Source: Bacilli bacterium (GTDB lineage: Bacteria; Bacillota_I; Bacilli_A; RFN20; CAG-826). From it: a stretch of DNA of 64,000 nucleotides. The stretch lies in NCBI GenBank assembly GCA_017429285.1, contig JAFRPF010000041.1, positions 2,753 through 66,752 of the forward strand. Direction: 5' to 3'. How positions within the stretch are numbered: position 1 is the first letter of the stretch; each line of letters opens with the position of its first letter. This document shows positions 1-64,000 of this stretch, in pieces. The notes below the pieces were generated by a model. That model worked only from the letters and a program-made list of their open reading frames with translations, ran no database searches and was not told the origin of the DNA. A program made the translations under genes and the position numbers.

Positions 1-23
1 GTTAATGAATTTGTAAAATAAAA

Positions 24-1091
24 ATGGAAAAGATTACTAGAGATTTATTTATTAACGAAAATAAACTATTCGAACTAGTATTTGATTGCTTTAAATCTGC
101 GGGAATGGATGCAAATGATGCAAAAATTTCCGCAAATTTGCTAATTAAAACCGACAAATGGGGCATTCATACTCATGGTTTGAAAAATCTAGCCGGCTAT
201 ATTGCTAAAGCAAAAGTTGGTGGTGTTTCCTTCACCAATAAGCCAGAAATTATCAAGGAGTTTGCTTCTATTGCTTTAGTTGATGCTCATAACACTTTCG
301 GATTTGTTTCTGGCACATTTGGGATGAATAAGGCTATTGAGATGGCGAAAAAAACCGGTATCGGCATGGTAGTAGTGAAGAATAGCTCTCATTTTGGTGC
401 GGGTTCTTGCTATGGCAATATTGCCGCTGAAAAAGGTTTTATCGGTATCGCCATGAGTAATGTTGATAAGAAGATGTCTATTCCTGGAACCATTGGTATG
501 ACCATGGGCCATAATCCATTTTGTTTATGTGTTCCAGCTTCAATCATTCCTTCCGTCTGTTTAGATAGTTCGTCAAGCAACACCTCTTCCTTAAGGGTTC
601 TTGGGGCTAAGGCTAAAGGTGAAAAGATTCCTTTAGGCTGGATTACCGATAAAGATGGTTTACCCACGGATGATCCAAGCCATTATCCAGAAGAAGGGGC
701 TTTGTTACCTTTAGGTAATTACAAAGGCTATGGTATTGCTTTTTTCATCGATGTGATGACTGGTGTTCTTGGCTCTTCCTTGAATAGTGTGTCCGATGAT
801 ATTCCGTCTTGGTGTTTTGACTTAGAAAAACCAAATATGGTTTCCCATACTTTTATTGCTATTAACGGTAAACTTCTCGCTGATAACTACATCGAACAAG
901 TGGACAAGATGATTAAAGACGCAAAGAATAACAAAAAAGCCAAGGGTGTTAGTGAAATAACGGTTCCTGGTGAAGATATGTGGAAGAGATTTAAAGACGC
1001 TAGCAAAAAGAAAGAAGTTTATTTGCCAAAAGATGTCGTAGATGAACTTATTAAGGTGATAGATTACGATAAACTCTTCGGAGAAAAATAA
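24..1091 (+). CDS. Ldh_2 family NAD(P)H-dependent oxidoreductase (malate/L-lactate/sulfolactate dehydrogenase type)
   Basis: 355-aa ORF. Motifs KTDKWGIHTHGL and VVKNSSHFGAGSCYG are typical of the Ldh_2 (PF02615-type) family. Its stop overlaps the next start (TAATG at 1089-1093). Confidence 0.75.
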   Translation: MEKITRDLFINENKLFELVFDCFKSAGMDANDAKISANLLIKTDKWGIHTHGLKNLAGYIAKAKVGGVSFTNKPEIIKEFASIALVDAHNTFGFVSGTFGMNKAIEMAKKTGIGMVVVKNSSHFGAGSCYGNIAAEKGFIGIAMSNVDKKMSIPGTIGMTMGHNPFCLCVPASIIPSVCLDSSSSNTSSLRVLGAKAKGEKIPLGWITDKDGLPTDDPSHYPEEGALLPLGNYKGYGIAFFIDVMTGVLGSSLNSVSDDIPSWCFDLEKPNMVSHTFIAINGKLLADNYIEQVDKMIKDAKNNKKAKGVSEITVPGEDMWKRFKDASKKKEVYLPKDVVDELIKVIDYDKLFGEK

Positions 1092-2275
1092 TGAAAAAGA
1101 TTTTATTTGTTAATGGTTCATATAATGAAATACCACTTATTGATGCCGCTCATAAATTAGGAATGTTTGCTATCACATCCGGAAATGATCCTCATGGAGA
1201 CGGGCATCCCTTTGCGGATCAATATATTCCTGGCGATTATTCTAAATGTGACGTTATTTTAAATATTGCTAAAGAGAACAAAGTTAGCTACATATGTTCT
1301 TGTGGTAATGATTTTGGCGCCATTTCTGCATCATACGCCTGCGAAAAACTAAATTTACCAGGCCATGATACTTTTAAAGTGTGCAAATATTTTCATGAAA
1401 AAGATCAATTTAAGAAATTATGTTCTAAACTTAATTTATGCACTCCAAAATCTTATTCATTTAATAGTATAGAAGAGGCTATCAAACATTTAGAAAGTGT
1501 TGAATTCCCACAGATTGTCAAGCCCTCCGATTTAGGTGGTGGAAAAGGAATTCAAGTTGTTAATAGTTATGAAGAAGGCGTTGAAGCGATCAAAATTGCT
1601 TATAAGATGTCTAATATCAAAACTATTTTGATTGAAGATTATATCCTTGGAGAACAACACGGTTACACTTGTTTTATTAAAGATGAGAAAGTTGAATTTG
1701 TTTATTATACAGATGATTTTTCTTATTTGAATCCATATATGGTTTGGGTGGCTATCCCACATGAAAAAGGTAAGGATGAAGCATTAATTAAAAAAATATC
1801 CGCTGATGTGGAACTAATGGCGAAACATCTTCATATGGCGGATGGTTATTTAACTATTCAAATCATTGTTAAAAACGGTGTTCCTTATTATATCGAAACC
1901 ATGAGAAGATGTCTTGGTAATTTACATTATAAATGTATTTCATGGGATTTAGGCATTAATGCTTATGAATTATTTGTCGCTAATGAATGTGGACTAGATT
2001 TAAATAAATATTTAAAGAAAGAATATCCTCTATTTTCCTATAGTGCTTTTATGGGTATTTATGCCGATAAAAACGGTTCTTTCACGGGATATTCAATCGA
2101 TGAAAAATATAAAAAATATGTTAGAAATGAAATGTTAATTGAAAAAGTCGGTTATGAAATAACGGATTATTTAAGACAAAAATTAGGAATGATTTTCTTT
2201 ACTTTTAGTAATGAAAAAGAAAGAAATGAATTTGTAAATAACATGACTAACGTTGTTAAAGTTCATGTAAAGTGA
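1091..2275 (+). CDS. ATP-grasp domain protein (carboxylate ligase, substrate unknown)
   Basis: 394-aa ORF. The segment FPQIVKPSDLGGGKGIQVV and the overall length fit an ATP-grasp fold. Translationally coupled to the upstream gene. Confidence 0.6.
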   Translation: MKKILFVNGSYNEIPLIDAAHKLGMFAITSGNDPHGDGHPFADQYIPGDYSKCDVILNIAKENKVSYICSCGNDFGAISASYACEKLNLPGHDTFKVCKYFHEKDQFKKLCSKLNLCTPKSYSFNSIEEAIKHLESVEFPQIVKPSDLGGGKGIQVVNSYEEGVEAIKIAYKMSNIKTILIEDYILGEQHGYTCFIKDEKVEFVYYTDDFSYLNPYMVWVAIPHEKGKDEALIKKISADVELMAKHLHMADGYLTIQIIVKNGVPYYIETMRRCLGNLHYKCISWDLGINAYELFVANECGLDLNKYLKKEYPLFSYSAFMGIYADKNGSFTGYSIDEKYKKYVRNEMLIEKVGYEITDYLRQKLGMIFFTFSNEKERNEFVNNMTNVVKVHVK

Positions 2276-2284
2276 GGATTTACT

Positions 2285-3883
2285 ATGAGTCAGATTAAAT
2301 TATTAGATTGTACAGTTCGTGATGGTGGCTATCTAAACGACTGGAATTTTGGTAGAAGTGTATTAATTGAAACTGTTCAAAGATTAGCTAATGCTGGTAT
2401 CGATTATATCGAAGTTGGTTTTTTAGATGATCGAAGACAGTTTGATATTAATAGAAGCATCTTTCCAAATACCGAATGTATTAAAACCATTTATTCAAAA
2501 GTGGATAAGAAAAAATCCAAATTGATGGGAATGATCGATTTTGGAACTTGTGATATTTCTAATATCGAACCCAGGGAAACATCTTTTATCGATGGAATTA
2601 GAGTTATTTTTAAAAAAGAGAAAATGGAAAGAGCGATGGCTTTTTGTAAGCAAATCAAAGAGCTTGGATATGAAGTATTTTCACAACTTGTTTCCACAAC
2701 AACATATGAAGAAGAAGATTTTAAAAGAATCATCGCTTTAGCTAATGAAGTTAAACCTGCGGCTCTAAGCATTGTTGATACCTATGGATTAATGGATGAA
2801 GTGGAACTTGGAAGAATCATTGATAGACTCGATAGTGGTCTTGATGAAAAAATCATGCTTGGCTTCCACGCTCATAACAATTTCCAATTAGCTTTTTCTA
2901 ATGCTTCAAGATTTTTAAATAAACATACTAACCGTATCTTTTTAGCGGATGGTACTTTGTATGGTATGGGTAAGGGTGCTGGTAACGCACCTATTGAGTT
3001 ACTAGCTCATTTCGCTAATAAATATTACCAAACATCTTATGGTATCAATCAAATTTTAGAGGCGATTGATTCTAACATTTTAAAATTATTTGGTAAGAAC
3101 AATTGGGGCTATTCTATGAAATTCTATTTAGCAGGCACTAATAGAGTTCACCCTAATTATTTAAGTGATTATATTTCTGCTGGATATCTATCTATATCTG
3201 AAATAAATAATATCTTAAAAGATATTAAAGAAGAACATAAACTCTATTATGATAAAAACGAGAGCAATCGAGTAATCGAAGAGCACGCTAATGAAGTCTC
3301 TAGTTTGTCAAAAGAATCTATTAATAGATTAACTAAAGAATTAAAAGATCAACCGATTTTATTAATCGGGCCTGGTGAAACTTTAGTGGGTGAAAAAAGA
3401 AAGATTAACTCTTTCATAAAGAGCCATAACCCAATTGTTATGTCCGTTAATTTCTTGCCTAGTGGCTATAAGACAAACTACATATTTGTCACTAATTCTA
3501 GAAGATTATGTTCTTTATTAAACTGTGATGTTGATAAAGATAAAAAAGTTATCGCCACATCCAATTTATCAGAAATTACTTTTAAGTTTGATTACCGCAT
3601 CGACAATTTATTCTTGCAAGATAATTCTGCCGCACGTGATAGCGCTATTATTATGGCGTTAAAATTACTAAAAGAATGTTCAGTTCAATCCGTTTATCTA
3701 GCAGGATTTGATGGATATAAATCTTCATTTGAAGAAAACTTTGTTAATATTAGCAATAGTTATGGTTGGAAAGAACCATACCCTGGATTCCTCAATAGTT
3801 ATATTAGAGGTGAGATTAGAAAAATCTCTAAAAAGATGAATATTGAATTTGTGACTACATCAATGTTTGAAAACGAGGATTAA
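2285..3883 (+). CDS. Fusion protein: N-terminal DRE-TIM/HMGL-like aldolase plus C-terminal MptE/DUF115-like (Maf-type) domain
   Basis: 532 aa. The N-terminus has LLDCTVRDGGY and GFHAHNNFQLA, the metal-binding signature of pyruvate aldolase/HMGL-like enzymes. The C-terminus has LLIGPGETL ... VYLAGFDGY, which resembles PF01973 (DUF115/MptE-like). Confidence 0.6.
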   Translation: MSQIKLLDCTVRDGGYLNDWNFGRSVLIETVQRLANAGIDYIEVGFLDDRRQFDINRSIFPNTECIKTIYSKVDKKKSKLMGMIDFGTCDISNIEPRETSFIDGIRVIFKKEKMERAMAFCKQIKELGYEVFSQLVSTTTYEEEDFKRIIALANEVKPAALSIVDTYGLMDEVELGRIIDRLDSGLDEKIMLGFHAHNNFQLAFSNASRFLNKHTNRIFLADGTLYGMGKGAGNAPIELLAHFANKYYQTSYGINQILEAIDSNILKLFGKNNWGYSMKFYLAGTNRVHPNYLSDYISAGYLSISEINNILKDIKEEHKLYYDKNESNRVIEEHANEVSSLSKESINRLTKELKDQPILLIGPGETLVGEKRKINSFIKSHNPIVMSVNFLPSGYKTNYIFVTNSRRLCSLLNCDVDKDKKVIATSNLSEITFKFDYRIDNLFLQDNSAARDSAIIMALKLLKECSVQSVYLAGFDGYKSSFEENFVNISNSYGWKEPYPGFLNSYIRGEIRKISKKMNIEFVTTSMFENED

Positions 3884-3884
3884 T

Positions 3885-4652
3885 ATGAATTTAACCATTA
3901 ATGATTTTGACATTGTTGTCTTTGATTTAGATGGCACTATTTATAATGGCGATACATTAATTACTTCCGCAGATAAAGTGGTGGATTTTTGTCGTCAGAA
4001 TAAAAAGAAAATCATTTTTGGTACTAACAATTCTGGTAAAAATCGCCAGCAAATTGCCGATAAATTAAATAAAATTGGTATTTCTTGCTCACAAGAAGAG
4101 ATAATTACTTCCGCTTTTTTGGCGGGTATTTATCTAAAAGAAAACCACATCAATGACATCTATGTTTTTGGTAGCGATAATTTAAAAAAAGAAGTTATCT
4201 CTAACGGAGTTAATATTACCGATGAAAAAGAAGCAAAAAATCTTCTTGTTGGTTTTAAAAAAGATTATGACTATGAAGATTTATCAAAAGCTTTTAGAGT
4301 GGCGAAAAAAGCTCATCATTTTATTGTTTGTAATAAAGATAGAACCTACCCATCAAATGACGGAACTTTATATCCCGCATTAGGTTATATCACTAGCTCC
4401 ATTGAATGGTGCGCAAATCGTCAAGCTGATGTGATGATCGGCAAACCAGATCCATATATGCTTTCCTATATCGCTAAAAAATATCATGTTAGTAATGATA
4501 GAATACTTTGTGTTGGCGATACATATGAAAGCGATTATTTAACTGCTAAAGCATTTGGAAGCAAATGTGTTTTAATTAGTGATAAAGTATATAAAGAGAA
4601 TAATTTATTCTCTATTAATAAAATAGCGGATTTATTAAATTTATTGAAATGA
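3885..4652 (+). CDS. HAD superfamily subfamily IIA phosphatase (NagD-like)
   Basis: [10 protein letters not shown] (motif I) and [10 protein letters not shown] (motif IV). I chose ATG 3885 because it follows AGGAT. The ORF-track start at 3867 lies inside the upstream gene. Confidence 0.7.
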
Positions 4653-4662
4653 AGGTAATTAT

Positions 4663-6270
4663 ATGAAAGAAATTTTTGATTTTTTGTTAAAGAGAAATAT
4701 AAAACCTCAAGATGTTTTCTATAATCCTAGTTATGAATTTCTCTATCAAGAAGAAAACAATCCTTCTTTAGAAGGATATGAAAAGGGACAAAAAACCGAA
4801 CTTGGTGCTATCAATGTGATGACCGGGGTATATACCGGTCGTTCCCCAAAAGACAAATTCATTATTTATGATGAAACAAGTAAAAATACTGTCTGGTGGA
4901 CATCACCTGAATATCCAAATGATAATCACCCCGCTTCTTTAAAAGCCTGGGAAGAATGTAAAAAGATTGCTACTAAAGAGTTAAACGGAAAAAAATTATA
5001 CGTGGTCGATGCCTTTTCTGGCGCTAATAAAGATACAAGAATGGCAGTTCGCTTTATTATGGAAGTGGCATGGCAAGCCCATTTCGTGACCAATATGTTT
5101 ATTCGACCAAGTAAAGAAGAATTAAAAAACTTTCAACCGGAGTTTACTGTTTATTGTGCTTCTAAAGCTAAAGTTGAAAACTTTAAAGAACTTGGTTTAA
5201 ATAGTGAAACAGCTATTTTGTTCAATTTAACAAGTAAAGAACAAATCATTTTAAATACTTGGTATGGTGGGGAAATGAAAAAAGGCATTTTCTCCATGAT
5301 GAACTATTTCTTACCACTCAAAGGTATTGCGAGTATGCATTGTTCCGCTAATACTGATATGAACGGAGAACACACAGCGGTGTTTTTCGGCCTATCAGGA
5401 ACTGGAAAAACCACTTTATCCGCTGATCCAAAAAGATTACTCATCGGTGATGATGAACATGGATGGGACGATAATGGCGTTTTTAACCTCGAGGGCGGCT
5501 GTTATGCAAAAGTTATAGATTTAGATAAGGAAAGCGAACCAGACATCTATAAAGCGATAAAAAAGGACGCTTTACTCGAGAATGTGACGGTTAATGAAAA
5601 TGGCAAAATTGATTTTCACGATAAATCCGTTACTGAGAACACAAGAGTTAGTTACCCTATTTACCATATCAATAATATTGTTAAGCCAATCAGTCACGGT
5701 CCTCATGCCGAAAATGTTATTTTCTTAAGTTGTGATGCTTTTGGAGTTCTTCCACCAATCAGCGTCTTAACTCCTGAACAAACGATGTATTATTTCTTAA
5801 GCGGCTATACTTCTAAAGTGGCAGGTACAGAAAGAGGTATCACTGAACCGACACCAACCTTCTCAGCTTGTTTTGGACAACCATTTTTAGAACTCCATCC
5901 TAAAAAATACGCTGAGGAATTAGTAAGACACATGAAAATTACTGGCGCTAAAGCTTATTTGGTTAATACTGGTTGGAATGGTAGTGGAAAACGTATTTCC
6001 ATTAAAGACACTAGAGGAATTATTGACGCAATATTAAATGGAGATGTCACTAAAGCAGCCAAAAAGAAACTACCTATTTTTGATTTTGAAATTCCTACTT
6101 CATTACCAGGAGTGAACAGTCAAATATTAGATCCGAGAGATACTTATGAAGATATAACCATTTGGGATAACAAAGCCAAGTCTTTAGCGGAAAGATTTAA
6201 CAAAAACTTTGCTAAATATGAATATGATGAATTTGGCAAAGAACTTAAGAAACATGGACCCTCATTGTGA
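4663..6270 (+). CDS. pckA: Phosphoenolpyruvate carboxykinase (ATP)
   Basis: 535 aa. Kinase-1a motif [19 protein letters not shown] and NTGWNG, with full-length collinearity to ATP-dependent PckA. Ends at TGA. Confidence 0.95.
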
Positions 6271-6293
6271 TTCATATTTATCACAAATGTAAC

Positions 6294-6321
6294 AAAGATG
6301 TCGTAATTGACATCTTTTTTA
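6294..6321 (+). terminator. Intrinsic terminator after pckA
   Basis: Stem AAAGATGTC / GACATCTTT, loop GTAATT, then a T-run. Confidence 0.7.
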
Positions 6322-6360
6322 TTGAAATAAACATATTCTATTTTTATTAATCGGTTTAAA

Positions 6361-7632
6361 ATGTTAAATATGGATGTAAAAGCTGTCTTTAACGCAACAG
6401 TATGTTTGTTAGGAGTGTTGATCCTTTCTATTCATATTGTGAATATTATTTTAAAAAAAGATCGTAGAAAGGATGAAAATGCCTTACTTCGTTTCTTTAT
6501 TTTTACAGTCATTCACTTAATTACCTATGTGACATTTACGTTTATAAAAGAAGTGTATACAAGTGATGTCTTTATCATGACTTTTTACACTGTATTCTAT
6601 ATTTTTAATAATATAGAAGTTATTCTATTTTACATATATCTATCTAGATACATTAATTCCTCTAACAAGAATATGAAAATCATTGATATTGTTAGTTATT
6701 CCTTATTCGGATTATTCGTTATTTCCGATATTATAAATATCTTTACTCATATGTATTTCTCTTCCGTTAATGGAATATATACCAGAAGCAAATTCATGAT
6801 CATTTCTCAAGGCTATCAATTCATTATTTTAGCGACCGCTTTTGTTTTAGCGGTATTTAACAAAAACCTGAATTTAAGAGAAAAGATTGCCTTTGCTTTA
6901 TATTGTGTTTTACCCGCTATATCAATTATCTTACAAAATATCTTTGCCGGATATGCGATTGCTTATGCGACACTTATCGTGTCTGTGGAAATATTGTTCC
7001 TATTCTTAAATGTTGAGAAAAATATCAAATTAAGAGAGGATGAAAAACAGTTAAAAGAAGCCAATATGAAAATCATGGTGAGTCAGATTCAACCTCACTT
7101 TGTTTATAACACCCTTTCTTCTATCTCCACACTTATTACTATTGATCCTAATAAAGCTCAAAAAGCACTTGATGATTTCTCTGATTATTTAAGGATGAAT
7201 TTCTCCACTTTAACAGAAACTAAATTAGTATCTTTCGAAGATGAATTAAGACACATTCAAACTTATGTTAATTTAGAAAAAATGAGATTTAATGATCGAC
7301 TTAATGTCATTTATGACATAAAAGTATCTAATTTCTCCCTTCCTCCTCTTAGTGTTCAACCTTTAGTGGAAAATGCGATTAAACACGGCATTTTAAAGAA
7401 AGAAGAAGGTGGAACAGTGATCTTAAAAACATATGAAACTGATAAAGCTTTTATCGTAGAAATTATCGATGATGGTGTGGGATTTAATATCGATGAAATC
7501 GATTTTAAAAACAACAAACATATCGGTTTAAATAATGTTAAACATCGTATTACCACTATGTGTAAAGGGGATATTACATTTGAAAGTGAAATCAATAAAG
7601 GCACAAAAGTGACCGTTTCATTTTTAAAGTAG
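6361..7632 (+). CDS. Sensor histidine kinase, LytS/YehU type (multi-TM sensor + His_kinase + HATPase_c)
   Basis: About 6 N-terminal hydrophobic helices. QIQPHFVYNTL is the H-box of the PF06580 family; LVENAIKHG is the N-box; DDGVGF is the G1 box. Confidence 0.85.
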   Translation: MLNMDVKAVFNATVCLLGVLILSIHIVNIILKKDRRKDENALLRFFIFTVIHLITYVTFTFIKEVYTSDVFIMTFYTVFYIFNNIEVILFYIYLSRYINSSNKNMKIIDIVSYSLFGLFVISDIINIFTHMYFSSVNGIYTRSKFMIISQGYQFIILATAFVLAVFNKNLNLREKIAFALYCVLPAISIILQNIFAGYAIAYATLIVSVEILFLFLNVEKNIKLREDEKQLKEANMKIMVSQIQPHFVYNTLSSISTLITIDPNKAQKALDDFSDYLRMNFSTLTETKLVSFEDELRHIQTYVNLEKMRFNDRLNVIYDIKVSNFSLPPLSVQPLVENAIKHGILKKEEGGTVILKTYETDKAFIVEIIDDGVGFNIDEIDFKNNKHIGLNNVKHRITTMCKGDITFESEINKGTKVTVSFLK

Positions 7633-7644
7633 TAATATATAGTT

Positions 7645-8403
7645 ATGACAATCCTATTAGTAGATGATGAAGAATTACAGTTATTAAGACTGGAGAATGA
7701 AGTTAAAAAAGTTGTTCCAAGTGACGCAACCATTCTTTCATTTTCTAATTCCTCAAAGTTTTTAAAAGATCATAAAGAAGATAAAATCGATATCGCCTTT
7801 TTAGATATTGAAATGCCAGGGATGAACGGTATTTCATTAGCCAAAGAATTAAAGAAAATCAATCCTTTAGTGAATATCATTTTCGTAACTGCCTATAACG
7901 ATTATGCTTTAGAAGCATATAAGATTCACGCTTCTGGTTATTTATCTAAACCTGTCAGTGCGGAAAAGATTAAAAAAGAATTAGAAGCTTTAAGATATCC
8001 AGTGGAGCTTAAAGGAGAAAAGAAATTACAAATTAAATGTTTTGGTAATTTTGAAATATTTCGTAATGGCGAACCAGTGAGATTCTCCTATCAAAAATCA
8101 AAAGAAGTTTTTGCCTATTTAGTGGATAGAGAAGGCTCAGTTATTAATGTTAATGAATTAAATGCGGTTTTATGGGAGGAAGATCATAAATCATATTTAA
8201 GAAATTTAATTGCCGATATCGTAACTACCTTAAAAAATATCGATTGCAGCGATGTTTTCTTAAAAAAACACAATGGTTGTTGCATCGATGTTAATAAAGT
8301 TGATTGTGACGCCTATGAATATAAAAAAGGCAACCCCAATGCGATAAGAATGTATCGCGGTGAATATATGGCCCAATATCCTTGGCCAATCTTTAAAGAC
8401 TAA
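7645..8403 (+). CDS. Response regulator: receiver domain plus SARP/OmpR-like winged-helix DNA-binding domain
   Basis: LLVDDE ... FLDIEMPGMNG marks the receiver with its phospho-Asp. The C-terminus IKCFGNFEIFRNGEPV...KEVFAYLV...LWEED follows the wHTH (Trans_reg_C/BTAD-type) pattern. Confidence 0.85.
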   Translation: MTILLVDDEELQLLRLENEVKKVVPSDATILSFSNSSKFLKDHKEDKIDIAFLDIEMPGMNGISLAKELKKINPLVNIIFVTAYNDYALEAYKIHASGYLSKPVSAEKIKKELEALRYPVELKGEKKLQIKCFGNFEIFRNGEPVRFSYQKSKEVFAYLVDREGSVINVNELNAVLWEEDHKSYLRNLIADIVTTLKNIDCSDVFLKKHNGCCIDVNKVDCDAYEYKKGNPNAIRMYRGEYMAQYPWPIFKD

Positions 8404-8411
8404 TATTTTTT

Positions 8412-8429
8412 AGTGGCACTTTTGTGACA
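8412..8429 (+). promoter_or_regulatory. Direct-repeat candidate operator AGTGGCA-N4-TGTGACA (11-bp register)
   Basis: Half-sites at 8412-8418 and 8423-8429, just after the response regulator stop and 160 bp upstream of the STAS operon. A near-identical element lies at 11901-11918. Confidence 0.3.
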
Positions 8430-8590
8430 ACAAATATTATAAAATCTCCACGAATTATATTCTTGGAGGTTTTTTATAAGGAAAAACCAAAAGTCTTTAA
8501 GAGAAAGGAAGAAGCCCCTAAGCACGAAATAATTATTAAACATCAATAAATGTTATGCTTTATCACCTAAGGTGGTAAAATGGTAAAGAT

Positions 8591-8890
8591 ATGAAATACG
8601 AGATAAAAGAACAACAACTAATTATTTATTTACAAGGTGAAATTAATTCTTCCACGGCGGATAGCGTTGAAAGAGATATTGACTTACATTTACAAGGTCA
8701 AGAAATTAAATCAGTCGTTTTAGATATGACTGAGTTAGTTTATATGTCATCCGCGGGTATTAGAATCGTCATGAAACTAAAACAAAGATATGATGATTTA
8801 ACGCTTAATAATGTTCCAAATGGAGTTTATGAAGTGTTACATATGGTGGGAATTACTAATTTTATTAAAACTAATAAATTAGAAAAATAA
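8591..8890 (+). CDS. STAS-domain anti-sigma-factor-antagonist-like protein (SpoIIAA/RsbV type)
   Basis: 99 aa. The conserved phospho-serine context is present: VLDMTELVYMSSAGIRIV. Confidence 0.85.
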   Translation: MKYEIKEQQLIIYLQGEINSSTADSVERDIDLHLQGQEIKSVVLDMTELVYMSSAGIRIVMKLKQRYDDLTLNNVPNGVYEVLHMVGITNFIKTNKLEK

Positions 8891-8891
8891 G

Positions 8892-10730
8892 ATGAGAAAA
8901 AAACAAGTTATACCAGATATATATTTAAAGGCTTATATCGATAACGAAGCTGACGCGAACAAAAAAATGATTATCGTTAACGCGATCGGTGGAGGCGTTG
9001 CCACGATATTAGCGATTTGTTATGCGGTGCATTTTTTCACTATTCCTTCGATTATGTATCCGGTGGTTTTAGTTTTATTCCCGGTTAGTGCTTTATTATT
9101 ATTTTCTCCATTATTATTTATAAAAAGTGATCGCTTAAGATTACCAAGATTTAAAAACTTCTTATTATTCTCTTTAATGACTGTTGTCGCGGCGATTAAT
9201 ATCTTCTTACCAAAACACGGTCTATTAGCCTGGACTTTACCAATCGTGATGGCGAGCCATTATTATAACCCTCGCTTTGCGAGAGTTATCTTCTTTTCGA
9301 CAATAACTTTGATGTTAATTTGTATGTATACAGGAATGTTTCTCGGCGAATATGATCCTTTATTACTTAGCTCAGGTGTTGAAAAAGAAGCTGTTAACAC
9401 ACCAGAAGGGCGTCTTGAATTATTAAAAGATTTAATGGCGCAAGGTAATAATAGATACTTAAAAGTATTTACTTTATATTACATCCCTCGTGTTGCGGCG
9501 ATTTCTTTAGTATTCATCATCCTAGATTCTTTAAATAGAAGAACTAATAGATTACTAAGAGAAGAAATTCTCGCTAACGGCGAACACGAAAAATCTAGAA
9601 CCGAATTAAACATCGCGAAAGAAATTCAAATTAATACATTACCAAGTTCTGAAATTGATGATGGTGAAGTTCATATTGTGGGTGAACTAGACGCAGCGAA
9701 AGAAGTGGGCGGCGATTTATATGATTATCTATATATCGATGAAAATCATATCGCCATCCTAGTGGGTGATGTCTCTGGTAAAGGTGTTCCAGCGGCGATG
9801 TTTATGATGAAAGTTATCACTTCCTTTAGAGACTTTACTGTGAAAAATAAATTACCGTCAGAAATATTAAAAGATATTAATACCTCTATTATTAGAGGTA
9901 ATAAAGCCGGAATGTTTGTCACTTGCTTCTTAGCGATTTTCGATAAGAGAAACGGTAAGATTATCTATTCTAATGCTGGACATAATCCTCCACTTATTGG
10001 TAATAGCTTTAACTTTCGATATTTAAAACCAAAACAAGGCTTTTTATTAGGCATGTTTGATGATCCTCCACTCGTGGATGAAGAAATCGTTTTGAAAAAA
10101 GGTGAAAGTATCACTTTATATACGGATGGCATTACTGAAGCTAGAAATAGTAATGGCGAATTCTATGGAGAAGAGAGATTATTAGAAACTTTTAATAAAA
10201 AAGAACAATTCTCCATCGATGAATTACATGAAGATTTAAAAGAAGATATCGCTAACTTTGTGAAAGATGCACCACAAAGTGATGATATCACTTTCGTGAC
10301 ATTAAAATATCATGATGCTTCAGTTAGAACAAATCATAAACGCTTTGATGGAACCTTAGAAGATATTAAAAATATGCTTTCTTTTATCGGTGATTTCGCT
10401 ATTGAGAATGAATTTAGTGAAGAAAATAAAAATAAATTATTAATAGTGAGCGATGAAATATTATCTAATGTGGTCAAATATGGTTATCAAAATGAGGGTG
10501 GACCAATCATGATTAGGTTGTCATTTAATAAATCAATTAGTGAATTTACGATCACCGTGATCGATAAAGCTCCAGAATTTAATCAATTAGAAGTCAAAAC
10601 TGATAACAATAATGAAGAATTACATATCGGTGGATATGGTCTTTCCATTGTAAAAAATATTATGGATGAATATTCATATAATTATGCGGACGAGAAAAAC
10701 ATTTTAACTTTAAAAAAGATCATTAAGTGA
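8892..10730 (+). CDS. Membrane-bound PP2C (SpoIIE/RsbU-type) phosphatase fused to an RsbW/SpoIIAB-like HATPase_c kinase domain
   Basis: Multi-TM N-terminus. PP2C motifs: GGDLYDY, VGDVSGKGVPAAMFM, NAGHNPP, LYTDGITEA, DDITFV. The C-terminus has EILSNVVKYGY and GGYGLSIVKNIMDE (N and G boxes). Confidence 0.8.
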   Translation: MRKKQVIPDIYLKAYIDNEADANKKMIIVNAIGGGVATILAICYAVHFFTIPSIMYPVVLVLFPVSALLLFSPLLFIKSDRLRLPRFKNFLLFSLMTVVAAINIFLPKHGLLAWTLPIVMASHYYNPRFARVIFFSTITLMLICMYTGMFLGEYDPLLLSSGVEKEAVNTPEGRLELLKDLMAQGNNRYLKVFTLYYIPRVAAISLVFIILDSLNRRTNRLLREEILANGEHEKSRTELNIAKEIQINTLPSSEIDDGEVHIVGELDAAKEVGGDLYDYLYIDENHIAILVGDVSGKGVPAAMFMMKVITSFRDFTVKNKLPSEILKDINTSIIRGNKAGMFVTCFLAIFDKRNGKIIYSNAGHNPPLIGNSFNFRYLKPKQGFLLGMFDDPPLVDEEIVLKKGESITLYTDGITEARNSNGEFYGEERLLETFNKKEQFSIDELHEDLKEDIANFVKDAPQSDDITFVTLKYHDASVRTNHKRFDGTLEDIKNMLSFIGDFAIENEFSEENKNKLLIVSDEILSNVVKYGYQNEGGPIMIRLSFNKSISEFTITVIDKAPEFNQLEVKTDNNNEELHIGGYGLSIVKNIMDEYSYNYADEKNILTLKKIIK

Positions 10731-10741
10731 TGGAGGGAATT

Positions 10742-11896
10742 ATGAAGTTTGAATTAAATAAAGATGTGTTAACCATCTACTTAGAGGGGGAATTTAATTC
10801 TTCTAATGCGGAACAAATCGGTCAAGAAATTGACAAGATTGTTAATAAAGAAAAATTTAATAAATTAGTAATGGATCTAGCTAAGGTTAGCTATATTTCA
10901 AGTGCGGGTTTAAGAGTGTTTTTAAAACTTAAACAACGTTATGATAATTACTCCATTATTAACGCTAGTTTAGAAGTTTATGATGTCTTCCAAATGACCG
11001 GCTTCACTAACATGATGGATATTAAAAAAGCTTTAAGAAAAGTGGATGTATCTCACGCTGAAGTAATTGGAGAAGGCTTTTTCTCCACAGTCTATCGTTT
11101 GGATAAAGATACCATTGTGAAAGTTTTTAACCGCACAAGTGATGCTGATCAAATTCAAAGAGAATTACGCCTTGCTAAAGAAGCATTTGTTTTAGGTGTT
11201 CCTACGGCGATATCTTTTGATATCGTTCAAGCGGGAGATAAACTCGGCGTGATGTTTGAAATGCTCGATTGCGCTTCTTTAAAAAATGTCTTATTAGAAG
11301 ATAAAAAACATTACCAAGAAAATTTAAAGAAATATGCGATGTTATTAAAGAAAATTAACACCACAGAATGTTTAAATCCGGAAATCCCTGATATTAAAAA
11401 ACTTTACTTTAAGAAATTAGAAGAGATTAAGAAACATCTAGAAGATAAATATTATCAAAAAGCCAAGAAATTATTAGAATCTATCCCTGATCGAAAAACA
11501 TTCGTGCATGGTGATTGTCACTTTAAAAACATCATGGTCCAAAATGGCGAATTCTTATTAATTGATATGGATACCTTATCCGTTGGTCATCCCATATTTG
11601 AATTAGCGGCGATTTACGCCCCTTATTGCGCCTTTAACGAAGATGAACCCGGTAATAGTGTGAAATTCTTCGGCATCAAAGATGAAGATGCTAAAAATCT
11701 CTATAATACCGTTCTCGATTTATATTTCGGTAAAGATATTAAAGAAGGCAAAGATAAGATTAGATTATTAAGCTACATCCATATGGTGTGGTGGAATAGA
11801 GTTAACGAACCGAATAATAATGTGAGATTAGAAGGTTGCCGTTCTCGTTTATACGAATTATTAGATAAATATAACGATTTAGATATTGGCATATAA
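10742..11896 (+). CDS. STAS domain fused to an APH/choline-kinase-fold kinase domain
   Basis: The N-terminal STAS carries LVMDLAKVSYISSAGLRVF. The C-terminal kinase fold has IVKVF (Lys), HGDCHFKNIMV (catalytic loop) and LIDMD (metal-binding Asp). I chose ATG 10742 because it follows GGAGGG. Confidence 0.75.
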   Translation: MKFELNKDVLTIYLEGEFNSSNAEQIGQEIDKIVNKEKFNKLVMDLAKVSYISSAGLRVFLKLKQRYDNYSIINASLEVYDVFQMTGFTNMMDIKKALRKVDVSHAEVIGEGFFSTVYRLDKDTIVKVFNRTSDADQIQRELRLAKEAFVLGVPTAISFDIVQAGDKLGVMFEMLDCASLKNVLLEDKKHYQENLKKYAMLLKKINTTECLNPEIPDIKKLYFKKLEEIKKHLEDKYYQKAKKLLESIPDRKTFVHGDCHFKNIMVQNGEFLLIDMDTLSVGHPIFELAAIYAPYCAFNEDEPGNSVKFFGIKDEDAKNLYNTVLDLYFGKDIKEGKDKIRLLSYIHMVWWNRVNEPNNNVRLEGCRSRLYELLDKYNDLDIGI

Positions 11897-11900
11897 TGGC

Positions 11901-11918
11901 TGTGACACTTATGTGACA
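11901..11918 (+). promoter_or_regulatory. Direct-repeat candidate operator TGTGACA-N4-TGTGACA (11-bp register)
   Basis: Perfect 7-mer repeated at 11901-11907 and 11912-11918, between the STAS-kinase stop (11896) and the GT2 start. Confidence 0.3.
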
Positions 11919-11943
11919 AGCTTTGTTATATCATTTTTTTGTT

Positions 11944-13254
11944 ATGAATTACGTCACGATTATTAACATTATTTTTGCTATCATTTCCGCTCTACTAGGC
12001 ATCTATCTTTTTCATTTTATTTTCTTTGCGATAAGTGCTACATTTCATCATCGTAAGTATCCAACTAGTGATGAGAAATGTCGATATGGAATTATCGTTA
12101 GCGCCAAAGATGAAGAGAAAGTTATCGGTCGACTTATTAATAGCATCAAGGAAACTAATTATCCTATGGATAAATTAGAGATCTTTGTGATCGCTCATAA
12201 CTGCAAAGATCTAACCGCGGAAATCGCTAGATCTTTAGGTGCCAAGGTTATTATAGATAATAACGAAAATGAAAAGACTCTGGGTCTAGCTTATAAATAT
12301 GCCTTTGAGCGTATAGAAAATATATCTTCCTATGATGGTTTTATCTTCTTTAACGCTGATAATGTTGTACCTAAAGATTATTTTGATAAATTAAACGATG
12401 CTTTTATCTATTATCATAAAAAAGATGTCGTCTCCTCATTACGCCATTCTTTAAATGTGGAAGATGGTTTAATACCATCTTTATATAATTATTATTTTTC
12501 AACATCATGTTTATTAGCCTTTTCGGGAAGAAATAATTTTAATGTTTCCGGTCGTATTACTGGTTGTGGATTTGTCCTTCCTTCCTCTTATTTAGTCGAT
12601 GGTTGGAATTATTTAAGCATCACGGAAGATATTGAATTTAGTGCCGCAAATGTTTGTAAAGGAAGGACGATCCGTTTTTGCTATGACGCTGTCTTTTATG
12701 ATGAACAACCCACTGATTTAAAAACGGTGTGGAATCAACGTATCCGTTGGGCTAAAGGACAACAGATAATTTCTAAAAAATATTTTCCGATTGTGCTTAA
12801 ATCCTTATTTTCTAAAGAACATAAAAATAAAGTGTCTTTATTTGTTTCATTAACTTTTCACTCGTTTATTGTTCTAACGGTGTTCGTTTTATTTTTAGCG
12901 CAAATAATATTGCTTTTACTTTCACCGATATTTAATGTCTCTATTTATGATGCGTTTTTATATTGGGATCATTCCGCTTCTTTCTTTACCAATATGTTTT
13001 TATCTTTTAATACTGGTTATTTATTTACATTTTTTAAATCAATTGCGTTTTTCTTCCTTAATTCCTATCTAACCGCAGCTATGGTATTAATATCAGGAAG
13101 AAGTAAGAATAAAGATTTTAATAAAGGAAAAATGTTTATCTCATTTTTTATCTATCCTTTGTTTTTAGCGTTACAATTTCCGATGGAAATCATCGCTCTA
13201 TTTAAAAAAGAAATTAAATGGAAAAAGATTGATCACGGTAAAAGTGTTGATTAG
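11944..13254 (+). CDS. Processive family-2 glycosyltransferase (membrane-embedded beta-glycan synthase type)
   Basis: Motifs FFNADN (DxD), ITEDIEF (TED) and QRIRWAKGQ (QxxRW), with TM helices at both ends. The start is uncertain: ATG 11944 or TTG 11923, and neither has a clear SD. Confidence 0.8.
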   Translation: MNYVTIINIIFAIISALLGIYLFHFIFFAISATFHHRKYPTSDEKCRYGIIVSAKDEEKVIGRLINSIKETNYPMDKLEIFVIAHNCKDLTAEIARSLGAKVIIDNNENEKTLGLAYKYAFERIENISSYDGFIFFNADNVVPKDYFDKLNDAFIYYHKKDVVSSLRHSLNVEDGLIPSLYNYYFSTSCLLAFSGRNNFNVSGRITGCGFVLPSSYLVDGWNYLSITEDIEFSAANVCKGRTIRFCYDAVFYDEQPTDLKTVWNQRIRWAKGQQIISKKYFPIVLKSLFSKEHKNKVSLFVSLTFHSFIVLTVFVLFLAQIILLLLSPIFNVSIYDAFLYWDHSASFFTNMFLSFNTGYLFTFFKSIAFFFLNSYLTAAMVLISGRSKNKDFNKGKMFISFFIYPLFLALQFPMEIIALFKKEIKWKKIDHGKSVD

Positions 13255-13510
13255 ATGTCGGTGATATTGATCAATTTTCTAAGTAAAATAATAAAATTTA
13301 TTTCCAATTATTCAAATCCAAATGGCCGCATTTGTTTTTTGCGATGTCAGCAATATATTAATTAAGAAATCTTAAATTTACGTACACGTGTTTATTGAAT
13401 GACGAAATAAGTGAAGTGCAGCGAATTTAAATTGAGCATACATTTCTCAGATATATGACAAAAAACCTCACAAATGTCCGATATAATACATCGCCTATGT
13501 AAAAAAACAA

Positions 13511-13580
13511 AAAAGAAAATAGGGAAAAAACTGTAAAAGAAAGTAGGGGAAAATCTTTAAAAGAAAATAGGGAAAAAACT
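13511..13580 (+). repeat. Three tandem 24-bp A-rich repeats (AAAAGAAAATAGGGAAAAAACT core)
   Basis: Copies at 13511-13532 and 13559-13580 are identical. The middle copy at 13535-13556 is AAAAGAAAGTAGGGGAAAATCT. They lie in the 530-bp gap upstream of the giant gene. Confidence 0.85.
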
Positions 13581-13786
13581 TGATATTTTAGTAAATGTAA
13601 ACCAAAAACTTTACTTTAGGTATTAAAAAGTATAGTTTTGTATTGTTTTATATTGCGTGGTCAGCTTTTATATTTTAATATATAAAAAACAACTACATTG
13701 TCCATTGTTTAATTTAGATTAAAAGCTATGGTCATTGTAAATCATTAAGTATCTTGTAATTAGTGATTATTTATAGGTATTGGTGT

Positions 13787-16700
13787 ATGAAGAAATCTAT
13801 TGTTAAAAGTATCGCGCTAGGAATTGGTGGATTATTAAGTCTATCCTTTTTGTTTGGCGTAGGTTCAAATAACCAATCTATCAATAAAGAAGATAGTGAC
13901 ACTGCTTTATTAGCAACTAGCGTAAAAAAACAACAACTCATTAATAGAGATGGCGTTAACACAGAAGGAACACCTTTACCTACTAGTGGCACGTTATCAG
14001 CAGGAACATATTATCTAGATTCTGACTCAACTATTACTTCGATATTAAATATTACTTCTGGTGACGTTATTGTAAATCTTAACGGACACACCTTAAATGG
14101 TGGTGGCCGAGATAAAGGTACTTTTTACGTAACAGGCGGAACATTAACGGTTAATGGTAAGGATGAGACAACCGGTCAGCGTGGCCTAATAAATAATGCC
14201 GGAGGCTATTATCCAGGTAGTGGTTATAGTTATGGCGGTGCGCTTTATATTACTAAAGGTGAAGCAACATTTAACGACCTTGACATTACAAATTGTCAAG
14301 CTAACTGGGGCGGTGCCATATATATGAGTAATAGCGCCGTTACTCTTAATAATTGTAATTTGTCTGGCAATAAAGCCACTAACGGCTATGGGTATCCTTG
14401 CGCCATTGATGTTGGGGATTCTTCTACCGCCGGGACAGGACTAACCGTAAATGGTGGTGAGATGTTTTCTAATGATGCCGGTATATCTTTAGGTAATAAA
14501 GCAAAGGCCACAATAAATGGAGCTTATATTCACGACAACGAGCGTTTTGGTGTCCGTGTTGAAGATAGTGGTGCAACTTTAAATATATCTGGTGATACTA
14601 TCATAAAAAACAATTCTACATCAACAACTTCGGGTGCACGTGCTAATTTACGTATAAATGGTACTAATCAAGCTAAAATTGCCATCACATCTGCTCTAGG
14701 TGATAATGCATCGATTGGTATTACCATGACCGGGACTCAAGGTATTTTTACCGCTAGTGCGGATACATCACTGAATGATTTCAGCAAATTCTTTAGTGAT
14801 GATGCTAATTATGCTGTTGCTAAAAACAGTGATGGTCAACTATATCTAACAGAAGCTGTTGCCACTGTCACGAGTGGTGCAACAGTTACGGAATATGCAA
14901 CTTTTAGTGATGCTGTTAGTGCATGGGGATCTGCTAGTAATGGCGCAAACTTGACATTACTAAAAGATTCGACTACTGAAAGCACAATCTCTGTTAGCGA
15001 TACTAAGACATTTGATTTAAATGGATGTGGCATTAACGCTAACGGAAGTAGCATTCCGATATTCACCGTTAATGCTGGTGGTGATTTTACTCTTAACGAT
15101 AGTGGTTCAACCACTCATTACTATACATTAGCTAATGTTGAATCTAATGGAGCGGCTTTTGCCACAATTTGTGATGAAGAAACTTATGAAGCTGCTGCAG
15201 CTGACGCTAGAGGAACTTTTACTGGTGGATATTTAACTGGGGCCAATCCTAGTGCACAAACTGGTATTTATCCAGGTGGTGGTATCTATATTTTAGCTAA
15301 TGGTGTGGCCACAATGAATGGTGGCACTATCATTGGTAATATTGCCTCTAACTGTGCTGGTGGAGTTGGAAGTTATGGCACATTCATTATGAACGATGGG
15401 AATATTATCTATAATCGTGCAAGAAGAGGAGCCGTTCTTGCTTCTGCAGGGGAAATGACAATTAATGGTGGTCATATCTCTTATAACACTGGTAGAGGCA
15501 CTCAAGATTGCGGTACCTCTGGCGCTGTAATGATTTATGGTAATTGCACCAGTTTCATTATTACTGGTGGTTATTTTACTAATAACTTTGCAAAATATGC
15601 CGGATTTGCTAGCAATATAGAAACTATCTCAATATCTGGTAATCCAGTATTTAAAGATAATATTGGTTGTGGCGCTAGTGGCACTGATACTACAGAAATT
15701 AATGCCTGGTTATGTAGAAGAAGTAATCTCAATGTCTATTTTGATATTGTTGGTGAATTAACTGAAGGTGCAGAAATAGGTGTCACTATAGAAAATACAT
15801 CTACAGGTGTTATCACTAACTCAAGTGATATTTCATATAATGACGAAAGTAAATTCTTTAGTGATGCTAGTTATGCCGTTGCGAAAAACAGTGATGGTCA
15901 ACTATATCTAACAAATGCTGTTGCCACTGTCACAAGTGGTGAAACGGTTACAGAATATAATAACTTTGATGACGCTCTTGCTGCATGGACTGATGAAACT
16001 ACTCTTAAATTATTAAAAGATGTCACTATGAGCGATACTATTAATGTGAATAATAATGCCACTCTTGACCTCAATGGTCATGGAATTAAAGCAACCGGCA
16101 CTGACTATAGTGTTCTTACTATTAATAATGGAGGAAAACTTATCATCATTGATAGTGGTGATACGACACAATATTTCACAATAACTGACCGTTATGATGG
16201 TAATGGGGCGGGATTTGCTACTGTTTGTGATAAAGCCACATATGATGCGGCTAGTGAAAACCTTAGAGGCACATTCCAAGGTGGCTATATTACTGGTGGG
16301 AATATCATAAACACCGGGTTTTATCAATCTAAAGCCGGAGCTATCACTGTTATGGAAGGTGGAGAACTTGATTTTAAAGCCGGTACTATTATTGGTAATA
16401 GCGGTGGCAGCGAATCTCCTGGTGGTGTTAGTTCATTTGGTACATTTACACTTAATGGTGGAAACATCATCTATAATCGAGGTAGAAGAGGCTCTGGAGT
16501 ATTTCTTGATAAAGGCACTTTCGTAATGAATAGTGGCTCTATTGAATATAACACTGGTGTAGGTGCAACTGAATATGGTACTTCTGCCTTACACTCATAT
16601 GGAAACACCAAGTCTATTTCCTTAAAAGGAGGAAGCATTTCTCATAACTATGCTAAGTATGGAGGAATTCTCACACCAATTAATATCTTTTTATCCGGAG

Positions 16701-19700
16701 ATTTCGTTGCCGCTAATAACATTGCTTGTGGATCTTCTGGAACCGACGCAGCAAATAGAAACATCATATTATCAGAGGGCGCACTTATAAGCGGATGTAT
16801 TACTGGAAATACACCTATAGGTATTAGTTTTCTTGGCTCTGATACTGGTGTATTTACTAATAATACCGATACATCTTTAAATGATCCTAGTAAGTTTGTA
16901 AGTGATAACACTAACTATGCTATTGGAGTTTATCCAGCTGATAGTACCAAAGCTGGACAATTATTCATTGGTAATAAGGTTACTGTTACTTATACTACTG
17001 AATACGGAACTGCGCCTGCTTCTGATGTAGTGGCAGACGGTTCTATTATTTATAATGAACCAACATCTCCAAGCCAGGAAGGTTATGTATTTATAGGTTG
17101 GTATAAGGATGAAGAATTTGAAAACGCCTGGGATTTTGCTACTGACACTGTCACTTCAAATACAACCTTATATGCTAAATGGTACGATGAAGCTACAGCC
17201 AATGTTATTAAACTAATCAATGATATTGGCGATCTTACATATGCAGGTGGTGTTAACGATTCATTAGATGACATTATCACTGCAAAAGCTGCATATGATG
17301 CATTAACTCCAAGCCAACAAGCAATTGTTAATAAAGAAAATAAAGATGTTTTGGATCACGACATCTTAACATATAGACATGTTGATAATGTTGCAGATTT
17401 AATTAAAGAAATTCCTGCAGCAAGTGATTCTCAAGAATATTACGGTGCAGTTGAAGCTGCTTTAGCAGCGTATAAAGCTTTAACCGATGAAGAAAAAAAC
17501 ATTTTAAATGCTAGTCTTGATTTCCAATACAAAAAGACACTTGATGATAATATCGCCGCTAAAGAAGTTATTGAACTTATCCAAGATATTGGAGAAGTAA
17601 CTTATAACGGTGGTCAAGATGACTCTAAAGACGATATCAATGCCGCCTTAGATGCGTATAACAATTTAACTGACGATCAAAAGGCAAGCGTTAATAACGC
17701 TAATAAAGATGCTTTAGATGAGGCAAAAGAAACATATGATAATGTCGATGAAGCCGTTAATCTAATTAATTCTATCGGTGATATTAATCACGGAGGAGAA
17801 AGCGATTCAAAAGAAGCAATCGATGCTGCTAAAGACGCTTATGAGTCTTTGACACCGGAAGAAAAAGCTCTTGTCGCTTCATATAATAACTCTGAAAAAA
17901 CATTAGAAGACGCTGAAGAAGTATATGATGTTTTAGTTAAAATCGATGACATCGGTGAAGGCGATGATGATGAGAAAATTAAAGAGGCTAGAGATGCTTA
18001 TGACGCCTTAACTCCAGAACAAAAAGATAAAGTGAACGATGAATCTTTCCAAAAATTAATTGCTGCTGAAAATCGTTCTAGTGACGCGAAAAAGCAAGCA
18101 AATATCTTATTTATCGTTTTCTTAATTCTTTCCATTCTCTTAATTGTTAGCGGATTAATCGTTCTCTTTGTTCTTCTTAAAAGAAGAAAAGATGAAAATA
18201 ATAGCAATAATAAGCAAGTAAAAGTAGCATCTATTTCTGGATTATTACCATTATTAATTTTAGTTTCATATTTTAGATCAACTAAATTTATCATCCTTTA
18301 TATTTTAATAGCTGTCGGAATTCTCATTTGGTTAGCTAACCTGATTCTCTTTGTTTCTAAAAAGAGACAAAAAGAAGTGAAAGTCGAAGCTAAACCTGAA
18401 ACAGTTATTTCCGCTGTATCTCAAGATAAACAAACTGAAATAATTAACGAAGATGAAGAAGAAGTGGAAACTATCACTGATGAAAAAGGCAATGTCTTCC
18501 AAATCAGGTTTATCAAATCTTTCACCGCTAAACTTATTCAATCTCCAGATGAAACTAAAAAATATTATGAAGAGCTTAAAAACGAAGTCCTTTCATATAA
18601 GAAAACAAATTCCAGAATCTCTTGGCATTATGATGCGGTTAATTCCGGAAGAAACTATGTTTTAAAATTTGTAATTAGAGGAAAAACACTTTGTGTTTAT
18701 CTTCCTTTAAACGCTGATGATTATGCTAATTCAAAATACAAAGTAGAGAAAGCTGAATCTAAACGTTATGAAGATGTACCATGTCTCTATCGTATTAAAA
18801 ATGATAGAAGATTAGGTTACGCGAAAGAACTTATCGAAGTGGTTGCTAATAACCTCGGTTTAGAAAAAGAGGAAGAACAACATGAAGTCTACTCTAATCT
18901 CCCATATGAACCTAATAAACCACTTGTTGCTAGAGGTTTAATTAAAGAACAAAAAATACAAGTTAATAAGCCCGCTAGTGAACCCGCTATATTAGAAACT
19001 AAAACTAATTCAGATGGAGATGAAGTGGTGGTCAGTAAAGACGCAAGTGGCAACATCTTTGAAATTAGATATATTAAGTCATTTACCGCTAAACTTATTC
19101 AGTCTCCAGATGAAACAAAGAAATATTATGAAGAGCTTAAAAATGAGGTTCTCTCTTATAAAAAGACTAACTCTAGAGTGAGTTGGCATTATGATGCGAT
19201 TAACTCTGGTAGAGAATATGTCTTAAAGTTCGCTATTAGAGGAAAAACACTTTGTGTCTATCTCCCACTTGATAGTGAGAATTTGGAAGATAAGTATAAA
19301 GTTGAAAAAGCGGAAAGTAAACGCTACGAAGATGTACCTTGCTTATATCGAATCAAGAATGATAGAAGACTAGGCTATGCAAAAGAACTTATCGCGATGG
19401 TGGTCTCTAACCTCGGCTTAGAAAAAGATGAAGAGCAACATGAAGTCTATTCAAATCTTCCATATGAAGAGAATAAACCGCTTATCGCTAGAGGTTTAAT
19501 CAAAGAACTTAAAGTTAAAGTAAATAAACCTGATTATGGTCCTGTTGTCTTAGAAAGCAAAGTCAACTCTGAAGGTGATGAAGTAGTATTAACTAAAGAT
19601 AGCAGTGGTAACTTATTTGAAATTAGATATATCAAATCATTTACTGCAAAACTCTCTCAAAGTGAGGCCGAAGTTAAAGATTATTACACAATTTTAAAGA

Positions 19701-20431
19701 ATTATGTTTTCTCTTATAAAGGAATCCATTCTAGAGTAAGTTGGCACTATGATGCGATTAATATTGGTAGAGACTACATATTAAAATTTGCGATTAGAGG
19801 TAAAACATTGTGTGTCTATTTCGCCTTAGATGCTTCTAAATTAGACAATAAATATAAAGTTGAAGAGGCAAAAGGAAATAGATATATCGAAGTTCCGTGC
19901 TTATATCGTATTAAAAACGATCGTAGATGTGAGTATGCTAAAGAGCTCATTGATCTATTAATGAAAGAACATGGATTAAATCAAGGTGATATTCCTAATG
20001 AGGATTATCATATTAAAAAAGAATCCACAAAAGCGTTACTTGATAAAGGCTTAATTAAGGAAGTTAAATCTAAAATCCATGATCAAAAAGTGATCGAACA
20101 TTATGAATCAATTACAGTAAGTAAAGCTGATGAAGTGATGTCTGATGAAAAAGCTGAAGCTTCTATTCAAGAAGTTATAGTAATTAAACATAAAGAAGGT
20201 AGTAAAGTAATCATCAATATTGATACCTTATCAAAGAATTATAATAATGGTGATGAAGTTACTCTTGATTCATTGATTGAAAAAGGATTAGTGCCTTCAA
20301 AAGCCGGCCACATTAAAGTTCTTGCTAGAGGAGAATTAGATAAGAAACTACATGTTGTCGCTAATGATTATTCATTACAAGCTATTAAGATGATTGTCTT
20401 AGTGGGTGGTACTGTTAAAAAGATCAAATAA
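13787..20431 (+). CDS. Giant (about 2214 aa) transmembrane surface protein: signal peptide, Pmp-like beta-helix repeats, Flg_new repeat, helical repeats, TM cluster, 3 cytoplasmic repeats, uL15-like C-terminal domain
   Basis: Signal-like N-terminus MKKSIVKSIALGIGGLLSLSFLF starting at ATG 13787 (ORF-track GTG 13763 is less likely). GGAIY/GGALY and FxxN motifs. YVFIGWY...LYAKW is a Listeria-Bacteroides repeat. Hydrophobic segments at about 18104-18355 are each followed by KRRK or KKRQK. The C-terminus aligns to RplO. Confidence 0.85.
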   Translation: MKKSIVKSIALGIGGLLSLSFLFGVGSNNQSINKEDSDTALLATSVKKQQLINRDGVNTEGTPLPTSGTLSAGTYYLDSDSTITSILNITSGDVIVNLNGHTLNGGGRDKGTFYVTGGTLTVNGKDETTGQRGLINNAGGYYPGSGYSYGGALYITKGEATFNDLDITNCQANWGGAIYMSNSAVTLNNCNLSGNKATNGYGYPCAIDVGDSSTAGTGLTVNGGEMFSNDAGISLGNKAKATINGAYIHDNERFGVRVEDSGATLNISGDTIIKNNSTSTTSGARANLRINGTNQAKIAITSALGDNASIGITMTGTQGIFTASADTSLNDFSKFFSDDANYAVAKNSDGQLYLTEAVATVTSGATVTEYATFSDAVSAWGSASNGANLTLLKDSTTESTISVSDTKTFDLNGCGINANGSSIPIFTVNAGGDFTLNDSGSTTHYYTLANVESNGAAFATICDEETYEAAAADARGTFTGGYLTGANPSAQTGIYPGGGIYILANGVATMNGGTIIGNIASNCAGGVGSYGTFIMNDGNIIYNRARRGAVLASAGEMTINGGHISYNTGRGTQDCGTSGAVMIYGNCTSFIITGGYFTNNFAKYAGFASNIETISISGNPVFKDNIGCGASGTDTTEINAWLCRRSNLNVYFDIVGELTEGAEIGVTIENTSTGVITNSSDISYNDESKFFSDASYAVAKNSDGQLYLTNAVATVTSGETVTEYNNFDDALAAWTDETTLKLLKDVTMSDTINVNNNATLDLNGHGIKATGTDYSVLTINNGGKLIIIDSGDTTQYFTITDRYDGNGAGFATVCDKATYDAASENLRGTFQGGYITGGNIINTGFYQSKAGAITVMEGGELDFKAGTIIGNSGGSESPGGVSSFGTFTLNGGNIIYNRGRRGSGVFLDKGTFVMNSGSIEYNTGVGATEYGTSALHSYGNTKSISLKGGSISHNYAKYGGILTPINIFLSGDFVAANNIACGSSGTDAANRNIILSEGALISGCITGNTPIGISFLGSDTGVFTNNTDTSLNDPSKFVSDNTNYAIGVYPADSTKAGQLFIGNKVTVTYTTEYGTAPASDVVADGSIIYNEPTSPSQEGYVFIGWYKDEEFENAWDFATDTVTSNTTLYAKWYDEATANVIKLINDIGDLTYAGGVNDSLDDIITAKAAYDALTPSQQAIVNKENKDVLDHDILTYRHVDNVADLIKEIPAASDSQEYYGAVEAALAAYKALTDEEKNILNASLDFQYKKTLDDNIAAKEVIELIQDIGEVTYNGGQDDSKDDINAALDAYNNLTDDQKASVNNANKDALDEAKETYDNVDEAVNLINSIGDINHGGESDSKEAIDAAKDAYESLTPEEKALVASYNNSEKTLEDAEEVYDVLVKIDDIGEGDDDEKIKEARDAYDALTPEQKDKVNDESFQKLIAAENRSSDAKKQANILFIVFLILSILLIVSGLIVLFVLLKRRKDENNSNNKQVKVASISGLLPLLILVSYFRSTKFIILYILIAVGILIWLANLILFVSKKRQKEVKVEAKPETVISAVSQDKQTEIINEDEEEVETITDEKGNVFQIRFIKSFTAKLIQSPDETKKYYEELKNEVLSYKKTNSRISWHYDAVNSGRNYVLKFVIRGKTLCVYLPLNADDYANSKYKVEKAESKRYEDVPCLYRIKNDRRLGYAKELIEVVANNLGLEKEEEQHEVYSNLPYEPNKPLVARGLIKEQKIQVNKPASEPAILETKTNSDGDEVVVSKDASGNIFEIRYIKSFTAKLIQSPDETKKYYEELKNEVLSYKKTNSRVSWHYDAINSGREYVLKFAIRGKTLCVYLPLDSENLEDKYKVEKAESKRYEDVPCLYRIKNDRRLGYAKELIAMVVSNLGLEKDEEQHEVYSNLPYEENKPLIARGLIKELKVKVNKPDYGPVVLESKVNSEGDEVVLTKDSSGNLFEIRYIKSFTAKLSQSEAEVKDYYTILKNYVFSYKGIHSRVSWHYDAINIGRDYILKFAIRGKTLCVYFALDASKLDNKYKVEEAKGNRYIEVPCLYRIKNDRRCEYAKELIDLLMKEHGLNQGDIPNEDYHIKKESTKALLDKGLIKEVKSKIHDQKVIEHYESITVSKADEVMSDEKAEASIQEVIVIKHKEGSKVIINIDTLSKNYNNGDEVTLDSLIEKGLVPSKAGHIKVLARGELDKKLHVVANDYSLQAIKMIVLVGGTVKKIK
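14786..16891 (+). repeat. Two tandem paralogous units of about 1.05 kb inside the ectodomain-coding region
   Basis: The marker KFFSD(D)A(N)YAVAKNSDGQLYLT(E/N)AVATVTSG(A/E)TVTEY recurs at 14786 and 15851 (period 1065 nt). A third, diverged boundary, SKFVSDNTNYAIG, is at 16892. Confidence 0.7.
18478..20100 (+). repeat. Three tandem repeats of about 558 nt (186 aa) in the predicted cytoplasmic region
   Basis: Units start at about 18478, 19035 and 19593: G-N-(V/I/L)-F-(Q/E)-IR(F/Y)IKSFTAKL ... SWHYDA(V/I)N ... IRGKTLCVY ... VPCLYRIKNDRR ... AKELI. Units 1 and 2 look roughly 80% identical at DNA level by eye. Confidence 0.8.
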
Positions 20432-20461
20432 AAATATAGATATGTTAATTGAAAGGAGAAT

Positions 20462-21499
20462 ATGATTATGTTCAATTTAAAAAGTAAAAGATTATCTATT
20501 TTTGAAAAGGTGTTTGGGTGTGTTTTCCTCGTGTTAACACTCACCTATTTTGTTTTACTTGCCTTTGGCAAATGGATATTCGCTACCAATAGTGTTTTCT
20601 ATCGTAGTTTGAATATCTTCTCTGGAGCGAGTGACCCAAATGTCTTTATTAGGATCCTCAGCTATTCTTTCTTTATCTTTGGAAGTAGCTATATCGTAAG
20701 ATTATTACTCACCTTATGCTTACCATTATTAAAGAAAACCAGAGGATTATTAACCATTTTGATTTCTGTGATTAAATATGCAGCTGTCTTAGTATGGATA
20801 TTCTTTGTTTTATCTAGCTTTGGAGTTAATACCACCGTCATTTTAGCAGGTATTGGCATTCTCTCATTAATTGTTGGACTCGCTATTCAACCATTACTCG
20901 CCGATATCATCGCTGGTTTATTTATCGTTTTTGAAGATGTTTTCCATGTTGGTGATGTCATCGTTGCAGATGGCTTTAGAGGACAAGTTAAAGAAATCGG
21001 TATGAGACATACTCAACTTGTTGATGCTGGAGGCAATGTTAAAGTCATCAATAACTCCGATATCCGTTCAATGGTCAACTTAACTGACCAACTTTCTGTT
21101 GTTGCAGTGGATATGTCCATTGAATATGGCGAATCTTTGGAAAGAGTTGAAGCTATCATTGCTCAAAACATTGATAAGATTAAAGAAGCTATCCCCGCTA
21201 TTGTTGAAGGTCCTTTCTATAAAGGCGTTTCCGCTTTAGCAGATTCATCAGTCAACTTAAAATTCTTTGCTAAGTGTGAGGAAGATGACAGATTCCAAGT
21301 TGAAAGAGATTTAAATAGACAATTCAAATTATTATTTGATAAGTACAATATCAATATTCCATTCCCACAAGTGGTGGTTAATCAACCAGTGAATTTTGAA
21401 GAAGCCACTGCAAAGGATAAGAAAATTGCCGAACAATTTGTTAATGAACAAAAAGTAACTTCTAGTGGAATTGAAGAAAACAATAACGACGTTAAATAA
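20462..21499 (+). CDS. Small-conductance mechanosensitive channel (MscS family)
   Basis: TM helices followed by VGDVIVADGFRGQVKEIGMRHTQLVDAGGNVKVINNSDI (MscS beta-domain signature). AGGAG precedes the ATG. Confidence 0.85.
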   Translation: MIMFNLKSKRLSIFEKVFGCVFLVLTLTYFVLLAFGKWIFATNSVFYRSLNIFSGASDPNVFIRILSYSFFIFGSSYIVRLLLTLCLPLLKKTRGLLTILISVIKYAAVLVWIFFVLSSFGVNTTVILAGIGILSLIVGLAIQPLLADIIAGLFIVFEDVFHVGDVIVADGFRGQVKEIGMRHTQLVDAGGNVKVINNSDIRSMVNLTDQLSVVAVDMSIEYGESLERVEAIIAQNIDKIKEAIPAIVEGPFYKGVSALADSSVNLKFFAKCEEDDRFQVERDLNRQFKLLFDKYNINIPFPQVVVNQPVNFEEATAKDKKIAEQFVNEQKVTSSGIEENNNDVK

Positions 21500-21501
21500 A
21501 T

Positions 21502-23142
21502 ATGGATTTTGAAAAGAACAATTTACATCTTAATAACGATTACGATAATTACAAAACTGATGAAATAAACAAGATTCAGCAAGGTAATGAAAGTTTTCAT
21601 ATTAATCATGAATCTTACTTTTCTAATGAAAAATTTGATGAAATAAAAGAATTAAATAATTTCTCTACTTCTACTAGTAATAAACCTTTTAAACAAGATG
21701 GAAGTAATTTAAAACAAACCCCTAATGCTTCAAGCGCGATTAGTAGTGGAAGCGCTTCCCTTAGTGCTGGGGCAGCTTCTATTGCTCTTCCTTCTGCTAT
21801 AGTTGCTTTAGCAGGAGCGGTGGCGGTTATTGGAGTCTCTTCTGGATTCATTCAAACCCCACCTTCTAATCATGTCTCACTATTCATGAGCAGAAGTACT
21901 GAATTAGGGTTTGAAATTGATCGAGATAGAAATAAACCACATGTCATGTATTTGACTAATGAAGAATATTCATATTCTGAAGCTGTTGATTTCATTGATC
22001 GAGTCGTTTTTAAAGATTTAATTCCTAACACCGTTTACGATTTAAAGGTTTATGATACAAGTGTCGATCCAAATGAACTCGTATATAGAGGGAATTATTT
22101 AACCCCGGCTTATGATCAATATTCTTCTTCGATTACCAACACTACTCTAGATGGAAATACTTTAACCTTTGATGTTAATTATGAAGGAAATGGCATCGAT
22201 TTCGTCACAATTATAGTCTATGGAGATAATAACGAAGTTATTTATAAATATGAAGGTTCTCCAATAGATACAATAACTTTAAACGCTGCTGGATATCAAA
22301 ATGTCACTTGCTCTATTGAAATAAATGGACAGATAACTCATTTTGAGCAGTTATTTGCAAGTCAAGAAATCATTCGTGTCACTAGCGTTTCTTTAGATCA
22401 ATCATCATTAGAACTTTCTACTGGTGATACTCATGAATTTGTAGCAACAGTTCTTCCTATAAACGCCACAAATAAAGAATTGATTTGGTCTAGTAGTGAT
22501 GAAAGTGTTCTTACTGTTACCGATGGAGTAATTACCGCTTTAAAAGAAGGAAAGGCTACTGTCACTGTTAAATCTAAAGATGGATATAAATCATCCAGTG
22601 CGGAAATAACAGTGGTTAAAAAGCCTTCTGTTGTTCATGTTAGTAGTGTTTCATTAAATGAAACCACATTAAATATGGAGACTGGAGATCGTTATTCATT
22701 ACAAGCGACAGTTTTACCAAGTAACGCTAGCGATAAATCACTCAATTGGAGTAGTAATAACGAATCAGTGGTTACTGTTAATAGTAAAGGTAAAATCACT
22801 GCTGTTAGTGCCGGACAAGCTATCATTACAGCAACTACTACTGATGGAGGTTTAACCGCTTCATGTACGGTTAATATTACTCAAAAAATAGTCCCAGCTA
22901 CTGGTATAAAACTCAATTATAATGAATTAGAACTAAGTGTTGGTGGTAGTGAAAGCTTAGTTGCTACGGTCTTGCCAACTAACGCGACCAATAAAGAAGT
23001 TATTTGGTCATCCACTAATGAAGCTGTAGTCACAGTTGATGAAAATGGATTAGTGAGCGCCGTTAGCGCAGGTGATGCCATCATTGTTGTTAAATCAGTC
23101 GATGGTGGTTATCAAGATTTCTGTGTTGTAACAGTAATTTGA
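21502..23142 (+). CDS. Membrane-anchored surface protein with three Big_2 (bacterial Ig-like group 2) domains
   Basis: One Ala-rich TM segment near residue 100. Three copies of V(S/T)SVSL...L..G....L.ATVLP.NA(T/S)(N/D)K...W(S)S(S).ESV.TV. Confidence 0.8.
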   Translation: MDFEKNNLHLNNDYDNYKTDEINKIQQGNESFHINHESYFSNEKFDEIKELNNFSTSTSNKPFKQDGSNLKQTPNASSAISSGSASLSAGAASIALPSAIVALAGAVAVIGVSSGFIQTPPSNHVSLFMSRSTELGFEIDRDRNKPHVMYLTNEEYSYSEAVDFIDRVVFKDLIPNTVYDLKVYDTSVDPNELVYRGNYLTPAYDQYSSSITNTTLDGNTLTFDVNYEGNGIDFVTIIVYGDNNEVIYKYEGSPIDTITLNAAGYQNVTCSIEINGQITHFEQLFASQEIIRVTSVSLDQSSLELSTGDTHEFVATVLPINATNKELIWSSSDESVLTVTDGVITALKEGKATVTVKSKDGYKSSSAEITVVKKPSVVHVSSVSLNETTLNMETGDRYSLQATVLPSNASDKSLNWSSNNESVVTVNSKGKITAVSAGQAIITATTTDGGLTASCTVNITQKIVPATGIKLNYNELELSVGGSESLVATVLPTNATNKEVIWSSTNEAVVTVDENGLVSAVSAGDAIIVVKSVDGGYQDFCVVTVI

Positions 23143-23163
23143 TAGTAGTAAATTATGCTATTT

Positions 23164-23190
23164 AAGGTGATGCTTGGCATCGCCTTTTTT
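23164..23190 (+). terminator. Intrinsic terminator after the surface-protein operon
   Basis: GGTGATGC / GCATCGCC stem (one G-U pair) followed by TTTTTT. Confidence 0.7.
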
Positions 23191-23345
23191 AAAGAATGAA
23201 ATTAAAATAACACGTAATTCATTTACGTGTCTTGAGATTTAATTGCGCCCTTAAATGTCACAACACGGACAATAATCTTCATTAACAATAATTTGCTGTT
23301 AACAAAATAAAAAAATATGTTAAAATGTTTACAGAGGTGAGAAAT

Positions 23346-24395
23346 ATGGTAGGAAAGAAAATTAAATACTATCGCCTTAAAAAAGGCTTAACATCTGAAC
23401 AATTGGCAAAAGAGGTAGGCTGTACAAAAGCAGCAATTTCACTTTATGAAAGTGAAGAAAGAGAGCCAAGCAAGGAAATCTGCAAAACTATTGCGGCTGT
23501 TTTAGGTGTGCCTTGGGTTGAATTGATATCTAGAAGTAATAATAAATTGGTTTTTGACCATATCAGCTTTAGAAAAAAACAAAAAGCATCAAAAAAAGAC
23601 ATTGAATTACTTAAGACGGAAATCGAAGAAAAATGTGCTAATCGCATTTCTTTGATGAATATTGTTGGGTTAATTAATTTTAAGACCTTCAAACCAAAGA
23701 AATTATCATATGATCATAGCGTTTCTGAAAACGCCAAAATTATTAGATCCCTATTAGGCCTTCCTTCTAGTGGTCCAATTTATTCCGTCACTAATATTCT
23801 CGAACATGCAGGCATTATTGTTTTATCTTTCGAGTGCACTGATGAGATAGATGGCATTAATGGATTAGTTAACGGTATTCCATATATTTTCTTTAACTCT
23901 AAAAATAGAACCATTGAAAGACAAAGATTCACAATTGTTCATGAGGCTTGTCATTTATTCTTCAATGATTCAGAAGTGAACAAAACAGAAAAAGAAATTG
24001 AAAAATATATAAACCAAGTAGCTGGAAATGTTTTGATTCCTGACGATGATATCTATTCTATTTTTGGAAAAACAAATAGAAACATCACAATCTATTTAAG
24101 AGACAATGTCGCCAAGCAATATAAGATTGCTCCTTCCTGTTTATTAAATAGGCTTTTAGAAGCTGGAGTCATTACAGAAATGTATCATAAGAATTATTTT
24201 ATTTATTTAAATAGAAACTATGGTAGAAAAGCTGAAAAAACTCTTCTGGATCCTATTAAAGATTCTGAAGAACCAACTATTTTCACACAATACGTTTATT
24301 TAGCTTTATCTGAAGAACTTATATCTGCATCTAGAGCTGCTGAATTTTTACATGTGCCGCTTTATGATGTGATGCAAAACATGAGGGTAGAATAA
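23346..24395 (+). CDS. XRE-family HTH fused to ImmA/IrrE (COG2856) zinc metallopeptidase domain
   Basis: HTH: KIKYYRLKKGLTSEQLAKEVGCTKAAISLYESEER. HEXXH motif: VHEACHLFF. I chose ATG 23346 because it follows GAGGTGA. Confidence 0.8.
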   Translation: MVGKKIKYYRLKKGLTSEQLAKEVGCTKAAISLYESEEREPSKEICKTIAAVLGVPWVELISRSNNKLVFDHISFRKKQKASKKDIELLKTEIEEKCANRISLMNIVGLINFKTFKPKKLSYDHSVSENAKIIRSLLGLPSSGPIYSVTNILEHAGIIVLSFECTDEIDGINGLVNGIPYIFFNSKNRTIERQRFTIVHEACHLFFNDSEVNKTEKEIEKYINQVAGNVLIPDDDIYSIFGKTNRNITIYLRDNVAKQYKIAPSCLLNRLLEAGVITEMYHKNYFIYLNRNYGRKAEKTLLDPIKDSEEPTIFTQYVYLALSEELISASRAAEFLHVPLYDVMQNMRVE

Positions 24396-24396
24396 C

Positions 24397-24813
24397 ATGA
24401 AAAAGTTTTTATATTGTGACTCATGCTTTTTAATAACATTTTACCAAGACGGATATCTTGGTTCTTTGTCACAATATAAAACCCAATTCTTTATTTCCAA
24501 AACTCAAATTGAAGGCGAATTAATCAAACCTTCCGATTTAGCAACAATGGTTAGAAAAAACATTACTGTAATCGAAGAAGACAGAGATGATATAAAAGAT
24601 AAAACAAATGAATTCTCTTTATTATATGAAACTCTATCAATCTATGATTGCCTTTGCATGGCATATTCAATTTTGGATGGTTATTGCTTAATTACTGACG
24701 ATAAGGCATTACAAAAGAAATGTGCAATTCATGGTATAGAAGTAAAGACATCTAAAGAAATTATAGATGAGTTTTTAAAAGGAGGTGTTGGTTATGAGAA
24801 TATGAAAAAATAG
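24397..24813 (+). CDS. PIN-like domain protein (candidate toxin/RNase)
   Basis: 138 aa with acidic residues in PIN-like positions: FLYCDS (D8), QIEGEL, SIYDCLCMAYS, LITDDKAL. The start is 1 nt after the stop of the ImmA gene. Confidence 0.55.
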   Translation: MKKFLYCDSCFLITFYQDGYLGSLSQYKTQFFISKTQIEGELIKPSDLATMVRKNITVIEEDRDDIKDKTNEFSLLYETLSIYDCLCMAYSILDGYCLITDDKALQKKCAIHGIEVKTSKEIIDEFLKGGVGYENMKK

Positions 24814-24832
24814 TTTGATTTAAGGAGGACAT

Positions 24833-24904
24833 ATGAACAAAGAACAATCAAAAGCTAAAAAAATCGTAACCAGTGCGAATGGTCACGATTGTGGACATGC
24901 TTGA
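24833..24904 (+). CDS. Possible 23-codon leader ORF (MNKEQSKAKKIVTSANGHDCGHA)
   Basis: A strong SD (AAGGAGGA) lies 5 nt upstream of the ATG. The stop is embedded in a hairpin. There is no homology evidence. Confidence 0.25.
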   Translation: MNKEQSKAKKIVTSANGHDCGHA

Positions 24905-24979
24905 AGCATGTAGACAAATATATATTAGCATGTCCAAAACAAAGTGCCTACATCTTTTCTGTAGGAGAAAGTTGAGGTC

Positions 24980-25759
24980 ATGTTAATGACAAATAATATT
25001 TATTTGGAACCAATTTCCGAGCAATGCGATGACATTGAAAAAGTTGGCGTTGTAGAACGTAAACCTATACTTGAACTTGAAAAACTGAAAACTGGTGACC
25101 CAGTAATAGACCATTTTAAAGCACATTATTGGTATGGTGCTGAATTCATTGGTAAATATCAATTACTCAAATTAAAAACAGTGGTAGTGAGAGACCTACC
25201 AAAAGAAGATGAAGTTATTTCCTTTTCTGAGATGCTTTCATCTAAATATCGTGATAAATTATCCAATTATTGGATAGATATGTTTAATAACGATGTTGTG
25301 ATTGAAAGGTTTTGGAAGAACCCAGAAAAATATCTCCCCCTTCTAAAACAAGCCAAAGGTGTTATTGCTGCTGACTATTCAGTGATGAATGGTTTGTTAT
25401 TAACTGATAACATCTATAATGTTCAAAGAAACCGTATTTCAGCTTATATGATGGAAAGAGAAAGAATTCTCACCATTCCTGTTGCTAGCTGGACAGATGA
25501 AGAATCATTTGAGTGGTGTTTTGATGGTTTACCACATCATTCTGTCATTGCGATTTCATCTAATGGATGTCTTAAAGGCGAATGCAAAACCGCTAAAGAG
25601 ACATTTATAAAGGGAGTCTTTGAGTTAAATAGGAGAAAATCTCCTGTAACGATTCTTATTTGCGGCCCGCATATTAAAGAATTAGATTCTCTTACAAACA
25701 TTCATTACTACAAGAGTTATTCACAAAGACTCTATGAGAGGTTACAAAACAATGGGTAG
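24980..25759 (+). CDS. DUF4417-like protein
   Basis: The pattern FWKNPEKYLPLLKQAKGVIAADYSV ... NVQRNRISAYMM ... IPVASWTDEESFEWCFDGLP matches my memory of the DUF4417 family. The start may be ATG 24986. Confidence 0.55.
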   Translation: MLMTNNIYLEPISEQCDDIEKVGVVERKPILELEKLKTGDPVIDHFKAHYWYGAEFIGKYQLLKLKTVVVRDLPKEDEVISFSEMLSSKYRDKLSNYWIDMFNNDVVIERFWKNPEKYLPLLKQAKGVIAADYSVMNGLLLTDNIYNVQRNRISAYMMERERILTIPVASWTDEESFEWCFDGLPHHSVIAISSNGCLKGECKTAKETFIKGVFELNRRKSPVTILICGPHIKELDSLTNIHYYKSYSQRLYERLQNNG

Positions 25760-26144
25760 CCGTGGTAGAATGTTGGGGCAAGCTCATTGGAGCATGCCGG
25801 ATCAATACGATTGCGTTGATATCAAAAATGGTGTTAAAGTTCTTAAAAGCGCTGAAAACCCAAACCATCCATCTTTGCCAGATATTTCACACACTAAGGG
25901 TACTAAATATTTATCTCTAGATAAAAATGGTAATTTCAAGCAATTAAGAATCTATGATTATTCTGGACGTCCAGTAATCGACATTGATTATGGTGTTCAT
26001 ACCGGTTTGAGCAAACAGCCAACTCTCCACGTACACACCTGGAAAGGTGGAAGAGACAGTGGCGTTAGACTCTTCAGCAAAAGAGACTATAAAAAATATG
26101 GCAAATATTTGAAAGGACTTATCAAGGATGAATGGATTAAGTAA
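25752..26144 (+). CDS. Hypothetical protein (130 aa), translationally coupled to the DUF4417 gene
   Basis: The ATG overlaps the upstream stop (ATGGGTAG), and GAGAGG lies 10 nt upstream. I recognise no family. Confidence 0.5.
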   Translation: MGSRGRMLGQAHWSMPDQYDCVDIKNGVKVLKSAENPNHPSLPDISHTKGTKYLSLDKNGNFKQLRIYDYSGRPVIDIDYGVHTGLSKQPTLHVHTWKGGRDSGVRLFSKRDYKKYGKYLKGLIKDEWIK

Positions 26145-26406
26145 TGATATGCTTGAAAGCTATATGAACAGCTTAAAATATGCAGAAGTTGTTATTAAAT
26201 ATAAAGGACAACGCTATCATATTGAAGCAGGTACCAAAAAATATACGATTGGTGTTTTTAAAAAGAAGGAATATGAAATTGATTATTTCTTTGATATCGA
26301 AGGCGATTCATATGATGATGCTTACAATAAACTTATGAACGAACCATTATTTGGTGGCGAAGCACTTAAGGATATTCTAGACAAAATAGAATGGCTTGAA
26401 TGCTAA
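26128..26406 (+). CDS. Hypothetical protein (92 aa), overlaps the upstream gene by 17 nt
   Basis: ORF in an operon-like arrangement. I recognise no family. Confidence 0.45.
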   Translation: MNGLSNDMLESYMNSLKYAEVVIKYKGQRYHIEAGTKKYTIGVFKKKEYEIDYFFDIEGDSYDDAYNKLMNEPLFGGEALKDILDKIEWLEC

Positions 26407-26436
26407 TTATAGAGCAAAATAATAAAAAAAGTTTAA

Positions 26437-26471
26437 ACCTCGTGTCCGTCCAGATTTTTCACGGGGTTTTT
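26437..26471 (+). terminator. Possible intrinsic terminator closing the islet operon
   Basis: AACCTCGTG / CACGGGGTT stem (one G-U pair) with a large 15-nt loop, then TTTTT. Confidence 0.4.
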
Positions 26472-26585
26472 ATGTGTCCAGTTACAAATTGATTAAAGTT
26501 GCATTCACAAGACCAAATATAGCGAAAAATGCCAAAAAATAAGAAAAAACACGCATTTTTTCGTACGTGTCTTGACAATCAATCG

Positions 26586-26676
26586 TGGCGGAGGAACAGG
26601 GATTTGAACCCTGGCACCGAGTTACCAGTCTACGAGCTTTCCAAGCCCGCCCCTTCAGCCTCTTGGGTATTCCTCC
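26586..26676 (-). tRNA. tRNA-Ser (anticodon GGA)
   Basis: The reverse complement folds as a class II tRNA. Acceptor GGAGGAA/TTCCTCC, anticodon loop TTGGAAA, long variable arm, T-arm CAGGG-TTCAAAT-CCCTG, encoded CCA. Confidence 0.9.
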
Positions 26677-26769
26677 GTGGATTTAAGCTGAACAATATTG
26701 GTAATGTGCTTGTTTATTATATTAAAAAGAGCTCTTTATTAAAAGAGAAAAATGGTAAAATTGTTTTGT

Positions 26770-27750
26770 ATGCAGAAATATATCGTTAATAAAAACGAAT
26801 CTGGCCAAACTTTAGAAAAATATGTGAAGAAAGTTTTAAATACTGCGCCTTTATCTTTTATTTATAAATTATTTAGAAAAAAAGATATTAAGGTAAATGG
26901 TCATTGGCAAAAAGAAAAATATCTTGTTTCTGAAAATGATGAAATTACTATATTCATTACTGATAAACAAATAGAAGATTTTAATAAAACTAACATTTAC
27001 ACTCCAAATAATTACATCGAACCATGGATCATTTATGAAGATAAGAATGTTTTATTTATCAATAAACCACGTGGTGTATTAGTCCAAAAAGATGATAACT
27101 ATAACGAAAAACCATTAGACCAAATGGTCATTGAATATTTGATTTATAAAGGCGAATACGATCCTCAAAACGATCTAGCTTTTAAACCAGGACCAGCGCA
27201 TCGAATTGATCGAAATACATCCGGCATTGTAATCTTCGGTAAAAACCATGACGCTTTATCCTATTTATTTGAACTATTTCAAAAGCATGAATTAATTGGT
27301 AAACACTATATTTGTCTAGTAGTGGGAGATATTAATAAAGAAGGTACAATTGAAGTTCCTTTAAGAAAGAATTTCGACACAAAAAAAGTAGTGGTTGCTC
27401 CACTTTCTAGTGGGGCTAAACCGGCAAAAACTGTTTATCATCCAATTGAACACTTTAACGGTTTTACATTATTAGATATCACGCTTATTACAGGTCGTAC
27501 ACATCAAATTAGAGTTCATATGTCTTATATAAGACATCATGTTGTGGGCGATGGTAAATATGGTGATTTTAAAATCAATAATGAAATTGAAAAGAAATAC
27601 GGTTTTAAGAATCAATTTCTTCACGCTAGTGAAGTTCACTTTGGCGAACTAAAAAAGCCGTTAGATAACTTATCAAAAAGATCTTTTAAAGCGGAAATGC
27701 CTAAAGAATATACTGATTTATTGTTAAAATTAAAAGAAGAGAGGGAATGA
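26770..27750 (+). CDS. RluA-family 23S rRNA pseudouridine synthase (RluD/RluC-like, S4 domain + catalytic domain)
   Basis: The catalytic motif HRIDRNTSG is present, followed by GRTHQIRVH. I chose ATG 26770. Confidence 0.85.
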   Translation: MQKYIVNKNESGQTLEKYVKKVLNTAPLSFIYKLFRKKDIKVNGHWQKEKYLVSENDEITIFITDKQIEDFNKTNIYTPNNYIEPWIIYEDKNVLFINKPRGVLVQKDDNYNEKPLDQMVIEYLIYKGEYDPQNDLAFKPGPAHRIDRNTSGIVIFGKNHDALSYLFELFQKHELIGKHYICLVVGDINKEGTIEVPLRKNFDTKKVVVAPLSSGAKPAKTVYHPIEHFNGFTLLDITLITGRTHQIRVHMSYIRHHVVGDGKYGDFKINNEIEKKYGFKNQFLHASEVHFGELKKPLDNLSKRSFKAEMPKEYTDLLLKLKEERE

Positions 27751-27752
27751 TT

Positions 27753-29453
27753 ATGTCATTAACAGAACAAAATTACCAAAGATGGTTAAATTCTCCACTT
27801 GTTAGTGAGGAAACAAAAAAAGAATTAAAAAGCATGAATCAAAATCAAATTGATGATGCTTTCTTTAAAGATGTGGAATTTGGTACCGCTGGCATGCGTG
27901 GTGTATTAGGACCAGGCACCAATCGCTTAAATGAATTTACTGTTCGTAAAGCGACAGTGGGGTTTGCGAAATATTTATTAGAATTATTCCCTAACGCGAA
28001 AGAGATGGGTGTGGCGATTAGTCATGATAACCGTCATCTTTCTCGTGAATTCACTTTATTAAGTGCTCAAGTTTTAAATGAATTTGGTATTAAAGCTTAT
28101 ATTTTTAATTCTTTAAGACCAACACCTGAATTATCCTTTGCGGTGAGATATTTAAAAGCTTGTGGTGGAATTATGATTACTGCTTCTCATAATCCAAAAG
28201 AATATAACGGTTACAAAGTTTATGATGAAACAGGTTGCCAATTAGTGCCTGATAAGATTAAAAGATTATTAGAAATTATCGCCTCTCTTCCTAATGAGCT
28301 TGAAGTTACTTATAAAGTAAGTGAAAAGTTAGGAGAAACTATTTTACTAGATAATAAAGTTGATGATGAATATGTGAGATTATGTGAAGAGATCTCGATT
28401 AATAAGGAATTAGATAAATCTAATTTCAAAATTGTTTTCACCCCTAATCATGGAACAAGTTATGTTCCAGCGATGAGAATCTTTAAAGATTTAGGTTATG
28501 ACATCGTTCCAGTTTTAAGCCAATGTAATCCAGATCCAGATTTCTCTGGAACATTATCTCCTAATCCAGAAGATCCAAGAAGTTATATCGAAGGATTAAA
28601 ACTCGCTAAAGAAGTGGGCGCTAAATTATTAGTGATGACTGACCCAGATGGCGATAGAGTGGGCTTAGGATATTTAGCTAGTGATGGAAGTTATCAAACA
28701 TTTACCGGCAATCAATCCGCTGCAATGTTATTAGACTATATCCTTTCAGAAAGAAAAAAGAGAGGTTTATTAAGCAATAACGGTGTGATGTATAACACAA
28801 TTGTAACTTCCTCTTTAGGCAAAGAAATTGCGGAATCTTATGGTGTAAAAACTGAGCAATTCTTAACTGGATTTAAATTTATTGGTAATCGTATCGATTA
28901 TTATGAGAAAAAAGGAAACGGTCCTCATTTCGAATTTGGTTATGAAGAAAGCTATGGTTGCTTAATCGCTCCATTTGCTCGAGATAAAGATGGCTGCCAA
29001 GCTATATTACTTTATTGCGAAATGGCCTTATATTATGACAAACTTGGTAAGCCACTTGATGTCGTATGGGATGAATTACAACAAAGATATGGCTATCATC
29101 TAGATATCGCTTATTCCATCGAATTTAAAGGTAGTAGTGGTCAACAAGCAATGGATGAATTAATGAATAAACTTCATAGCGCTCCATTAAAAGAGCTTGG
29201 TGGTGTGAAAGTAGTTCGCGTTGAAGATTATCTTAAACAAGAAGCTTTTGAATCTAGTAAGATTGAAAAGATCACTCTTCCTAAGAGTAATGTTGTGAAA
29301 TTATTCTTTGAAAACGGAAATACAATTACAGTGAGACCTTCGGGTACTGAACCTAAAGTTAAATTCTATATTGGTATGAAGAGCAAATCTAAACTCGATA
29401 AGAAAGACGCTGATAAACTCTACGAAGAATTAAAGAAAGAATTAAGAATTTAA
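27753..29453 (+). CDS. pgcA: Phosphoglucomutase / phosphomannomutase family protein
   Basis: Active-site loop TASHNPKEYNGYKVY and metal-binding DPDGDR. I chose ATG 27753, which is 7 nt after GAGGG. Confidence 0.9.
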   Translation: MSLTEQNYQRWLNSPLVSEETKKELKSMNQNQIDDAFFKDVEFGTAGMRGVLGPGTNRLNEFTVRKATVGFAKYLLELFPNAKEMGVAISHDNRHLSREFTLLSAQVLNEFGIKAYIFNSLRPTPELSFAVRYLKACGGIMITASHNPKEYNGYKVYDETGCQLVPDKIKRLLEIIASLPNELEVTYKVSEKLGETILLDNKVDDEYVRLCEEISINKELDKSNFKIVFTPNHGTSYVPAMRIFKDLGYDIVPVLSQCNPDPDFSGTLSPNPEDPRSYIEGLKLAKEVGAKLLVMTDPDGDRVGLGYLASDGSYQTFTGNQSAAMLLDYILSERKKRGLLSNNGVMYNTIVTSSLGKEIAESYGVKTEQFLTGFKFIGNRIDYYEKKGNGPHFEFGYEESYGCLIAPFARDKDGCQAILLYCEMALYYDKLGKPLDVVWDELQQRYGYHLDIAYSIEFKGSSGQQAMDELMNKLHSAPLKELGGVKVVRVEDYLKQEAFESSKIEKITLPKSNVVKLFFENGNTITVRPSGTEPKVKFYIGMKSKSKLDKKDADKLYEELKKELRI

Positions 29454-29460
29454 AAAAACA

Positions 29461-29488
29461 AAGCAAGCCGTTAAAAGCTTGCTTTTAT
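29461..29488. terminator. Bidirectional terminator between convergent pgcA and trpS
   Basis: AAGCAAGC / GCTTGCTT stem flanked by an A-run upstream and a T-rich run downstream. Confidence 0.8.
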
Positions 29489-29489
29489 C

Positions 29490-30476
29490 TTAGATATTTA
29501 ATAGGCCGACAGCGTCATGTACTCTTTTAAGAGTTTCTTTAGCGATGGCTTTCGCTTTATTCGCTCCATCTTTTAAAACTTTTTCATACGATTTGTTATT
29601 CACGATTTCTTGATATCTTTGTTGGAATGGTTCGAGTTCTTTAATGACTACATCAGCCACTGCGGTTTTAAATTCTCCATATCTTTTACCAACGAAATCT
29701 TTTTCCGCTTCTTCGATGCTTTTATCGCTCATCGCCGCATAAATAGTTAACAAGTTAGAGATACCTGGTTTATTTTCTGGATCATATTTCACTTCTGAAC
29801 CAGTATCGGTAACCGCGGACATAATTTTCTTTCTGACGGTTTTCATATCATCTTTTAAGAAAATATCACCTTTTGGGTCTGATTTAGACATCTTCACAGT
29901 TGGATCACTAAGCGACATGATTCTTGCACCAACTTTTCTCACTTCGTATTTTGGCATCTTTAAGACTTTGCCGTAACGATTGTTAAATCTATTAACTAAA
30001 TCACGGGTGATTTCTACATGTTGAATTTGATCTTCACCCACCGGAACAATATCGGTATCGTATAAAACGATATCAGACGCCATTAACACTGGATAAGCAA
30101 ATAAACCTAAGCCAATCGCGGATTCATTCATCTTCGATGACTTATCTTTAAATTGGGTCATTCTGGATAATTCACCAAAATATAAATAGTTTTGTAATAT
30201 AGCATTTAATTCAGCGTGTTCAGAGACGCTTGATTGTAAGAACAAAGTCACTTTATTTGGATCAAGTCCAGCGGCTAAATAAAAACTAGCGAGGTCGATA
30301 GAATTTTGTCTTAAAGTTTCTGGCTCGATAGGTAATGTTAAAGCGTGCAAGTCAGCGATAAAGAAAATGCATTCTCCGCGCTCACTCATCTTTGCTAAAT
30401 TACGTAAGACACCAATGTAGTTTCCTAGTGTTAATTGACCAGTTGGCTTAATACCAGTTAAGATTCTTTCAGACAT
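29490..30476 (-). CDS. trpS: Tryptophan--tRNA ligase
   Basis: 328 aa with TGIKPTGQLTLGNY (HIGH-region equivalent) and KMSKS. Confidence 0.95.
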   Translation of the reverse strand: MSERILTGIKPTGQLTLGNYIGVLRNLAKMSERGECIFFIADLHALTLPIEPETLRQNSIDLASFYLAAGLDPNKVTLFLQSSVSEHAELNAILQNYLYFGELSRMTQFKDKSSKMNESAIGLGLFAYPVLMASDIVLYDTDIVPVGEDQIQHVEITRDLVNRFNNRYGKVLKMPKYEVRKVGARIMSLSDPTVKMSKSDPKGDIFLKDDMKTVRKKIMSAVTDTGSEVKYDPENKPGISNLLTIYAAMSDKSIEEAEKDFVGKRYGEFKTAVADVVIKELEPFQQRYQEIVNNKSYEKVLKDGANKAKAIAKETLKRVHDAVGLLNI

Positions 30477-30575
30477 AACTATTACCTCGTTTATACTATA
30501 GTTTAGATGTTTGAAAGATGTTTTTCAAATATTGAATATATAGATTATCAATATTTTTGCTATAATATCTCCGTT

Positions 30576-31004
30576 ATGATTAAGATTTACACCTCTCCAA
30601 GCTGTTCAAGTTGTCGTAAAGTAAAACAATGGTTCAAGGAACAAGACATTCCCTATATTGAAAAAAATATCTTTGCGGCTACTTTAAATGAGAACGAGTT
30701 AAAAGAAATATTGATCAAAAGTGAAAACGGCACTGAAGATATTATTTCTTCTAGAAGTAAGATTGTTAAGGAAAGCGGTGTCGATCTTGATAATATGACT
30801 GTCAAAGAATTAATATCTTTTATTAGAGAAAATCCTTCGGTATTAAAAAGACCAATCATGGTTGATGATAATAAAATTCAAGTAGGTTATAACCCTGAAG
30901 ATATTAGAGTTTTCATTCCTCATGCTAGAAGATTAGCGGAATGGGCTTGTGAAAACTGTCCAAATCTCGGTGATTGTGATCATAAAAAAGATGAAGAAGC
31001 TTAA
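30576..31004 (+). CDS. spx: Spx/ArsC-family redox-sensing transcriptional regulator with C-terminal Cys-rich extension
   Basis: MIKIYTSPSCSSCRKVKQWF carries the CxxC switch, and the protein is collinear with Spx. A TATAAT at 30561-30566 directly precedes ATG 30576. Confidence 0.85.
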   Translation: MIKIYTSPSCSSCRKVKQWFKEQDIPYIEKNIFAATLNENELKEILIKSENGTEDIISSRSKIVKESGVDLDNMTVKELISFIRENPSVLKRPIMVDDNKIQVGYNPEDIRVFIPHARRLAEWACENCPNLGDCDHKKDEEA

Positions 31005-31559
31005 TTAACACTCTTCATCTTTTTTGATAACTTTACTTATCGCTCTATGACTTTTACTTTTATATTTCGGATTATATTCTAAATGATATAAATCGCAGTA
31101 TTTAAGCAGTATTTGTAGGGCTTTTTGCTGAGATTCTGCTTCTATTTCGATATCGTAATCTGTAATATTACTATATTTATTTTCATCAATTACTAAAAGA
31201 TAATCATCTATTTGCACTTCAATTCTATTGGTCTTTAAAGAGGCGATAGGTTTAAATTTATTAAATCGATTATTTAGTTCTTTATCTATTAATGGATGGC
31301 TTTCTAATGTTTCGTTAATTTCAACACAACTTCCATCCATATTTTTAATTTTTAAGGTTAATTCTTTTTCTTTATTATTAATAGTTCTAACCCTCAGCAT
31401 TTTCTTGCTTTTATATATGAAAAAATCATCATTATCTAAATAGGTGTTTTCAATTTCTAAACTTCGATAATTTGGATAAAGGGATTTAATATCTTCAACT
31501 ATTTTTTGATAGTTGCTTTTACTAATCATTACTCTTTCTTCATATTCAACATGTTTCAT
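31005..31559 (-). CDS. CYTH-domain protein (triphosphatase/CyaB-like)
   Basis: HVEYEERVMISK carries the ExExK-like start of the CYTH fold, followed by alternating basic and acidic beta-strands (LRVRT, ELTLKIK, DIEIEAE). I moved the start to ATG 31559 so it does not overlap nadK. Confidence 0.55.
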   Translation of the reverse strand: MKHVEYEERVMISKSNYQKIVEDIKSLYPNYRSLEIENTYLDNDDFFIYKSKKMLRVRTINNKEKELTLKIKNMDGSCVEINETLESHPLIDKELNNRFNKFKPIASLKTNRIEVQIDDYLLVIDENKYSNITDYDIEIEAESQQKALQILLKYCDLYHLEYNPKYKSKSHRAISKVIKKDEEC

Positions 31560-31589
31560 AATTGTGCTATGATTATACCACTTAATTAG

Positions 31590-32363
31590 ATGATTATGAA
31601 ATTTGCGATATTTTCCAAAAGTGGTCATGAAGATCTTGTTAAACAATTATCAAATAAGTTAATTGATAAGTCTTTTATTAATGATGAAAATAATCCTGAT
31701 ATCGTTTTCTCTATTGGAGGAGATGGAACATTTTTAAGAGCGGTCCATAAATATATCGATATATTAGATCATCTAAAATTTGTGGGAATTAATAAAGGAT
31801 CACTAGGATTCTTATACGATTTCGCCATAGATGATTTCGATAATTTATTATCTGACTTAGTTAAAGGCAATTATTTAGTTAAAGAATTGCCACTTATTAA
31901 AGGTGAGATTAACGATAATAAAACTATCTACGCTTTAAACGAAATTAGAATTGAAAATCCATTCCATACTTTAACTAGTGATGTTTTTATTAATGAAGAT
32001 AAGTTAGAAACATTTAGAGGTAATGGTTTAGTGGTGGCTTCTTCTTTAGGAAGTTCGGCTTATAACAAGTCTTTAGGTGGCGCTTTAATCGATAATGATT
32101 TATGCGCTCTTGAACTAACTGAAATTGCTTCAATTAATAATAATGTTTATCGTTCTTTAGGAAGCTCATTCGTGATTGAAGGCAAGAAATCTATTTCCTT
32201 TAAAGGAAATCTTAATGAATGTGTTGTCGGTTTTGATTGTTTAACTAGTAATGATAATTTAAAAGAGATAGTTATTTCTTATTCAGATAAAAAAGTAAGA
32301 GTCATTTATTCTAAAGACCATTCCTATGTAAAAAGAATTAGAAAGAGCTTTGTTTTATGTTAA
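31590..32363 (+). CDS. nadK: NAD kinase
   Basis: GGDGTFLRA motif and NEIRIEN; length 257 aa. Confidence 0.9.
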   Translation: MIMKFAIFSKSGHEDLVKQLSNKLIDKSFINDENNPDIVFSIGGDGTFLRAVHKYIDILDHLKFVGINKGSLGFLYDFAIDDFDNLLSDLVKGNYLVKELPLIKGEINDNKTIYALNEIRIENPFHTLTSDVFINEDKLETFRGNGLVVASSLGSSAYNKSLGGALIDNDLCALELTEIASINNNVYRSLGSSFVIEGKKSISFKGNLNECVVGFDCLTSNDNLKEIVISYSDKKVRVIYSKDHSYVKRIRKSFVLC

Positions 32364-32740
32364 AAATATTTGATGCTTTAAAAGATGATTTTAATGAATT
32401 TTTAAAAAATAATGCCTTATGGATGGCGTTAGTTTTAGTCGGTATAATTGCCGTTACATTATTTTTAATATTCTTTTTAAATAGAAGAAAGAAAAATACA
32501 AAGCCAGTCATTACAGTAGCGAGCAAAAGTGCATGGGTTGACGCTTTAGGCGGAAATGAAAATATCTTAAATAGTGAAGCTTATGGTTCTAGATTAGTTA
32601 TCAAGCTAGTTGATAAAGAAAAAATGAAAAGGGATGAACTAAAATCTTTAGGGGTCACAAGCATCATTGAAATGAGCGATAAAGTAACACTTCTTTTAGA
32701 AGATAAAGCTGAGCTTGTGAAAAAGGAATTAGACAAATAA
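32357..32740 (+). CDS. Membrane-anchored degenerate PTS EIIB(Glc)-like domain protein
   Basis: One N-terminal TM helix. ALGGNENILNSEAYGSRLVIKLVD parallels the EIIB signature ALGG..NI....C.TRLR, but the phospho-Cys is absent. Confidence 0.5.
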   Translation: MLKIFDALKDDFNEFLKNNALWMALVLVGIIAVTLFLIFFLNRRKKNTKPVITVASKSAWVDALGGNENILNSEAYGSRLVIKLVDKEKMKRDELKSLGVTSIIEMSDKVTLLLEDKAELVKKELDK

Positions 32741-32748
32741 AGCTGCAA

Positions 32749-33315
32749 TTAAGCAGCTTTTTGTTTGATTTTATTAAAATCTTCTTTGATTTCTTTTACT
32801 GGAAAGCCAACTACATTATCGATACTTCCATTAACTTCTTTGATGATTGGAAATCTTTCATTATCTTGAACACCATAGGCTCCCGCTTTATCCATTGGAG
32901 AGCCAGTAGCGACATATTTATCTATTAAATTATCATCTAATTTGTTAAAGATAACTTCACTAACAACATATCTTTCGATAAATCTATCTTCTAAAAATAA
33001 ACAATAAGCAGTAATGACTTGATGCTTTTGATTAGATAATTTTCTTAATACTCTTTTCGCATCTTCCTGATCGATAGGTTTATGAATTATTTCATTATTT
33101 AATACGACGATGGTGTCCGCTGAAAGTATTAAATCGTGAGGGTGATTTTCTTTAATTTTTTCGCCTTTTCTTTTCGCGATATCTAAAACTGCTTCTAATG
33201 GAGATAAGTTATAACTTTTTTCTTCGTCAATATCCGCAGTGATAATAGAAAAATCACTAGTGATTTTGTGCATCAAATTTTGTCTTCTTGGAGAAGCACT
33301 TGCTAATATAACCAT
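32749..33315 (-). CDS. maf: Maf-like nucleoside triphosphate pyrophosphatase
   Basis: ILASASPRR at the N-terminus, ADT.V and KAGAYGVQ motifs. Confidence 0.85.
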   Translation of the reverse strand: MVILASASPRRQNLMHKITSDFSIITADIDEEKSYNLSPLEAVLDIAKRKGEKIKENHPHDLILSADTIVVLNNEIIHKPIDQEDAKRVLRKLSNQKHQVITAYCLFLEDRFIERYVVSEVIFNKLDDNLIDKYVATGSPMDKAGAYGVQDNERFPIIKEVNGSIDNVVGFPVKEIKEDFNKIKQKAA

Positions 33316-33317
33316 TT

Positions 33318-34988
33318 TTAATTCTTACTTAAGATAACTGGAATGATAATCGGGGCTCTTTTAGTGCGGCGATAAACATATAAGCCCGCTACTTCTTTAA
33401 TTAATAATTTAAGTTCCGCAAAGCTGGGCTTGCTATATAATTTTTCTTTAATTTTATCTTCTAATAGTGTTTTTAATTCTTCTGAGGCTTGTTTATTTCC
33501 TTGATCGATAAAACCACGGACATAGAAACTTGGTCTAGTTAATAAAATATTTCTTTTGCTATCAATAGATACTGTAATAGCAAACATTCCATCATCCATT
33601 AAAACACGACGGTCATTGATGACAGGTTCTGCTAATGAGTTAATATCTTTACCATCGATATAGGTAACACCATGTTCAACTGGATATCCTCTTTTCACCT
33701 TTCCTTTGGAAAGAACTAAAGAATCTCCATTATCTAATATAAAGATATTTTCTTTTTTGACTCCTAAATCTTCCGCCATTTCAGCGTGTAATCTGAGCAT
33801 TCTATATTCACCATGTATCGGCATAAAGAATTTTGGTTTCATGAGCTTAAGCATAAATCTTAATTCTTGTCTTGAGGCGTGACCAGAAGAATGGATATCG
33901 TTAAGAATGGAGTTAGTGATAACTTCGGCACCAGAACGTGCTAATTGATTGATAATATTATCAATCATAATTCCATTTCCTGGAATAGCACTAGAAGAGA
34001 AAACAATAGTGTCTCCAGGAATGATATGAATATCTTTATGAGAGCCGTTAGCAATGCGGCTTAAAGCGGCCATAGATTCACCTTGACTACCTGTACATAA
34101 GATTAATATTTCATTATTTGGGAATCTTTTCACATCTTCGGTTTCAATAATAGAATTATCAGGAACATGGATATAGCCAAAGCTTCTTGATATATCAACA
34201 GCCTTTTCCATGCTTCTACCGATGATCGCGATTTTACGGTTATGGCTAACCGCACTTTCTAATACTTGTTGAATACGTGATATGTTGCTAGCGAATGTAG
34301 AAACGATTAATCTTCCGTTCGCGTTTTTAATAATTTCATCGATCGAATCATAAACATTCTTTTCACTAGGTGTATAGCCTTCTTGTTCCGCGTTAGTGGA
34401 TTCACTTAATAATAGATCAACGCCTTCTTTTCCGATTTCCGCCATACGGGTAAGTTCAATATCTTTTCCAATAGGTGTTAAATCGATTTTAAAGTCACCA
34501 GAAGAGACAATTCTCCCTTCGGGAGTATCAACAACTATACCAAAGGAATCTGGAATTGAGTGAGTAACTCTAAAGAATGAAACAGTAAATAAATCGACTT
34601 TGACTTTTGTATCGCTATCATATTCTTTGATAGTGGCGTGATCCGCCATACGATATTCTTCTAATCTATTTTTAATTAAAGCAGCGGCTAATCTAGGGGC
34701 ATATATAACAGGGACATGGATATTTTGTAAAAGGAAAGGAATACCACCGATATGGTCTTCGTGGCCGTGTGTAATAAATAGTGCTTTGATCTTGTTACGA
34801 TTATTTTTTAAATGCGTAAAATCAGGCACGATATAATTGATTCCTGGGAATTCAATACCCGGGAACTTGACGCCCGCATCAATGATGATAATTGATTTAT
34901 CATTTTCAATGCAGTACATGTTTTTGCCTACTTCACCTAAACCACCTAAGGCATAAATTGAAACAGGCATAGAAATTGATTTTTCCAT
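33318..34988 (-). CDS. rnj: Ribonuclease J
   Basis: 556 aa. Metallo-beta-lactamase motif HGHEDHIGG plus beta-CASP and C-terminal domains, collinear with RNase J1/J2. Confidence 0.95.
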   Translation of the reverse strand: MEKSISMPVSIYALGGLGEVGKNMYCIENDKSIIIIDAGVKFPGIEFPGINYIVPDFTHLKNNRNKIKALFITHGHEDHIGGIPFLLQNIHVPVIYAPRLAAALIKNRLEEYRMADHATIKEYDSDTKVKVDLFTVSFFRVTHSIPDSFGIVVDTPEGRIVSSGDFKIDLTPIGKDIELTRMAEIGKEGVDLLLSESTNAEQEGYTPSEKNVYDSIDEIIKNANGRLIVSTFASNISRIQQVLESAVSHNRKIAIIGRSMEKAVDISRSFGYIHVPDNSIIETEDVKRFPNNEILILCTGSQGESMAALSRIANGSHKDIHIIPGDTIVFSSSAIPGNGIMIDNIINQLARSGAEVITNSILNDIHSSGHASRQELRFMLKLMKPKFFMPIHGEYRMLRLHAEMAEDLGVKKENIFILDNGDSLVLSKGKVKRGYPVEHGVTYIDGKDINSLAEPVINDRRVLMDDGMFAITVSIDSKRNILLTRPSFYVRGFIDQGNKQASEELKTLLEDKIKEKLYSKPSFAELKLLIKEVAGLYVYRRTKRAPIIIPVILSKN

Positions 34989-35102
34989 GTATTTCCCCCT
35001 AATTATTACATTATAAATATGTAATTTCTCGTTAATTTATTATAACACATGTAAACCTATCGACAATCATTTTTATAAAAAATAAAACCCGGTAGAGATA
35101 AA

Positions 35103-35645
35103 TTAGATTATCTCTTCTCCGGGAATTCTTTGATTTGGTGCTTCTTTATTGATGCGATCATAATAGAATTTACCATCTAAATGATCATATTCATGTTGTA
35201 AGACGACAGCGTCATAACCGGTGGCGGATATGATGATATCTTTGTTTTGTAAGGCATCATACGCTTTTAGCTTTATTTTGTAGTAGCGGTGAACCAAACC
35301 TTCATGTGGTTTAGGAACAGATAAACACCCTTCACCGGCTTCTAAAGCGCATTTTTTGACGCTTGTTTCTAATATTTGAGGATTAACTAATTGATATTGA
35401 ACTATTTCTTTGTCGTTTTGATAATAGATGACAAACATTCTTTTTAATAAACCAATTTGGATTGCCGCCATACCGACACCTGGTTGGATGTTATGTCTTT
35501 TCGCATATTCTTCATCTTGGCTTAGTTTCAGATGTTCAAGCATCATATCTAATGTATCTTTATCTTCTTTTGATAAAGGCATATCGACTGGAAGGCTTCT
35601 CTTCCTCATGATGGGATTGCTATCTTTAATAATTTTTAGTTTCAT
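35103..35645 (-). CDS. def: Peptide deformylase
   Basis: GVGMAAIQIG, EGCLSVP and HEYDHLDG motifs. The start is ATG 35645 (alternative 35663). Confidence 0.9.
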   Translation of the reverse strand: MKLKIIKDSNPIMRKRSLPVDMPLSKEDKDTLDMMLEHLKLSQDEEYAKRHNIQPGVGMAAIQIGLLKRMFVIYYQNDKEIVQYQLVNPQILETSVKKCALEAGEGCLSVPKPHEGLVHRYYKIKLKAYDALQNKDIIISATGYDAVVLQHEYDHLDGKFYYDRINKEAPNQRIPGEEII

Positions 35646-35704
35646 ACGCAGTAATATTATCATAATAAAGAAAATAAATAATTATTTTGTTATAATAATT
35701 CAAC

Positions 35705-36067
35705 ATGAGAAAAGAGATTTATAAACTTACTTTAGAGCTTAAAGAACTAATTGATAATGATCCTCGTTTATCAAAATTAAATTCTTTAGAAAAAAGAATG
35801 AATGATGATGAACAGGTCATGTCTTTAGCTTATAAAAAAGATATGGCAGCGGTTAGATATAGCGATACTTTAAATCATTTTTCTAGTGATAGTAAAGAAG
35901 TTAAAGAAGCTTTAAAAGAATTACATTTAGCCAAGAAGAATCTTGATGAAAATCCTTTAGTGAGAGAATATTTAAATGCTTATAAAGAAGTGAGAAATTT
36001 ATATCAAGATATAAACAACATATTATTTTCCGATTTAAACGCGGAATTATGTCCAAAGGAGAAATAA
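35705..36067 (+). CDS. YlbF/YmcA-family regulatory protein-like
   Basis: 120-aa helical protein placed directly upstream of rsmD-coaD, as in Bacilli. The family call rests on context and weak pattern only. Confidence 0.5.
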   Translation: MRKEIYKLTLELKELIDNDPRLSKLNSLEKRMNDDEQVMSLAYKKDMAAVRYSDTLNHFSSDSKEVKEALKELHLAKKNLDENPLVREYLNAYKEVRNLYQDINNILFSDLNAELCPKEK

Positions 36068-36609
36068 TGATGCGTATCGTTAGTGGAAAATATAAAAGAA
36101 GATTAATTACTTATCCGGATGATGCAAGTCATATTAGACCCACTAAGGATAGAATTAGAGAAGCTATCTTTTCGGCGATAGGTGATTTAACTGGTTTTAA
36201 AGGACTGGATTTATATTCTGGATCGGGTGCGATGGGGATTGAAGCTCTTTCTCGTGGCTGCGATTATATGACATTCGTCGATAAGAATAAAATCGCTATT
36301 GAAACCACTAAAAAGAATTTAAAATCTTTAAATATTAATAACGCAAAAGTCCTATATATGGATGATATGCTAGCGATTAAAAGATTTATCGATAATAAAG
36401 AAATGTTTGATATTGTTTTTCTCGATCCTCCTTATAAAGAAGGAAAATATGAACAATTATTATCTTTATTTATAGAAAATGAATTATTAACGGAAAATGC
36501 TATAATCGTTATGGAAAGCGATAGAGATATCGTTTATAAAGAAGAACGATTTAAGAAAGTTAGAACATATAAATACGGCGAAATCAAAGTCGTAATAATG
36601 TGGAGGTAG
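36067..36609 (+). CDS. rsmD: 16S rRNA (guanine966-N2)-methyltransferase
   Basis: RPTKDRIREAIF, LDLYSGSGAMGIEALSRG and FLDPPY motifs. The ATG overlaps the upstream stop (TAATG). Confidence 0.85.
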   Translation: MMRIVSGKYKRRLITYPDDASHIRPTKDRIREAIFSAIGDLTGFKGLDLYSGSGAMGIEALSRGCDYMTFVDKNKIAIETTKKNLKSLNINNAKVLYMDDMLAIKRFIDNKEMFDIVFLDPPYKEGKYEQLLSLFIENELLTENAIIVMESDRDIVYKEERFKKVRTYKYGEIKVVIMWR

Positions 36610-36611
36610 TT

Positions 36612-37076
36612 ATGGCAGTTGGTATATATCCCGGAAGTTTTGATCCCATTACTAATGGTCATCTTGATGTACTTAATAGAGCGTTAGATATCTTTGATAA
36701 AGTCATTGTTTTAATCGCTGTTAACCCAAAGAAAACTTCTCGTTTCTCAGTGGAAGAAAGAAAAGAAATGATTAAAGAAGCGGTCAATAATCCTCGAGTG
36801 GAAGTTGATAGTTATGATGGTCTAACAGTTGAATACGCTAAGAGACACCATTCTAAACATCTAATTCGTGGTTTACGAGCGGTCAATGACTTCGAATACG
36901 AATTACAACTTGTGGCCGCTAATAACTATTTAGCACCTGAAGTTGATACCGTCTTTTTGATGAGTAAATCCGATAACATCTTTATCAATTCATCCACTGT
37001 TATTGAAATGCATGAAAGAGGAATTGATGTATCAGGACTTGTTCCTCAAAGTGTTTTAAAAAGATTAAAAAAGTAA
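36612..37076 (+). CDS. coaD: Pantetheine-phosphate adenylyltransferase
   Basis: YPGSFDPITNGHLD motif. GGAGG lies 5 nt upstream of ATG 36612. Confidence 0.95.
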   Translation: MAVGIYPGSFDPITNGHLDVLNRALDIFDKVIVLIAVNPKKTSRFSVEERKEMIKEAVNNPRVEVDSYDGLTVEYAKRHHSKHLIRGLRAVNDFEYELQLVAANNYLAPEVDTVFLMSKSDNIFINSSTVIEMHERGIDVSGLVPQSVLKRLKK

Positions 37077-37102
37077 GCGAGAATTTCTAGCTTTTATTTT
37101 AT

Positions 37103-37124
37103 AAAAGAAAACCGCTTTCGCGGT
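37103..37124 (-). terminator. Intrinsic terminator of the 37129-37971 gene (minus strand)
   Basis: On the minus strand, ACCGC-GAAA-GCGGT is followed by TTTCTTTT. Confidence 0.5.
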
Positions 37125-37128
37125 CATC

Positions 37129-37971
37129 TTATTTTCTATAAGCCTTGGAGAAGACGTTTTCAGCACTTTCAACGTTTGTCCAAGAATTTAATAATGTTCT
37201 GGCTTTAGCAACGCCATCGCTACCATTTGTGCCTTCGAAGCTGAATAAGACTTCTCTAACACCATGTGGGCTTGTCCAGTCTGGAGCTTTATCGGTTAAA
37301 TCGATTAAGAAGGTAGTAGGAGTGGAGATTTGTTCACGATCAGTAAGATTTTCTAAGTTTGTGACATAGGAAGAATCGTTGCTGTTATCTTTATATGGGT
37401 GATCCACATATTCGCCTGACATATAGGAGATGGTTTCTTCAAACATCGCAGCGACTTCTCTTCTTTCGTAAACATCTTCGAATAAGTTGTCACCATCTTT
37501 ATTTGTGCTATCGACATAGATAGTGTGGAGTTTGAATGTTTCATCGCTAACTTCAGAGAAGCTATCTTTGCCCCATTTTTGTTCTAAGGTTTGGAAACCT
37601 TCATAACGTTCTTCACAAGAAGAACAATCTTCTTGGACTAATGTTAAGAAGAATTTGTCACCGTATTTTTTCTTATATTCAGGATTAACTGTATTTGTTT
37701 TGCTATATTCTTCTAAATAATCGAAGATACCATCAACGTCACTTTTCGCATCTTCGGCGTTTTTGAGGCTAACTTTTTTGCTGGAATAATATTTTTGAGC
37801 AGCGGTATCACCAGTGTTGAACCAGGATTTGACCCATTTTGTTAAATATGGAATGGAGAAAATAATCGCAAAGATACCACCAACAATTAATAATGGTTGG
37901 ACCCATGCTGTGTCTTTAATCCAACGACCGATACGGGCGAAGAATCTTCCAATAGCTCTTAATATTATCAT
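37129..37971 (-). CDS. Membrane-anchored hypothetical protein with CSSC motif (possible thioredoxin-like fold)
   Basis: N-terminal TM segment PLLIVGGIFAIIFSIPY, and FLTLVQEDCSSCEE, which resembles a Trx-fold CxxC context. I do not recognise the family. Confidence 0.5.
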   Translation of the reverse strand: MIILRAIGRFFARIGRWIKDTAWVQPLLIVGGIFAIIFSIPYLTKWVKSWFNTGDTAAQKYYSSKKVSLKNAEDAKSDVDGIFDYLEEYSKTNTVNPEYKKKYGDKFFLTLVQEDCSSCEERYEGFQTLEQKWGKDSFSEVSDETFKLHTIYVDSTNKDGDNLFEDVYERREVAAMFEETISYMSGEYVDHPYKDNSNDSSYVTNLENLTDREQISTPTTFLIDLTDKAPDWTSPHGVREVLFSFEGTNGSDGVAKARTLLNSWTNVESAENVFSKAYRK

Positions 37972-38153
37972 GACGAATGCCTCCTATATATGTATATAGC
38001 GTGATAATAGTATCACTTCAAATATGTAATTTCAACGAACTATTTTGTATTTTACACGCGTACAAGAGTTATGTCCACCAAGAAAAAATCATTTTCTTCT
38101 TTCTGTCAGTTGTTTTTTATTTGCTAAGTAGATACAATAACAAGCGAATTAAT

Positions 38154-39158
38154 ATGAAAAAGAGCGAGAAAATCAGAAAGAAAATAAATGATTATTTATT
38201 TGATCATCGTACATTAAGAATTGGCCTTGATCATCTCAATGCTTTCTTCCATGCCTCTATCGCGGCATTAATATTCGCGTTCGGATTCGCGGCATTTATT
38301 TCGCCTGTTGATGAATCAAGCATGCACATTGCAACAGGTGGTGTGTCAGGCGTTTCCCAGACAATCGCTCTCATACTTAAGGCCTTAAATGCGCCTGAAT
38401 GGCTAACAGGTAACAATGTAATATCCATTGCTTATTTTGTTGTTAACATTCCTATTATTACTTTCGCTTTCTTTAAAATTGGTAAAAGATTTGCTTTATA
38501 TACTTTAGTGAATGTAGGTTTATCTTCCGCTTTCTTATTCTTGTTCTCTAATAATGGATTTGCTTCCACAATTGCGGCCAGTCCATTTATTAAAGATCAC
38601 GTTTTAGTGAGAGTCCTATTTGGTTCTTTAACTGTTGGTATTTCTAGTGCATTTGCTTATCTAGGAGATGTTTCTTGTGGCGGTATCGATGTTTTTAGTT
38701 ATTATTTCGCTTTAAGAAAATCTACATCTATTGGTAAATACGGAATTTTAATTAATGGCATTATTATTACCACTTATTCATTTATTTCAGTTATAACTGA
38801 CAAATCACATTGGGAAGTTGGATTTGTCGTGTTCTTCTTCTCCTTATTATATTTATTTGTCACAAATACAGTCGTAGACGCGATTAATTTAAGAAATAAG
38901 AAGATGCAAGTAGAGATTATTACTAATAGCGAATATCTCGCTCCTGTATTAATCGCTAATTTCCCACACGGTGCTACTATCGTAAAAGGCGAAGGAGCTT
39001 ATAGCCATACTAGCAAGTTAATTGTCTACATGGTTGTTTCATCTTCGCAGGTTAAAAGTGTTATCGCCTTAGCTAAGAGAGTTGATCCTCACGCATTTAT
39101 ATCAGTAACTGCTTTAGTGCAGGTATACGGAAACTTCTTTATTAAACCAGTTGAATAA
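38154..39158 (+). CDS. YitT-family membrane protein (with C-terminal DUF2179-like domain)
   Basis: 5-6 TM helices followed by the soluble C-terminus ATIVKGEGAYS...VVSSSQV..V..LAK.VDP.AFISV. ATG 38154 replaces the ORF-track start at 37977. Confidence 0.8.
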   Translation: MKKSEKIRKKINDYLFDHRTLRIGLDHLNAFFHASIAALIFAFGFAAFISPVDESSMHIATGGVSGVSQTIALILKALNAPEWLTGNNVISIAYFVVNIPIITFAFFKIGKRFALYTLVNVGLSSAFLFLFSNNGFASTIAASPFIKDHVLVRVLFGSLTVGISSAFAYLGDVSCGGIDVFSYYFALRKSTSIGKYGILINGIIITTYSFISVITDKSHWEVGFVVFFFSLLYLFVTNTVVDAINLRNKKMQVEIITNSEYLAPVLIANFPHGATIVKGEGAYSHTSKLIVYMVVSSSQVKSVIALAKRVDPHAFISVTALVQVYGNFFIKPVE

Positions 39159-39160
39159 AA

Positions 39161-39194
39161 AATCCCAAATCGTTAGAAATGGGATTTATTTTTT
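39161..39194 (+). terminator. Intrinsic terminator after the yitT-like gene
   Basis: AATCCCA / TGGGATT stem with a 12-nt loop, then TATTTTTT. Confidence 0.7.
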
Positions 39195-39198
39195 GTCT

Positions 39199-39289
39199 TG
39201 GCGGAGAAGATGGGGTTCGAACCCATGCGAGACTTGCATCTCCTAGCAGTTTTCGAAACTGCCCCCTTGAGCCGCTTGGGTACTTCTCC
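39199..39289 (-). tRNA. tRNA-Ser (anticodon CGA)
   Basis: The reverse complement has acceptor GGAGAAG/CTTCTCC, anticodon stem-loop GCAGT-TTCGAAA-ACTGC, a long variable arm, T-arm ATGGG-TTCGAAC-CCCAT, and encoded CCA. Confidence 0.9.
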
Positions 39290-39403
39290 GGCGGCGATAA
39301 TTATAACACAAATATCCTTTAATTCGGAATTAGTTACTAATTTATCAAATTAATTTTGACTTTTTATAGTCAAATTTAAACTATTTAATTATAATAATTC
39401 AGT

Positions 39404-41161
39404 ATGAAGTGGTGGAATTTCCAAGATACTAATTTCTTAATATTCTTCATAATCATTATTATGATTATTATTTTGTTAGCGGCGGTTATTATCACTTCCG
39501 CTATCATTAATCATTCTTTAAGTGAATATAACAAAAAGATTGAACAGGAAAGTATTTCCACAAGAATATTTGCTATTGATGTTAAGAATAATAAAGTTAC
39601 TTTCTTCAATAGAAGTGATATGAAAAATAAAAGAGAAATGGAGCTTTCTTCTTTCTATTTCCATTTCCATCAAAATGATACCGAAAAAGTTCAGCAATGG
39701 ATTTATTCTATTGTCACTAACCCTAAAGGATGTGACCAATATCTAGAAGCCGATGTTTTAGTGAATCGTGGTCGTGCGACATATTTTTCATTATTAAAAT
39801 TAATAAAATATGATCCAAAAGTGGGAATTATTCATATTGAAAGTCATATTTTAAAATACATTACCCCCACAAACTTCTCCTCAAAGAACAAAGGTGCTTT
39901 AACTGGTGTTGTGAAAAGAAGTGTGATTAAAGGTATTATTGATAAGAACAAATCCTTAAGAGGATTTACATTTGCAATTCGTTTCTTCTATATCCGTCAA
40001 AAAGCTTTAAGCAATGAGAAGATTGAAAGATATATGATGATGACTTTAAAAAATGAAGTTTATCCATATGCAAATAGAAAACATGAACCAAGACAAATCA
40101 TCGATGATACCGGTAATGAAATATTATTATTTGATTTACATATTCAATCTCGTATCGATGCTGTTCAATTAGCAGCTTCTATTTCTCACTCTTTAAAGAA
40201 ATGTATTGGTGTTAATGGTTATTCTGATTCTGTTGACTTTGCGATTGGTGTTGTGGAAAACGCTCAGTTCTATCAAGACTTTGATTCCATTGTTCAAAAA
40301 GCCCAAGAAGCTTGTATTACCGCTCAACAAAATGACCAAGAGATTTTCGTCTATCAAAAATCACGTGGACCAATGGCTCAAGAATTATCTAAGTTTAATG
40401 ATGAGATTGATAAATTGTTAGATAATAACAACCTACGTTATCTATTTAGAACAATTGTTGATTCTTCTAGAACTGGGTCAGCATTTGGTTATTTTGAATA
40501 TGTTAGAGCCTATGATTCTCCATTCTCAAACTTTGCAGAAATGAGCAAATACGCCGCAAGAGTCGGTCGAAATAGAGAATTATTCGCTAATATCGCGCGC
40601 ACTGTTATTCCAAAGTTTGCTAGCGAAAGGCCGAATCAAACCTGCCGTTTATTCCTTTCTGTTTCGATGATGGATATCGATCATATGGCGGAAATCTTAC
40701 CACAAATTCCAGCCTCTAAAGAGATTAGATTAGTCCTTGTTTTTGATGAGCAAGAAGTTAATGAAAATTCTTCACAACTTGAACTACTTAATAATTCACT
40801 AACTAAGTTTAGGAAACTTGGATATGAAATCGCTTTATTATTACAAGATAAAAACTTATTACTTGATCCATCTGTTTACACAAACTTTGATTATTTCGTA
40901 GCTGGTGCCGCGATGATGGGTGAAATTAAGAAAGATAATCGTGTTAGGTTGTCAATCCACACTTTAATTGAATCCTTGCTTAAATATAATCAACCGATTA
41001 TTGCTACCGACTTAGAAGGTTGGCAAGCCGTTGAATTAATTATTAAGAGTGGTATTTCGATTGTTTCTAGTGAAGTAATTAGTCCATCTAATGATATGTT
41101 ACTTCCTGTAGAAAAGAAAAAGATTACAAGATTACATACTATGTATGAAAACTTCCGATAG
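39404..41161 (+). CDS. Membrane-anchored protein with degenerate GGDEF-like and EAL-like domains
   Basis: N-terminal TM. The C-terminal third follows the EAL-fold pattern (GYFEYVRAYD, LFLSVS, VFDEQE, DYFVAG), but most catalytic residues are substituted. The middle region is GGDEF-like without the GG(D/E)EF motif. Confidence 0.4.
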   Translation: MKWWNFQDTNFLIFFIIIIMIIILLAAVIITSAIINHSLSEYNKKIEQESISTRIFAIDVKNNKVTFFNRSDMKNKREMELSSFYFHFHQNDTEKVQQWIYSIVTNPKGCDQYLEADVLVNRGRATYFSLLKLIKYDPKVGIIHIESHILKYITPTNFSSKNKGALTGVVKRSVIKGIIDKNKSLRGFTFAIRFFYIRQKALSNEKIERYMMMTLKNEVYPYANRKHEPRQIIDDTGNEILLFDLHIQSRIDAVQLAASISHSLKKCIGVNGYSDSVDFAIGVVENAQFYQDFDSIVQKAQEACITAQQNDQEIFVYQKSRGPMAQELSKFNDEIDKLLDNNNLRYLFRTIVDSSRTGSAFGYFEYVRAYDSPFSNFAEMSKYAARVGRNRELFANIARTVIPKFASERPNQTCRLFLSVSMMDIDHMAEILPQIPASKEIRLVLVFDEQEVNENSSQLELLNNSLTKFRKLGYEIALLLQDKNLLLDPSVYTNFDYFVAGAAMMGEIKKDNRVRLSIHTLIESLLKYNQPIIATDLEGWQAVELIIKSGISIVSSEVISPSNDMLLPVEKKKITRLHTMYENFR

Positions 41162-41173
41162 GAGATTTATATA

Positions 41174-42610
41174 ATGGAAAATAAACAAATTAAAAACCAA
41201 GCTATCACCAGACAAGAAGATGATTTTGCTCAGTGGTATACTGATGTGTGCCGTAAAGCGGAATTAATGGATTATTCATCCGTTAAAGGCTTTATTATCT
41301 ATCGTCCTTATGGTTATGCAATTTGGGAAGAAATTCAAAATTATTTGAACAAAAGATTTAAAGAAACTGGTCACCAAAATGTTTATATGCCAACAGTCAT
41401 TCCTACTTCTTTATTACAAAAAGAAAAGGATCATGTTGAAGGGTTTGCTCCTGAATGCTTAGTGGCTAATATCGGTGGTGGGCAAAAGATTGATGACCCA
41501 CTTATTATTAGACCAACTAGTGAAACATTATTCTGTGAACACTACGCGAAAATTATTTCTTCATATCGTGATTTGCCAAAATTATATAACCAATGGTGTT
41601 CTGTTGTGAGATGGGAAAAGACTACCCGTCCATTCTTAAGAGGCGCTGAATTCTTATGGCAAGAAGGCCATACGATGCATGAAAGTGAAGAAGAAGCGAG
41701 AACCGAAACCTTAAAGATGCTTGAAATCTATGATGATTTAGGTAGAGATATTTTAGCCATTCCTTTTACAAAAGGAAGAAAGACCGAGAAAGAAAAATTT
41801 GCGGGTGCTTTAGAAACTTATTCTATTGAAGCTTTAATGCCAGATGGAAAAGCTTTACAAAGTGGCACTACCCATTATTTTGGTCAAGGTTTTGCTAAAG
41901 CTTTTGGAATTCAGTTCCAAGGTAGAGATGGAAAACTTAATAATCCATATCAAACCTCCTGGGGTGTTTCTACAAGATTATTAGGCGCCATTATTATGGT
42001 TCATGGTGATGATAACGGTTTAGTGTTACCTCCATATGTTGCTCCTATTCAAGCGGTTGTGATTCCTGTGGCTCAACAAAAACCAGGCGTCATCCCTGCC
42101 GCTAGAGAATTAGAAAAAGTTCTCAAAGAAGCCGGTGTTAGAGTTTATTTAGATGAAAGTGATAAAACTCCGGGCTGGAAATATTCTGAATATGAGATGA
42201 AAGGTGTTCCAGTGAGAGTGGAAATTGGTCCAAGAGATATTGAAAACGGTGTCGTCACTTTAGCGAAACGTAACACTGGTGAAAAGATTACTGTTAAGAA
42301 AGAAGAAGTCGCGGAGAAAGTCGTGGAACTTATGGATATTATCCATAAAGAAATGTATGAAAAAGCTCACCGCTATTTACTTGATCATGTCACTGAAGTT
42401 CGCTCACTACCTGAAATGGAAAAAGCCCTTAATAAAGGCGGCTATTCAAAGATGATGTGGTGTGGAGAACAAGCTTGTGAAGATAAGGTAAAAGAATTAT
42501 ATCAAGCTACTGCTAGATGCATGCCATTTAACCAGATGCCGTTTGATGAAACATGTCCTATCTGTGGCAAAAAAGCGAAGAAAGTTGTTCTTTTTGCAAA
42601 AGCATATTAA
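41174..42610 (+). CDS. proS: Proline--tRNA ligase (archaeal/eukaryote-like type with C-terminal Zn-binding domain)
   Basis: 478 aa with no INS editing domain. Class II motifs and a C-terminal Cys cluster CGEQAC...CPICG. The sequence ends in Y, as is typical of this ProRS type. Confidence 0.95.
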   Translation: MENKQIKNQAITRQEDDFAQWYTDVCRKAELMDYSSVKGFIIYRPYGYAIWEEIQNYLNKRFKETGHQNVYMPTVIPTSLLQKEKDHVEGFAPECLVANIGGGQKIDDPLIIRPTSETLFCEHYAKIISSYRDLPKLYNQWCSVVRWEKTTRPFLRGAEFLWQEGHTMHESEEEARTETLKMLEIYDDLGRDILAIPFTKGRKTEKEKFAGALETYSIEALMPDGKALQSGTTHYFGQGFAKAFGIQFQGRDGKLNNPYQTSWGVSTRLLGAIIMVHGDDNGLVLPPYVAPIQAVVIPVAQQKPGVIPAARELEKVLKEAGVRVYLDESDKTPGWKYSEYEMKGVPVRVEIGPRDIENGVVTLAKRNTGEKITVKKEEVAEKVVELMDIIHKEMYEKAHRYLLDHVTEVRSLPEMEKALNKGGYSKMMWCGEQACEDKVKELYQATARCMPFNQMPFDETCPICGKKAKKVVLFAKAY

Positions 42611-42660
42611 AAATTTATTAATTTTAATCGTTCATTATGTTAATATAGTGAACGTTCACT

Positions 42661-42751
42661 GGAGTAGTACCCAAGTTGGTGAAGGGGCTTCCCTGCTAAG
42701 GAAGTAGATCGGGTAACTGGTGCGAGAGTTCGAGTCTCTCCTACTCCGCCA
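42661..42751 (+). tRNA. tRNA-Ser (anticodon GCU)
   Basis: Acceptor GGAGTAG/CTACTCC, anticodon stem-loop CTTCC-CTGCTAA-GGAAG, long variable arm, T-arm GAGAG-TTCGAGT-CTCTC, encoded CCA. Confidence 0.9.
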
Positions 42752-42763
42752 TTAAAAAAGAAT

Positions 42764-42800
42764 CCCTTGTTTTTGAGAACAAGGGTTTTTTCTTTTTTTT
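42764..42800. terminator. Strong bidirectional terminator
   Basis: CCCTTGTT / AACAAGGG stem followed by a T-run. An A-run upstream serves the convergent minus-strand gene. Confidence 0.85.
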
Positions 42801-42802
42801 AA

Positions 42803-44464
42803 TTATTTGCTCACACTTACGGAACTATAAACTTGCGTTTTTCCGTATGAATAAGCGTTATTAAATGTTAGGCTTTCACCATCAATTTTTATCGTATGTG
42901 AACCTTGAGAATGAAGTGATAAGGAATAAGAAGAAATACCTGATCCTTTTGTTAATCCTTTGGCTCCTAGTGATCCTAAAACGATCAATGTTCCTCCTGA
43001 TATGGAACAGGTTCCATCGGTATCTAAGGCCGCCATATTTGTGTTATTAGGTCCACGAGCGATAACGATTCCACCTTTTTGAGTATATGTACCATTACTA
43101 TCAATACCATCAACATCATCACTATTAGGGACTGTGACATCTAAATAACCGCCGTTAATAGTGATAGCAGTTGAGGCGTTCACGCCATCGTTTGTGCCGG
43201 AGACAATAGCTTTGCCACCGTTCATAACGATTTGATTTCCTTCTATAGCTTCGTGAGATTCAGCAACATTGATAGTTCCATCATTAATAGTGAGAGTACC
43301 ATCCGCATGAATAGCGTCATCACTAGCTTTTAGATTCAATGTTCCACCGTTGATGTTTATATGACCATTTGTGGTTAAACCGGTAATGTTATCTGTATTG
43401 GTATGAAGTCCATCATCGTAGGTATATGAGAATATATTTCCAGCAGAAATATCGATAGTATCATTAGCTTTAATCGCTTTTGCGGATTCATCAGCTTTTT
43501 CAGCAGAGGAACCTCCGCCCCAGCCACCATCATCGAAACCACCTCCGCCTCCAGGGCCACCTCCTCCGGGAGGAGCATATTTAATTGAGGAAGAACTATT
43601 AAGTGTATAAGAGGAATAAATATTTGTATAAATATCTATAACTGGAGTATAAGTATTACCTTCTGTGTCAGTGCCTTGAGAAATGTAACAGCCCCAGGCC
43701 GCATCAATACCATCTCCATAAGAATTAATAGTGGTGGTTCCACCGGTAATATAAATATTTCCGTGTTGAGCGCCACTACTTCCTTGATCGTAATTATGAG
43801 TGACAATGCCGTTATTGCCAGCGACAATACCTAAGGTTGGATTTTCTTCGATAGTGACTTTGTCATTACCTCTTATACCATTGTTCATGGCCTTAATTAA
43901 CATTGTGACATTTTTGACTGTGACATTATCCTTACCATGGATACCGCTATTTTTATTACTGATGATCGATAAAGTACCTGTGCCTTTAACCTTGATATCA
44001 CCATTTTCAGAATAAATAGCGCCTCTAGGTTCAGTATCGCTTTGCGAATAATCGGTGTCGCGATAATCGTAAATATAGTTATTTGTTCCTTTGTTTGCTT
44101 TTAAGTCAAAATCAGCGCAATCTTGGATAACTATTGGGGATTTGCTGCTATTTGCGATTGAAACACCTTCTAAATCCAGTTCAACTTCTGCCTCAGCGGC
44201 ATTAATTAAAATTTGTCCTGAAGATAGTTTTCCAGAAGCCGTATATGTTCCTGCAGCACTGATGGTATAAACGCCATCTACTGGACTAATAGAAACTGAT
44301 GATTCGTTTTGCAATATGAAATCTCCAGTGATCGTATCATCTGGAATTTCGACAGCGGTAGTATTGCCACTAACATCACTAGTGGAAGTAGTAGTTTTAG
44401 TGCCACTACAACCGGTAAGAGATAAAAGGGCAAATAAACTAAATACTAATAATTTCTTTTTCAT
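42803..44464 (-). CDS. Lipoprotein, Cthe_2159-like carbohydrate-binding beta-helix family, with Gly/Pro-rich insert
   Basis: Lipobox LSLTGCSG. ISAAGTYTASGKLSSGQILINA...LDLEGVSIANS matches my memory of PF14262-type proteins. The tract PPGGGGPGGGGGFDDGGWGGG is an insert. Confidence 0.65.
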   Translation of the reverse strand: MKKKLLVFSLFALLSLTGCSGTKTTTSTSDVSGNTTAVEIPDDTITGDFILQNESSVSISPVDGVYTISAAGTYTASGKLSSGQILINAAEAEVELDLEGVSIANSSKSPIVIQDCADFDLKANKGTNNYIYDYRDTDYSQSDTEPRGAIYSENGDIKVKGTGTLSIISNKNSGIHGKDNVTVKNVTMLIKAMNNGIRGNDKVTIEENPTLGIVAGNNGIVTHNYDQGSSGAQHGNIYITGGTTTINSYGDGIDAAWGCYISQGTDTEGNTYTPVIDIYTNIYSSYTLNSSSSIKYAPPGGGGPGGGGGFDDGGWGGGSSAEKADESAKAIKANDTIDISAGNIFSYTYDDGLHTNTDNITGLTTNGHININGGTLNLKASDDAIHADGTLTINDGTINVAESHEAIEGNQIVMNGGKAIVSGTNDGVNASTAITINGGYLDVTVPNSDDVDGIDSNGTYTQKGGIVIARGPNNTNMAALDTDGTCSISGGTLIVLGSLGAKGLTKGSGISSYSLSLHSQGSHTIKIDGESLTFNNAYSYGKTQVYSSVSVSK

Positions 44465-44671
44465 AATTACCCCCCTTTTTACTTAGTCTATTAGATAAGT
44501 AAATTTTATATGATAAAAATAAGTCTATGGAATATAGAAATTTATTTTTTTTGATTATTTCTTAATTTTTCCGTGTTTATTTACTAAATAAATGGAATAA
44601 TTTATGCATGAAACGTCCTAATCGAGAAGAGATTAAAAACAATTTAAGATGTTTTAAGAAAAGTAGATAAA

Positions 44672-45193
44672 ATGATTGATTTTAAAAAGAAAGATAAAAA
44701 ATATTTAATCTTAACTATATTAGTTACCGCTTTAGCGATAGCTTTTAATATTTTTATTGTTGTTCAAGCCTCTTTAAATGGAAGTATGTCCACAAGTTCT
44801 TCTGGTATTGCAGTGAATTTCTTTAAGAGTATTATCAACGCTTTTCATAAAGACGCGATTAACGAATCAAACATTGATACATTTAGACATGTGATAAGAA
44901 AACTTATTGGTCATTTTTCTTTCTTTATGATTAGTGGTTTATTATCTTCTTTAGCCATCCATCTTTCGTCAGTTTATTTAAATAAATATAAATATTGGTA
45001 CGGAATTGTTTTCTCATTATGCTTTGGTCTATTTTTAGCGGGATTAACAGAATTAATACAAAGTTTTATCCCCTCTAGAAGTGGACAAATAAGCGATGTT
45101 TTAATTGATTTTTCCGGTTATATATTAGGAACCGGAATCATCGTTTTGATCGTTTTCTTAGTTATTAGACATCATAAAAAGAAAGTGCAATAA
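44672..45193 (+). CDS. VanZ-family membrane protein
   Basis: 4 TM helices, and ELIQSFIPSRSGQISDVLIDFSGYILG is the VanZ-like signature. Confidence 0.75.
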   Translation: MIDFKKKDKKYLILTILVTALAIAFNIFIVVQASLNGSMSTSSSGIAVNFFKSIINAFHKDAINESNIDTFRHVIRKLIGHFSFFMISGLLSSLAIHLSSVYLNKYKYWYGIVFSLCFGLFLAGLTELIQSFIPSRSGQISDVLIDFSGYILGTGIIVLIVFLVIRHHKKKVQ

Positions 45194-45253
45194 TTGCATT
45201 TTTTCTTTTATATTATCCTTATTTATATATAATATATGCTAGAGGTGCTTTTT

Positions 45254-46447
45254 ATGACACTTAAAGAAATACGCAAAAACTGCAAATTAACTCAACTCGG
45301 TGCGAGTGATGTTGTTGGGATGCCTTTAAGAACTTATGTGATGTATGAAAATGAGGAAGAAAAGGTTGACCAAATTAAATTAGAAGGTATTAAAGATCGT
45401 TTATTAGAATACGCGAGCAAAGATACGACTATCCTTAAAGATAAAGTTTTATTAATTACCGGTGGTACTGGTAGTTTTGGTCACGCTGTTGTTGATAGAT
45501 TTTTAAATACTGATATTAAAGAAATAAGAATTCTTTCTCGTGATGAAAAGAAACAAGATGATATGAGAAAGGATTATAACAATTCAAAACTCAAGTTCTA
45601 TATTGGTGATGTGAGAAATCTCGATTCAATTATTGATGCTTTTAAAGGTGTTGATTATGTCTTCTCTGCCGCCGCACTTAAACAAGTTCCATCATGTGAA
45701 TTCTATCCGATGGAAGCGGTGCGGACCAATGTAATTGGTAGTGATAATGTTATTACCGCTTGTGTGAGAAATCATGTTAAAAAAGCCATCTTCTTATCTA
45801 CAGATAAAGCTGCTTATCCAATTAACGCGATGGGTATTTCTAAAGCCTTAATGGAAAAGAATGTCATTGCGAGAAGTCGACAACTTTTACCTGGAGATAC
45901 GATTTTATGTTTAACTCGTTATGGTAATGTTATGGCCTCTAGAGGTAGTGTTATTCCTTTATTCTTAAATCAAATTCATGAAGGAAAACCAATTACTATC
46001 ACAAATCCTGATATGACTAGATTTATGATGACTTTAGATGATGCGGTTGATCTAGTTTTATATGCCTTTGAACACGGTGAACAAGGTGACTTATTTGTTC
46101 AAAAAGCTCCAGCGGCCACAATTGATACTTTAGCTAAAGCTATTATCGAATTAACTAATAGTAAAACTGGTGTAAGTTATATCGGTACTAGACACGGTGA
46201 AAAATTATATGAAACTTTAATTACTCAAGAAGAGATGATTAAAGCTATTGATTTAGGTAATTTCTTCTGTGTTAAAGCGGATAATCGTGACTTAAATTAT
46301 GATAAATATTTCTCTAAAGGAAATAAGAAATTAAACTTAGGTGAAAGTTATACATCTCATAATACCGGTCGATTAAATGTTGAAGAGATGAAAGCTTTAT
46401 TAAAGAAACTGGAATTATTTGGTGGAGAGGTCAGACAACATGAATAA
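45254..46447 (+). CDS. capE: UDP-GlcNAc 4,6-dehydratase/5-epimerase (CapE/FnlA/WbjB type) with an N-terminal XRE-like HTH extension of about 60 aa
   Basis: From KVLLITGGTGSFG onward it is nearly collinear with S. aureus Cap5E (RILSRDEKKQDDMRKDYNNSKLKFYIGDVR, AAALKQVPSCEF, STDKAAYPINAMGISKA, YGNVMASRGSVIPLF). The N-terminus LKEIRKNCKLTQLGASDVVGMPLRTYVMYENEE looks like an HTH. Confidence 0.9.
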   Translation: MTLKEIRKNCKLTQLGASDVVGMPLRTYVMYENEEEKVDQIKLEGIKDRLLEYASKDTTILKDKVLLITGGTGSFGHAVVDRFLNTDIKEIRILSRDEKKQDDMRKDYNNSKLKFYIGDVRNLDSIIDAFKGVDYVFSAAALKQVPSCEFYPMEAVRTNVIGSDNVITACVRNHVKKAIFLSTDKAAYPINAMGISKALMEKNVIARSRQLLPGDTILCLTRYGNVMASRGSVIPLFLNQIHEGKPITITNPDMTRFMMTLDDAVDLVLYAFEHGEQGDLFVQKAPAATIDTLAKAIIELTNSKTGVSYIGTRHGEKLYETLITQEEMIKAIDLGNFFCVKADNRDLNYDKYFSKGNKKLNLGESYTSHNTGRLNVEEMKALLKKLELFGGEVRQHE

Positions 46448-47567
46448 AAAGAAAATTAAAGTTGTAACTATTATTGGAACTCGTCCAGAAATTATTAGAT
46501 TATCAGAAGTCATCAAAGCTTTAGATAAAGATGAAGAAATAGAACATATTTTAATCCACACCGGACAAAATTATGACTATGAATTAAATCAAGTCTTCTT
46601 TGAAGAATTAGAATTAAGAGCCCCTGATTATTATTTAAATTGCGCGGGAAAACACTTAGGAGAAACGATCGGTAACGCCATTAGTAAATCATATGAATTA
46701 TTAAAAGAACTAAATCCGGATTGTGTCCTTATTCTAGGTGATACAAATTCGGCATTATGTGCGATCAGTGCGAAAAGACTTAAACTTCCTATTTTCCATA
46801 TGGAAGCCGGAAATAGATGTGGTGACTGGAACGTCCCAGAAACTATCAATCGTAAAATTGTTGATCACATTAGTGATATTAATCTTCCTTATACCGAACA
46901 TGCTTATATGAACTTAATGAAAGAAGGAATTGATAAAGAATTCACTTTCATTACTGGTTCACCAATGCTTGAAGTATTAAACGCGAATAATGAGAAAATT
47001 GAAAAAAGTGATGTCTTAAATCAACTCGGCTTAGAAAAAGGTAAATATATTGTGGTCTCTTCTCATAGAGAAGAAAACATTGATATCAAAAAGAATTTTG
47101 ATCAATTATTACCTTCTATAAATGAGATTGCGGAAAAATATCAAATGCCCGTTATTTTCTCCACTCATCCAAGAACTAGAAAAAGACTAGAAGCTAACAA
47201 TTTTAAAATGCATCCATTAGTGAGAAACTTAAAACCTTTAGGTTTCTTAGAATATGTGAAATTGCAAGAAAACGCTTTTATTGTTTTAAGTGATTCTGGA
47301 ACTTTAACTGAAGAAAGTGCGATGAGACATTTCCCAGCGGTGTTAATTAGAACATCTACTGAAAGACCAGAAGGTGTGGAAGCAGGATCAATTATTGTCT
47401 CTGGAATTGATAAAAAAGGCATCATGCTTGCCATTGAAACAGAACTAATGAGATATAAATTTGCAAAAACTCCAGAGAATTATGATGTTAGTGATGTTTC
47501 TTCTAGAGTAGTAAATCATATAAAGAGTAAAATCGACTTAGTAAATAGAGAAATTTGGAAGAAATAA
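46440..47567 (+). CDS. capG: UDP-N-acetylglucosamine 2-epimerase, non-hydrolysing (CapG/FnlC/WbjD type)
   Basis: VVTIIGTRPEIIRLS, HTGQNYD, LGDTNS and HMEAGNR motifs. Overlaps capE by 8 nt. Confidence 0.9.
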   Translation: MNKKKIKVVTIIGTRPEIIRLSEVIKALDKDEEIEHILIHTGQNYDYELNQVFFEELELRAPDYYLNCAGKHLGETIGNAISKSYELLKELNPDCVLILGDTNSALCAISAKRLKLPIFHMEAGNRCGDWNVPETINRKIVDHISDINLPYTEHAYMNLMKEGIDKEFTFITGSPMLEVLNANNEKIEKSDVLNQLGLEKGKYIVVSSHREENIDIKKNFDQLLPSINEIAEKYQMPVIFSTHPRTRKRLEANNFKMHPLVRNLKPLGFLEYVKLQENAFIVLSDSGTLTEESAMRHFPAVLIRTSTERPEGVEAGSIIVSGIDKKGIMLAIETELMRYKFAKTPENYDVSDVSSRVVNHIKSKIDLVNREIWKK

Positions 47568-47568
47568 T

Positions 47569-48669
47569 ATGAATATATTAGTGACTGGTGCTAGTGGCTT
47601 TATTGGCAAACATGTTTGTTTGAAATTACAAAGAAATGATTTCAATGTTTTTAAATATGATGTCGATAATAGCATTGATGAATTAAAGTCCTTCATTAAA
47701 GAAGCCGATTTCATCATTCATTTAGCCGGGATTAATCGTCCTTTAAAAGTCGAAGAATTCTATGATGGAAACACTAATTTCACTAAATTATTAGTGGATT
47801 TAATAAAAGAATCAGGTAGAAATATACCACTAATCATGTCTTCTTCTATTCAAGCGGAACTTGATAATGATTATGGCAAAAGTAAAAAAATGGGAGAAGA
47901 TTATTTATTGTCTTCAAACTTACCAGTTTACATCTATCGCTTATATAACGTTTTCGGAAAGTGGTGTAGACCAAATTATAATTCCGCTTGCGCGACTTTC
48001 TGTTATAACATCGCTCACGATGAAGAAATTTATATTAGAGACAGGGAATATGTCGTGAAATTCAACTATGTTGAAGATATTGTTGATGAATTCATAAGTG
48101 TTATAAATAGCAAAAATCATAAAGGAAGTAAAGACATCTTGTATGTTAAACCTATCTATGAATGTTCTTTAGGTAAGCTCGCGGATTTGCTTTATTATTT
48201 CAAAGGCGAAATAGAATCGATTAGACACTTGCCAATCCTTCATAATGAATTTGAATTTAAGTTATTTAAAACTTTCTGCGATTATTTATCAGAACAAGAA
48301 TATGGATTCAATTTCGCTTGCGATAATCGTGGCAGCTTTGAAGAATTATATAAGTCGAAGAAGTGGGGTCAGATAAGTGATAATGTCGCTTATCCAGGAA
48401 TCACTAAAGGTGGTCATTATCATACTTATAAAAAAGAAATCTTTTATACCGTTATTGGTAAATCAGAAATTATTCAAAGAAATATAAAAGATAATGATAT
48501 CATCAAAGATGTCGTGGACGGAAATGATCCGAAATTAGTGGATATCATCCCTTATTACACACATCAAATTACTAATATTGGTGATGTTAACACGCACACA
48601 ATTATGTGGATTAGTGAAATATATAATCCAGTAACGCATGATACATATCGTGAAGAAGTGGTGAAATAA
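47569..48669 (+). CDS. capF: CapF/FnlB/WbjC-type bifunctional reductase (SDR domain + C-terminal cupin)
   Basis: ILVTGASGFIGKH Rossmann motif, a length of 366 aa, and a C-terminal cupin-like segment GITKGGHYHTYK...W. Its position next to the capE and capG homologs supports the call. Confidence 0.85.
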   Translation: MNILVTGASGFIGKHVCLKLQRNDFNVFKYDVDNSIDELKSFIKEADFIIHLAGINRPLKVEEFYDGNTNFTKLLVDLIKESGRNIPLIMSSSIQAELDNDYGKSKKMGEDYLLSSNLPVYIYRLYNVFGKWCRPNYNSACATFCYNIAHDEEIYIRDREYVVKFNYVEDIVDEFISVINSKNHKGSKDILYVKPIYECSLGKLADLLYYFKGEIESIRHLPILHNEFEFKLFKTFCDYLSEQEYGFNFACDNRGSFEELYKSKKWGQISDNVAYPGITKGGHYHTYKKEIFYTVIGKSEIIQRNIKDNDIIKDVVDGNDPKLVDIIPYYTHQITNIGDVNTHTIMWISEIYNPVTHDTYREEVVK

Positions 48670-48678
48670 CCACTTTTT

Positions 48679-48700
48679 CTCTTTTTAAAAAGAGATTTTT
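48679..48700 (+). terminator. Intrinsic terminator after capF
   Basis: TCTCTTTTT / AAAAAGAGA palindrome followed by TTTTT. Confidence 0.6.
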
Positions 48701-48733
48701 CCCATATCATAATTGTTGAGGAGTTTAATTATT

Positions 48734-49234
48734 ATGAAACAATTAATCGTTTATTTCTCTCGTGTTGGAGAAAATTCTGTCAACGGACAAATCGAAGTTA
48801 TTGAAAAAGGCTACACTGAAATTCTCGCTGAAAAGATTCAAAAAATAACCGGCGCTGAAATGTGGAAATTAGAGCCTGAAGAACCTTATCCATTTAATTA
48901 TCAAGAATGCGTTAAAAGAGCGAATTCTGAAGGATGGGTCAAATATTTTAATAAAATTGAATCTTTAGATGAATATGATGTTATCTTTTTAGGATTCCCA
49001 AACTGGTATAGAAGTTATCCAAGAATTGTCGCTACCTTTATTAAAGACCATAACTTCTTTGGTAAGGTGATCGTTCCATTCTGTACGAATGAAGAAGGAG
49101 CGATGGGTTTTGCAGAAAGCGAACTTAAATCATCTGCGAAAGGCGCGATTGTTAAAACTGGTTTTGCTTGCCGTGGATATGACGCTGAAAAAAGCGATGA
49201 AGCTTTAAAGGCTTGGTTAGGCAAGGTTTTATAA
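48734..49234 (+). CDS. Flavodoxin-family protein
   Basis: MKQLIVYFSRVGEN start and FLGFPNWY motif. GAGGAG lies upstream of ATG 48734. Confidence 0.7.
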   Translation: MKQLIVYFSRVGENSVNGQIEVIEKGYTEILAEKIQKITGAEMWKLEPEEPYPFNYQECVKRANSEGWVKYFNKIESLDEYDVIFLGFPNWYRSYPRIVATFIKDHNFFGKVIVPFCTNEEGAMGFAESELKSSAKGAIVKTGFACRGYDAEKSDEALKAWLGKVL

Positions 49235-49235
49235 T

Positions 49236-51032
49236 ATGAAGAAACTTACAAACGAATTATATTATGTCGGCGTGAATGACCATCAAGTCGACTTATTTGA
49301 AGGTCAATATGTCGTTCCTAATGGAATGGCTTATAATTCCTATGTCATCAAAGATGAATTAATTGCTGTTATGGATACAGTGGACGTTCATTTCTTCGAT
49401 GAATGGATGAAAAACATTAAAGAAGTATTAGGGGAACAAAAACCACATTACTTAGTGGTTCAACATATGGAACCTGATCACTCCGCGAATATTATGAGAT
49501 TCTTAAGTGTTTATCCAGACACATTTGTGATTGGAAATGCAAAGACATTTAAGATGATGGAGCAATTCTTCCACGAAGAAGTAAAACATAAATTAGTGGT
49601 TAATGATATGGATACATTAAATTTAGGCAAACATACATTAACATTTATCTTTGCACCTATGGTGCACTGGCCAGAAGTTATGGTGACTTATGATAGTCAT
49701 GATAAGACTTTATTCTCTGCGGATGGATTTGGTAAATTCGGAGCTTTGGATGTTATAGAAGATTGGGCTTGTGAAGCGAGAAGATATTATATCGGTATCG
49801 TTGGTAAATACGGCATGCAAGTTCAAGCTTTACTAAAGAAAGCGGCAACATTAGATATTCAAAGAATATGCCCATTACATGGTCCTATCTTAGATAAAGA
49901 TTTAGGATATTATTTAAATCTCTATGATATTTGGTCTTCTTATAGAAGTGAAACTGATGGTGTCGCTATTTTCTATACATCAGTCTATGGTCACACTAAA
50001 GAAGCAGCGGAACTTTTAGCTAGGAAAATAGAAGAAAAAGGCTGCCCAAAGATTGCGTTAAATGATTTAGCGAGAAGTGATTTAGCGGAATGTGTTGAAG
50101 ATGCTTTTAGATATTCTAAGATTGTTTTAGCGACAACCACTTATAACGCTTCTATCTTCCCGTTCATGAATAATTTCATTGAACATTTAGTGGAAAGAAA
50201 TTTCCAAAATAAAGTCATCGGTATTATTGAAAACGGCACTTGGTTCCCACAAGCGGCGAAAGTGATGAAAGAAAAATTATCAGGATGTAAGAATTTAAAT
50301 ATTCTTTCTCCAGTAGTTACTATCAATTCTTCTTTAGAAGAAAAATCTTTAGAACAACTTGAAAAACTCGCCAATTCATTAACGGAAGAATATCAAGCTA
50401 GAAAAGAGATTATAGAAGAAAAAGAAGTATCATTTGATAAGACAGCTTTATTTAAAATTGAATACGGCTTATATGTTGTCACTTCTAATGATGGCAAAAA
50501 AGATAACGGTTTGGTAGTTAACACAGTTACACAGTTAACTGACACTCCATTTAGAGTAGCGGTCAATGTTAACAAGGCCAACTATTCTCATGATGTTATT
50601 AAGAAAACTAAAAAACTCAATGTTAATATCTTAAGCCAAGACACAACCTTTGATGTGATTAAGAAATATGGTTTTGTTTCTGGCAGAGATGTTAATAAAT
50701 TTGAAGGTGAAGAAGTCACTAGAAGTAATAACGGCTTAGTGATTTTACCAGATCATGTTAATGCTTTCTTATCTTTAGAAGTGGAAGAATATGTCGATTT
50801 AGGAACTCATGGCATGTTTATCTGCTTGGTGAAAGAAGCCAAGAAACTAAACAACAATCCAACACTTACCTATAATTACTATCAAAGTAATGTCAAACCA
50901 AAACCAGAAGAGAAGAAAAAAGGTTATGTTTGCAAAGTTTGTGGTTATGTCTATGAAGGTGATGAACTTCCAGAAGATTTTATCTGCCCACTTTGTAAAC
51001 ACGGCGCTTCCGATTTTGAAAAAATCGAATAA
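49236..51032 (+). CDS. Four-domain flavodiiron protein: metallo-beta-lactamase diiron core + flavodoxin + flavin-reductase-like + rubredoxin
   Basis: VVQHMEPDHSAN provides the HxExDH diiron ligands. VAIFYTSVYGHTKEAAE marks the flavodoxin domain. GLYVVTSNDGKKDNGLVVNTV marks the Flavin_Reduct domain. YVCKVCGYVYEG...FICPLCKHG marks the rubredoxin. Confidence 0.9.
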   Translation: MKKLTNELYYVGVNDHQVDLFEGQYVVPNGMAYNSYVIKDELIAVMDTVDVHFFDEWMKNIKEVLGEQKPHYLVVQHMEPDHSANIMRFLSVYPDTFVIGNAKTFKMMEQFFHEEVKHKLVVNDMDTLNLGKHTLTFIFAPMVHWPEVMVTYDSHDKTLFSADGFGKFGALDVIEDWACEARRYYIGIVGKYGMQVQALLKKAATLDIQRICPLHGPILDKDLGYYLNLYDIWSSYRSETDGVAIFYTSVYGHTKEAAELLARKIEEKGCPKIALNDLARSDLAECVEDAFRYSKIVLATTTYNASIFPFMNNFIEHLVERNFQNKVIGIIENGTWFPQAAKVMKEKLSGCKNLNILSPVVTINSSLEEKSLEQLEKLANSLTEEYQARKEIIEEKEVSFDKTALFKIEYGLYVVTSNDGKKDNGLVVNTVTQLTDTPFRVAVNVNKANYSHDVIKKTKKLNVNILSQDTTFDVIKKYGFVSGRDVNKFEGEEVTRSNNGLVILPDHVNAFLSLEVEEYVDLGTHGMFICLVKEAKKLNNNPTLTYNYYQSNVKPKPEEKKKGYVCKVCGYVYEGDELPEDFICPLCKHGASDFEKIE

Positions 51033-51034
51033 CC

Positions 51035-51901
51035 ATGCAAATCCCATCTAAAATAGGTCAATTTAAAAGATATATATCTTCTCCTAGTAGCATGAAATAC
51101 GGCTACTATTATGAGAGTGTTTTCACTTTACCCTTCTCTAAAGAGAATAAAAGAAAGGTTAGAGTGTGGCTACCTGAAGATTATGAATTTAATAACCCCG
51201 ATAAAAGATATCCAGTCATCTATATGAGTGATGGACAAAATCTAGTTGATAGATATTTATCTGCTTATGGTGAATGGGAACTCGATAAAACCGTTCATAA
51301 ATTGATGAAAGAAGGTTTATCAGGCGTTATTACAGTGGGTATAGATTGTCCAAAGACTCCTTTAGAAAGAACAAAAGAATTATGTCCACCTTATAAACCG
51401 AGAAATATGGTTTTTAAAAATGAAGGTGGTAAGTTTGTTTCTTATGCAGATAAATATGTGGACTTTTTCGCTAACGAACTAAAACCAATTATTGATGATC
51501 TATTCTTTACAATTAGTGATAAAGAACACACCGCTGTTGGTGGATCATCGATGGGTGGAATCATGGCTTTTTATGCTTATATTTATCGTCCAGACATTTT
51601 CGGATTTTCCTTATCTTTCTCCCCAGCTTTCTTCTTTTATAGCAAGAATCGTTGGAAGGAAATAATGGATGAATACGATATAAATGTCGATAAAAACGGA
51701 AAATTATTCCTATATGTTGGTGGAAAAGAATTTGAAAAGATCTTCTTAGCGCCTACTTATAATACCTATACATACCTCTTAAAAAGAGGATTTACTAACG
51801 AGCAATTATCTATGATAATTGACACTAGTGAGATTCATCATGAAGCAGCCTGGGCTAAATACCTTAATGAGGGACTAAGATTTTGGCTAAAAAATCTATA
51901 A
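51035..51901 (+). CDS. Esterase-family alpha/beta hydrolase (PF00756-like)
   Basis: YPVIYMSDGQN and the nucleophile elbow GGSSMGG. Confidence 0.7.
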   Translation: MQIPSKIGQFKRYISSPSSMKYGYYYESVFTLPFSKENKRKVRVWLPEDYEFNNPDKRYPVIYMSDGQNLVDRYLSAYGEWELDKTVHKLMKEGLSGVITVGIDCPKTPLERTKELCPPYKPRNMVFKNEGGKFVSYADKYVDFFANELKPIIDDLFFTISDKEHTAVGGSSMGGIMAFYAYIYRPDIFGFSLSFSPAFFFYSKNRWKEIMDEYDINVDKNGKLFLYVGGKEFEKIFLAPTYNTYTYLLKRGFTNEQLSMIIDTSEIHHEAAWAKYLNEGLRFWLKNL

Positions 51902-51922
51902 AAAAATTTTAATCAATAAAGG

Positions 51923-51946
51923 GATATGCGAAGCATATCTTTTTTT
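51923..51946 (+). terminator. Intrinsic terminator after the esterase gene
   Basis: GATATGC-GAA-GCATATC followed by TTTTTTT. Confidence 0.8.
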
Positions 51947-51956
51947 ATCATTCCTC

Positions 51957-51984
51957 TTGACAATATTTTAAAAAGGTCTAATAT
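51957..51984 (+). promoter_or_regulatory. Sigma-70/SigA-type promoter candidate
   Basis: Perfect -35 TTGACA (51957-51962), a 16-nt spacer, and -10 TAATAT (51979-51984). AGGAGG lies upstream of ATG 52052. Confidence 0.5.
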
Positions 51985-52051
51985 AAAGGTCTCAAATATA
52001 AGTGCCCCGTCCTTGGCAAGACGTTAAAAGGCTATTAGGAGGTACTTATAT

Positions 52052-52285
52052 ATGAAATACTATACATTAGAAACAATTAATAACGGCCACGCCGCTACAA
52101 TATCAAAACAATTCCATACCAGAGATGAAGCGATTAACTATGCGTTCGCTTACTTTGAACATAAATATTTAAACGAAAATATCGCTTTAACTGATGAATT
52201 TGAAATTGGTGATAACAAGCATAACGTTGAATATGTTTTAGACTATAAGAATAGATTTAGAATTAATCGTGTTCAATTAGCTTAA
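52052..52285 (+). CDS. Hypothetical small protein (77 aa)
   Basis: Strong SD and promoter. I recognise no family. Confidence 0.5.
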   Translation: MKYYTLETINNGHAATISKQFHTRDEAINYAFAYFEHKYLNENIALTDEFEIGDNKHNVEYVLDYKNRFRINRVQLA

Positions 52286-52331
52286 CATTTCCTTGAAATG
52301 ATAATATAGATTTTATTATTCTATTATTGTT

Positions 52332-53042
52332 ATGTATCAGAAGAAATTTTTTATTGGTAGCAATGATGTAGATCAGTTTTTAGATTTAAAATTACCGGTC
52401 TTTTTCCGTATGATGCAAGATGTTGCTACGGAACATGCAGAAGTTTTAAATATTGGAAAAAGTGAAACTATCGATAAAGGTTTATATTGGGTTATTACTC
52501 GTATTGAACTTGAAATATTAAAGATGCCAAAATATCTTTCCACAGTGGTCTTAAAGACTTACCCTGGTGAAGATAAGAAATTTATCTTTCCAAGATATTT
52601 TCAAATGGAAGATGAAAAAGGTAATGTTTTAATTAAAGCTAGTTCAACATGGATGGTCATTAATAGAGAAAAACATAATGTATGTTTAAAACCATTTGAA
52701 GGTAAAACCTTGCCAGAAGAACATATAGACGGTGAACTTGAATTACCACATAAAGTAGTAACTGATGAAGTCACTTTAGTGGAAGAAAGAAAAGTGAGAT
52801 ATGGCGATATCGATCTAAACGGTCATCTTAATAACACTAAATATATCGATTATATTGTCGACACTCACGATAGTGATTTTTATAAAACTCATCAGATCTC
52901 CCATTTTTTGATCAATTATGAAAAAGAATTAAAAGATAACAATGTTTTATCCCTTTATTCTAATCATAAAAATCCTGAATATATAAAAGGAGAAGTGGAA
53001 GGTACTTCTTTTGAAGCTAATATCACTTATAAAACTAGATAA
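52332..53042 (+). CDS. Acyl-ACP thioesterase
   Basis: Double hot-dog layout. SNDVDQFLDLKLPVFFRMMQDVATEHA and YGDIDLNGHLNNTKY are typical of the PF01643 family. Confidence 0.75.
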   Translation: MYQKKFFIGSNDVDQFLDLKLPVFFRMMQDVATEHAEVLNIGKSETIDKGLYWVITRIELEILKMPKYLSTVVLKTYPGEDKKFIFPRYFQMEDEKGNVLIKASSTWMVINREKHNVCLKPFEGKTLPEEHIDGELELPHKVVTDEVTLVEERKVRYGDIDLNGHLNNTKYIDYIVDTHDSDFYKTHQISHFLINYEKELKDNNVLSLYSNHKNPEYIKGEVEGTSFEANITYKTR

Positions 53043-54106
53043 TGAAAAGAATAGCGATCGTTGGTGGTGGTATTTCTGGTTGCTTCGCCGCAATTAGGAT
53101 TAAAGAAAAACATAATGACTATATAGTTGATATCTTTGAGCATAACGATAAACTCTTAAAAAAGATTTACGCTACTGGAAATGGAAAATGTAATTTCGCT
53201 AATTCAGAAGCTATTAATAACCAATATAACGATAAATTCGCTAACGAGATTGTTTCTTCATTTAATTATGAAGAGATTATTAAATACTTTAAATCCATTG
53301 GTGTGGAATCAAAAAACATCAATAGTTTAATTTATCCATATAGCGAGTCCGCGGAAACTGTTGCTTATTTTTTAAATAAGAGAATTAAAGAATTAAACAT
53401 CAATATTCACCTATCAATAGAAGTAAAAGATTATCAAAACGGCCAATTATTGACCGATAGAGGAACTTTTAAATACGATTCATTAATTATTTCAGTGGGC
53501 GGAAAATCGTCTCCTAAACTCGGTAGTAACGGTGTTTTCTGGGATGTTTTATTAAAACATGGTTATGAAATTAAAAAAGAATCACCATCTTTATGCCCGA
53601 TTAAAACAAAAGAAAATACCCATCTTGTGGATGGCTTAAGACACAAAGTGGATGTTTGTTTATATCAAGGTAAAAAGCTCATTCATGAAGAGTCTGGAGA
53701 ATTATTGTTTAAAAAAGATGGTTTAAGTGGCATGGTCATATTTAATATGAGTCATTACATAAACTGTTTAGATAATAAAAAAGATGTCACTTTACATATT
53801 GATTTTGCTAAAGGTAAGTCAGGAGATTATGAGTCTTTATTAAATCCAAAATTAGCCAAATATCTTTTAGATAATAAATTAGATATTCATAACACCATTT
53901 TTACTTTTAAAGATTTCTACGGCTTTGATAATAGTCAAGTAACTAGTGGAGGAGTTATTTTATCTAACTTAAATAAAGATCTTTCCAGCAAGAAAGAAAA
54001 TAATATTTATTTTATTGGTGAAGTTATTAATATCGACGCGATCTGCGGTGGCTATAACATCATGTGGGCTTTTTCTAGCGCTGAAAAAGTCGCGGAAAGT
54101 ATTTAA
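53042..54106 (+). CDS. HI0933-like / aminoacetone-oxidase-family FAD-binding protein
   Basis: IAIVGGGISGCFAA dinucleotide fold, TGNGKCN, and the C-terminal GEVINIDAICGGYN motif. Confidence 0.75.
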   Translation: MKRIAIVGGGISGCFAAIRIKEKHNDYIVDIFEHNDKLLKKIYATGNGKCNFANSEAINNQYNDKFANEIVSSFNYEEIIKYFKSIGVESKNINSLIYPYSESAETVAYFLNKRIKELNINIHLSIEVKDYQNGQLLTDRGTFKYDSLIISVGGKSSPKLGSNGVFWDVLLKHGYEIKKESPSLCPIKTKENTHLVDGLRHKVDVCLYQGKKLIHEESGELLFKKDGLSGMVIFNMSHYINCLDNKKDVTLHIDFAKGKSGDYESLLNPKLAKYLLDNKLDIHNTIFTFKDFYGFDNSQVTSGGVILSNLNKDLSSKKENNIYFIGEVINIDAICGGYNIMWAFSSAEKVAESI

Positions 54107-54124
54107 AAAGCACCGAAGTGCTTT
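54107..54124. terminator. Bidirectional hairpin between convergent genes
   Basis: AAAGCAC-CGAA-GTGCTTT. Confidence 0.55.
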
Positions 54125-55342
54125 CTATTTTAAGATAATTTTGTGGAAGATTTTCTTCCCTTTTTTAATTTTGACGCCTTCTTTTAGGCTTTCTTTAGTT
54201 AAAACTAAATAGACATCATTTACCTTTTCGTTATTAACGGAGACGCCACCTTGTTCGATGAGTCTTCTACCTTCACCTTTACTAGTAATTAATTTCGCGA
54301 TAACCATCGCATCTAATAAAGCGATACCTTCACTAGAAACATTTTCTAATTCAGTTGTTGGCATATTGGAATCATCGCCTTGTCCAGAGAATAAGGCTTT
54401 AGCGGCCGCTTCCGCTTTATCGGCTTCTTCTTTACCGTGGACTAATTCAGTTAATTCATGAGCAAGAATCATCTTCTTTTCATTGATACGTTCGTTTGGC
54501 CAAGATTCCATTTCTTTTATTGTTTCTAATGGAATAAAGGTTAGCATCTTTAAACACTTCATAACATCAGCATCTTCGATATTTCTCCAATATTGGTAGA
54601 AATCAAATGGAGATGTTTTATTTGGATCTAGCCAAACCGCTCCAGAAGCGGTCTTGCCCATTTTCTTACCTTCACTATTTAATAATAGTGTGATGGTCAT
54701 TGCGTAGGCATCTTTACCAGTTTTCTTTCTAATTAATTCTGTACCGGCAAGCATATTTGACCATTGGTCATCTCCACCGAATTGCATATTGCAGTGATAG
54801 TGTTCATGTAAATAATAGAAGTCATAAGCTTGCATGATCATGTAGTTAAATTCTAAGAAAGATAAGCCTCTTTCCATTCTTTGCTTATAACATTCCGCTG
54901 CTAGCATATGATTAACAGAGAAACATGCTCCGACATCTCTTAATAATTCAATATAATTAAGTCCTCTAAGCCAATCAGCGTTATTAATTAACATCGCTTT
55001 TCCATTAGAGAAATCGATAAATCTCGACATTTGCTTTTTAAAGCATTCAATATTGTGATCGATATCTTGAATAGTTAAAACTTTTCTTAGATCACTTCTT
55101 CCAGAAGGATCACCAATCATGCCAGTTCCTCCGCCTAAAAGGGCGATAGGTTTATTACCGGCTTGTTGTAATCTTTTCATAAGAACAAGGGTCATAAAAT
55201 GACCGACATGTAATGAGTCAGCGGTAGGATCAAAGCCAATATAAAATGTTGCCTTACCGTTATTAATAAGGTCTCTTATTTCATTTTCATCAGTAACTTG
55301 AGCGAGCAATCCTCTCTCTTTTAATTCTTCATATATACCCAT
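54125..55342 (-). CDS. tyrS: Tyrosine--tRNA ligase
   Basis: FDPTADSLHVGH (HIGH), KMGKT (KMSKS), and a C-terminal S4-like domain. Confidence 0.95.
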   Translation of the reverse strand: MGIYEELKERGLLAQVTDENEIRDLINNGKATFYIGFDPTADSLHVGHFMTLVLMKRLQQAGNKPIALLGGGTGMIGDPSGRSDLRKVLTIQDIDHNIECFKKQMSRFIDFSNGKAMLINNADWLRGLNYIELLRDVGACFSVNHMLAAECYKQRMERGLSFLEFNYMIMQAYDFYYLHEHYHCNMQFGGDDQWSNMLAGTELIRKKTGKDAYAMTITLLLNSEGKKMGKTASGAVWLDPNKTSPFDFYQYWRNIEDADVMKCLKMLTFIPLETIKEMESWPNERINEKKMILAHELTELVHGKEEADKAEAAAKALFSGQGDDSNMPTTELENVSSEGIALLDAMVIAKLITSKGEGRRLIEQGGVSVNNEKVNDVYLVLTKESLKEGVKIKKGKKIFHKIILK

Positions 55343-55354
55343 AAAGAAACTCCT

Positions 55355-57055
55355 TTAATGTAATGGTTCTAATAATTTGATTTTGACTAGTCCGTCAGAG
55401 GAACGATCTTCTCCAACGATATTAAAGTCTAGATTATTAGCAGCGAAAGCGGCATCAACATCGCCACTTTGGCCAGCATTTTGTAATTCAGTTTTTACTT
55501 GTGTTTTTGAATATTCAATAATTTGATTGAAATCCAAAGTGATAGTGTAATCATCTTTATTGGCTTTTAAGGATGGATCACTACCCGATCCGTTTAAAGC
55601 ATCATCGATAATAGCGAAGAAATCATCTTTTAAGTTTTCAGCACCGATACTACCAAATTTTATTTGATCAACATTAAACACCATACAATTTGTGGCTTCA
55701 TTTTCTTCATCTAATGTTGTGTCAAATGTTAAGGATGTATGGAAACCATTAACATTAATTTTACAGACCATTTCCGCAATCATATCTCCAGTTCTAGGAC
55801 CAGAAATAGGGGTGTAGAGGTTGATATAGAAATTATCGATAGTTATAAAATTAATTTTATATTTGCCGTCTTCACCTAATCTATGTAATAAAGTGGTGTG
55901 ACCAACGATATTTCTACCAGCGGCGTAATTATTGACATCTTCTTCACTTAAATAGCAAACATCTAAAGCATGGTCATGAACTAAAGCATGAGTGTCGACA
56001 GTTGTTTTCATTTTCTCCACTAATTGAGTAGCGGTTTCACTTAAGTTAAAACCTTTATATTCGCTGTTTTCATCGATGTCCACTATAGTGAAATCTAAAT
56101 CATTAATATATTCTTTTTGCTCTTCATCTAAGGTTTGGTAACCGTTAAATAAGAATTTAAAAGCGGTTTTTAGATTATGGTCGTTAGGTTCTAAATCACC
56201 TTCATTGACCATAGTGGTTAATTTATCTTTGACTTTACTAACCACATCCGATGGTTGAATCTTAAGGTGTGCTTCATCATCGGTAACCAAATCATTAGTT
56301 TCTAGTAAAGACAAATCAACATTGCCTTCAATAAATGTCGGTTTGTTAATATCAAATTTAATCATTTCTTGAGTTAACATCGTATCCATGATGTTGAAAT
56401 ATAAATTATCCGCGTTATTACCTGTTAAGGAAGTAAGATCTTTCATGATATCGGATTTATCATAGATAAGAAGCATTTTTTCACTGTCAAATCTTAAAGA
56501 TAATCCAGCGGATTTAATAAAGGATGTTACCATTTCTCCATTAACAATTCTTTTTAATAAGCCAGACATTGGGCCATTTAGACCACTGACTTGACCTAAA
56601 GTGATATCGTTAATCTTAAAATTGAAGGAAGATTTATCTTCACTTTCTTCCATTTCGGTAAATACTTTCACCCTTGTTTTTAAAACAGTTAAGTCTAAAT
56701 CGACATAAAAGTTATATCGATTTTCGTTTACATATAAATATGCTTTTTTAATGACTGGATTTTTACCAGCTTTTTCCATACCAAAATGTAAAACGTTATC
56801 CATATCTGCTTCGGTGGCTTCGATATGGATGTTATTATCTTTTTCAGCATTATCTAAAGAATCCACCATAATGCGATTACCGATATTTTGTAAGGTAACG
56901 TTTGGTTTCAAATCAATGTTTTTGGTATTTGGATCGTAGATAAAAATATAGATAAGGGCAATTGGCAAAATAATAACAAGTAAAAGAGAAATGATGAGAA
57001 CGATTGGCCATTTCTTCATTTTTTTCTTTGGTTTTTTAAGAACTGCGACTTCCAT
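55355..57055 (-). CDS. Hypothetical membrane-anchored protein (566 aa), co-oriented with and 12 nt upstream of tyrS
   Basis: A single N-terminal TM (WPIVLIISLLLVIILPIALIYIFIY). The remainder is acidic and I recognise no motif. Confidence 0.6.
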   Translation of the reverse strand: MEVAVLKKPKKKMKKWPIVLIISLLLVIILPIALIYIFIYDPNTKNIDLKPNVTLQNIGNRIMVDSLDNAEKDNNIHIEATEADMDNVLHFGMEKAGKNPVIKKAYLYVNENRYNFYVDLDLTVLKTRVKVFTEMEESEDKSSFNFKINDITLGQVSGLNGPMSGLLKRIVNGEMVTSFIKSAGLSLRFDSEKMLLIYDKSDIMKDLTSLTGNNADNLYFNIMDTMLTQEMIKFDINKPTFIEGNVDLSLLETNDLVTDDEAHLKIQPSDVVSKVKDKLTTMVNEGDLEPNDHNLKTAFKFLFNGYQTLDEEQKEYINDLDFTIVDIDENSEYKGFNLSETATQLVEKMKTTVDTHALVHDHALDVCYLSEEDVNNYAAGRNIVGHTTLLHRLGEDGKYKINFITIDNFYINLYTPISGPRTGDMIAEMVCKINVNGFHTSLTFDTTLDEENEATNCMVFNVDQIKFGSIGAENLKDDFFAIIDDALNGSGSDPSLKANKDDYTITLDFNQIIEYSKTQVKTELQNAGQSGDVDAAFAANNLDFNIVGEDRSSDGLVKIKLLEPLH

Positions 57056-57175
57056 ATAATTTCTAAAATTATTGTATCACTTAAATAATTCTTTTTGTCC
57101 TAAATTTATTAAGACAAACATCTTTTTAAAGAATGAGTTTAAGATTTTTCTAGAATTAATTATAATAATTAAAGT

Positions 57176-58450
57176 ATGAGAACATTATTAAGAAATGCCC
57201 GATTATTAAAAATGGTGGATGATAATATTATCTTCACCAACATAGTTATTGAAGATGATCGTATCAAATATATAGGCGACGATTATCTTAAATATGGACC
57301 TTTTGATATAACCCATAACTGCAAAGGTAATGTCATAATGCCAGGATTCAAAAACGCTCACACTCATAGTGCGATGTCTTTTTTAAGAAGCAAAGCGGAT
57401 GATCTTCCATTACATGAATGGCTATTCGATGTTGTTTTTCCTCGCGAAGCAAAATTTAAAAAAGATGATGTTTATTGGATGGATAAGATCTCTTTTTTAG
57501 AATATCTTACCTCTGGTATCACCGCTTGTTTTGACCAATATTATTCACCGGTTGAATCCGCTCGAGCTGCGGAAGAAATGGGTATGAGAATTGTGTTATT
57601 AGGAACATATAATACTCAATTTAATTCTGTTCAGAAATTAGTTGATTTTTACCATTCTTTGAATGATAAAGATTCGTTAGTTAGTTATTGTTTAGGCATT
57701 CACTCTGAATACACATTGGCGGATGGCGAATTAGAAAAAGTAGTGGAAGCTTGTCACATTTTAAAAGCTCCATTTTATACACACATTGCTGAAACTAGCA
57801 AAGAAGTTAAAGAATGCTATGAAAATAGAGGTATGTCACCAGTCGCTTATCTAGATAAGATGGGTGCATTCGATTATGGTGGTGGCGGATATCATTGTTG
57901 TCACTTTAGTGATGAAGATATTGAAATATTTAAAAAACACAATTGCTTTATTGTGACCTGTCCAGGTAGTAATTCTAAATTAGCCAGTGGTATCGCTCCG
58001 ATTAGAAAATATTTTGATAAAGGATTAAATATCGCTATCGGCACTGATGGACCTGCTAGTAACAACTGTTTAGATATGTTTAAAGAGATGACTTTATTAT
58101 TCTCTTTACAAAATCTCACATTAAAGAATTCTTCTTCATTTACCGCATTTGAGATTTTAAAAATGGCGACAGTGAACGGCGCTAAAGCGATGGGATTAAA
58201 GGATTCAGATGTTTTAGAAGTTAACAAAAAAGCCGACTTAATTGAAATTGATTTATCTAGACCTAATATGCAACCTATTAATAATATTATTAATAATATT
58301 GTTTATAGTGGTTCAAAAGAAAACATCAAAATGACAATGATTAACGGTAAGATTTTATATATGAATGGCAAATTCTACACAAAAGAAAAGCCGAATAAGA
58401 TTTATCGTAAAGTTTCTCAAATCAGTAAACATATAGAAAAGGAACTATAA
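57176..58450 (+). CDS. Amidohydrolase, MtaD/SsnA-like nucleoside (MTA/SAH) deaminase family
   Basis: MPGFKNAHTHSAM (HxH metal site), HIAET and GTDG motifs. Confidence 0.8.
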   Translation: MRTLLRNARLLKMVDDNIIFTNIVIEDDRIKYIGDDYLKYGPFDITHNCKGNVIMPGFKNAHTHSAMSFLRSKADDLPLHEWLFDVVFPREAKFKKDDVYWMDKISFLEYLTSGITACFDQYYSPVESARAAEEMGMRIVLLGTYNTQFNSVQKLVDFYHSLNDKDSLVSYCLGIHSEYTLADGELEKVVEACHILKAPFYTHIAETSKEVKECYENRGMSPVAYLDKMGAFDYGGGGYHCCHFSDEDIEIFKKHNCFIVTCPGSNSKLASGIAPIRKYFDKGLNIAIGTDGPASNNCLDMFKEMTLLFSLQNLTLKNSSSFTAFEILKMATVNGAKAMGLKDSDVLEVNKKADLIEIDLSRPNMQPINNIINNIVYSGSKENIKMTMINGKILYMNGKFYTKEKPNKIYRKVSQISKHIEKEL

Positions 58451-58460
58451 TAATAGCGTT

Positions 58461-59489
58461 ATGGCGATAGTAAAAGGTTACTGCACAAACTGTAATAAAA
58501 ACGATGAAGTTCGTCGTATTTTTGACGTTAACCCTGATGTTAGATTTTGCTATTGCCCACACTGTGGTAAAAAATATCGTCCTAGATTTGCTATCGCTAA
58601 TTATCAAAAAGTCATCACCAAATACGTTCGTAAAGCTACTTTTTATTTAAAGAATGCTGGTGAACCTCAACTAGCGTATGCGTTATACGCTTATGTTTTG
58701 GAATTAGAACCTACCAATTTAGATGCAAAAATTGGTCGTTTATTATCCCTTGCTTATCTATCCACTGTGAGAAGAGAAAGATTTACTGAAGTTTTAGAGT
58801 TATTAGAATTAACTCCTGAATTATTTAGAACCCATGCTTTTAAAGATCGTTATTTAATTTTCTTATTAGCGTTAGAAAGATGTACGGTTAATTATCTAAT
58901 TCATCTTAAAAAAGCTTTAACTTTAAAGAATTGTTTCTTTGATACTGAATGCATAAAACTCTATTACAACCATATTAAAGCCATGATTTCTCTTAAAAGA
59001 TTTATTGCTTCAGAATTCTCATTATTAGATGCTGAAGATCGTGCGAAAGAGGTTAATGAATCAATTAAAGAATTTGAAAAGGAATATAAAGTCACAACCA
59101 TCACATGTGATGGTCAAGAACATTATTTTGCTAACTTTGGAAGAAGTGGCGATCCTTTAATTACTAATGGTCGATATAATAGCGCTTATAAATTAGACAA
59201 ATATCGTTTATCGACATTAGACGCGAGAAATAAAAAACTAAGATTAATTAAAGAGAATATCTTCACTTTAAGATATCATCATATGTTTAAAGTGTTTTCT
59301 ACATCCTTTGTCTATATGGCTCTATTTGGTGTTGTCGCCATCGCTTCCTTTATTACTTATTTCTCTGTGAGACAATATCAAAATAGCATCGTTTTCTTAG
59401 TGCTTGGAATATTAGCTAGCGTTGGTATTTTGACCTTCTTAGCCTTACGTTTAATTTTTGGTCAAATGTTAAAAAAACCGCGCATTTAG
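58461..59489 (+). CDS. Hypothetical protein: N-terminal zinc ribbon, helical (TPR-like) middle, two C-terminal TM helices
   Basis: CTNC...CPHC pairs. C-terminal hydrophobic segments FVYMALFGVVAIASFITYF and VFLVLGILASVGILTFLAL. Confidence 0.55.
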   Translation: MAIVKGYCTNCNKNDEVRRIFDVNPDVRFCYCPHCGKKYRPRFAIANYQKVITKYVRKATFYLKNAGEPQLAYALYAYVLELEPTNLDAKIGRLLSLAYLSTVRRERFTEVLELLELTPELFRTHAFKDRYLIFLLALERCTVNYLIHLKKALTLKNCFFDTECIKLYYNHIKAMISLKRFIASEFSLLDAEDRAKEVNESIKEFEKEYKVTTITCDGQEHYFANFGRSGDPLITNGRYNSAYKLDKYRLSTLDARNKKLRLIKENIFTLRYHHMFKVFSTSFVYMALFGVVAIASFITYFSVRQYQNSIVFLVLGILASVGILTFLALRLIFGQMLKKPRI

Positions 59490-60088
59490 GCGGCTTTTCC
59501 GTTGATTTTCAAATAAGTTAATAATTTTTTAAGAGCTTTTCCGCGGTGAGAAGCTTTATTTTTTTCTTCTTCACTGGCTTCTGCAAATGTTTTACCTAAT
59601 TCATCAGAGATAAAGACTGGATCATAACCGAAACCGCCTTCGCCATATTTCTCTAAAGCAATAACTCCAGGAGCAATGCCTTCGAATAATAATGGTTTCT
59701 CTTCAACGTTTAATAAGACGATGTTACAAACAAATCTCGCTTTACGATTTTCCTTATCTTTTAATAGATGAAGAATGTATTTAATAGCGGAATCATGACC
59801 CCCACATTCTGTAGCAAATCTCGCGCTATGAAGGCCTGGTTTATTATCCATGGCTTCAATTTCTAATCCTGAGTCATCAGCTATGATAGGTAGGGTAGTT
59901 AATTTTTGAACTGCTCTCGCTTTAATTAAAGCATTACCGCAATATGTATCTGCGTTTTCTTCTACCTCTTCGGGCTTAAGACCTAAATCAGATAGTCCAT
60001 AGACAACAATCTTATGTGAAGATAATATCTCTCTTACTTCTTTTAACTTATGAGCGTTATTAGTCGCTAAAACAATTTCGTAATTCAT
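59486..60088 (-). CDS. rdgB: Non-canonical purine NTP pyrophosphatase (RdgB/HAM1 family)
   Basis: VLATNNAHKLKE, DDSGLEI and GFGYDPVF motifs. Overlaps the convergent upstream gene by 4 nt. Confidence 0.9.
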   Translation of the reverse strand: MNYEIVLATNNAHKLKEVREILSSHKIVVYGLSDLGLKPEEVEENADTYCGNALIKARAVQKLTTLPIIADDSGLEIEAMDNKPGLHSARFATECGGHDSAIKYILHLLKDKENRKARFVCNIVLLNVEEKPLLFEGIAPGVIALEKYGEGGFGYDPVFISDELGKTFAEASEEEKNKASHRGKALKKLLTYLKINGKAA

Positions 60089-60256
60089 ATTAACAACTAT
60101 ATTTTATATTTCGATTTTCTTAAAGAAAAAAAGTTAAAATTGAAAGATTATCTTAAATAATACATGTATGTATTAAAATAAATTATGTTTAATATAGAAA
60201 GACTATGTGGTTTGAGATCTACATAGAAAAAAAGCACATGTGCGGAAAGCGCACAT

Positions 60257-60346
60257 ATGGGTTCGTTAAGTGTTCAACGTTATACGACTAAGTTATATAA
60301 CTTGGATATGATTATTTCTGTTGGTTGTCGTGTTAAATCCAAATGA
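60257..60346 (+). pseudogene. RhuM-family gene fragment (copy 1)
   Basis: Translates to MGSLSVQRYTTKLYNLDMIISVGCRVKSK followed by a stop. YNLD.IISVGYRV.S is the RhuM core motif. Confidence 0.5.
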
Positions 60347-60433
60347 AATAGAAATAATAGTAAATTTAATAACATTTTTAGAGAAAGCGAGTTAGACAAA
60401 AATACTTCTATGCAAAAAATGCATAAAAGTTAA

Positions 60434-60595
60434 AATGAAGGCAATCCAAATTATAGGCCACCTGTCTATTACAACTTGGATGTAATAATTTCTGTTGGCT
60501 ATCGAGTAAGGTCAAAAAGAGGCATTCTTTTTAGAAAATGGGCCAACAAAGTATTAAAAGATTACTTAATCCAAGTCTATGCAGTTAATCAATAA
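60434..60595 (+). pseudogene. RhuM-family gene fragment (copy 2, truncated)
   Basis: Translates to NEGNPNYRPPVYYNLDVIISVGYRVRSKRGILFRKWANKVLKDYLIQVYAVNQ followed by a stop. No start codon or N-terminal part is present. Confidence 0.65.
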
Positions 60596-60624
60596 AAGAA
60601 ACAGACCTTATTGGTCTGTTTTTT
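60596..60624. terminator. Bidirectional terminator hairpin
   Basis: ACAGACC-TTATT-GGTCTGT followed by TTTTT. The reverse complement is also followed by a T-rich run, which would serve tRNA-Gly. Confidence 0.7.
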
Positions 60625-60630
60625 GCTGTC

Positions 60631-60704
60631 TGGAGCAGGTGACGGGAATCGAACCCGCATAACTAGCTTGGAAGGCTAGTGTTCTACCACTGAACTACAC
60701 CTGC
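60631..60704 (-). tRNA. tRNA-Gly (anticodon UCC)
   Basis: The reverse complement is GCAGGTGTAGTTCAGTGGTAGAACACTAGCCTTCCAAGCTAGTTATGCGGGTTCGATTCCCGTCACCTGCTCCA. It gives a canonical cloverleaf with anticodon loop CTTCCAA. Confidence 0.9.
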
Positions 60705-60752
60705 AGTTAGCGCTACATATTATATAATAGCGGTAACTAATAATTCAAATTA

Positions 60753-61061
60753 TTATTTCAAGAAACTTAATAATTGTGGTTTCGGCATATAACCTAAAGC
60801 GCTTTTAACCGCCTTACCGTTTTCAAATAAGATTAAGGTTGGGATAGATTGAACATTGAATCTAGCGGCAATCTCACCAGCTTCATCAACGTCCACTTTA
60901 ACGATTAATAAATCTCCCACTTCTTGCTTTTTATCAATATCTTCGATTACTGGTGAAAGCATTTTGCATGGTCCACACCAAGTAGCAAAGAAGTCTACTA
61001 AGACTTTTCCAGAAGCAATTTTTTCATTGAATTCATTTAAATTATCAACATGTACAATCAT
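60753..61061 (-). CDS. trxA: Thioredoxin
   Basis: 102 aa with FATWCGPCKM active site. Confidence 0.95.
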   Translation of the reverse strand: MIVHVDNLNEFNEKIASGKVLVDFFATWCGPCKMLSPVIEDIDKKQEVGDLLIVKVDVDEAGEIAARFNVQSIPTLILFENGKAVKSALGYMPKPQLLSFLK

Positions 61062-61072
61062 AATTTATCTCC

Positions 61073-61960
61073 TTATATTAAGAATCCGATTCCATATATC
61101 ACTAATAAGTGAACGGGGTAGTATAGATAGCTACCATATTGGAACCATTTAGCATTATAACCGCGCTGGCCATTATATAGCAAAACAAATGCTCCAGCTA
61201 TTATTGCAAAGTTTTGATAGTCGGTATGCCAATAGACATATTGGGTTGGCAGAAGCATCGCAATGATAAAGAAAAGACCAGTCGCAATAAATACCACACC
61301 TAAGTTAATAATATTCAAAGAATATCTTTCGATGATTGAACCTTTTAAAGTTTCAAATGGGATACCGGATTTATTGCTGTGTGATTTTAAGAATAAATCG
61401 GATAATAGACCACCCACATAAAATAAGATAATCATACCCACTGAATAGAAATGATATTGCATTCTTAAAAAGAAAGGGAACCAATGAATAATCATGGTAG
61501 TGGAGAATTCTGTAGAAGTTACTATAAAAGAAGCGATTGAGATTCCAAAAGGAAGTAGGGCTAATAACTTAAAATACCATTCTTTTCTTCTTAATAAATA
61601 AACTGCTAATGCACCTAATAATAAATCAATAAAAATATTGCCCTGATCTCTTATCGAGAAACCATTAAAAATAGGTAAATATTCAATTAATATCATACCC
61701 ACAGATATAACAGTGGCCATGATTCCTAATCTTAAGAAATATTTGCCAGGATTTTTAGTATGGATAATTCCTTCATAAATCATGAAGCAAAATAAAGGTA
61801 AAGCAATTCTTCCTATTAGTCTAAAAACTATCGCTAGAGTATAATTTCCTCCTACATTTTGCATTAGCATTGCCCCGACATGATCAAAAGTCATGGTAAC
61901 TAGAGCAATTACCTTGATCCAAAAAGATGATAATAACGCAATTCCTTTTTTCTCTTTCAT
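61073..61960 (-). CDS. TraX-family membrane protein
   Basis: Polytopic protein. The N-terminus LLSSFWIKVIALVTMTFDHVG is typical of TraX-like proteins. Confidence 0.65.
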   Translation of the reverse strand: MKEKKGIALLSSFWIKVIALVTMTFDHVGAMLMQNVGGNYTLAIVFRLIGRIALPLFCFMIYEGIIHTKNPGKYFLRLGIMATVISVGMILIEYLPIFNGFSIRDQGNIFIDLLLGALAVYLLRRKEWYFKLLALLPFGISIASFIVTSTEFSTTMIIHWFPFFLRMQYHFYSVGMIILFYVGGLLSDLFLKSHSNKSGIPFETLKGSIIERYSLNIINLGVVFIATGLFFIIAMLLPTQYVYWHTDYQNFAIIAGAFVLLYNGQRGYNAKWFQYGSYLYYPVHLLVIYGIGFLI

Positions 61961-61962
61961 AA

Positions 61963-62787
61963 TTATTTAACAAGATTAGATATTACAGTCATTAGTATAG
62001 AAAATAGGTTATTAAATTGGTGAGCTACAATTGAAGATGCTAAACCAAATTTCTCATACCATAAGCAAAATAAGAACCCTACTACAATATAGGTTGGTAA
62101 ATTGACTAATTCGATGATGTAACCAGTAGCGGTTCCCGCAAAGAAATCAAAATGAATTAAGCCGAAAATTATAGAGGTTACTATATAAGCAACAGGTTTA
62201 TTAATTCTTCTTAAAAATGTATATAATCCTAACCTATATGTTAATTCTTCAACTGCTGGTCCAATTAAACCAATGACGAATATCGAAATAATTGGAAAAG
62301 CGGTGATAACACTGTCAACTGTCTGTTGGTTTGTATTCTCAGGTGTAGGATATATCGCTTGTGTGATTAGATTAAGTAGGATATTAGCCGCTAAGATAGC
62401 CGCGCCTCCTGCTAAACCGAGAAGATAGGGCTTTGCTCTATCAAAGAACCTTCTAAATTTTGGGAAGTCTTTCCATATAAGAGCAAGCATACCAATAAAG
62501 ACAATCACGTATCTTGCTGTATTTACAAAAGTGGTGTATCCAGCTTCAGAAAAAGTGCCTTCTGGCATGAGGATAGCAAAAATCTCGACGATAAAGCCGA
62601 CGACGTTAAGACCCACTAATCCAATAACAAATAATAAAATTTGTTTATAGATAGGTAACCACAATAAATTAGATGGGATCTTGTATTGTTCAAAATTTTC
62701 ATCTCTTTTACCGCATGTGGGACAAGTAGGCTCAACTACGTCATATCTACTTCCACATTCTGGACAATTTTTCTTTTCGAATAACAT
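61963..62787 (-). CDS. CPBP-family intramembrane glutamic endopeptidase (CAAX/Abi type) with N-terminal zinc ribbon
   Basis: CPECG...CPTCG. Motif 1 is GPAVEELTYRL, with FGLIH and HQFNN later. I chose ATG 62787; the ORF-track start at 62820 is GTG. Confidence 0.75.
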   Translation of the reverse strand: MLFEKKNCPECGSRYDVVEPTCPTCGKRDENFEQYKIPSNLLWLPIYKQILLFVIGLVGLNVVGFIVEIFAILMPEGTFSEAGYTTFVNTARYVIVFIGMLALIWKDFPKFRRFFDRAKPYLLGLAGGAAILAANILLNLITQAIYPTPENTNQQTVDSVITAFPIISIFVIGLIGPAVEELTYRLGLYTFLRRINKPVAYIVTSIIFGLIHFDFFAGTATGYIIELVNLPTYIVVGFLFCLWYEKFGLASSIVAHQFNNLFSILMTVISNLVK

Positions 62788-62870
62788 TTTTGTTTCTTTC
62801 TTATAGAAAAGACTATACACTAATTAAGGAACATTTTGTAGTAATAACTTATGTTATTCTTCACATTTTT

Positions 62871-63239
62871 ATGGAAATTAGTCAAAGATATCAATGTTTA
62901 ACGGAAGTCATGAAATCGAAGTTTATTGCGATTTTATTTCCGATTGATGAACCTGAAAATTTCAAAAAAGAATTGAACAAGATAAGCAAAGAACATTCCA
63001 AGGCTCGACATATTGTTTATGCTTATCGCATTGATAACAAAACTAAATCATGCGATGATCGTGAACCAAAAGGAACGGCAGGAAGACCTCTTTTAGAGTT
63101 ATTACTCAAGAAAGATTTAAATAAAGTTGCTTTAGTGGTCGTTAGATATTTCGGTGGAACTTTATTAGGCGCGGGTAGATTATTACGCACCTATGTACAA
63201 TCCGGAGTTAACGTCTTAAAAGTAGCAGGCATTGAATAA
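62871..63239 (+). CDS. IMPACT/YigZ-family protein, N-terminal domain only
   Basis: KSKFIAILFP, HIVYAYR, DDREPKGTAGRPLL and VVVRYFGGTLLGAGRLLRTY are collinear with the E. coli YigZ N-terminal domain. I chose ATG 62871. Confidence 0.7.
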   Translation: MEISQRYQCLTEVMKSKFIAILFPIDEPENFKKELNKISKEHSKARHIVYAYRIDNKTKSCDDREPKGTAGRPLLELLLKKDLNKVALVVVRYFGGTLLGAGRLLRTYVQSGVNVLKVAGIE

Positions 63240-63249
63240 GGAGAAATAT

Positions 63250-64000
63250 ATGGCAGATTGTAATCATGATTGCAGTTCTTGCGGCGAAGAAAATTGTTCG
63301 AGCAGAATTGAAAAAGCAAAATTAAATGATAGAAGCAAAATCAAAAAGATTATTGGCGTTTTATCAGGCAAAGGTGGCGTTGGTAAATCATATATCACCT
63401 CTCTTTTAGCGGTCTATTTAAATAGACAAGGCTATAAAGTTGGTATTTTAGACGCTGACATTACTGGACCTTCTATTCCTAAGGCTTTTGGGATTAAAGA
63501 AAAAGCCTATGGTGAAGATGGATTAATCTATCCACTTGTTTCTAATGGTGGAATTAAAATAATGTCTGCAAATCTTCTTCTAGAAGATGAATCCGACCCA
63601 ATCGTTTGGAGGGGACCGTTATTAGGTGGATTAATTAAACAGTTCTATGAAGAGGTTTTGTGGGAAGAGTTAGATTATTTATTAATCGATATGCCTCCAG
63701 GAACTGGAGATGTGGCCTTAACTGTTTTCCAACAATTACCTGTTGATGATTTAATTATTGTTACTTCACCTCAAGATTTAGTTTCTTTGATTGTCACTAA
63801 AGCAATCAAGATGGCCAATATGATGAATATTAAAGTCTTAGGTGTTATTGAAAATATGTCATATCTAGTTTGCCCTGATTGTGGTAAACATATTTCCTTA
63901 TTTGGTGAATCTCATTTAGAGAAATTCTCCAAAGAGATGAAATTTGATATTTTAGCGAAATTACCTTTGGTAAGTTTAAATACTTCTTTAGTTGATAAAG
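63250..64000 (+). CDS. mrp: Mrp/NBP35 (ApbC) family Fe-S cluster carrier ATPase, 3'-truncated by the window end
   Basis: My own translation from ATG 63250 gives MADCNHDCSSCGEENCSS..., GVLSGKGGVGKS (deviant Walker A), DADITGPSIP and IDMPPGTGD. It is absent from the ORF track because it runs off the window. Confidence 0.85.
   Translation, partial: MADCNHDCSSCGEENCSSRIEKAKLNDRSKIKKIIGVLSGKGGVGKSYITSLLAVYLNRQGYKVGILDADITGPSIPKAFGIKEKAYGEDGLIYPLVSNGGIKIMSANLLLEDESDPIVWRGPLLGGLIKQFYEEVLWEELDYLLIDMPPGTGDVALTVFQQLPVDDLIIVTSPQDLVSLIVTKAIKMANMMNIKVLGVIENMSYLVCPDCGKHISLFGESHLEKFSKEMKFDILAKLPLVSLNTSLVDK

Follow-up and report, generated by a model that had tools for sequence, protein, structure and literature searches.

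A STAS-APH fusion protein and a membrane protein combining a sensor-like domain, a PP2C phosphatase and an HATPase-type serine kinase form a conserved two-gene core, found here in the genome of an uncultured rumen bacterium. The module probably operates as a serine phospho-switch of the partner-switching type, with the APH-like kinase, and not a sigma factor, as client and output. Every individual part is a known domain; the pairing of STAS-APH with the PP2C-kinase appears to have escaped study so far. The STAS-APH family is widespread and mis-annotated in databases, its NCBI label being 'anti-sigma factor antagonist', and literature searches found no published work on any of its members.

In the window, which is the whole stretch of 64,000 nucleotides that was analysed, three genes on the + strand follow each other in the same direction and nearly abut, with gaps of 1 nt and 11 nt. 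Gene i (8591..8890, 99 aa) codes for a stand-alone STAS protein (STAS1) and gene ii (8892..10730, 612 aa), whose start codon lies 1 nt past the STAS1 stop, for a bifunctional membrane protein with about six TM segments, a PP2C/SpoIIE phosphatase and an RsbW/SpoIIAB-type Ser kinase. Gene iii (10742..11896, 384 aa) codes for the STAS-APH fusion. Its ORF opens at GTG 10727, and the start is most likely ATG 10742 because a ribosome binding site (RBS), GGAGGG, is found at 10732-10737, inside the 3' end of gene ii, and because a product of 384 aa fits the lengths of homologs. The original prediction had placed the three ORFs correctly, and the domains it assigned were all recovered as HMM matches (PF01740, PF07228, PF13581, PF01636), together with the four motifs it quoted.

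Gene ii has a polytopic, sensor-like amino terminus (8892..9536, + strand, residues 1-215) delimited by hydropathy and by the helices of the AF2 model (residues 9-45, 56-76, 87-105, 107-124, 127-151 and 188-249; about six TM). No Pfam family matches residues 1-215. The long helix 188-249 precedes the PP2C domain (9741..10310, + strand, residues 284-473), which is identified by PF07228 (SpoIIE, E 2.2e-50). Its metal-ligand motifs GGD (273-275), GDVSGKG (292-298), YTDGITEA (410-417) and SDD (463-465) are invariant in 41 aligned sequences, and the metal-binding residues D275, D293, D412, D464 and D465 are invariant in the family alignment. In the AF2 model the fold of this domain matches the PP2C domains of RssB, SiaA and SpoIIE. 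NCBI lists an identical protein under the name 'SpoIIE family protein phosphatase [Bacilli bacterium]'.

The carboxyl terminus of gene ii is an HATPase_c_2 domain of the RsbW/SpoIIAB serine kinase type (10353..10718, + strand, residues 488-609; PF13581, E 4.1e-18, model positions 4-127 of 127). It carries the N box in DEILSNVVKYG (residues 521-531) and the G box in GGYGLSIV (residues 580-587), and D521, E522 and N526 of the N box, D558, and G580, G581 and G583 of the G box are invariant in the family alignment. The predicted HATPase fold was borne out: this domain of the AF2 model superposes on SpoIIAB (1l0o) with a TM score of 0.77. The best structural match of the whole model is 3ke6 (E 3e-17, 376 columns), which covers both domains and is also, by sequence, the best match among solved structures that spans both (query 261-535). 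Opposing phosphatase and kinase domains thus reside in a single membrane protein, as had been proposed.

The amino terminus of gene iii is a STAS domain (PF01740, E 7.1e-15, residues 9-103 in the GTG ORF) which also scores above the cut-off of TIGR00377, 'anti-sigma factor antagonist'. Its predicted phospho-acceptor is Ser59 in GTG numbering (Ser54 from the ATG), within YISSAGLR (residues 56-63, nt 10892-10915). This serine is retained in 197 of 198 STAS-APH sequences and Gly61 in all 198. No more than about 10 residues of linker separate the STAS from the APH-fold kinase domain (11042..11893, + strand; PF01636, E 3.1e-14, residues 112-301, 53.7 bits against a gathering cut-off of 23.2). The domain features a G-loop (IGEGFFSTVY), the beta3 Lys132, a Brenner motif (HGDCHFKN) and a metal site (LIDMD), and K132, E146, H261, D263, N268 and D280 are invariant among STAS-APH sequences. 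Judged by these motifs and those of gene ii, the PP2C, RsbW/SpoIIAB-type kinase and APH domains all appear catalytically intact.

The AF2 model of STAS-APH (mean pLDDT 91.1, pTM 0.79) places the APH domain nearest to the PDB folds of APH(3')-Ia, APH(2''), MTR kinase and choline/ethanolamine kinase, at 12-20% identity. The best NCBIfam match, TIGR02172 (E 4.7e-32), reaches 111.6 bits and does not pass its cut-off of 228.2; by this score STAS-APH is a separate though related clade. The modelled fold and the motifs point to a hydroxyl-bearing small molecule as substrate rather than to a Hanks-type protein substrate. None of the PADLOC defence-system models matched any of the three proteins, nor the HD_4 partner.

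The gene i product is a STAS protein by PF01740 (E 4.6e-15, Pfam profile search) and passes TIGR00377 (58.2 bits, cut-off 53.45). Its predicted phospho-acceptor is Ser54 in YMSSAGIR (residues 51-58, nt 8741-8764), a position that would correspond by alignment to Ser58 in SpoIIAA. The Y-x-S-S-A-G-L-R motif is retained in all 37 stand-alone STAS neighbours. The two STAS domains with a conserved phospho-acceptor serine and the enzymatic domain fused to one of them stand as predicted. Gene i itself is optional: only 20 of the 63 rumen Bacilli loci have it next to the core. The conserved unit is thus the pair of STAS-APH and sensor-PP2C-HATPase genes and not the three-gene cassette initially supposed.

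STAS-APH adjoins PP2C-HATPase in 34 of the 40 rumen Bacilli loci with full flanks. Partner-switch parts lie beside it in 16 of 24 full-flank distant loci (36-46% identity) and in all four annotated Clostridia contexts, where the sensor domains differ. All rumen Bacilli orthologs share the six-TM amino terminus, but only four distant loci do; in other lineages the PP2C-HATPase core carries Cache, 5TMR_LYT or 2-TM sensors instead. The pair is kept in more than 100 independent loci, hence an association far beyond chance, and the protein clusters that keep the pairing, drawn from Firmicutes of gut and rumen, number in the thousands. Natural fusions with the orders STAS-APH-HATPase_c_2 (P0276) and HATPase_c_2-STAS-APH (P0334) tie STAS-APH to the PP2C-HATPase protein by the Rosetta-stone argument, and 8 of 63 distant loci encode the HATPase in one ORF with STAS-APH. 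STAS-APH lacks an adjacent PP2C or HATPase in about 15% of the rumen Bacilli loci that are well flanked and in one third of the well-flanked distant loci; there it may act alone or rely on a partner gene elsewhere in the genome. Identity to homologs, matches from the same contigs included, is 74-80% for STAS-APH versus 54-63% for its PP2C-HATPase partner. This conservation above the kinase-phosphatase and the near-invariant catalytic set argue for the APH domain as the functional payload. Recurrent neighbours of the family are the stand-alone STAS, RelA/SpoT-type HD (HD_4) and PHP phosphohydrolases, SDF transporters and ABC exporters, and the gene order of the window is a local rearrangement.

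The locus has a STAS with a serine in the D/S-S-x-G context, a GHKL kinase with N and G boxes and a PP2C with its metal Asp residues, all hallmarks of partner switching, whereas the remaining one, a sequestered sigma factor or other defined protein, is not found at the locus. The HATPase could nonetheless sequester a sigma factor encoded at a distance, with both STAS domains acting as anti-anti-sigma factors and the APH domain as an accessory. Both STAS domains passing TIGR00377, with the NCBI family name in agreement, would fit such a canonical circuit, as would the place of Rv1364c in mycobacterial SigF circuitry. RpoS is a binding partner of the REC-PP2C-kinase fusions HsbR and CrsR; for HsbR, no direct sigma target was known before this was shown (PMC6482189). 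This explanation is unlikely, however. No sigma factor was found by Pfam among 20 small and medium ORFs of the window, a sigma-70 region-2 HMM gave no adjacent match within a reach of about 5 kb in the window and 147 related loci, and no Sigma70 family recurs among 188 flanking ORFs classified by Pfam. The HMM search did return two non-adjacent matches, showing that it works. These screens agree with the original prediction that no sigma factor is encoded nearby. The near-invariant catalytic set of the APH domain and its conservation above the kinase-phosphatase also argue against a mere accessory, and where STAS-APH and HATPase are naturally fused, a third partner is not needed.

The original prediction further placed the module upstream of a processive glycan synthase and a giant surface protein, and from this adjacency drew a role in envelope or biofilm functions. 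The position is correct in the window, where a GT2-family membrane glycosyltransferase gene (11923..13254, + strand; PF13641, PF13632, PF00535; EpsU and PgaC models far below their cut-offs) starts 26 nt after gene iii. No terminator was found in the 26-nt gap, and GT2 may be co-transcribed with the module. The gap contains the direct heptamer repeat TGTGACA-N4-TGTGACA (11901..11918, + strand). A second copy with 2 mismatches, AGTGGCACTTTTGTGACA, lies upstream of the operon (8412..8429, + strand) and overlaps a -35-like hexamer. Variants with up to 2 mismatches are found on the sense strand of same-clade intergenic gaps before STAS1, after PP2C-kinase and before GT2, the last also in L001 (the nearest relative of the window species), L010 and L015. 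The repeat is a candidate cis-regulatory element outside the core module.

By analogy with SypE/SypA and HenR/All4160, an exopolysaccharide or envelope switch acting on or with the GT2 synthase and the giant surface protein might be proposed. The tight spacing to GT2, the repeat shared by operon and GT2, and the presence of GT2 a few kb from the module in L003, L010 and L015 would speak for it, and partner switches that control polysaccharides are documented (PMC10120452; bioRxiv 10.64898/2026.04.08.717354). It is nevertheless improbable, for direct adjacency is confined to the window strain and L001, and GT2 and the giant protein are absent nearby in most of the 63 rumen Bacilli loci and in distant loci. 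The neighbours seen family-wide are HD_4/PHP phosphohydrolases, SDF transporters and ABC exporters, and the enzyme fused to the STAS is a kinase, not a glycosyltransferase. GT2 is therefore local context only: its position is no conserved property of the module, and the envelope or biofilm role drawn from it is improbable.

It is quite improbable that STAS-APH is self-contained, its APH kinase phosphorylating the serine of its own STAS or of the stand-alone STAS, or its STAS serving as a ligand sensor, with PP2C-HATPase as eraser or scaffold. Weak matches of the APH domain to the protein-kinase-type families Bud32, SrkA/PRK11768, CotS, RIO1 and Pkinase of the APH fold, and the minority of loci with no HATPase adjacent to STAS-APH, would suit this arrangement, but the best structural matches are small-molecule kinases and an intact RsbW-type kinase is the commonest neighbour, sometimes fused to STAS-APH. 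An antibiotic resistance kinase (aminoglycoside, macrolide or peptide) under an envelope-stress sensor, which the PF01636 match and the top folds APH(3'), APH(2'') and capreomycin phosphotransferase might recall, is very improbable given only 12-20% identity to resistance enzymes, 15.4 and 16.2 bits for the APH(3') and APH(6) NCBIfam equivalogs against cut-offs of 205 and 325, the behaviour of a conserved chromosomal gene in many species (55-80% identity) and neighbours that include nucleotide-type phosphohydrolases.

In the favoured serine phospho-switch with the APH-like kinase as client and output, the six-TM domain would sense a membrane or extracellular cue and, through the long helix of residues 188-249, set the balance between phosphatase and kinase. 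The HATPase domain would bind the unphosphorylated STAS of STAS-APH and phosphorylate Ser59, a modification that the PP2C domain would reverse. Whether the STAS, rigidly attached as it is, carries the phosphate would then gate the APH-like kinase, either by altering STAS/APH packing (cis-allostery) or by tethering STAS-APH to, or releasing it from, the membrane-bound HATPase domain. The stand-alone STAS might be a competing substrate of both the kinase and the phosphatase and so serve as a buffer, a decoy or a second output. This mechanism is suggested by the intact domains and motifs, the PP2C and HATPase folds in an Rv1364c-like two-domain arrangement, the conserved STAS serine and the invariant APH catalytic residues. 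The tight operon, the conserved adjacency and Rosetta-stone fusions, sensors that swap on a constant core with no sigma factor nearby, and the selection implied by STAS-APH being more conserved than its partner argue in the same direction. There is also a precedent for a STAS-enzyme fusion (bioRxiv 10.64898/2026.04.08.717354).

The RsbU/RsbV/RsbW and SpoIIE/SpoIIAA/SpoIIAB systems of Bacillus are built from the three domain families of the window module and share its phospho-acceptor position; PDB sequence matches include 1th8, 1auz and 4hyl. Their free kinase sequesters a sigma factor, while the kinase of the window module is a membrane-anchored fusion with the phosphatase, with no linked sigma gene. 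The APH domain shares the beta3 Lys, the Brenner HxDxxxxN motif and the metal Asp with small-molecule kinases of the APH/choline-kinase fold and with TIGR02172, a paralogous family of Fibrobacter. The order of PP2C followed by an RsbW-type kinase in one chain is that of Mycobacterium tuberculosis Rv1364c (3ke6), a cytoplasmic protein of the SigF circuit with a PAS sensor and a STAS in its own chain. Gene ii has PP2C and HATPase_c_2 in one chain and neither an N-terminal REC/PAS input nor a same-chain STAS; unlike in Rv1364c, a six-TM domain is the sensor, and each STAS domain belongs to a protein of its own, which in one case also contains the APH-fold kinase.

Pseudomonas HsbR and Shewanella CrsR each unite a sensor, a PP2C and a kinase/anti-sigma domain in a single protein that sets the phosphorylation state of a STAS, and HsbA in its phosphorylated form engages the diguanylate cyclase HsbD (PMC6482189, PMC5085249). 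HsbR/HsbA and CrsR/CrsA thus resemble the window module in their one-protein sensor-PP2C-kinase, and the HsbA route likewise reaches an enzyme. They differ in a REC input fed by a phosphorelay, in sequestration of RpoS, in the lack of an APH-fold protein and in a stand-alone STAS that binds its enzyme non-covalently. Vibrio fischeri SypE is a dual serine kinase/phosphatase acting on the STAS SypA, phosphorylated at Ser56 (PMC10120452, PMC8256260). This system also has no known sigma target and is encoded in a polysaccharide locus, a link conserved there but not for the window module; SypE is cytoplasmic with the order kinase-REC-PP2C, and SypA is a single-domain STAS.

Anabaena All4160 is a STAS-glycosyltransferase of the HenR/Alr3423 system, which has a SpoIIE-type phosphatase and RsbW-type kinases and for which direct regulation of an enzyme by partner switching was proposed (bioRxiv 10.64898/2026.04.08.717354). 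In both cases an N-terminal phospho-Ser STAS is followed by a catalytic domain, and the fusion is linked genomically or functionally to PP2C and RsbW-type kinase domains; the cyanobacterial system differs in its lineage, in a glycosyltransferase as the fused enzyme and in separate kinase and phosphatase proteins. With Rv1364c, HsbR, CrsR, SypE and All4160 as precedents for fused PP2C-kinases, sigma-less switches and a STAS-enzyme fusion (PMC6482189, PMC10120452), the architecture is less unusual than was claimed at the outset.

The three ORFs of the module are all encoded on the forward strand and form a tight operon. The first (8591-8890) codes the stand-alone STAS protein of 99 amino acids (PF01740, 4.6e-15), whose score exceeds the cut-off of the NCBIfam model TIGR00377, named "anti-sigma factor antagonist". 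A gap of 1 nt separates it from the gene of the 612-aa membrane protein (8892-10730), which features a SpoIIE-family PP2C domain (2.2e-50, residues 284-473) followed at its carboxyl terminus by a full-length HATPase_c_2 domain (Pfam, 4.1e-18, residues 488-609). This polypeptide is 100% identical to one that NCBI assigns to a "Bacilli bacterium" MAG. The third ORF (10727-11896) codes STAS-APH, a STAS domain (7.1e-15, residues 9-103) joined to an APH-type kinase domain (3.1e-14, residues 112-301); its top NCBIfam match is TIGR02172 with 111.6 bits, under the model cut-off of 228.2. A GGAGGG ribosome-binding site within the 3' end of the PP2C-kinase gene is correctly spaced for ATG 10742 and not for GTG 10727. 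Translation started at this ATG yields a product of 384 amino acids, the length of nearly all homologs; residues are numbered here from the GTG. These Pfam and NCBIfam matches bear out the four domain types of the original prediction, and the motifs it quoted are all found at their expected positions.

The operon is directly preceded by genes coding a polytopic histidine kinase of the LytS/His_kinase type (6361-7632) and a response regulator (7645-8403). The carboxyl terminal half of the latter has no Pfam match, NCBIfam alignments to PhoB, CreB and RppA reach about residue 200, and in related loci (L003, L010-L013, L015) its orthologs precede the module by ~8 kb. A run of Ldh_2, ATP-grasp, HMGL-like and HAD hydrolase genes (24-4652) lies 5' of the PEPCK gene (4663-6270) and might serve to modify sugars or acids; a DegT/DnrJ/EryC1 aminotransferase gene stands ahead of this run in L064/L065. 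Four tRNA genes are located in other parts of the window.

The AlphaFold2 model of the PP2C-kinase (mean pLDDT 79.7) and hydropathy both place about six transmembrane helices at the amino terminus, and in the model a long helix (residues 188-249) leads into the PP2C domain. The PDB entry that the model matches best (E 3e-17 over 376 columns) is 3ke6, which covers RsbU and RsbW of Rv1364c from M. tuberculosis; a sequence-only PDB search likewise recovers 3ke6 across the PP2C/HATPase junction. The carboxyl terminal domain by itself superimposes on SpoIIAB (1l0o) with a TM-score of 0.77, showing the HATPase fold that had been proposed. STAS-APH is modelled with confidence (mean pLDDT 91.1, pTM 0.79) as a SpoIIAA-like STAS domain (residues 7-101) followed by a bilobal APH-fold kinase, the linker between them being confidently modelled and at most ~10 residues long. 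The closest solved folds to the kinase domain are APH(3')-Ia, APH(2''), 5-methylthioribose kinase, a choline/ethanolamine-kinase family protein and capreomycin phosphotransferase. The modelled fold places the domain among the small-molecule hydroxyl kinases, and assignment of a substrate from it was rejected because the matches are generic (12-20% identity).

The residues expected for activity of each domain are conserved. The motif Y-I-S-S-A-G-L-R hardly varies (Ser59 in 197/198, Gly61 in 198/198) in an alignment of 198 STAS-APH sequences, composed of the rumen orthologs and ~135 representatives of distant clusters, and the stand-alone STAS neighbours retain the two serines, the glycine and the arginine of the motif in 37 of 37 cases; the acceptor serines are thus kept in orthologs, as originally predicted. 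Across 41 aligned sequences the PP2C metal ligands D275, D293, D412, D464 and D465 are invariant, as are the HATPase residues E522, N526, D558, G580, G581 and G583. Two alignments, extending down to 33-43% identity, show no change at the APH residues K132, E146, H261, D263, N268 and D280. The membrane protein thus holds intact and opposing serine kinase and phosphatase domains behind a membrane sensor, and its conserved partner is a STAS domain with the canonical acceptor serine rigidly joined to an intact kinase.

A one-genome-per-species scan yielded 63 related loci, all from uncultured rumen and gut Bacilli with labels that include Erysipelotrichaceae, Acholeplasmatales, Bacillales and Ca. 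Enteromonas. Their recurrent unit is STAS-APH directly followed by the PP2C-kinase; the window species and L001 are the only two with the order stand-alone STAS, PP2C-kinase, STAS-APH. In 20/63 loci, all within the clade nearest to the window, a stand-alone STAS is coded. Antisense ORFs in contigs of higher GC gave artefact clusters (C3, C6, C9), and domain HMMs were used instead on the ORFs of all six frames. Forty loci are flanked on each side by 3 kb or more; among these, the HMMs detected a fused PP2C-HATPase protein within 5 kb of STAS-APH in 34 and an extra STAS in 15. Loci L014 and L039 carry a second STAS and PP2C-kinase pair alongside the module, and in L027, L028 and L034 a second STAS-APH paralog (~39% identity) is found 3-4 kb upstream. 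In the clade with the stand-alone STAS a conserved block precedes the module (L003, L005, L010, L012-L016, L023, L050). It codes a radical-SAM/SPASM maturase-like protein of ~464 aa, a 130-aa protein without Pfam match and a heterodimeric ABC exporter pair, and looks like a cassette for peptide maturation and export. ABC exporter pairs occur near the module in 30 of the 63 loci in varying arrangements.

STAS-APH belongs to a very large family, found mainly in Firmicutes of the rumen and gut. When 1.84 billion cluster representatives (50%-identity clusters) were searched exhaustively, 595 matched at E <= 1e-30. With few exceptions these are 380-400 aa long and align from residue 6-17 onward, and therefore span both domains. 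In a profile search at E <= 1e-20 the 90%-identity clusters retrieved numbered more than 7,600, many of them from Clostridia MAGs. All four annotated Clostridia contexts (38-42% identity) carry a sensor-SpoIIE-HATPase_c_2 protein, whose sensor is 5TM-5TMR_LYT, Cache_3-Cache_2 or another transmembrane domain; a stand-alone STAS of 98-99 aa, a small HD_4 protein and an SDF transporter are each present in three of the four. Two ORFs on each side of STAS-APH were surveyed with Pfam in 63 distant loci (36-46% identity). Among these 188 ORFs the recurrent domains are HATPase_c_2 (19), SpoIIE (17), STAS (14), HD_4 (10), SDF (6) and PHP (3). Within the window no HD_4, SDF, ABC pair, radical-SAM or stand-alone RsbW accessory gene was found. 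The HATPase domain is in one reading frame with STAS-APH in 8/63 distant loci, and the natural fusions STAS-APH-HATPase_c_2 (P0276) and HATPase_c_2-STAS-APH (P0334) both exist. These parts are thus coupled in genomes and fused across deep divergence. The six-helix domain of the window is found in all rumen Bacilli partners and in only four distant loci, indicating that the sensor is swapped on a constant core of PP2C-kinase and STAS-APH. Longer architectures of the family (P0257, P0343, P0378) are HD-CE-STAS-APH, STAS-APH-PolyA_pol, with a nucleotidyltransferase head, and Na+/H+ exchanger-STAS-APH, the last of which recalls SulP-STAS transporters.

The organization of the module suggests that the sensor would set the balance between kinase and phosphatase. 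The HATPase domain would bind and phosphorylate the STAS domain of STAS-APH at Ser59, and likewise the stand-alone STAS at Ser54, while the PP2C domain would undo both phosphorylations. The STAS phospho-state could then gate the APH-like enzyme, either by altering STAS/APH packing or by recruitment to and release from the membrane-anchored kinase domain, with the stand-alone STAS competing for the same kinase and phosphatase. Taken as a whole, such a phospho-switch acting on STAS to gate the APH-like enzyme is reasonably probable.

Partner switching is usually presented as a means of sigma factor control. The HATPase domain could alternatively target a sigma factor encoded at a distance. No sigma domain was found by Pfam in 20 small or medium ORFs of the window, no Sigma70 family recurs among the 188 flanking ORFs, and none of the four Clostridia contexts has a sigma factor. 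A jackhmmer search with a sigma-70 region-2 seed over the window and 147 loci detected only two sigma genes, each in a different and unrelated locus and at distances of 5 and 6.6 kb from the module; the seed may let ECF sigma factors escape, but recovery of two true sigma genes shows that it works. These searches thus found no sigma factor linked to the module in the window, in line with the original claim, and do not link the cassette to a sigma gene elsewhere. A precedent for distal control exists in HsbR, a REC-PP2C-kinase fusion that passed for sigma-less before its control of RpoS was demonstrated (PMC6482189). Since the module has no linkage to any sigma gene and the APH catalytic site is strongly conserved, a distal sigma target is considered unlikely.

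Control of the envelope or of exopolysaccharide as the primary role of the module is quite unlikely. A glycosyltransferase gene (GT2, 11923-13254) starts 26 nt after STAS-APH, a heptamer repeat is shared, and three more species have GT2 near the module (several kb downstream in L003, L010 and L015), but this support is local. The original prediction placed the module next to GT2 and a giant protein gene; this adjacency holds in the window and does not hold as a conserved link, being restricted to the window species and L001.

The direct heptamer repeat TGTGACA-N4-TGTGACA is found on the forward strand between the STAS-APH and GT2 genes (11901-11918), with a further copy, differing by two mismatches, before the stand-alone STAS gene (8412-8429). 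Its count in the window is not above chance at <=3 mismatches, and it is across loci, and only there, that it stands out as a real sequence element. The consensus TGTG(A/G)CA-N4-TGTG(A/G)CA, with 11-bp periodicity, is present in L001-L016, L023 and L050, always in the sense strand of short intergenic gaps: before the stand-alone STAS gene, just 3' of the PP2C-kinase gene, before GT2 and before the radical-SAM/ABC genes. Its candidate roles are a binding site for the adjacent response regulator with REC and OmpR-like domains (7645-8403), a promoter and an RNA element. A resemblance to the sigma-54 -24/-12 element is seen in some variants; the window copy lacks GG/GC. The giant protein (13763-20431, 2222 aa) has an amino terminal beta-helix/Listeria-Bacteroides-repeat region, central transmembrane segments and a predicted cytoplasmic tail with three ~185-aa repeats (IR(F/Y)IKSFTAKL...) whose last segment is Ribosomal_L27A (uL15)-like by precomputed Pfam matches, an architecture that is odd for a surface protein. 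The 509-nt intergenic region 5' of its gene contains AAAATAGGGAAAAAAC-like motifs at 13517-13580, two close copies and a degenerate third.

It is very unlikely that STAS-APH is self-contained, its APH domain being the STAS kinase. A role as antibiotic-resistance kinase is extremely improbable in view of negligible scores against resistance-APH equivalogs, and PADLOC gave no defence-system match.

A lead on the substrate of the gated enzyme comes from outside the window lineage. A protein of ~190 aa with an HD_4 domain, of the hydrolase-only RelA/SpoT type, is coded directly 5' of STAS-APH in 16 of the 63 distant loci (for instance L068 and L070, both at 5424-6011, and L067, at 3878-4447), and in L068 and L070 its stop codon overlaps the STAS-APH start. 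This neighbour corresponds to the amino terminal hydrolase domain only of RelA/SpoT proteins (TIGR00691 positions 1-122, 4.3e-27). Another recurrent neighbour is a PHP protein whose nearest relative is 3',5'-nucleoside-bisphosphate phosphatase (3.8e-37, below the cut-off), and in P0362 such a PHP domain is fused to STAS-APH. In L004 the STAS-APH (77% identical) has no adjacent PP2C-kinase and is followed by a gene (11407-13167) coding a 586-aa membrane protein with an EAL domain, a c-di-GMP phosphodiesterase. These pairings, together with the HD-CE, PHP and PolyA_pol fusions, lead to the speculation that the APH-like domain acts as a kinase on a nucleotide or on an RNA end. That the family is a partner-switch-gated nucleotide or RNA 3'-end kinase making a phosphorylated signalling nucleotide is a long shot. 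The HD_4 and PHP phosphohydrolases would then be its erasers and the sensor-PP2C-HATPase protein would time messenger synthesis. The window lineage is without adjacent HD_4, so that this reading applies at the level of the family. If true, it would define a previously unrecognised pathway resembling those of second messengers, widespread in gut and rumen Firmicutes.

Because output and switch domain are fused, two or three purified proteins would allow a direct test of how the STAS phospho-state affects a defined enzyme. Finding the substrate of the APH domain would give a function to thousands of genes and could reveal a new regulated metabolite or signal. In NCBI these proteins are simply named "anti-sigma factor antagonist", a label that would mislead regulon predictions.

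To our knowledge, sigma-less partner switches are few and each has an unknown or idiosyncratic output. Literature searches on TIGR02172, on STAS with aminoglycoside phosphotransferase and on fused partner-switch architectures gave no description of STAS-APH, and a C. difficile phosphoproteome paper reports RsbV and SpoIIAA only. The observation behind the original prediction is confirmed and its interpretation is partly supported. The architecture is less unusual than was proposed, each ingredient being already known: fused PP2C-kinase proteins have precedents in Rv1364c, HsbR, CrsR and SypE, sigma-less switches in SypE/SypA, HsbA-HsbD and SiaABCD, and STAS-enzyme fusions exist. An APH-fold kinase in the role of the STAS-fused client is found nowhere in the literature searched. 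The closest characterised precedent for such a switch is All4160, an Anabaena STAS-glycosyltransferase in which STAS is likewise fused to an enzyme, and which is negatively regulated through phosphorylation by RsbW-type kinases and activated via the SpoIIE-type phosphatase HenR (bioRxiv 10.64898/2026.04.08.717354).

Follow-up and report, generated by a model that had tools for sequence, protein, structure and literature searches.

Does the 2214-residue protein encoded in a 64,000-nucleotide stretch of DNA (the window) from a rumen Bacilli bacterium join an adhesin-like ectodomain to a large cytoplasmic part in a single chain, and what might such an inner part do? The reading frame runs without interruption from an ATG to a stop codon (Table 1), the longest open frame beginning upstream at GTG 13763. 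At a G+C content of 32.8%, stops make up about 7% of random codons, so that 2214 open codons cannot have arisen by chance. It is scarcely credible that the gene is an artefact in which misassembly, or a sequencing error, within the repeat-rich TM region has joined an adhesin gene to that of a "uL15 family" membrane protein. In contig L001, from another independent assembly and nearly identical at 99.5%, 1535 open codons are followed by a 100-N scaffold gap that falls exactly at the TM region and repeat 1, marking this stretch as hard to assemble, and the start position of minimal family members is retained as a Met in many paralogues. Against an artefact, the frame is continuous in the window, in the independent assembly L004 (a 2232-aa ORF with three repeats at the same places) and, across several studies, in dozens of independent MAGs, always with the ectodomain, TM and module in this order. 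The L001 frame is identical and open on either side of the gap, and the "530-aa" gene call P0001 in L001 results from the gap and not from a frameshift. The junction in the window contains no internal start codon, and no frameshift or stop splitting the frame at the TM region was found there. The single ORF of the original prediction is borne out in the window and L004, and in L001 as far as its gap.

Table 1. Features of the locus, in window positions
Feature	Position	Strand	Evidence
Whole gene, 2214-aa protein (best explained as type I membrane protein)	13787..20431	+	Intact ORF; L004, and L001 up to scaffold gap, share architecture
Signal peptide or N-terminal anchor, aa 1-27	13787..13867	+	Hydropathy peak aa 4-27
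Beta-helix-type ectodomain, ~1030 aa	13868..16966	+	PF13229, internal repeat
Listeria-Bacteroides repeat (Flg_new, InlB B-repeat type), aa 1066-1131	16982..17179	+	PF09479, TIGR02543
Five acidic helical stalk repeats, "AYDALTPEQK" motif	17219..18076	+	Motif positions
TM1, aa 1440-1464, predicted out-to-in, then KRRK	18104..18178	+	Hydropathy 3.25
Short hydrophobic segment, aa 1481-1496, ASISGLLPLLILVSYF	18227..18274	+	Hydropathy 1.7-1.9
TM3, aa 1501-1523, predicted out-to-in, then KKRQK	18287..18355	+	Hydropathy 2.75
Cytoplasmic repeat 1 (predicted location), aa 1560-1746	18464..19024	+	Self-alignment, HMM
Cytoplasmic repeat 2 (predicted location), aa 1747-1932, alpha/beta domain	19025..19582	+	AF2 model, Foldseek, PADLOC
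Cytoplasmic repeat 3 (predicted location), aa 1933-2116	19583..20134	+	58% identical to repeat 2
uL15-like domain, aa 2140-2214	20204..20428	+	PF00828, phmmer, AF2 + Foldseek
MscS-family channel gene, co-oriented	20462..21499	+	PF00924
Big_2 membrane protein, co-oriented	21502..23142	+	PF02368 x3
Intrinsic terminator of three-gene group	23164..23192	+	Direct sequence reading

The N-terminal segment (aa 1-27) has the n-h-c layout of a signal-type sequence, with a K-rich n-region (MKKSIVKS), a hydrophobic core and VGS, and contains no lipobox Cys. The ectodomain is acidic (pI 4.4) and rich in Gly, Asn and Thr. It matches the Beta_helix model PF13229 over aa 150-290 (E 7e-7) and includes two internal repeats of about 355 aa each (aa 334-688 and 689-1035) with 49% identity to each other (E 3e-93). 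No sequence relative of it was found in the PDB. It had been labelled "Pmp-type", which did not hold, as neither the Chlam_PMP nor the POMP model gave a match and the GGA/G-[ILV]-Y motif occurs just three times, at aa 150, 175 and 497. The Flg_new repeat and the five helical repeats that had been claimed were both recovered. The former matches PF09479 (E 9e-15), TIGR02543 (E 4e-8) and InlB chains in the PDB. The latter carry A-Y-x-x-L-T motifs at aa 1169, 1228, 1290, 1351 and 1404, with a period of 53-62 aa (about 58 aa), and the same helical stalk stands before TM1 in many relatives. The outer part (aa 28-1430) is best explained as a fast-evolving, acidic, adhesin-like ectodomain composed of a beta-helix, an InlB-type B-repeat and a helical stalk.

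Hydropathy confirmed the predicted cluster of three hydrophobic segments (nt 18104-18355), with KRRK following the first and KKRQK the third. TM1 is conserved among relatives that have an ectodomain. The middle segment, of 16 residues only, matches the conserved "SIGGFLPxxxLTSHYLDA", the element that opens minimal family members. To judge from TM parity and the family comparison, it probably forms the in-to-out arm of a hairpin. The family follows the positive-inside rule: the K/R count is higher behind the last TM than in front of it (mean 4.99 versus 1.26) in 161 of 167 members. A classic signal peptide is present in L034 and L037, together with just one stop-transfer TM, which is followed by KRRDK or KRKKK and then the module; three hydrophobic segments, likewise an odd number, occur in most ectodomain-bearing members. 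Minimal members have an uncharged or acidic N-tail and a KKRQK-type cluster after their TM. In the soluble members P0054, P0068, P0105 and P0117, the repeats follow a DUF2357 domain and there is no TM. Because of the positive-inside rule, the type I members and the soluble DUF2357 fusions, the module is placed in the cytoplasm, and the C-terminal ~690 aa are very probably cytoplasmic. Together with the uL15 ancestry of the C-terminal end, these observations bear out the bitopic reading of the original prediction. The protein is best explained as a type I, N-out C-in surface protein.

The tail would instead be extracellular if only two of the hydrophobic segments spanned the membrane, or if the TM of minimal members were a signal anchor. 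In that case anionic wall polymers or extracellular DNA would be the ligands of its basic repeats. This is very unlikely, although the middle segment is short and basic tandem C-terminal repeats after a B-repeat are reminiscent of InlB, whose C-terminal GW modules would be the analogue of wall-binding repeats. Big_3 Ig-like domains are extracellular as a rule, and in P0108 and P0112 no TM separates four of them from the repeats, which puts both on one side of the membrane and counts against a cytoplasmic tail. However, an outward tail would demand translocation of the polybasic cluster that follows the last TM in those 161 members. Minimal members have no positively charged n-region, the module lies inside in members that combine a signal peptide with one TM, and the soluble members lack any signal peptide. 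The C-terminal domain, moreover, descends from a cytoplasmic ribosomal protein.

The tail (689 aa) is charged, with 16.8% K+R and 16.4% D+E. It had been proposed to be modular, and self-alignment and HMM comparison indeed divide it into three repeats of a basic domain, of about 186 aa each, and a terminal uL15-like domain. Repeat 1 has a basic core (pI 9.4) and an acidic tail; family-wide, the repeat core has a median pI of 9.66 and a net charge of +10, and the spacers and linkers are acidic. Modelling by segment with AlphaFold and searching with Foldseek, as had been suggested, brought out an alpha/beta repeat fold and the uL15-like end. Repeat 2, modelled by AF2 with a pLDDT of 93.6, gave remote PDB matches (E 0.04-0.3, TM score 0.4-0.57) to YdhG/DUF1801 (prob 0.99 and 0.96), YjbR and the T4 MotA DNA-binding domain, and BFVD matches to a DUF5655 protein (E 1e-3) and an Alc-like protein. 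Repeat 3 matched YjbR and YdhG. The modelled fold remotely resembles the YdhG/YjbR/DUF5655/MotA-CTD "double-wing" proteins. YjbR and MotA-CTD are held to be "double-wing" DNA binders (PMC7641849). The fold class also has iron-binding and chaperone-like proteins (YdhG/frataxin-like proteins and type III secretion chaperones), so that nucleic-acid binding is not implied by the fold alone. There is no Pfam model for the repeat, and profile-sequence comparison with a real YjbR domain gave no match. In P0085, a YjbR region (PF04237) replaces the uL15-like end, its best stretch being aa 607-677 of a sequence that looks duplicated. The PADLOC candidate-defence model PDC-S18 matches repeat 2 (E 1.5e-6), 36 of 66 repeats, and DUF2357 fusions (E 1e-22).

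The uL15-like domain (pI 9.3) matches PF00828 above the cut-off (E 1.6e-12). A phmmer search of the PDB aligned it with residues 75-143 of Listeria, S. aureus and B. subtilis uL15 (E 4e-9), and Foldseek placed its AF2 model with uL15 (E 5e-6, identity 33-40%). By sequence and predicted structure, the protein ends in a recognisable paralogue of the Firmicute uL15 C-terminal globular domain. The database name "uL15 family ribosomal protein" is wrong for the family, the conserved tail consisting of the basic repeats and a copy of the globular half of uL15.

The distribution of the cytoplasmic module across genomes was looked up, as had been proposed. Grouped at 50% identity, the tail family forms at least 3,600 clusters (3,608 counted) from gut and rumen Bacilli and Clostridia. 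Its members reach 4,721 aa and have one to seven repeat copies (three here). The ectodomain exceeds 4,000 aa in some of them and is absent in others, hundreds of members being the cassette alone. At the syntenic locus, protein size ranges from 546 aa, with no ectodomain, to 2232 aa. Identity to the L004 orthologue is 85-94% in the repeats and 95% in the uL15-like domain versus 64% in the beta-helix. The tail again ranks above the ectodomain in more distant relatives, and this ranking suggests that the tail is under purifying selection. Many of its polar and basic residues are invariant. The tail defines a large unstudied family, on which no literature was found, and the architecture is a family trait and not a peculiarity of one gene. 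This family-wide architecture, the repeat fold and the uL15-like domain go beyond what had been predicted.

Such a tail could be inert or structural, aiding membrane retention, oligomerisation or biogenesis of a passive adhesin without binding a specific ligand. The protein has no LPXTG sortase signal, so that a membrane anchor is needed, and the cassette occurs on many unrelated ectodomains, as a generic anchor would. A passive role is unlikely, however: a single TM is sufficient for anchoring, the tail with its invariant residues is the best-conserved part, the hundreds of cassette-only members have no ectodomain to anchor, and the same domain occurs in the soluble DUF2357 fusions.

The gaps of 30 nt to the MscS gene, with the ribosome-binding site GAAAGGAGA, and of 2 nt from there to the Big_2 gene are as predicted, as is the closing terminator. 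The latter reads AAGGTGATGC-TTG-GCATCGCCTT followed by T6, with a 10-bp stem including one G-T pair and a short loop; the hairpin was not listed by the automatic terminator scan. The Big_2 protein has an N-terminal cytoplasmic part of about 95 aa, one TM and three extracellular Big_2 domains. The proposed link to these two genes stood in part: the trio occurs together in about 10 closely related MAG loci, but in one clade only. No gene neighbour conserved family-wide was found that would name a partner.

Alternatively, the repeats and the uL15-like domain might bind proteins (a regulator, the neighbouring LytS-type pair or partner-switching proteins), relaying inward a ligand or mechanical load on the ectodomain. 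This signalling or scaffold role is possible but doubtful. A LytS-family kinase and response regulator, orthologous to those at window 6361-8403, directly adjoin family genes in nine other loci, and STAS, SpoIIE-PP2C/HATPase_c_2 and STAS-APH genes lie between the window pair and the giant gene. Protein binders are present in the fold class (type III secretion chaperones, with SecB as a weak match), and strong conservation of the tail would be expected. On the other hand, kinase/regulator neighbours are confined to about 10 of 78 loci, in related genomes, and none is family-wide. No recognisable signalling domain was found in the tail, and minimal members have no ectodomain to sense with. Basic domains with acidic spacers and a ribosomal-protein paralogue suit a polyanionic partner better.

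The reading preferred here, with a probability of about 0.5, is that a conserved anchor in the membrane carries a variable adhesin at the cell surface and that the tail serves as a multivalent tether for nucleic acid or ribosomes. The inner cassette comprises TM1, a basic loop, the short putative hairpin arm and TM3 with its polybasic cluster, leading into an acidic flexible linker, then basic alpha/beta domains of about 125 aa, each followed by an acidic spacer, and the globular RNA-binding half of uL15 at the C-terminus. Thousands of Bacillota proteins, with an ectodomain or none, share it. The tail may bind a polyanionic cytoplasmic partner multivalently at the membrane. The likeliest candidates are rRNA or ribosomes, which the uL15-like domain would bind, and/or DNA or RNA, which would be bound by the "double-wing"-like repeats. 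The core task of the cassette would be to keep this partner attached to the membrane on its cytoplasmic side. Where an ectodomain is present, as in the protein described here, the tether would physically join the surface adhesin to the cell interior, and surface contact might be coupled to an intracellular process.

Real uL15 has an N-terminal extension that anchors the ribosomal protein in 23S rRNA; the uL15-like domain lacks it, which counts against ribosome binding. Were the tail a signalling device, the protein would be akin to RsgI-type anti-sigma factors and ToxR-like bitopic regulators.

The product of the giant gene (13787–20431, + strand) is best classed as a membrane-anchored surface adhesin with a conserved, previously uncharacterised and probably cytoplasmic cassette, which consists of a transmembrane (TM) module and a tail. 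The gene is one open frame of 2214 codons. As stop codons are frequent in a segment of 32.8% G+C, an ORF that stays open over such a length is certainly real. The original prediction of a single giant gene is further borne out by the orthologue of 2232 aa, with the same layout, found in an independent MAG (locus L004). All the elements it had described (signal-type N-terminus, repeat-rich region, Flg_new repeat, helical repeats, hydrophobic trio and charged tail) were recovered in place. They are listed below with the regulatory genes located upstream.

Features of the giant protein and of the genes upstream of it (aa, residues of the giant protein; nt, positions in the window)
Feature	Position	Strand	Details
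Signal-type N-terminal segment	aa 1–27		
Gly/Asn/Thr-rich region with Beta_helix match	aa 150–290		PF13229, 29.4 bits (gathering threshold 25.9), E 7e-7
Flg_new / InlB B-repeat	aa 1066–1131, nt 16982–17179		PF09479, 54.9 bits (threshold 27); TIGR02543, 33.4 bits (threshold 20.95)
Five helical stalk repeats			period 53–62 aa
TM1	aa 1440–1464		followed by KRRK
Short hydrophobic segment	aa 1481–1496		between TM1 and TM3
TM3	aa 1501–1523		followed by KKRQK
Repeat 1	aa 1560–1746		80% identical to repeat 2
Repeat 2	aa 1747–1932		~186-aa unit, modelled
Repeat 3	aa 1933–2116		58% identical to repeat 2
LytS-type histidine kinase and response regulator	nt 6361–8403	+	His_kinase PF06580 + HATPase_c; REC + unassigned ~130-aa output domain; 5.4 kb upstream
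Partner-switching-like set	nt 8892–13254	+	SpoIIE-type PP2C fused to HATPase_c_2 (RsbW-like); STAS fused to APH-type kinase; family-2 glycosyltransferase

Beyond aa 150–290, the assignment of the ectodomain to the β-helix class comes only from its composition and from an internal unit of 355 aa, which is tandemly duplicated (aa 334–688 against aa 689–1035, 49% identity in a direct pairwise comparison). The suggestion that its repeats are of the Pmp type was not upheld: the Pfam and NCBIfam Pmp models (PF02415 and TIGR01376) gave no match at E ≤ 0.1, and the motif GG[AG][ILV]Y occurs three times in 1030 aa. When PDB sequences were searched, the B-repeat matched InlB chains, the stalk returned low-complexity TALE-repeat noise only, and no relative of the β-helix ectodomain was found. 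There is no LPxTG motif anywhere in the giant protein and 690 residues extend beyond the last TM segment, so that the pattern of a sortase-anchored adhesin does not apply.

The regions of the protein differ in their conservation. Compared with the L004 orthologue, identity is 64% in the β-helix region, 62% in Flg_new, 93% in the stalk, 89% in the TM module, 85–94% in the repeats and 95% in the terminal domain, and the regions rank in the same manner in more distant relatives. At the syntenic locus, where the MscS protein is 80–96% identical and the Big_2 gene lies directly downstream, the length of the protein ranges from 546 aa (L015, which has no ectodomain) to 2232 aa. These identities and this range of lengths indicate that the tail is a constrained functional core and the ectodomain a fast-changing surface module.

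An assembly artefact is the least plausible of the rival explanations. A split gene was suggested by a metagenome contig 99.5% identical to the window (L001), in which only a product of 530 aa (P0001) is called. However, a scaffold gap of 100 Ns (L001 9737–9836; ERZ28654120 scaffold_720) replaces positions 18264–18674 of the window, in the TM and repeat 1 region, and causes the shortened call; the split was rejected, the frame being open on both sides of the gap. In the window, the frame runs through the TM region with neither stop nor frameshift, and L004 agrees. In dozens of other MAGs, the order ectodomain-TM-module recurs in unbroken reading frames coding for 1,300 to more than 3,300 aa, and the longest member in the representative library has 4,721 aa. 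Given the open frame of L001, the L004 orthologue and these unbroken genes, a split gene or a chimera is very unlikely. The number of repeat copies in short-read MAGs must be read with care, since tandem repeats are hard to assemble.

That the tail might be made as a protein of its own from an internal start was likewise rejected, as the window has GTA and GCA codons where paralogues have Met; at the position of the paralogues' Met, the giant gene encodes Ala (GCA), with no start codon nearby. Many ectodomain-bearing paralogues (L013, L014, L016, L018, L025 and others) have kept a Met ('KAMSIGGF...') at the very point at which minimal members of the family begin. Its retention suggests that an ectodomain–TM1 unit was fused in the past to a minimal cassette gene, or alternatively hints at an internal translation start in these paralogues.

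The topology was argued from sequence at the level of the family. The giant protein itself is predicted to be of type I (N-out, C-in) by its signal-type N-terminus, its three later hydrophobic segments and their positive flank. Lys and Arg are more numerous in the 15 residues past the last TM segment than in the 15 before it for 161 of 167 members (mean 4.99 versus 1.26). In minimal members, the N-terminal tail is uncharged or acidic and a KKRQK-type cluster follows the TM segment, which is the signature of an N-out/C-in protein. The members at loci L034 and L037 have a textbook signal peptide, a large ectodomain and one stop-transfer TM segment, past which come KRRDK or KRKKK and the module, a layout that places the module on the cytoplasmic side. 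Most other ectodomain-bearing members have three hydrophobic segments, like the giant protein; this odd number also yields N-out/C-in, provided that the short middle segment spans the membrane. The terminal domain of the tail, which derives from a cytoplasmic protein (see below), likewise counts for an inner location.

The third of the rival explanations is that the tail is an extracellular module binding the wall or eDNA. Two relatives count against a cytoplasmic tail: P0108 and P0112 have an N-out-type TM segment followed by RKHAASRKRQ, four Big_3 domains and two repeats, with no further TM segment and no uL15-like end. Their Ig-like Big_3 domains thus seem to be on the same side as the repeats. 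Either these domains are cytoplasmic spacers in P0108 and P0112, or both proteins are exceptions. The bitopic layout proposed earlier, with the tail inside, is favoured by the charge bias, the signal-peptide members with a single TM segment, the existence of soluble members carrying a DUF2357 domain, and the uL15 derivation. Taken together, the tail of the giant protein is very probably cytoplasmic, with a probability of roughly 0.85–0.9.

The tail comprises 689 aa, of which about 17% are basic and 16% acidic. Its three repeats are covered by no Pfam model, as was found with the tail and with 66 repeats of the family. The AlphaFold2 model of repeat 2 (pLDDT 93.6, pTM 0.83) has as nearest solved folds in the PDB, according to Foldseek, YdhG/DUF1801 proteins (9t2w and 2oc6), E. 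coli YjbR (2fki) and the C-terminal domain of T4 MotA (5jlt and 1kaf). The Foldseek probabilities are high and the E-values and TM-scores weak (for 9t2w, E 0.04 and TM 0.40/0.57; range 0.4–0.57). In the viral library BFVD, the best matches were D9ZNF6 (E 1.7e-4), a DUF5655 protein (E 1.3e-3) and an Alc-like protein. YjbR and the MotA C-terminal domain are considered 'double-wing' DNA-binding modules (PMC7641849). In our models, the predicted fold of the repeats comes nearest to those of YjbR, YdhG/DUF1801, DUF3788, DUF5655 and the MotA C-terminal domain, and their surface is basic.

At the sequence level, Pfam matches of the family repeats were below threshold: DUF3788 in four of 66 (best E 0.05) and DUF5655 once. 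The repeats of the window had no significant match to the Pfam profiles PF04237, DUF1801, DUF3788 or DUF5655. Aligning the repeat profile with the YjbR domain of a relative (P0085) by hhalign gave a probability of 0.2%, that is, no signal, so that any relationship to YjbR would be one of fold alone. Against PDB sequences, the repeat profile retrieved viral nucleoproteins at chance level only (E 0.3), and no homologue was retrieved when a single divergent repeat of the relative P0054 was used in a word-indexed search. In contrast to the proteins nearest in fold, the repeat has invariant motifs of its own (KSFxAKLxQ, LKN, SW and RGKTL), and differs from YjbR- and YdhG-type folds by an additional C-terminal helix-strand extension. 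Its invariant basic residues include K18, K23, K39, R72 and K74 (numbered within the repeat), and K245, R249 and K254 are those of the construct joining repeat 3 to the C-terminus. None of these families is known to form a membrane-tethered tandem array.

A sequence relationship was detected with the PADLOC models of the candidate defence protein PDC-S18 (PDLC04945 and PDLC04946), the C-terminal ~105–135 profile positions of which are homologous to the repeat. Repeat 2 was matched with an E-value of 1.5e-6, matches were obtained for 36 of the 66 family repeats, and the soluble DUF2357 fusions reached 1e-22; the full 689-aa tail gave no match to these models at E 0.01. The resemblance is limited to a single domain (positions 193–298 of 302), whereas the N-terminal ~190 profile positions are unmatched. 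Unlike what would be expected in a defence island, the giant gene encodes a membrane protein amid housekeeping and regulatory chromosomal genes. No paper on PDC-S18 was found in the literature.

After the repeats and an acidic helix, the protein ends with a domain of 75 aa. Residues 2142–2210 match PF00828 (Ribosomal_L27A) with an E-value of 1.6e-12 and 48 bits, over a cut-off of 21.5. The domain aligns with residues ~75–143 of uL15 from Listeria, S. aureus, Enterococcus and B. subtilis (PDB chains, E 4e-9), and retains the KVLxxGxLxKxLxV...GG core. Modelled together with repeat 3 (pLDDT 92), it superposes onto uL15 in ribosome structures (Foldseek E 5e-6, 33–40% identity). The modelling and fold search, which had been proposed as a check, thus gave confident models of the tail domains, with YdhG/YjbR/MotA-type and uL15 matches. 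In the ribosome, uL15 is anchored by an N-terminal extension that penetrates the 23S rRNA. This Gly/Arg-rich extension (positions 1–72) is absent from the giant protein, which matches only profile positions 73–143 of 144 of TIGR01071 (RplO), with 41 bits against a cut-off of 77.95. Moreover, uL15 is a stand-alone protein of ~145 aa encoded in the ribosomal protein (spc) operon, whereas the terminal domain closes a membrane protein of 2214 aa with glycosyltransferase (GT2), MscS and Big_2 genes as neighbours and no ribosomal operon. With homology limited to the C-terminal part, the extension missing and the equivalog cut-off failed, the terminal domain is, as judged from alignment and model, a paralogue of the globular half of uL15 and no ribosomal protein. 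The missing extension and the context of a giant membrane protein in a non-ribosomal operon make the database name 'uL15 family ribosomal protein' a misnomer.

The distribution of the cytoplasmic module turned out to be broad. With the tail as query, 1,780 proteins were obtained, several of which bear this name; searching exhaustively with the repeat profile gave 3,608 clusters (at 50% identity), and E ≤ 1e-30 was reached by 1,779 of these. Genome loci were searched with an alignment of 12 repeat sequences. All matches were in rumen or gut MAGs, labelled Bacilli, 'Erysipelotrichaceae'/'Bacillales', Clostridia or Christensenella, several genomes having more than one paralogue. A mobile-element origin of the tail was rejected, tblastn searches of plasmid and phage collections having returned no match. 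Nothing relevant was found in the literature on the family, its database name, the combination of Ribosomal_L27A with transmembrane segments, PF00828 or DUF5655.

The common core of the family consists of the membrane module, a polybasic cluster with a linker, one to seven repeats and the uL15-like end. Of the 201 sequences examined, 140 have this end, and some of the others are incomplete. The N-terminal part varies widely: a short N-tail with one TM segment is all that about half of the members listed have, while others have Flg_new, MBG_2 or Big_3 domains, or ectodomains thousands of residues long. Four relatives (P0054, P0068, P0105 and P0117) are soluble proteins of 900–1,180 aa, with an N-terminal DUF2357 domain followed by two to four repeats and neither TM segment nor signal peptide. 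DUF2357 is associated with restriction-type nucleases. P0085 (820 aa) has an N-terminal Biotin_lipoyl domain, then the pre-TM motif of the family, the membrane module and one repeat. A YjbR (PF04237) region replaces its uL15-like end; the sequence looks duplicated there, Pfam reporting one stretch (aa 607–677).

The giant protein therefore has single domains in common with uL15 and PDC-S18, and may share a fold class with YjbR, YdhG, DUF5655 and the MotA C-terminal domain. Classification as a uL15 ribosomal protein, a Pmp protein, an LPXTG adhesin, a YjbR-family member or a PDC-S18 protein was rejected in each case, the defining feature having been tested and found lacking.

Downstream of the giant gene, the MscS gene starts 30 nt past the stop codon, with a good ribosome-binding site ahead of it, the Big_2 gene begins 2 nt past MscS, and a clean intrinsic terminator is found at 23164–23192, all as anticipated. 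The co-orientation with MscS and Big_2 holds in the window (+ strand), but is kept in one clade only, of about ten loci. The Big_2 protein (21502–23142, + strand) begins with about 95 polar residues, which lack the charge pattern of a signal peptide, and continues with a single TM segment and three extracellular Big_2 domains. Given the sizeable N-terminal cytoplasmic part of the Big_2 protein, both surface proteins of this operon are predicted to reach into the cytoplasm. At L034 (93–8840 of the Clostridia MAG JAXFZW010000164.1), genes for an MscS protein (56% identical to that of the window), a protein of 396 aa without assigned family and a MIP aquaporin/glycerol facilitator precede that of a family member of 1859 aa, in which a classic signal peptide is combined with one TM segment; osmoregulatory channels are thus found upstream of a family gene in a second bacterial class.

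The most plausible rival explanation is that the tail is a signalling or protein scaffold, possibly tied to neighbouring two-component or partner-switching genes. Orthologues of the LytS-type pair, 53–73% identical, are directly beside family genes in nine loci (L008, L025, L028, L029, L040, L046, L048, L055 and L079), and may constitute a regulatory link. Among the loci compared, no neighbour gene or operon partner is conserved across the whole family. The partner-switching-like set is directly upstream of the giant gene, and the sister contig adds a STAS protein of 99 aa just ahead of it. In the intergenic region of 532 nt, about 200 nt upstream of the giant-gene start, three direct repeats of 22 nt (AAAAGAAAATAGGGAAAAAACT) with a spacing of 24 nt (13511–13580) may be an operator or regulator-binding array. 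Elsewhere in the window, the genes past the terminator (23325–25759, + strand) encode an HTH_3 + Peptidase_M78 protein (ImmA/IrrE-type), a product of 138 aa that matches no family and a DUF4417 protein, and look like the remnant of a mobile element or a prophage regulatory module. Another likely surface or carbohydrate-binding protein, of 553 aa, is encoded at 42803–44464 (− strand) and has two carbohydrate-binding domains of the Cthe_2159 type.

The charge of the protein alternates along the chain. The repeat cores have a pI of 9.1–9.4 in the giant protein (family median 9.66, net charge +10) and the uL15-like domain has a pI of 9.5 (family median 9.3). Acidic stretches are the spacers between the domains and the linker next to the membrane, and the ectodomain has a pI of 4.2. 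The best-supported picture is that of a type I surface protein, the conserved cytoplasmic cassette of which would be a multivalent tether for a polyanionic partner. From the sequences and models, we infer that this partner may be a nucleic acid or the ribosome: the cassette ends in a paralogue of an rRNA-binding domain; more than one of its domains is strongly basic and may belong to a fold class in which DNA binders occur; these domains are arranged as beads on acidic strings; and the repeat is found fused to the nuclease-associated DUF2357 and is homologous to a domain of a candidate defence protein. On the other hand, the similarities in fold are remote, iron-binding and chaperone-like proteins occur in this fold class too, the uL15-like domain is devoid of the extension that anchors uL15 in the ribosome, and no partner gene is evident. 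In the second of the rival explanations, the tail would be a structurally necessary anchor without ligand. A bolder version of the tether, which we hold to be unlikely, is that the cassette is a hitherto unrecognised bacterial membrane receptor docking ribosomes, rRNA or the nucleoid at the cytoplasmic face, so that the giant members would couple an adhesin both mechanically and spatially to the translation machinery or the chromosome. If true, the ribosome receptors of eukaryotes, or LINC-type linkers between surface and interior, would have an equivalent in prokaryotes, one that is common among the Bacillota of gut and rumen.

The surface proteins of Gram-positive bacteria are usually expected to stop at the wall or in a short anchor within the membrane. 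Thousands of proteins of gut and rumen Bacillota depart from this scheme by a conserved multi-domain cytoplasmic tail, the last domain of which is a duplicated piece of a ribosomal protein, and many carriers resemble adhesins of giant size, with 1,300 to more than 4,700 residues. Should the tail bind ribosomes or nucleic acids, this would be a new way of organising translation or the chromosome at the membrane, connected to the cell surface. Whatever the ligand, a widespread misannotation is corrected, a new domain family of ~185 aa lacking a Pfam model is defined, and this repeat domain is linked to candidate defence proteins (PDC-S18) and to nuclease-type proteins with DUF2357.

Among known systems, E. 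coli ZipA and the eukaryotic ER ribosome receptor p180/RRBP1 are tethers made of a TM segment, a flexible linker and a globular domain, p180 having basic tandem repeats. By functional analogy, minimal members of the family resemble ZipA, with a short N-out tail, one TM segment, a polybasic cluster, a long acidic or Pro-rich linker and one or more globular domains, and the tandem basic repeats of the cassette on their membrane anchor recall p180. There is no sequence or fold relationship with either protein, and unlike them the cassette is often fused to a giant ectodomain. RsgI-type anti-sigma factors and ToxR/CadC are bitopic transmembrane regulators, to which the giant protein can be likened by an extracellular sensing or binding domain joined across the membrane to a cytoplasmic domain of possible DNA-binding character. 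It differs from them in having no anti-sigma, wHTH or other recognised regulatory domain and in its tail, a tandem array ending in a ribosomal-protein paralogue; its orientation is opposite to that of ToxR. As in Listeria InlB and β-helix adhesins, the exported ectodomain is acidic, rich in repeats and fast diverging, with a β-helix, a B-repeat and a stalk. InlB itself combines its B-repeat with GW repeats at the C-terminus. Unlike InlB-type adhesins, which it resembles outside the cell, the giant protein has no LPXTG, GW, LysM or SLH anchor and is held by TM segments, with 31% of its chain on the cytoplasmic side.

Follow-up and report, generated by a model that had tools for sequence, protein, structure and literature searches.

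A homologue of the uL15 C-terminal domain closes a repeat module of membrane-anchored proteins in uncultured gut and rumen Bacilli and Clostridia

In a giant membrane protein encoded in the window (the whole stretch of DNA that was analysed, 64,000 nucleotides), the final 75 residues are genuinely homologous to the globular C-terminal domain of the bacterial ribosomal protein uL15, most closely to that of Bacillota. Copied from the ribosomal protein, the domain has become the fixed end piece of a module that is predicted to be cytoplasmic and that recurs behind membrane anchors in a large family of proteins.

The homology had been proposed by a first-pass annotation made from the sequence alone, and translation of 20204-20428 on the forward strand returned the tail quoted there plus one K at either end. 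Searched by itself, this tail matched PF00828 (Ribosomal_L27A, gathering cut-off 21.5 bits) with 54.9 bits and E=1.2e-14 over profile positions 1-71 of 72, while phmmer against the PDB sequences returned uL15 chains only, the best being Listeria 7nhn_O (E=3.7e-9; tail 3-71 against uL15 76-143). The position-for-position alignment with the B. subtilis RplO C-terminus given in the annotation was recovered with 3j3v_L (E=2.8e-8; tail 3-72 against uL15 76-144). Identity to Bacillota uL15 C-domains is 32-40%, and a profile of the whole family matched uL15/eL18/L27A only, in every case through the tail (Enterococcus uL15, E=9.6e-11). An AF2 model that includes the tail reached a pLDDT of 87.7 overall and of 96-97 in the tail blocks; the tail model superposed by Foldseek on 8fmw_AN with prob 1.00 and an rmsd of 1.1 Å over 74 columns, and on the uL15 chain 5o60_M with an rmsd of 1.3 Å over 71 columns. 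The PF00828 search and the superposition on the uL15 globular domain had been named beforehand as results that could overturn the homology, and it withstood both. Chance similarity is ruled out by E-values of about 1e-14 together with the structural superposition.

The annotation also set the protein apart from genuine uL15, and the evidence bears this out. The match to the NCBIfam model TIGR01071 (rplO_bact) scores 46.8 bits, below the equivalog threshold of 77.95 bits, and is confined to profile positions 75-143; the Gly/Arg-rich N-terminal extension (positions 1-74) is absent, an acidic helix and a repeat standing upstream of the tail instead. Whereas RplO is a small free protein of ~145 aa from the spc operon, the domain described here ends a 2,222-codon ORF outside any ribosomal operon, next to genes for a GT2 glycosyltransferase and an MscS-like channel, and no second PF00828-like sequence was found within the window. 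A genuine rplO was rejected on the score, the missing extension and the non-ribosomal neighbours. A real alternative ribosomal protein would be in keeping with the PF00828 match and with the public name of the product, "uL15 family ribosomal protein" (MBR0440225.1; NCBI automatic, Pfam-derived), but for a membrane protein of 2,214 aa with a sub-cut-off TIGR01071 match to the C-terminal half only, this reading is practically without chance.

Common to the tail and to the Bacillota uL15 chains 7nhn_O, 4wce_I, 6o8w_M and 3j3v_L is the pattern VN.D.L ... K(V/I)L..G.L.K.L.V ... S..A ... GG. The tail keeps the Lys/Gly core motif of its parent, K-V-L-x-x-G-x-L-x-K-x-L, and gains an invariant Arg, K.LARG.L.K.L being conserved at 90% or above in the tail family. 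In the last helix, the acidic A.EAIEAAGG of uL15 has become an invariant hydrophobic/basic AVKMIxLTGG. The LARG and AVKMI motifs, the conserved acidic helix upstream and the fusion to a membrane protein are features of the window family that uL15 does not have.

Table 1. Coordinates of the ORF that carries the uL15-like domain and of its parts
Feature	Position	Strand	Details
Whole ORF, GTG start	13763..20431	+	2,222 codons
Sec-type signal-like segment, N-terminal (MKKSIVKSIALGIGGLLSLSFLFGVGS...)	13787..13876	+	hydropathy
Acidic ectodomain, pI 4.3	13877..18097	+	Beta_helix, Flg_new, membrane-proximal helical repeats
Three hydrophobic helices	18098..18361	+	aa 1446-1471, 1486-1504, 1510-1533; hydropathy
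Basic repeat R1	18419..18979	+	aa 1553-1739; DUF5655/YjbR-like fold (remote likeness)
Basic repeat R2	18980..19540	+	aa 1740-1926
Basic repeat R3	19541..20092	+	aa 1927-2110; AF2 model pLDDT 95.7
Acidic helical element SITVSKADEVMSDEKAEASIQE, conserved	20108..20173	+	family consensus VSVxEADxxxSDEVAxxxIE
uL15 C-terminal-domain homologue, extreme C-terminus	20204..20428	+	aa 2148-2222, last 75 codons

The true start of the ORF is likely the ATG at 13787, which gives the 2,214-aa product deposited as MBR0440225.1 (Table 1). The layout first described for this giant membrane protein held, with a signal-like segment that would be cleaved, an ectodomain matching Beta_helix (aa 158-298, Pfam profile search) and Flg_new (Listeria-Bacteroides repeat, aa 1074-1139), helices within aa 1446-1533 and three repeats. 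Within the ectodomain, an in-frame tblastn match to the tail (16280-16378; E=0.002) is weak, falls in a Gly-rich stretch and was put down to chance. The flanks of the helices are basic, with loops KRRK... and ...KKRQK, and the TM2-TM3 hairpin is kept in relatives (e.g. P0003). On the hydropathy profile and the positive-inside rule, the C-terminal 690 aa are predicted to be cytoplasmic, which supports the placement of the repeats and the tail at the inner face of the membrane, as the annotation had it.

A survey of other carriers showed that the tail is no curiosity of a single protein: it closes a conserved module shared by a large family. The module runs from 1-3 basic repeats of ~185 aa, three in the window protein (the repeat number varies from 1 to 7 in the family), through an acidic helical element that precedes the tail in every tail-bearing case, to the uL15-like domain. 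A database of 5.8 billion proteins contained 772 matches; the tail-specific motif had 268 relatives among 185,579 species genomes, the named hosts all being uncultured gut or rumen Bacilli and Clostridia; and the repeat profile reached 3,622 clusters at 50% identity (E<=1e-3). In local HMM counts on 200 proteins, 161 carried repeats and tail, 37 repeats only, and 2 were fragments with the tail only, the tail lying 0-7 residues from the C-terminus in every tail-bearing protein of this set; many members of the repeat family are without the tail. Transmembrane segments were found upstream of the repeats in 142 cluster representatives, with one marginal exception in which they lie downstream. As the module is C-terminal to the membrane helices, it is predicted to be cytoplasmic across the family as well.

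The same module stands behind many different ectodomains. Giant adhesin fusions resembling the window protein account for about 34 of 80 loci, in independent MAGs, and PF00828 was present in 23 of 23 giants scanned; about half of the family follows another layout, proteins of 350-650 aa with a short TM anchor only and no ectodomain. A 96%-identical relative appears split into a 530-aa protein, but the split is only apparent, the same ORF being interrupted by nothing other than a 100-N scaffold gap. Misassembly or artificial fusion is ruled out by the recurrence of the fusion in many MAGs and by the exact protein on 14 contigs; an artefact of this kind, or of chance, is given a negligible probability against E-values of 1e-14 and a fusion seen in dozens of independent assemblies. 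When the ORFs flanking 87 loci were clustered all against all, no conserved operon partner emerged beyond close relatives, and the Pfam-labelled neighbourhoods of three distant members shared no partner genes. One short family member adjoins an ABC-F gene and an rpsB-tsf-frr cluster, at a single locus. A literature search on uL15 family ribosomal protein, PF00828, membrane-anchored uL15 and ribosomal-domain fusions returned marker-gene uses only, with no description of this architecture.

The basic repeats appear to be a folded domain, a divergent DUF5655/YjbR-like one as far as remote likeness in profiles and models can suggest. The window repeats matched no model of Pfam, NCBIfam or PADLOC, R3 had no Pfam family at E<=1, and no match was consistent across 54 members; weak matches of repeats to UBA_6, GhoS and spanin (Pfam/NCBIfam/PHROGs) were treated as noise. 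With the R3 model, the nearest structure in Foldseek was YjbR 2fki, at prob 0.99 but with a TM of 0.54 and E=0.05, and the repeat was also placed near YdhG/DUF1801; against the PDB, the resemblance to YjbR/DUF1801 stayed weak, with a TM of about 0.5 and Foldseek E>0.01. A phage DUF5655 protein matched the repeat model at E=3.7e-3, with an rmsd of 3.3 Å over 108 columns. At the level of profiles, a distant member that is among the top matches of the repeat profile (P0124) matches DUF5655 at E=3.6e-17 through its repeat, and one repeat-family member matches DUF1801 at 6e-5. The repeat appears to have in common with the "double-wing" proteins of DUF5655 (PF18899), DUF1801/YdhG (PF08818) and MmcQ/YjbR (PF04237) a core of the beta-alpha-beta4-alpha type. 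The window repeats differ from these proteins in length (~185 aa against about 110-120), with additional strands at the N-terminus and a helix/strand extension at the C-terminus of each repeat, and in being tandem and membrane-tethered. The conserved columns of the repeat include 21 basic and 10 acidic positions. The YjbR/DUF1801 families include members that do not bind DNA, such as the frataxin-like YdhG.

Judging from sequence and predicted structures, the best explanation of the uL15-tailed module is a membrane-tethered platform with putative nucleic-acid binding, a tentative reading to which we give somewhat less than an even chance. The ligand of the module would be a polyanion, with nucleic acid (RNA, ribonucleoprotein or DNA) the likeliest, and would be held against the inner membrane face, beneath the surface protein. 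To this binding, the uL15-derived domain would contribute the retained Lys/Gly core motif and the invariant Arg, and the repeats their numerous conserved basic residues, set on a fold that may be related to "double-wing" DNA-binding proteins. The pairing of the repeats with a McrC-N-terminal-like DUF2357 domain in TM-less relatives was taken as a further hint in this direction. Against it, the upstream acidic helix might cover the basic face of the tail. The weak fold likeness of the repeats to families that include non-DNA-binding members, the failure of the window repeats to match any profile and the failure to find a conserved neighbour pointing to a pathway were also noted against a polyanion ligand.

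The change of the last helix to AVKMIxLTGG hints that a new surface for protein-protein contact has arisen, not that an RNA contact was kept. This change speaks, with the LARG motif likewise absent from real uL15, for a scaffold in which tail and repeats would act without nucleic-acid binding, in cytoplasmic oligomerisation or docking, so as to cluster surface proteins or recruit a partner. Such a role would be consistent with the conserved acidic helix packing beside the tail in the AF2 model (pLDDT about 90), with a repeat number that varies between 1 and 7, a typical scaffold trait, and with the use of one module behind many different ectodomains. Retention of the parent Lys positions and the conserved basic columns of the repeats argue the other way, as does the lack of a conserved partner gene nearby, and we regard the scaffold as possible but rather unlikely.

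A third reading takes the ancestry of the tail at face value, with the tail acting as a uL15 mimic or as a tether to ribosomes or pre-ribosomes by sitting on the 23S rRNA site of uL15-free intermediates or on another ribosomal surface. The tail resembles the C-domains of Bacillota uL15 in sequence and can almost be superposed on them, the anchor followed by basic repeats could recall known ribosome receptors, and the short member next to ABC-F and rpsB-tsf-frr fits such a role. But this translation-gene neighbourhood occurs at one locus only, the N-terminal extension that provides much of the uL15 contact with rRNA is absent, and many family members miss the tail altogether. Moreover, the uL15 site on the mature 50S is already filled by real uL15, and simple docking at that site is therefore unlikely. 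On balance a ribosome tether or mimic is quite improbable.

Eukaryotic p180/RRBP1 and the basic C-tails of YidC/Oxa1 are membrane tethers of ribosomes. The window protein would share with them the succession of a membrane anchor and basic cytoplasmic repeats or tail, a functional analogy only, with no relationship of sequence or fold. Seen this way, the module could be a bacterial membrane receptor for ribosomes, pre-50S particles or mRNA, and a prokaryotic counterpart of the ER ribosome receptors, a proposal to which we attach a low probability. If it were true, translation or ribosome assembly would be concentrated under the membrane, often directly beneath giant adhesins, by a receptor built from an exapted uL15 globular domain and tandem DUF5655-like basic domains.

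A large ectodomain joined through a TM region to a putative nucleic-acid-binding cytoplasmic part may also bring to mind membrane-localised regulators, in which engagement of the ectodomain would lead to proteolytic release of the module and to its action on cytoplasmic DNA or RNA. Surface sensors of Firmicutes are known to undergo regulated intramembrane proteolysis (PMC10556640). For the present family this is very unlikely: about half of its members have only a short TM anchor and no ectodomain to engage, the 87 loci have no conserved gene for a site-2 protease or a sigma/anti-sigma factor in their surroundings, and neither an HTH nor another classical regulator domain was recognised with Pfam and NCBIfam.

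Whatever the ligand, the PDB matches of the tail and of the family profile are ribosomal in every case, and to our knowledge the uL15/eL18 fold is otherwise seen only inside ribosomes. The family is a clear example of the recruitment of a core ribosomal domain to a non-ribosomal job, in abundant uncultured gut and rumen Firmicutes. Should the membrane-tethered platform indeed bind RNA, ribosomes or DNA, it would represent a novel kind of connection from the bacterial envelope to the nucleic-acid machinery, with a physical tie to surface adhesins. The naming of proteins of up to 2,214 aa as "uL15 family ribosomal protein" is a systematic mis-annotation, which can distort marker-gene and functional profiling.

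The phage defence candidate PDC-S18 of PADLOC, itself only a candidate system and one for which no literature was found, matches the tail-less relatives P0069 (E=1.7e-12), P0032 and P0098. Residues 1547-2222 of the window protein gave no PDC-S18 match at E<=0.1, and membership of the window protein in a defence system was rejected, PDC-S18 fitting tail-less relatives only. Other tail-less and TM-less relatives combine the repeats with a McrC-N-terminal-like DUF2357 domain, to which the window protein has no match either; relatives of both kinds differ from the window protein in having neither the uL15-like tail nor the membrane anchor.

The window segment 20204-20428 (+) translates to KVIINIDTLSKNYNNGDEVTLDSLIEKGLVPSKAGHIKVLARGELDKKLHVVANDYSLQAIKMIVLVGGTVKKIK, the final 75 codons of the 2,222-codon ORF at 13763-20431, which the first-pass annotation had taken, from sequence alone, for a homologue of the C-terminal domain of ribosomal protein uL15 (RplO). 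The Pfam profile PF00828 (Ribosomal_L27A, uL15/eL18 family), named beforehand as a possible refutation, matched the tail alone at E=1.2e-14 and 54.9 bits (gathering score 21.5 bits), over profile positions 1-71 of 72. When the tail was searched against all PDB sequences, uL15 chains were returned exclusively, with those of Listeria, Staphylococcus, Enterococcus and Bacillus at the top (E=4e-9 to 3e-8), and uL15 residues 76-144 were aligned with tail residues 3-72, in agreement with the alignment to B. subtilis RplO given in the first-pass annotation. A profile from 44 family members likewise retrieved uL15/eL18/L27A chains only, each time via the tail, the Enterococcus uL15 being the top match (E=9.6e-11). 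Foldseek comparison of an AlphaFold2 model of aa 1890-2222 (mean pLDDT 87.7; tail blocks 96-97) with the PDB ranked uL15 chains first; superposition on the uL15 globular domain, also named in advance, gave an rmsd of 1.1 Å over 74 columns (8fmw_AN) and 1.3 Å over 71 columns (5o60_M). In the ectodomain, tblastn also gave a weak in-frame match to the tail (16280-16378; 33 aa, 45% identity, E=0.002); it falls in the Gly-rich stretch GGYITGGNIINTGFYQSKAGAITVMEGGELDFK and was judged to be due to chance.

The protein is nevertheless not uL15 itself, as had also been proposed. NCBIfam TIGR01071 (rplO_bact) scored 46.8 bits, below its cut-off of 77.95 bits, and since only profile positions 75-143 of 144 were matched, the uL15 N-terminal extension is absent. 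This score and the non-ribosomal neighbours, with no r-protein operon within the 64-kb window, rule out genuine rplO identity, and it is exceedingly improbable that the protein is truly ribosomal or that the finding is artefactual. No second PF00828-like sequence was found elsewhere in the window. The exact protein is public on 14 contigs as MBR0440225.1, so that the uL15 Pfam match was already implicit in databases; its automatic name, 'uL15 family ribosomal protein [Bacilli bacterium]', is misleading. In full-text literature searches, neither this architecture nor the family was found described, nor any uL15 domain outside the ribosome. The domain itself is known, but its widespread, non-ribosomal setting is undescribed; this is a clear and surprising exaptation.

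Features of the giant protein and its surroundings (aa, residues of the protein; other positions, window nucleotides)
Feature	Position	Basis or remark
Fused SpoIIE-type phosphatase/HATPase, STAS-kinase protein, GT2 glycosyltransferase		upstream of giant gene
Signal-like N-terminus	aa 9-38	hydropathy
Acidic ectodomain, pI 4.3		Beta_helix and Flg_new matches (Pfam)
Three hydrophobic helices	aa 1446-1471, 1486-1504, 1510-1533	hydropathy
Three repeats, ~185 aa each	aa 1553-1739, 1740-1926, 1927-2110	
Conserved acidic element	aa 2116-2137	SITVSKADEVMSDEKAEASIQE
uL15-like tail	aa 2148-2222	
MscS-like channel gene	20462-21499	30-base gap after giant gene
Big_2 surface-protein gene	21502-23142	2-base gap after MscS-like gene
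Three tRNA-Ser (GGA, CGA, GCT) and one tRNA-Gly(TCC)	26586-26676, 39199-39289, 42661-42751, 60631-60704	scattered singly

The loops flanking the hydrophobic helices are basic (KRRKDENN... and ...KKRQKE), and the positive-inside rule would therefore place the C-terminal ~690 residues in the cytoplasm. Pairwise identity among the three repeats is 56-63%. The sequence of the TM2-TM3 hairpin (window 18218-18361) is kept among Bacilli-type giants and short members such as the relative P0003, with the consensus G..P...L.SHY.....IILY in an alignment of the window protein and relatives (A3); because of this conservation, the membrane part may do more than anchor the protein and be a component of the functional module.

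A query with the last repeat and tail recovered 772 proteins at E<=1e-3. In typical members, of 250-580 aa, an N-terminal TM anchor flanked by basic stop-transfer residues is joined through an acidic linker to one or two repeats, which are followed by the acidic element and the tail. By local HMM counts, repeats and tail occur together in 161 of 200 proteins, repeats only in 37 and tail-only fragments in 2; the tail ends at most four residues from the C-terminus in 162 of 163 tail-bearing proteins and seven residues in the remaining one. Scanning a tail-specific peptide pattern over 185,579 species, one genome per species, gave 268 confirmed relatives, with more than one copy in several genomes. 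The 80 kept all come from uncultured gut or rumen MAGs, labelled Bacilli, Erysipelotrichaceae, 'Bacillales', Clostridia, Christensenella, Borkfalkiaceae, Coproplasma, Ruminococcus and Acholeplasmatales. At ~34 of these 80 loci the encoded protein is a giant (1,200 to >2,400 aa), with a signal-like start, a long ectodomain, 1-3 TM helices and then the module; PF00828 was matched in all 23 giants scanned and Flg_new repeats in 14. The closest relative (96% identity; locus L001) has the same giant ORF, since a 100-N scaffold gap at 9737-9836 of that locus, inside the repeat region, divides it into ORFs of 1,534 and 530 aa; P0001, the 530-aa protein in public databases, is therefore a fragment created by the assembly and was rejected as a separate protein.

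Among 152 distinct tails the consensus is GKKxIINIDTLSxNFxDGDxVTLExLxxKxLxxxxxGxVKVLARGxLDKxLxVxxxDYSxxAVKMIxLxGGxV, with N.D, K.LARG.L.K.L, S..A.KM and GG at least 90% conserved. K(V/I)L..G.L.K.L.V, S..A and the terminal GG are common to uL15 and family tails, whereas the invariant Arg in LARG is specific to the latter, which also have AVKMIxLTGG in place of the acidic A.EAIEAAGG that forms the last helix of uL15. Upstream, the acidic helix is co-conserved with the tail (model pLDDT ~90). These changes show that the tail is under purifying selection for a role other than the ribosomal one. That the module specifically tethers ribosomes or pre-50S particles, or mimics uL15, is improbable; one short member (P0014, locus L086) is flanked by an ABC-F-type ATPase gene and by ruvX, with rpsB-tsf-pyrH-frr directly downstream, and since no other translation-related neighbourhood was found, this one may be coincidence.

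The window's repeats had no match in Pfam, NCBIfam, PHROGs or PADLOC. The nearest structures to the repeat model (pLDDT 95.7, pTM 0.88) are all remote: E. coli YjbR 2fki (prob 0.99, TM 0.54), YdhG/DUF1801 (2oc6, 9t2w), VP1028 and, in a viral library, a DUF5655-annotated protein (E=3.7e-3, rmsd 3.3 Å, 108 columns). P0124, a distant member found with the repeat profile, matches Pfam DUF5655 at E=3.6e-17 on the repeat itself, and DUF1801 is matched by another member. Because of these neighbours and matches, the repeat is regarded as a putative divergent, extended DUF5655/DUF1801/YjbR-like domain. Twenty-one of its columns are at least 70% Lys/Arg and 10 are acidic. The favoured, though tentative, reading of the module is a platform that is tethered to the membrane and binds a polyanion, nucleic acid being the most likely one; up to three such basic domains would be suspended, together with the uL15-derived domain, on the cytoplasmic side of the membrane, with a giant adhesin-like ectodomain above in about half of the family; a pure protein-protein scaffold built of the same domains is rather unlikely.

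With a profile of the repeat alone, exhaustive HMMER searching gave 3,622 clusters (50% identity) at E<=1e-3 and 1,832 at E<=1e-30, with up to seven repeats per protein and lengths up to 4,721 aa among the top matches. TM segments lie N-terminal to the repeats in 142 cluster representatives, 50 of which bear the tail; one marginal exception has its TM after the repeats. That the module is a regulator freed by proteolysis is considered very doubtful. In TM-less multi-repeat relatives, a DUF2357-like domain stands beside the repeats in 15 of 35 proteins scanned, as a separate domain in the representatives P0128, P0132, P0145, P0153, P0159 and P0214. The N-terminal domain of McrC is DUF2357 (PMC11090510), and these relatives point, by domain content, to a soluble branch of the repeat family with a possible restriction/defence link. 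The PADLOC phage-defence candidate PDC-S18 is matched by the tail-less relatives P0069 (E=1.7e-12), P0032 and P0098, whereas its models stay below threshold on the window protein; both links are features of relatives and neither applies to the window protein.

The downstream MscS-like and Big_2 synteny is limited to 8 closely related loci and, as the family as a whole has no conserved neighbour, the giant gene appears to act alone. The partner-switching-like pair upstream (8892-11896) encodes two fusion proteins, one of 612 aa that joins a SpoIIE/PP2C phosphatase to a HATPase_c_2 (RsbW-like kinase) domain and one of 389 aa that joins a STAS domain to an APH-type kinase; at L001 an additional stand-alone STAS gene immediately precedes it. 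The window has a G+C of 32.8%. At 23325-24395 lies an HTH_3 and Peptidase_M78 (ImmA/IrrE-like) fusion; small ORFs and a DUF4417 gene come next, and this region could mark the boundary of a mobile or prophage-like element.
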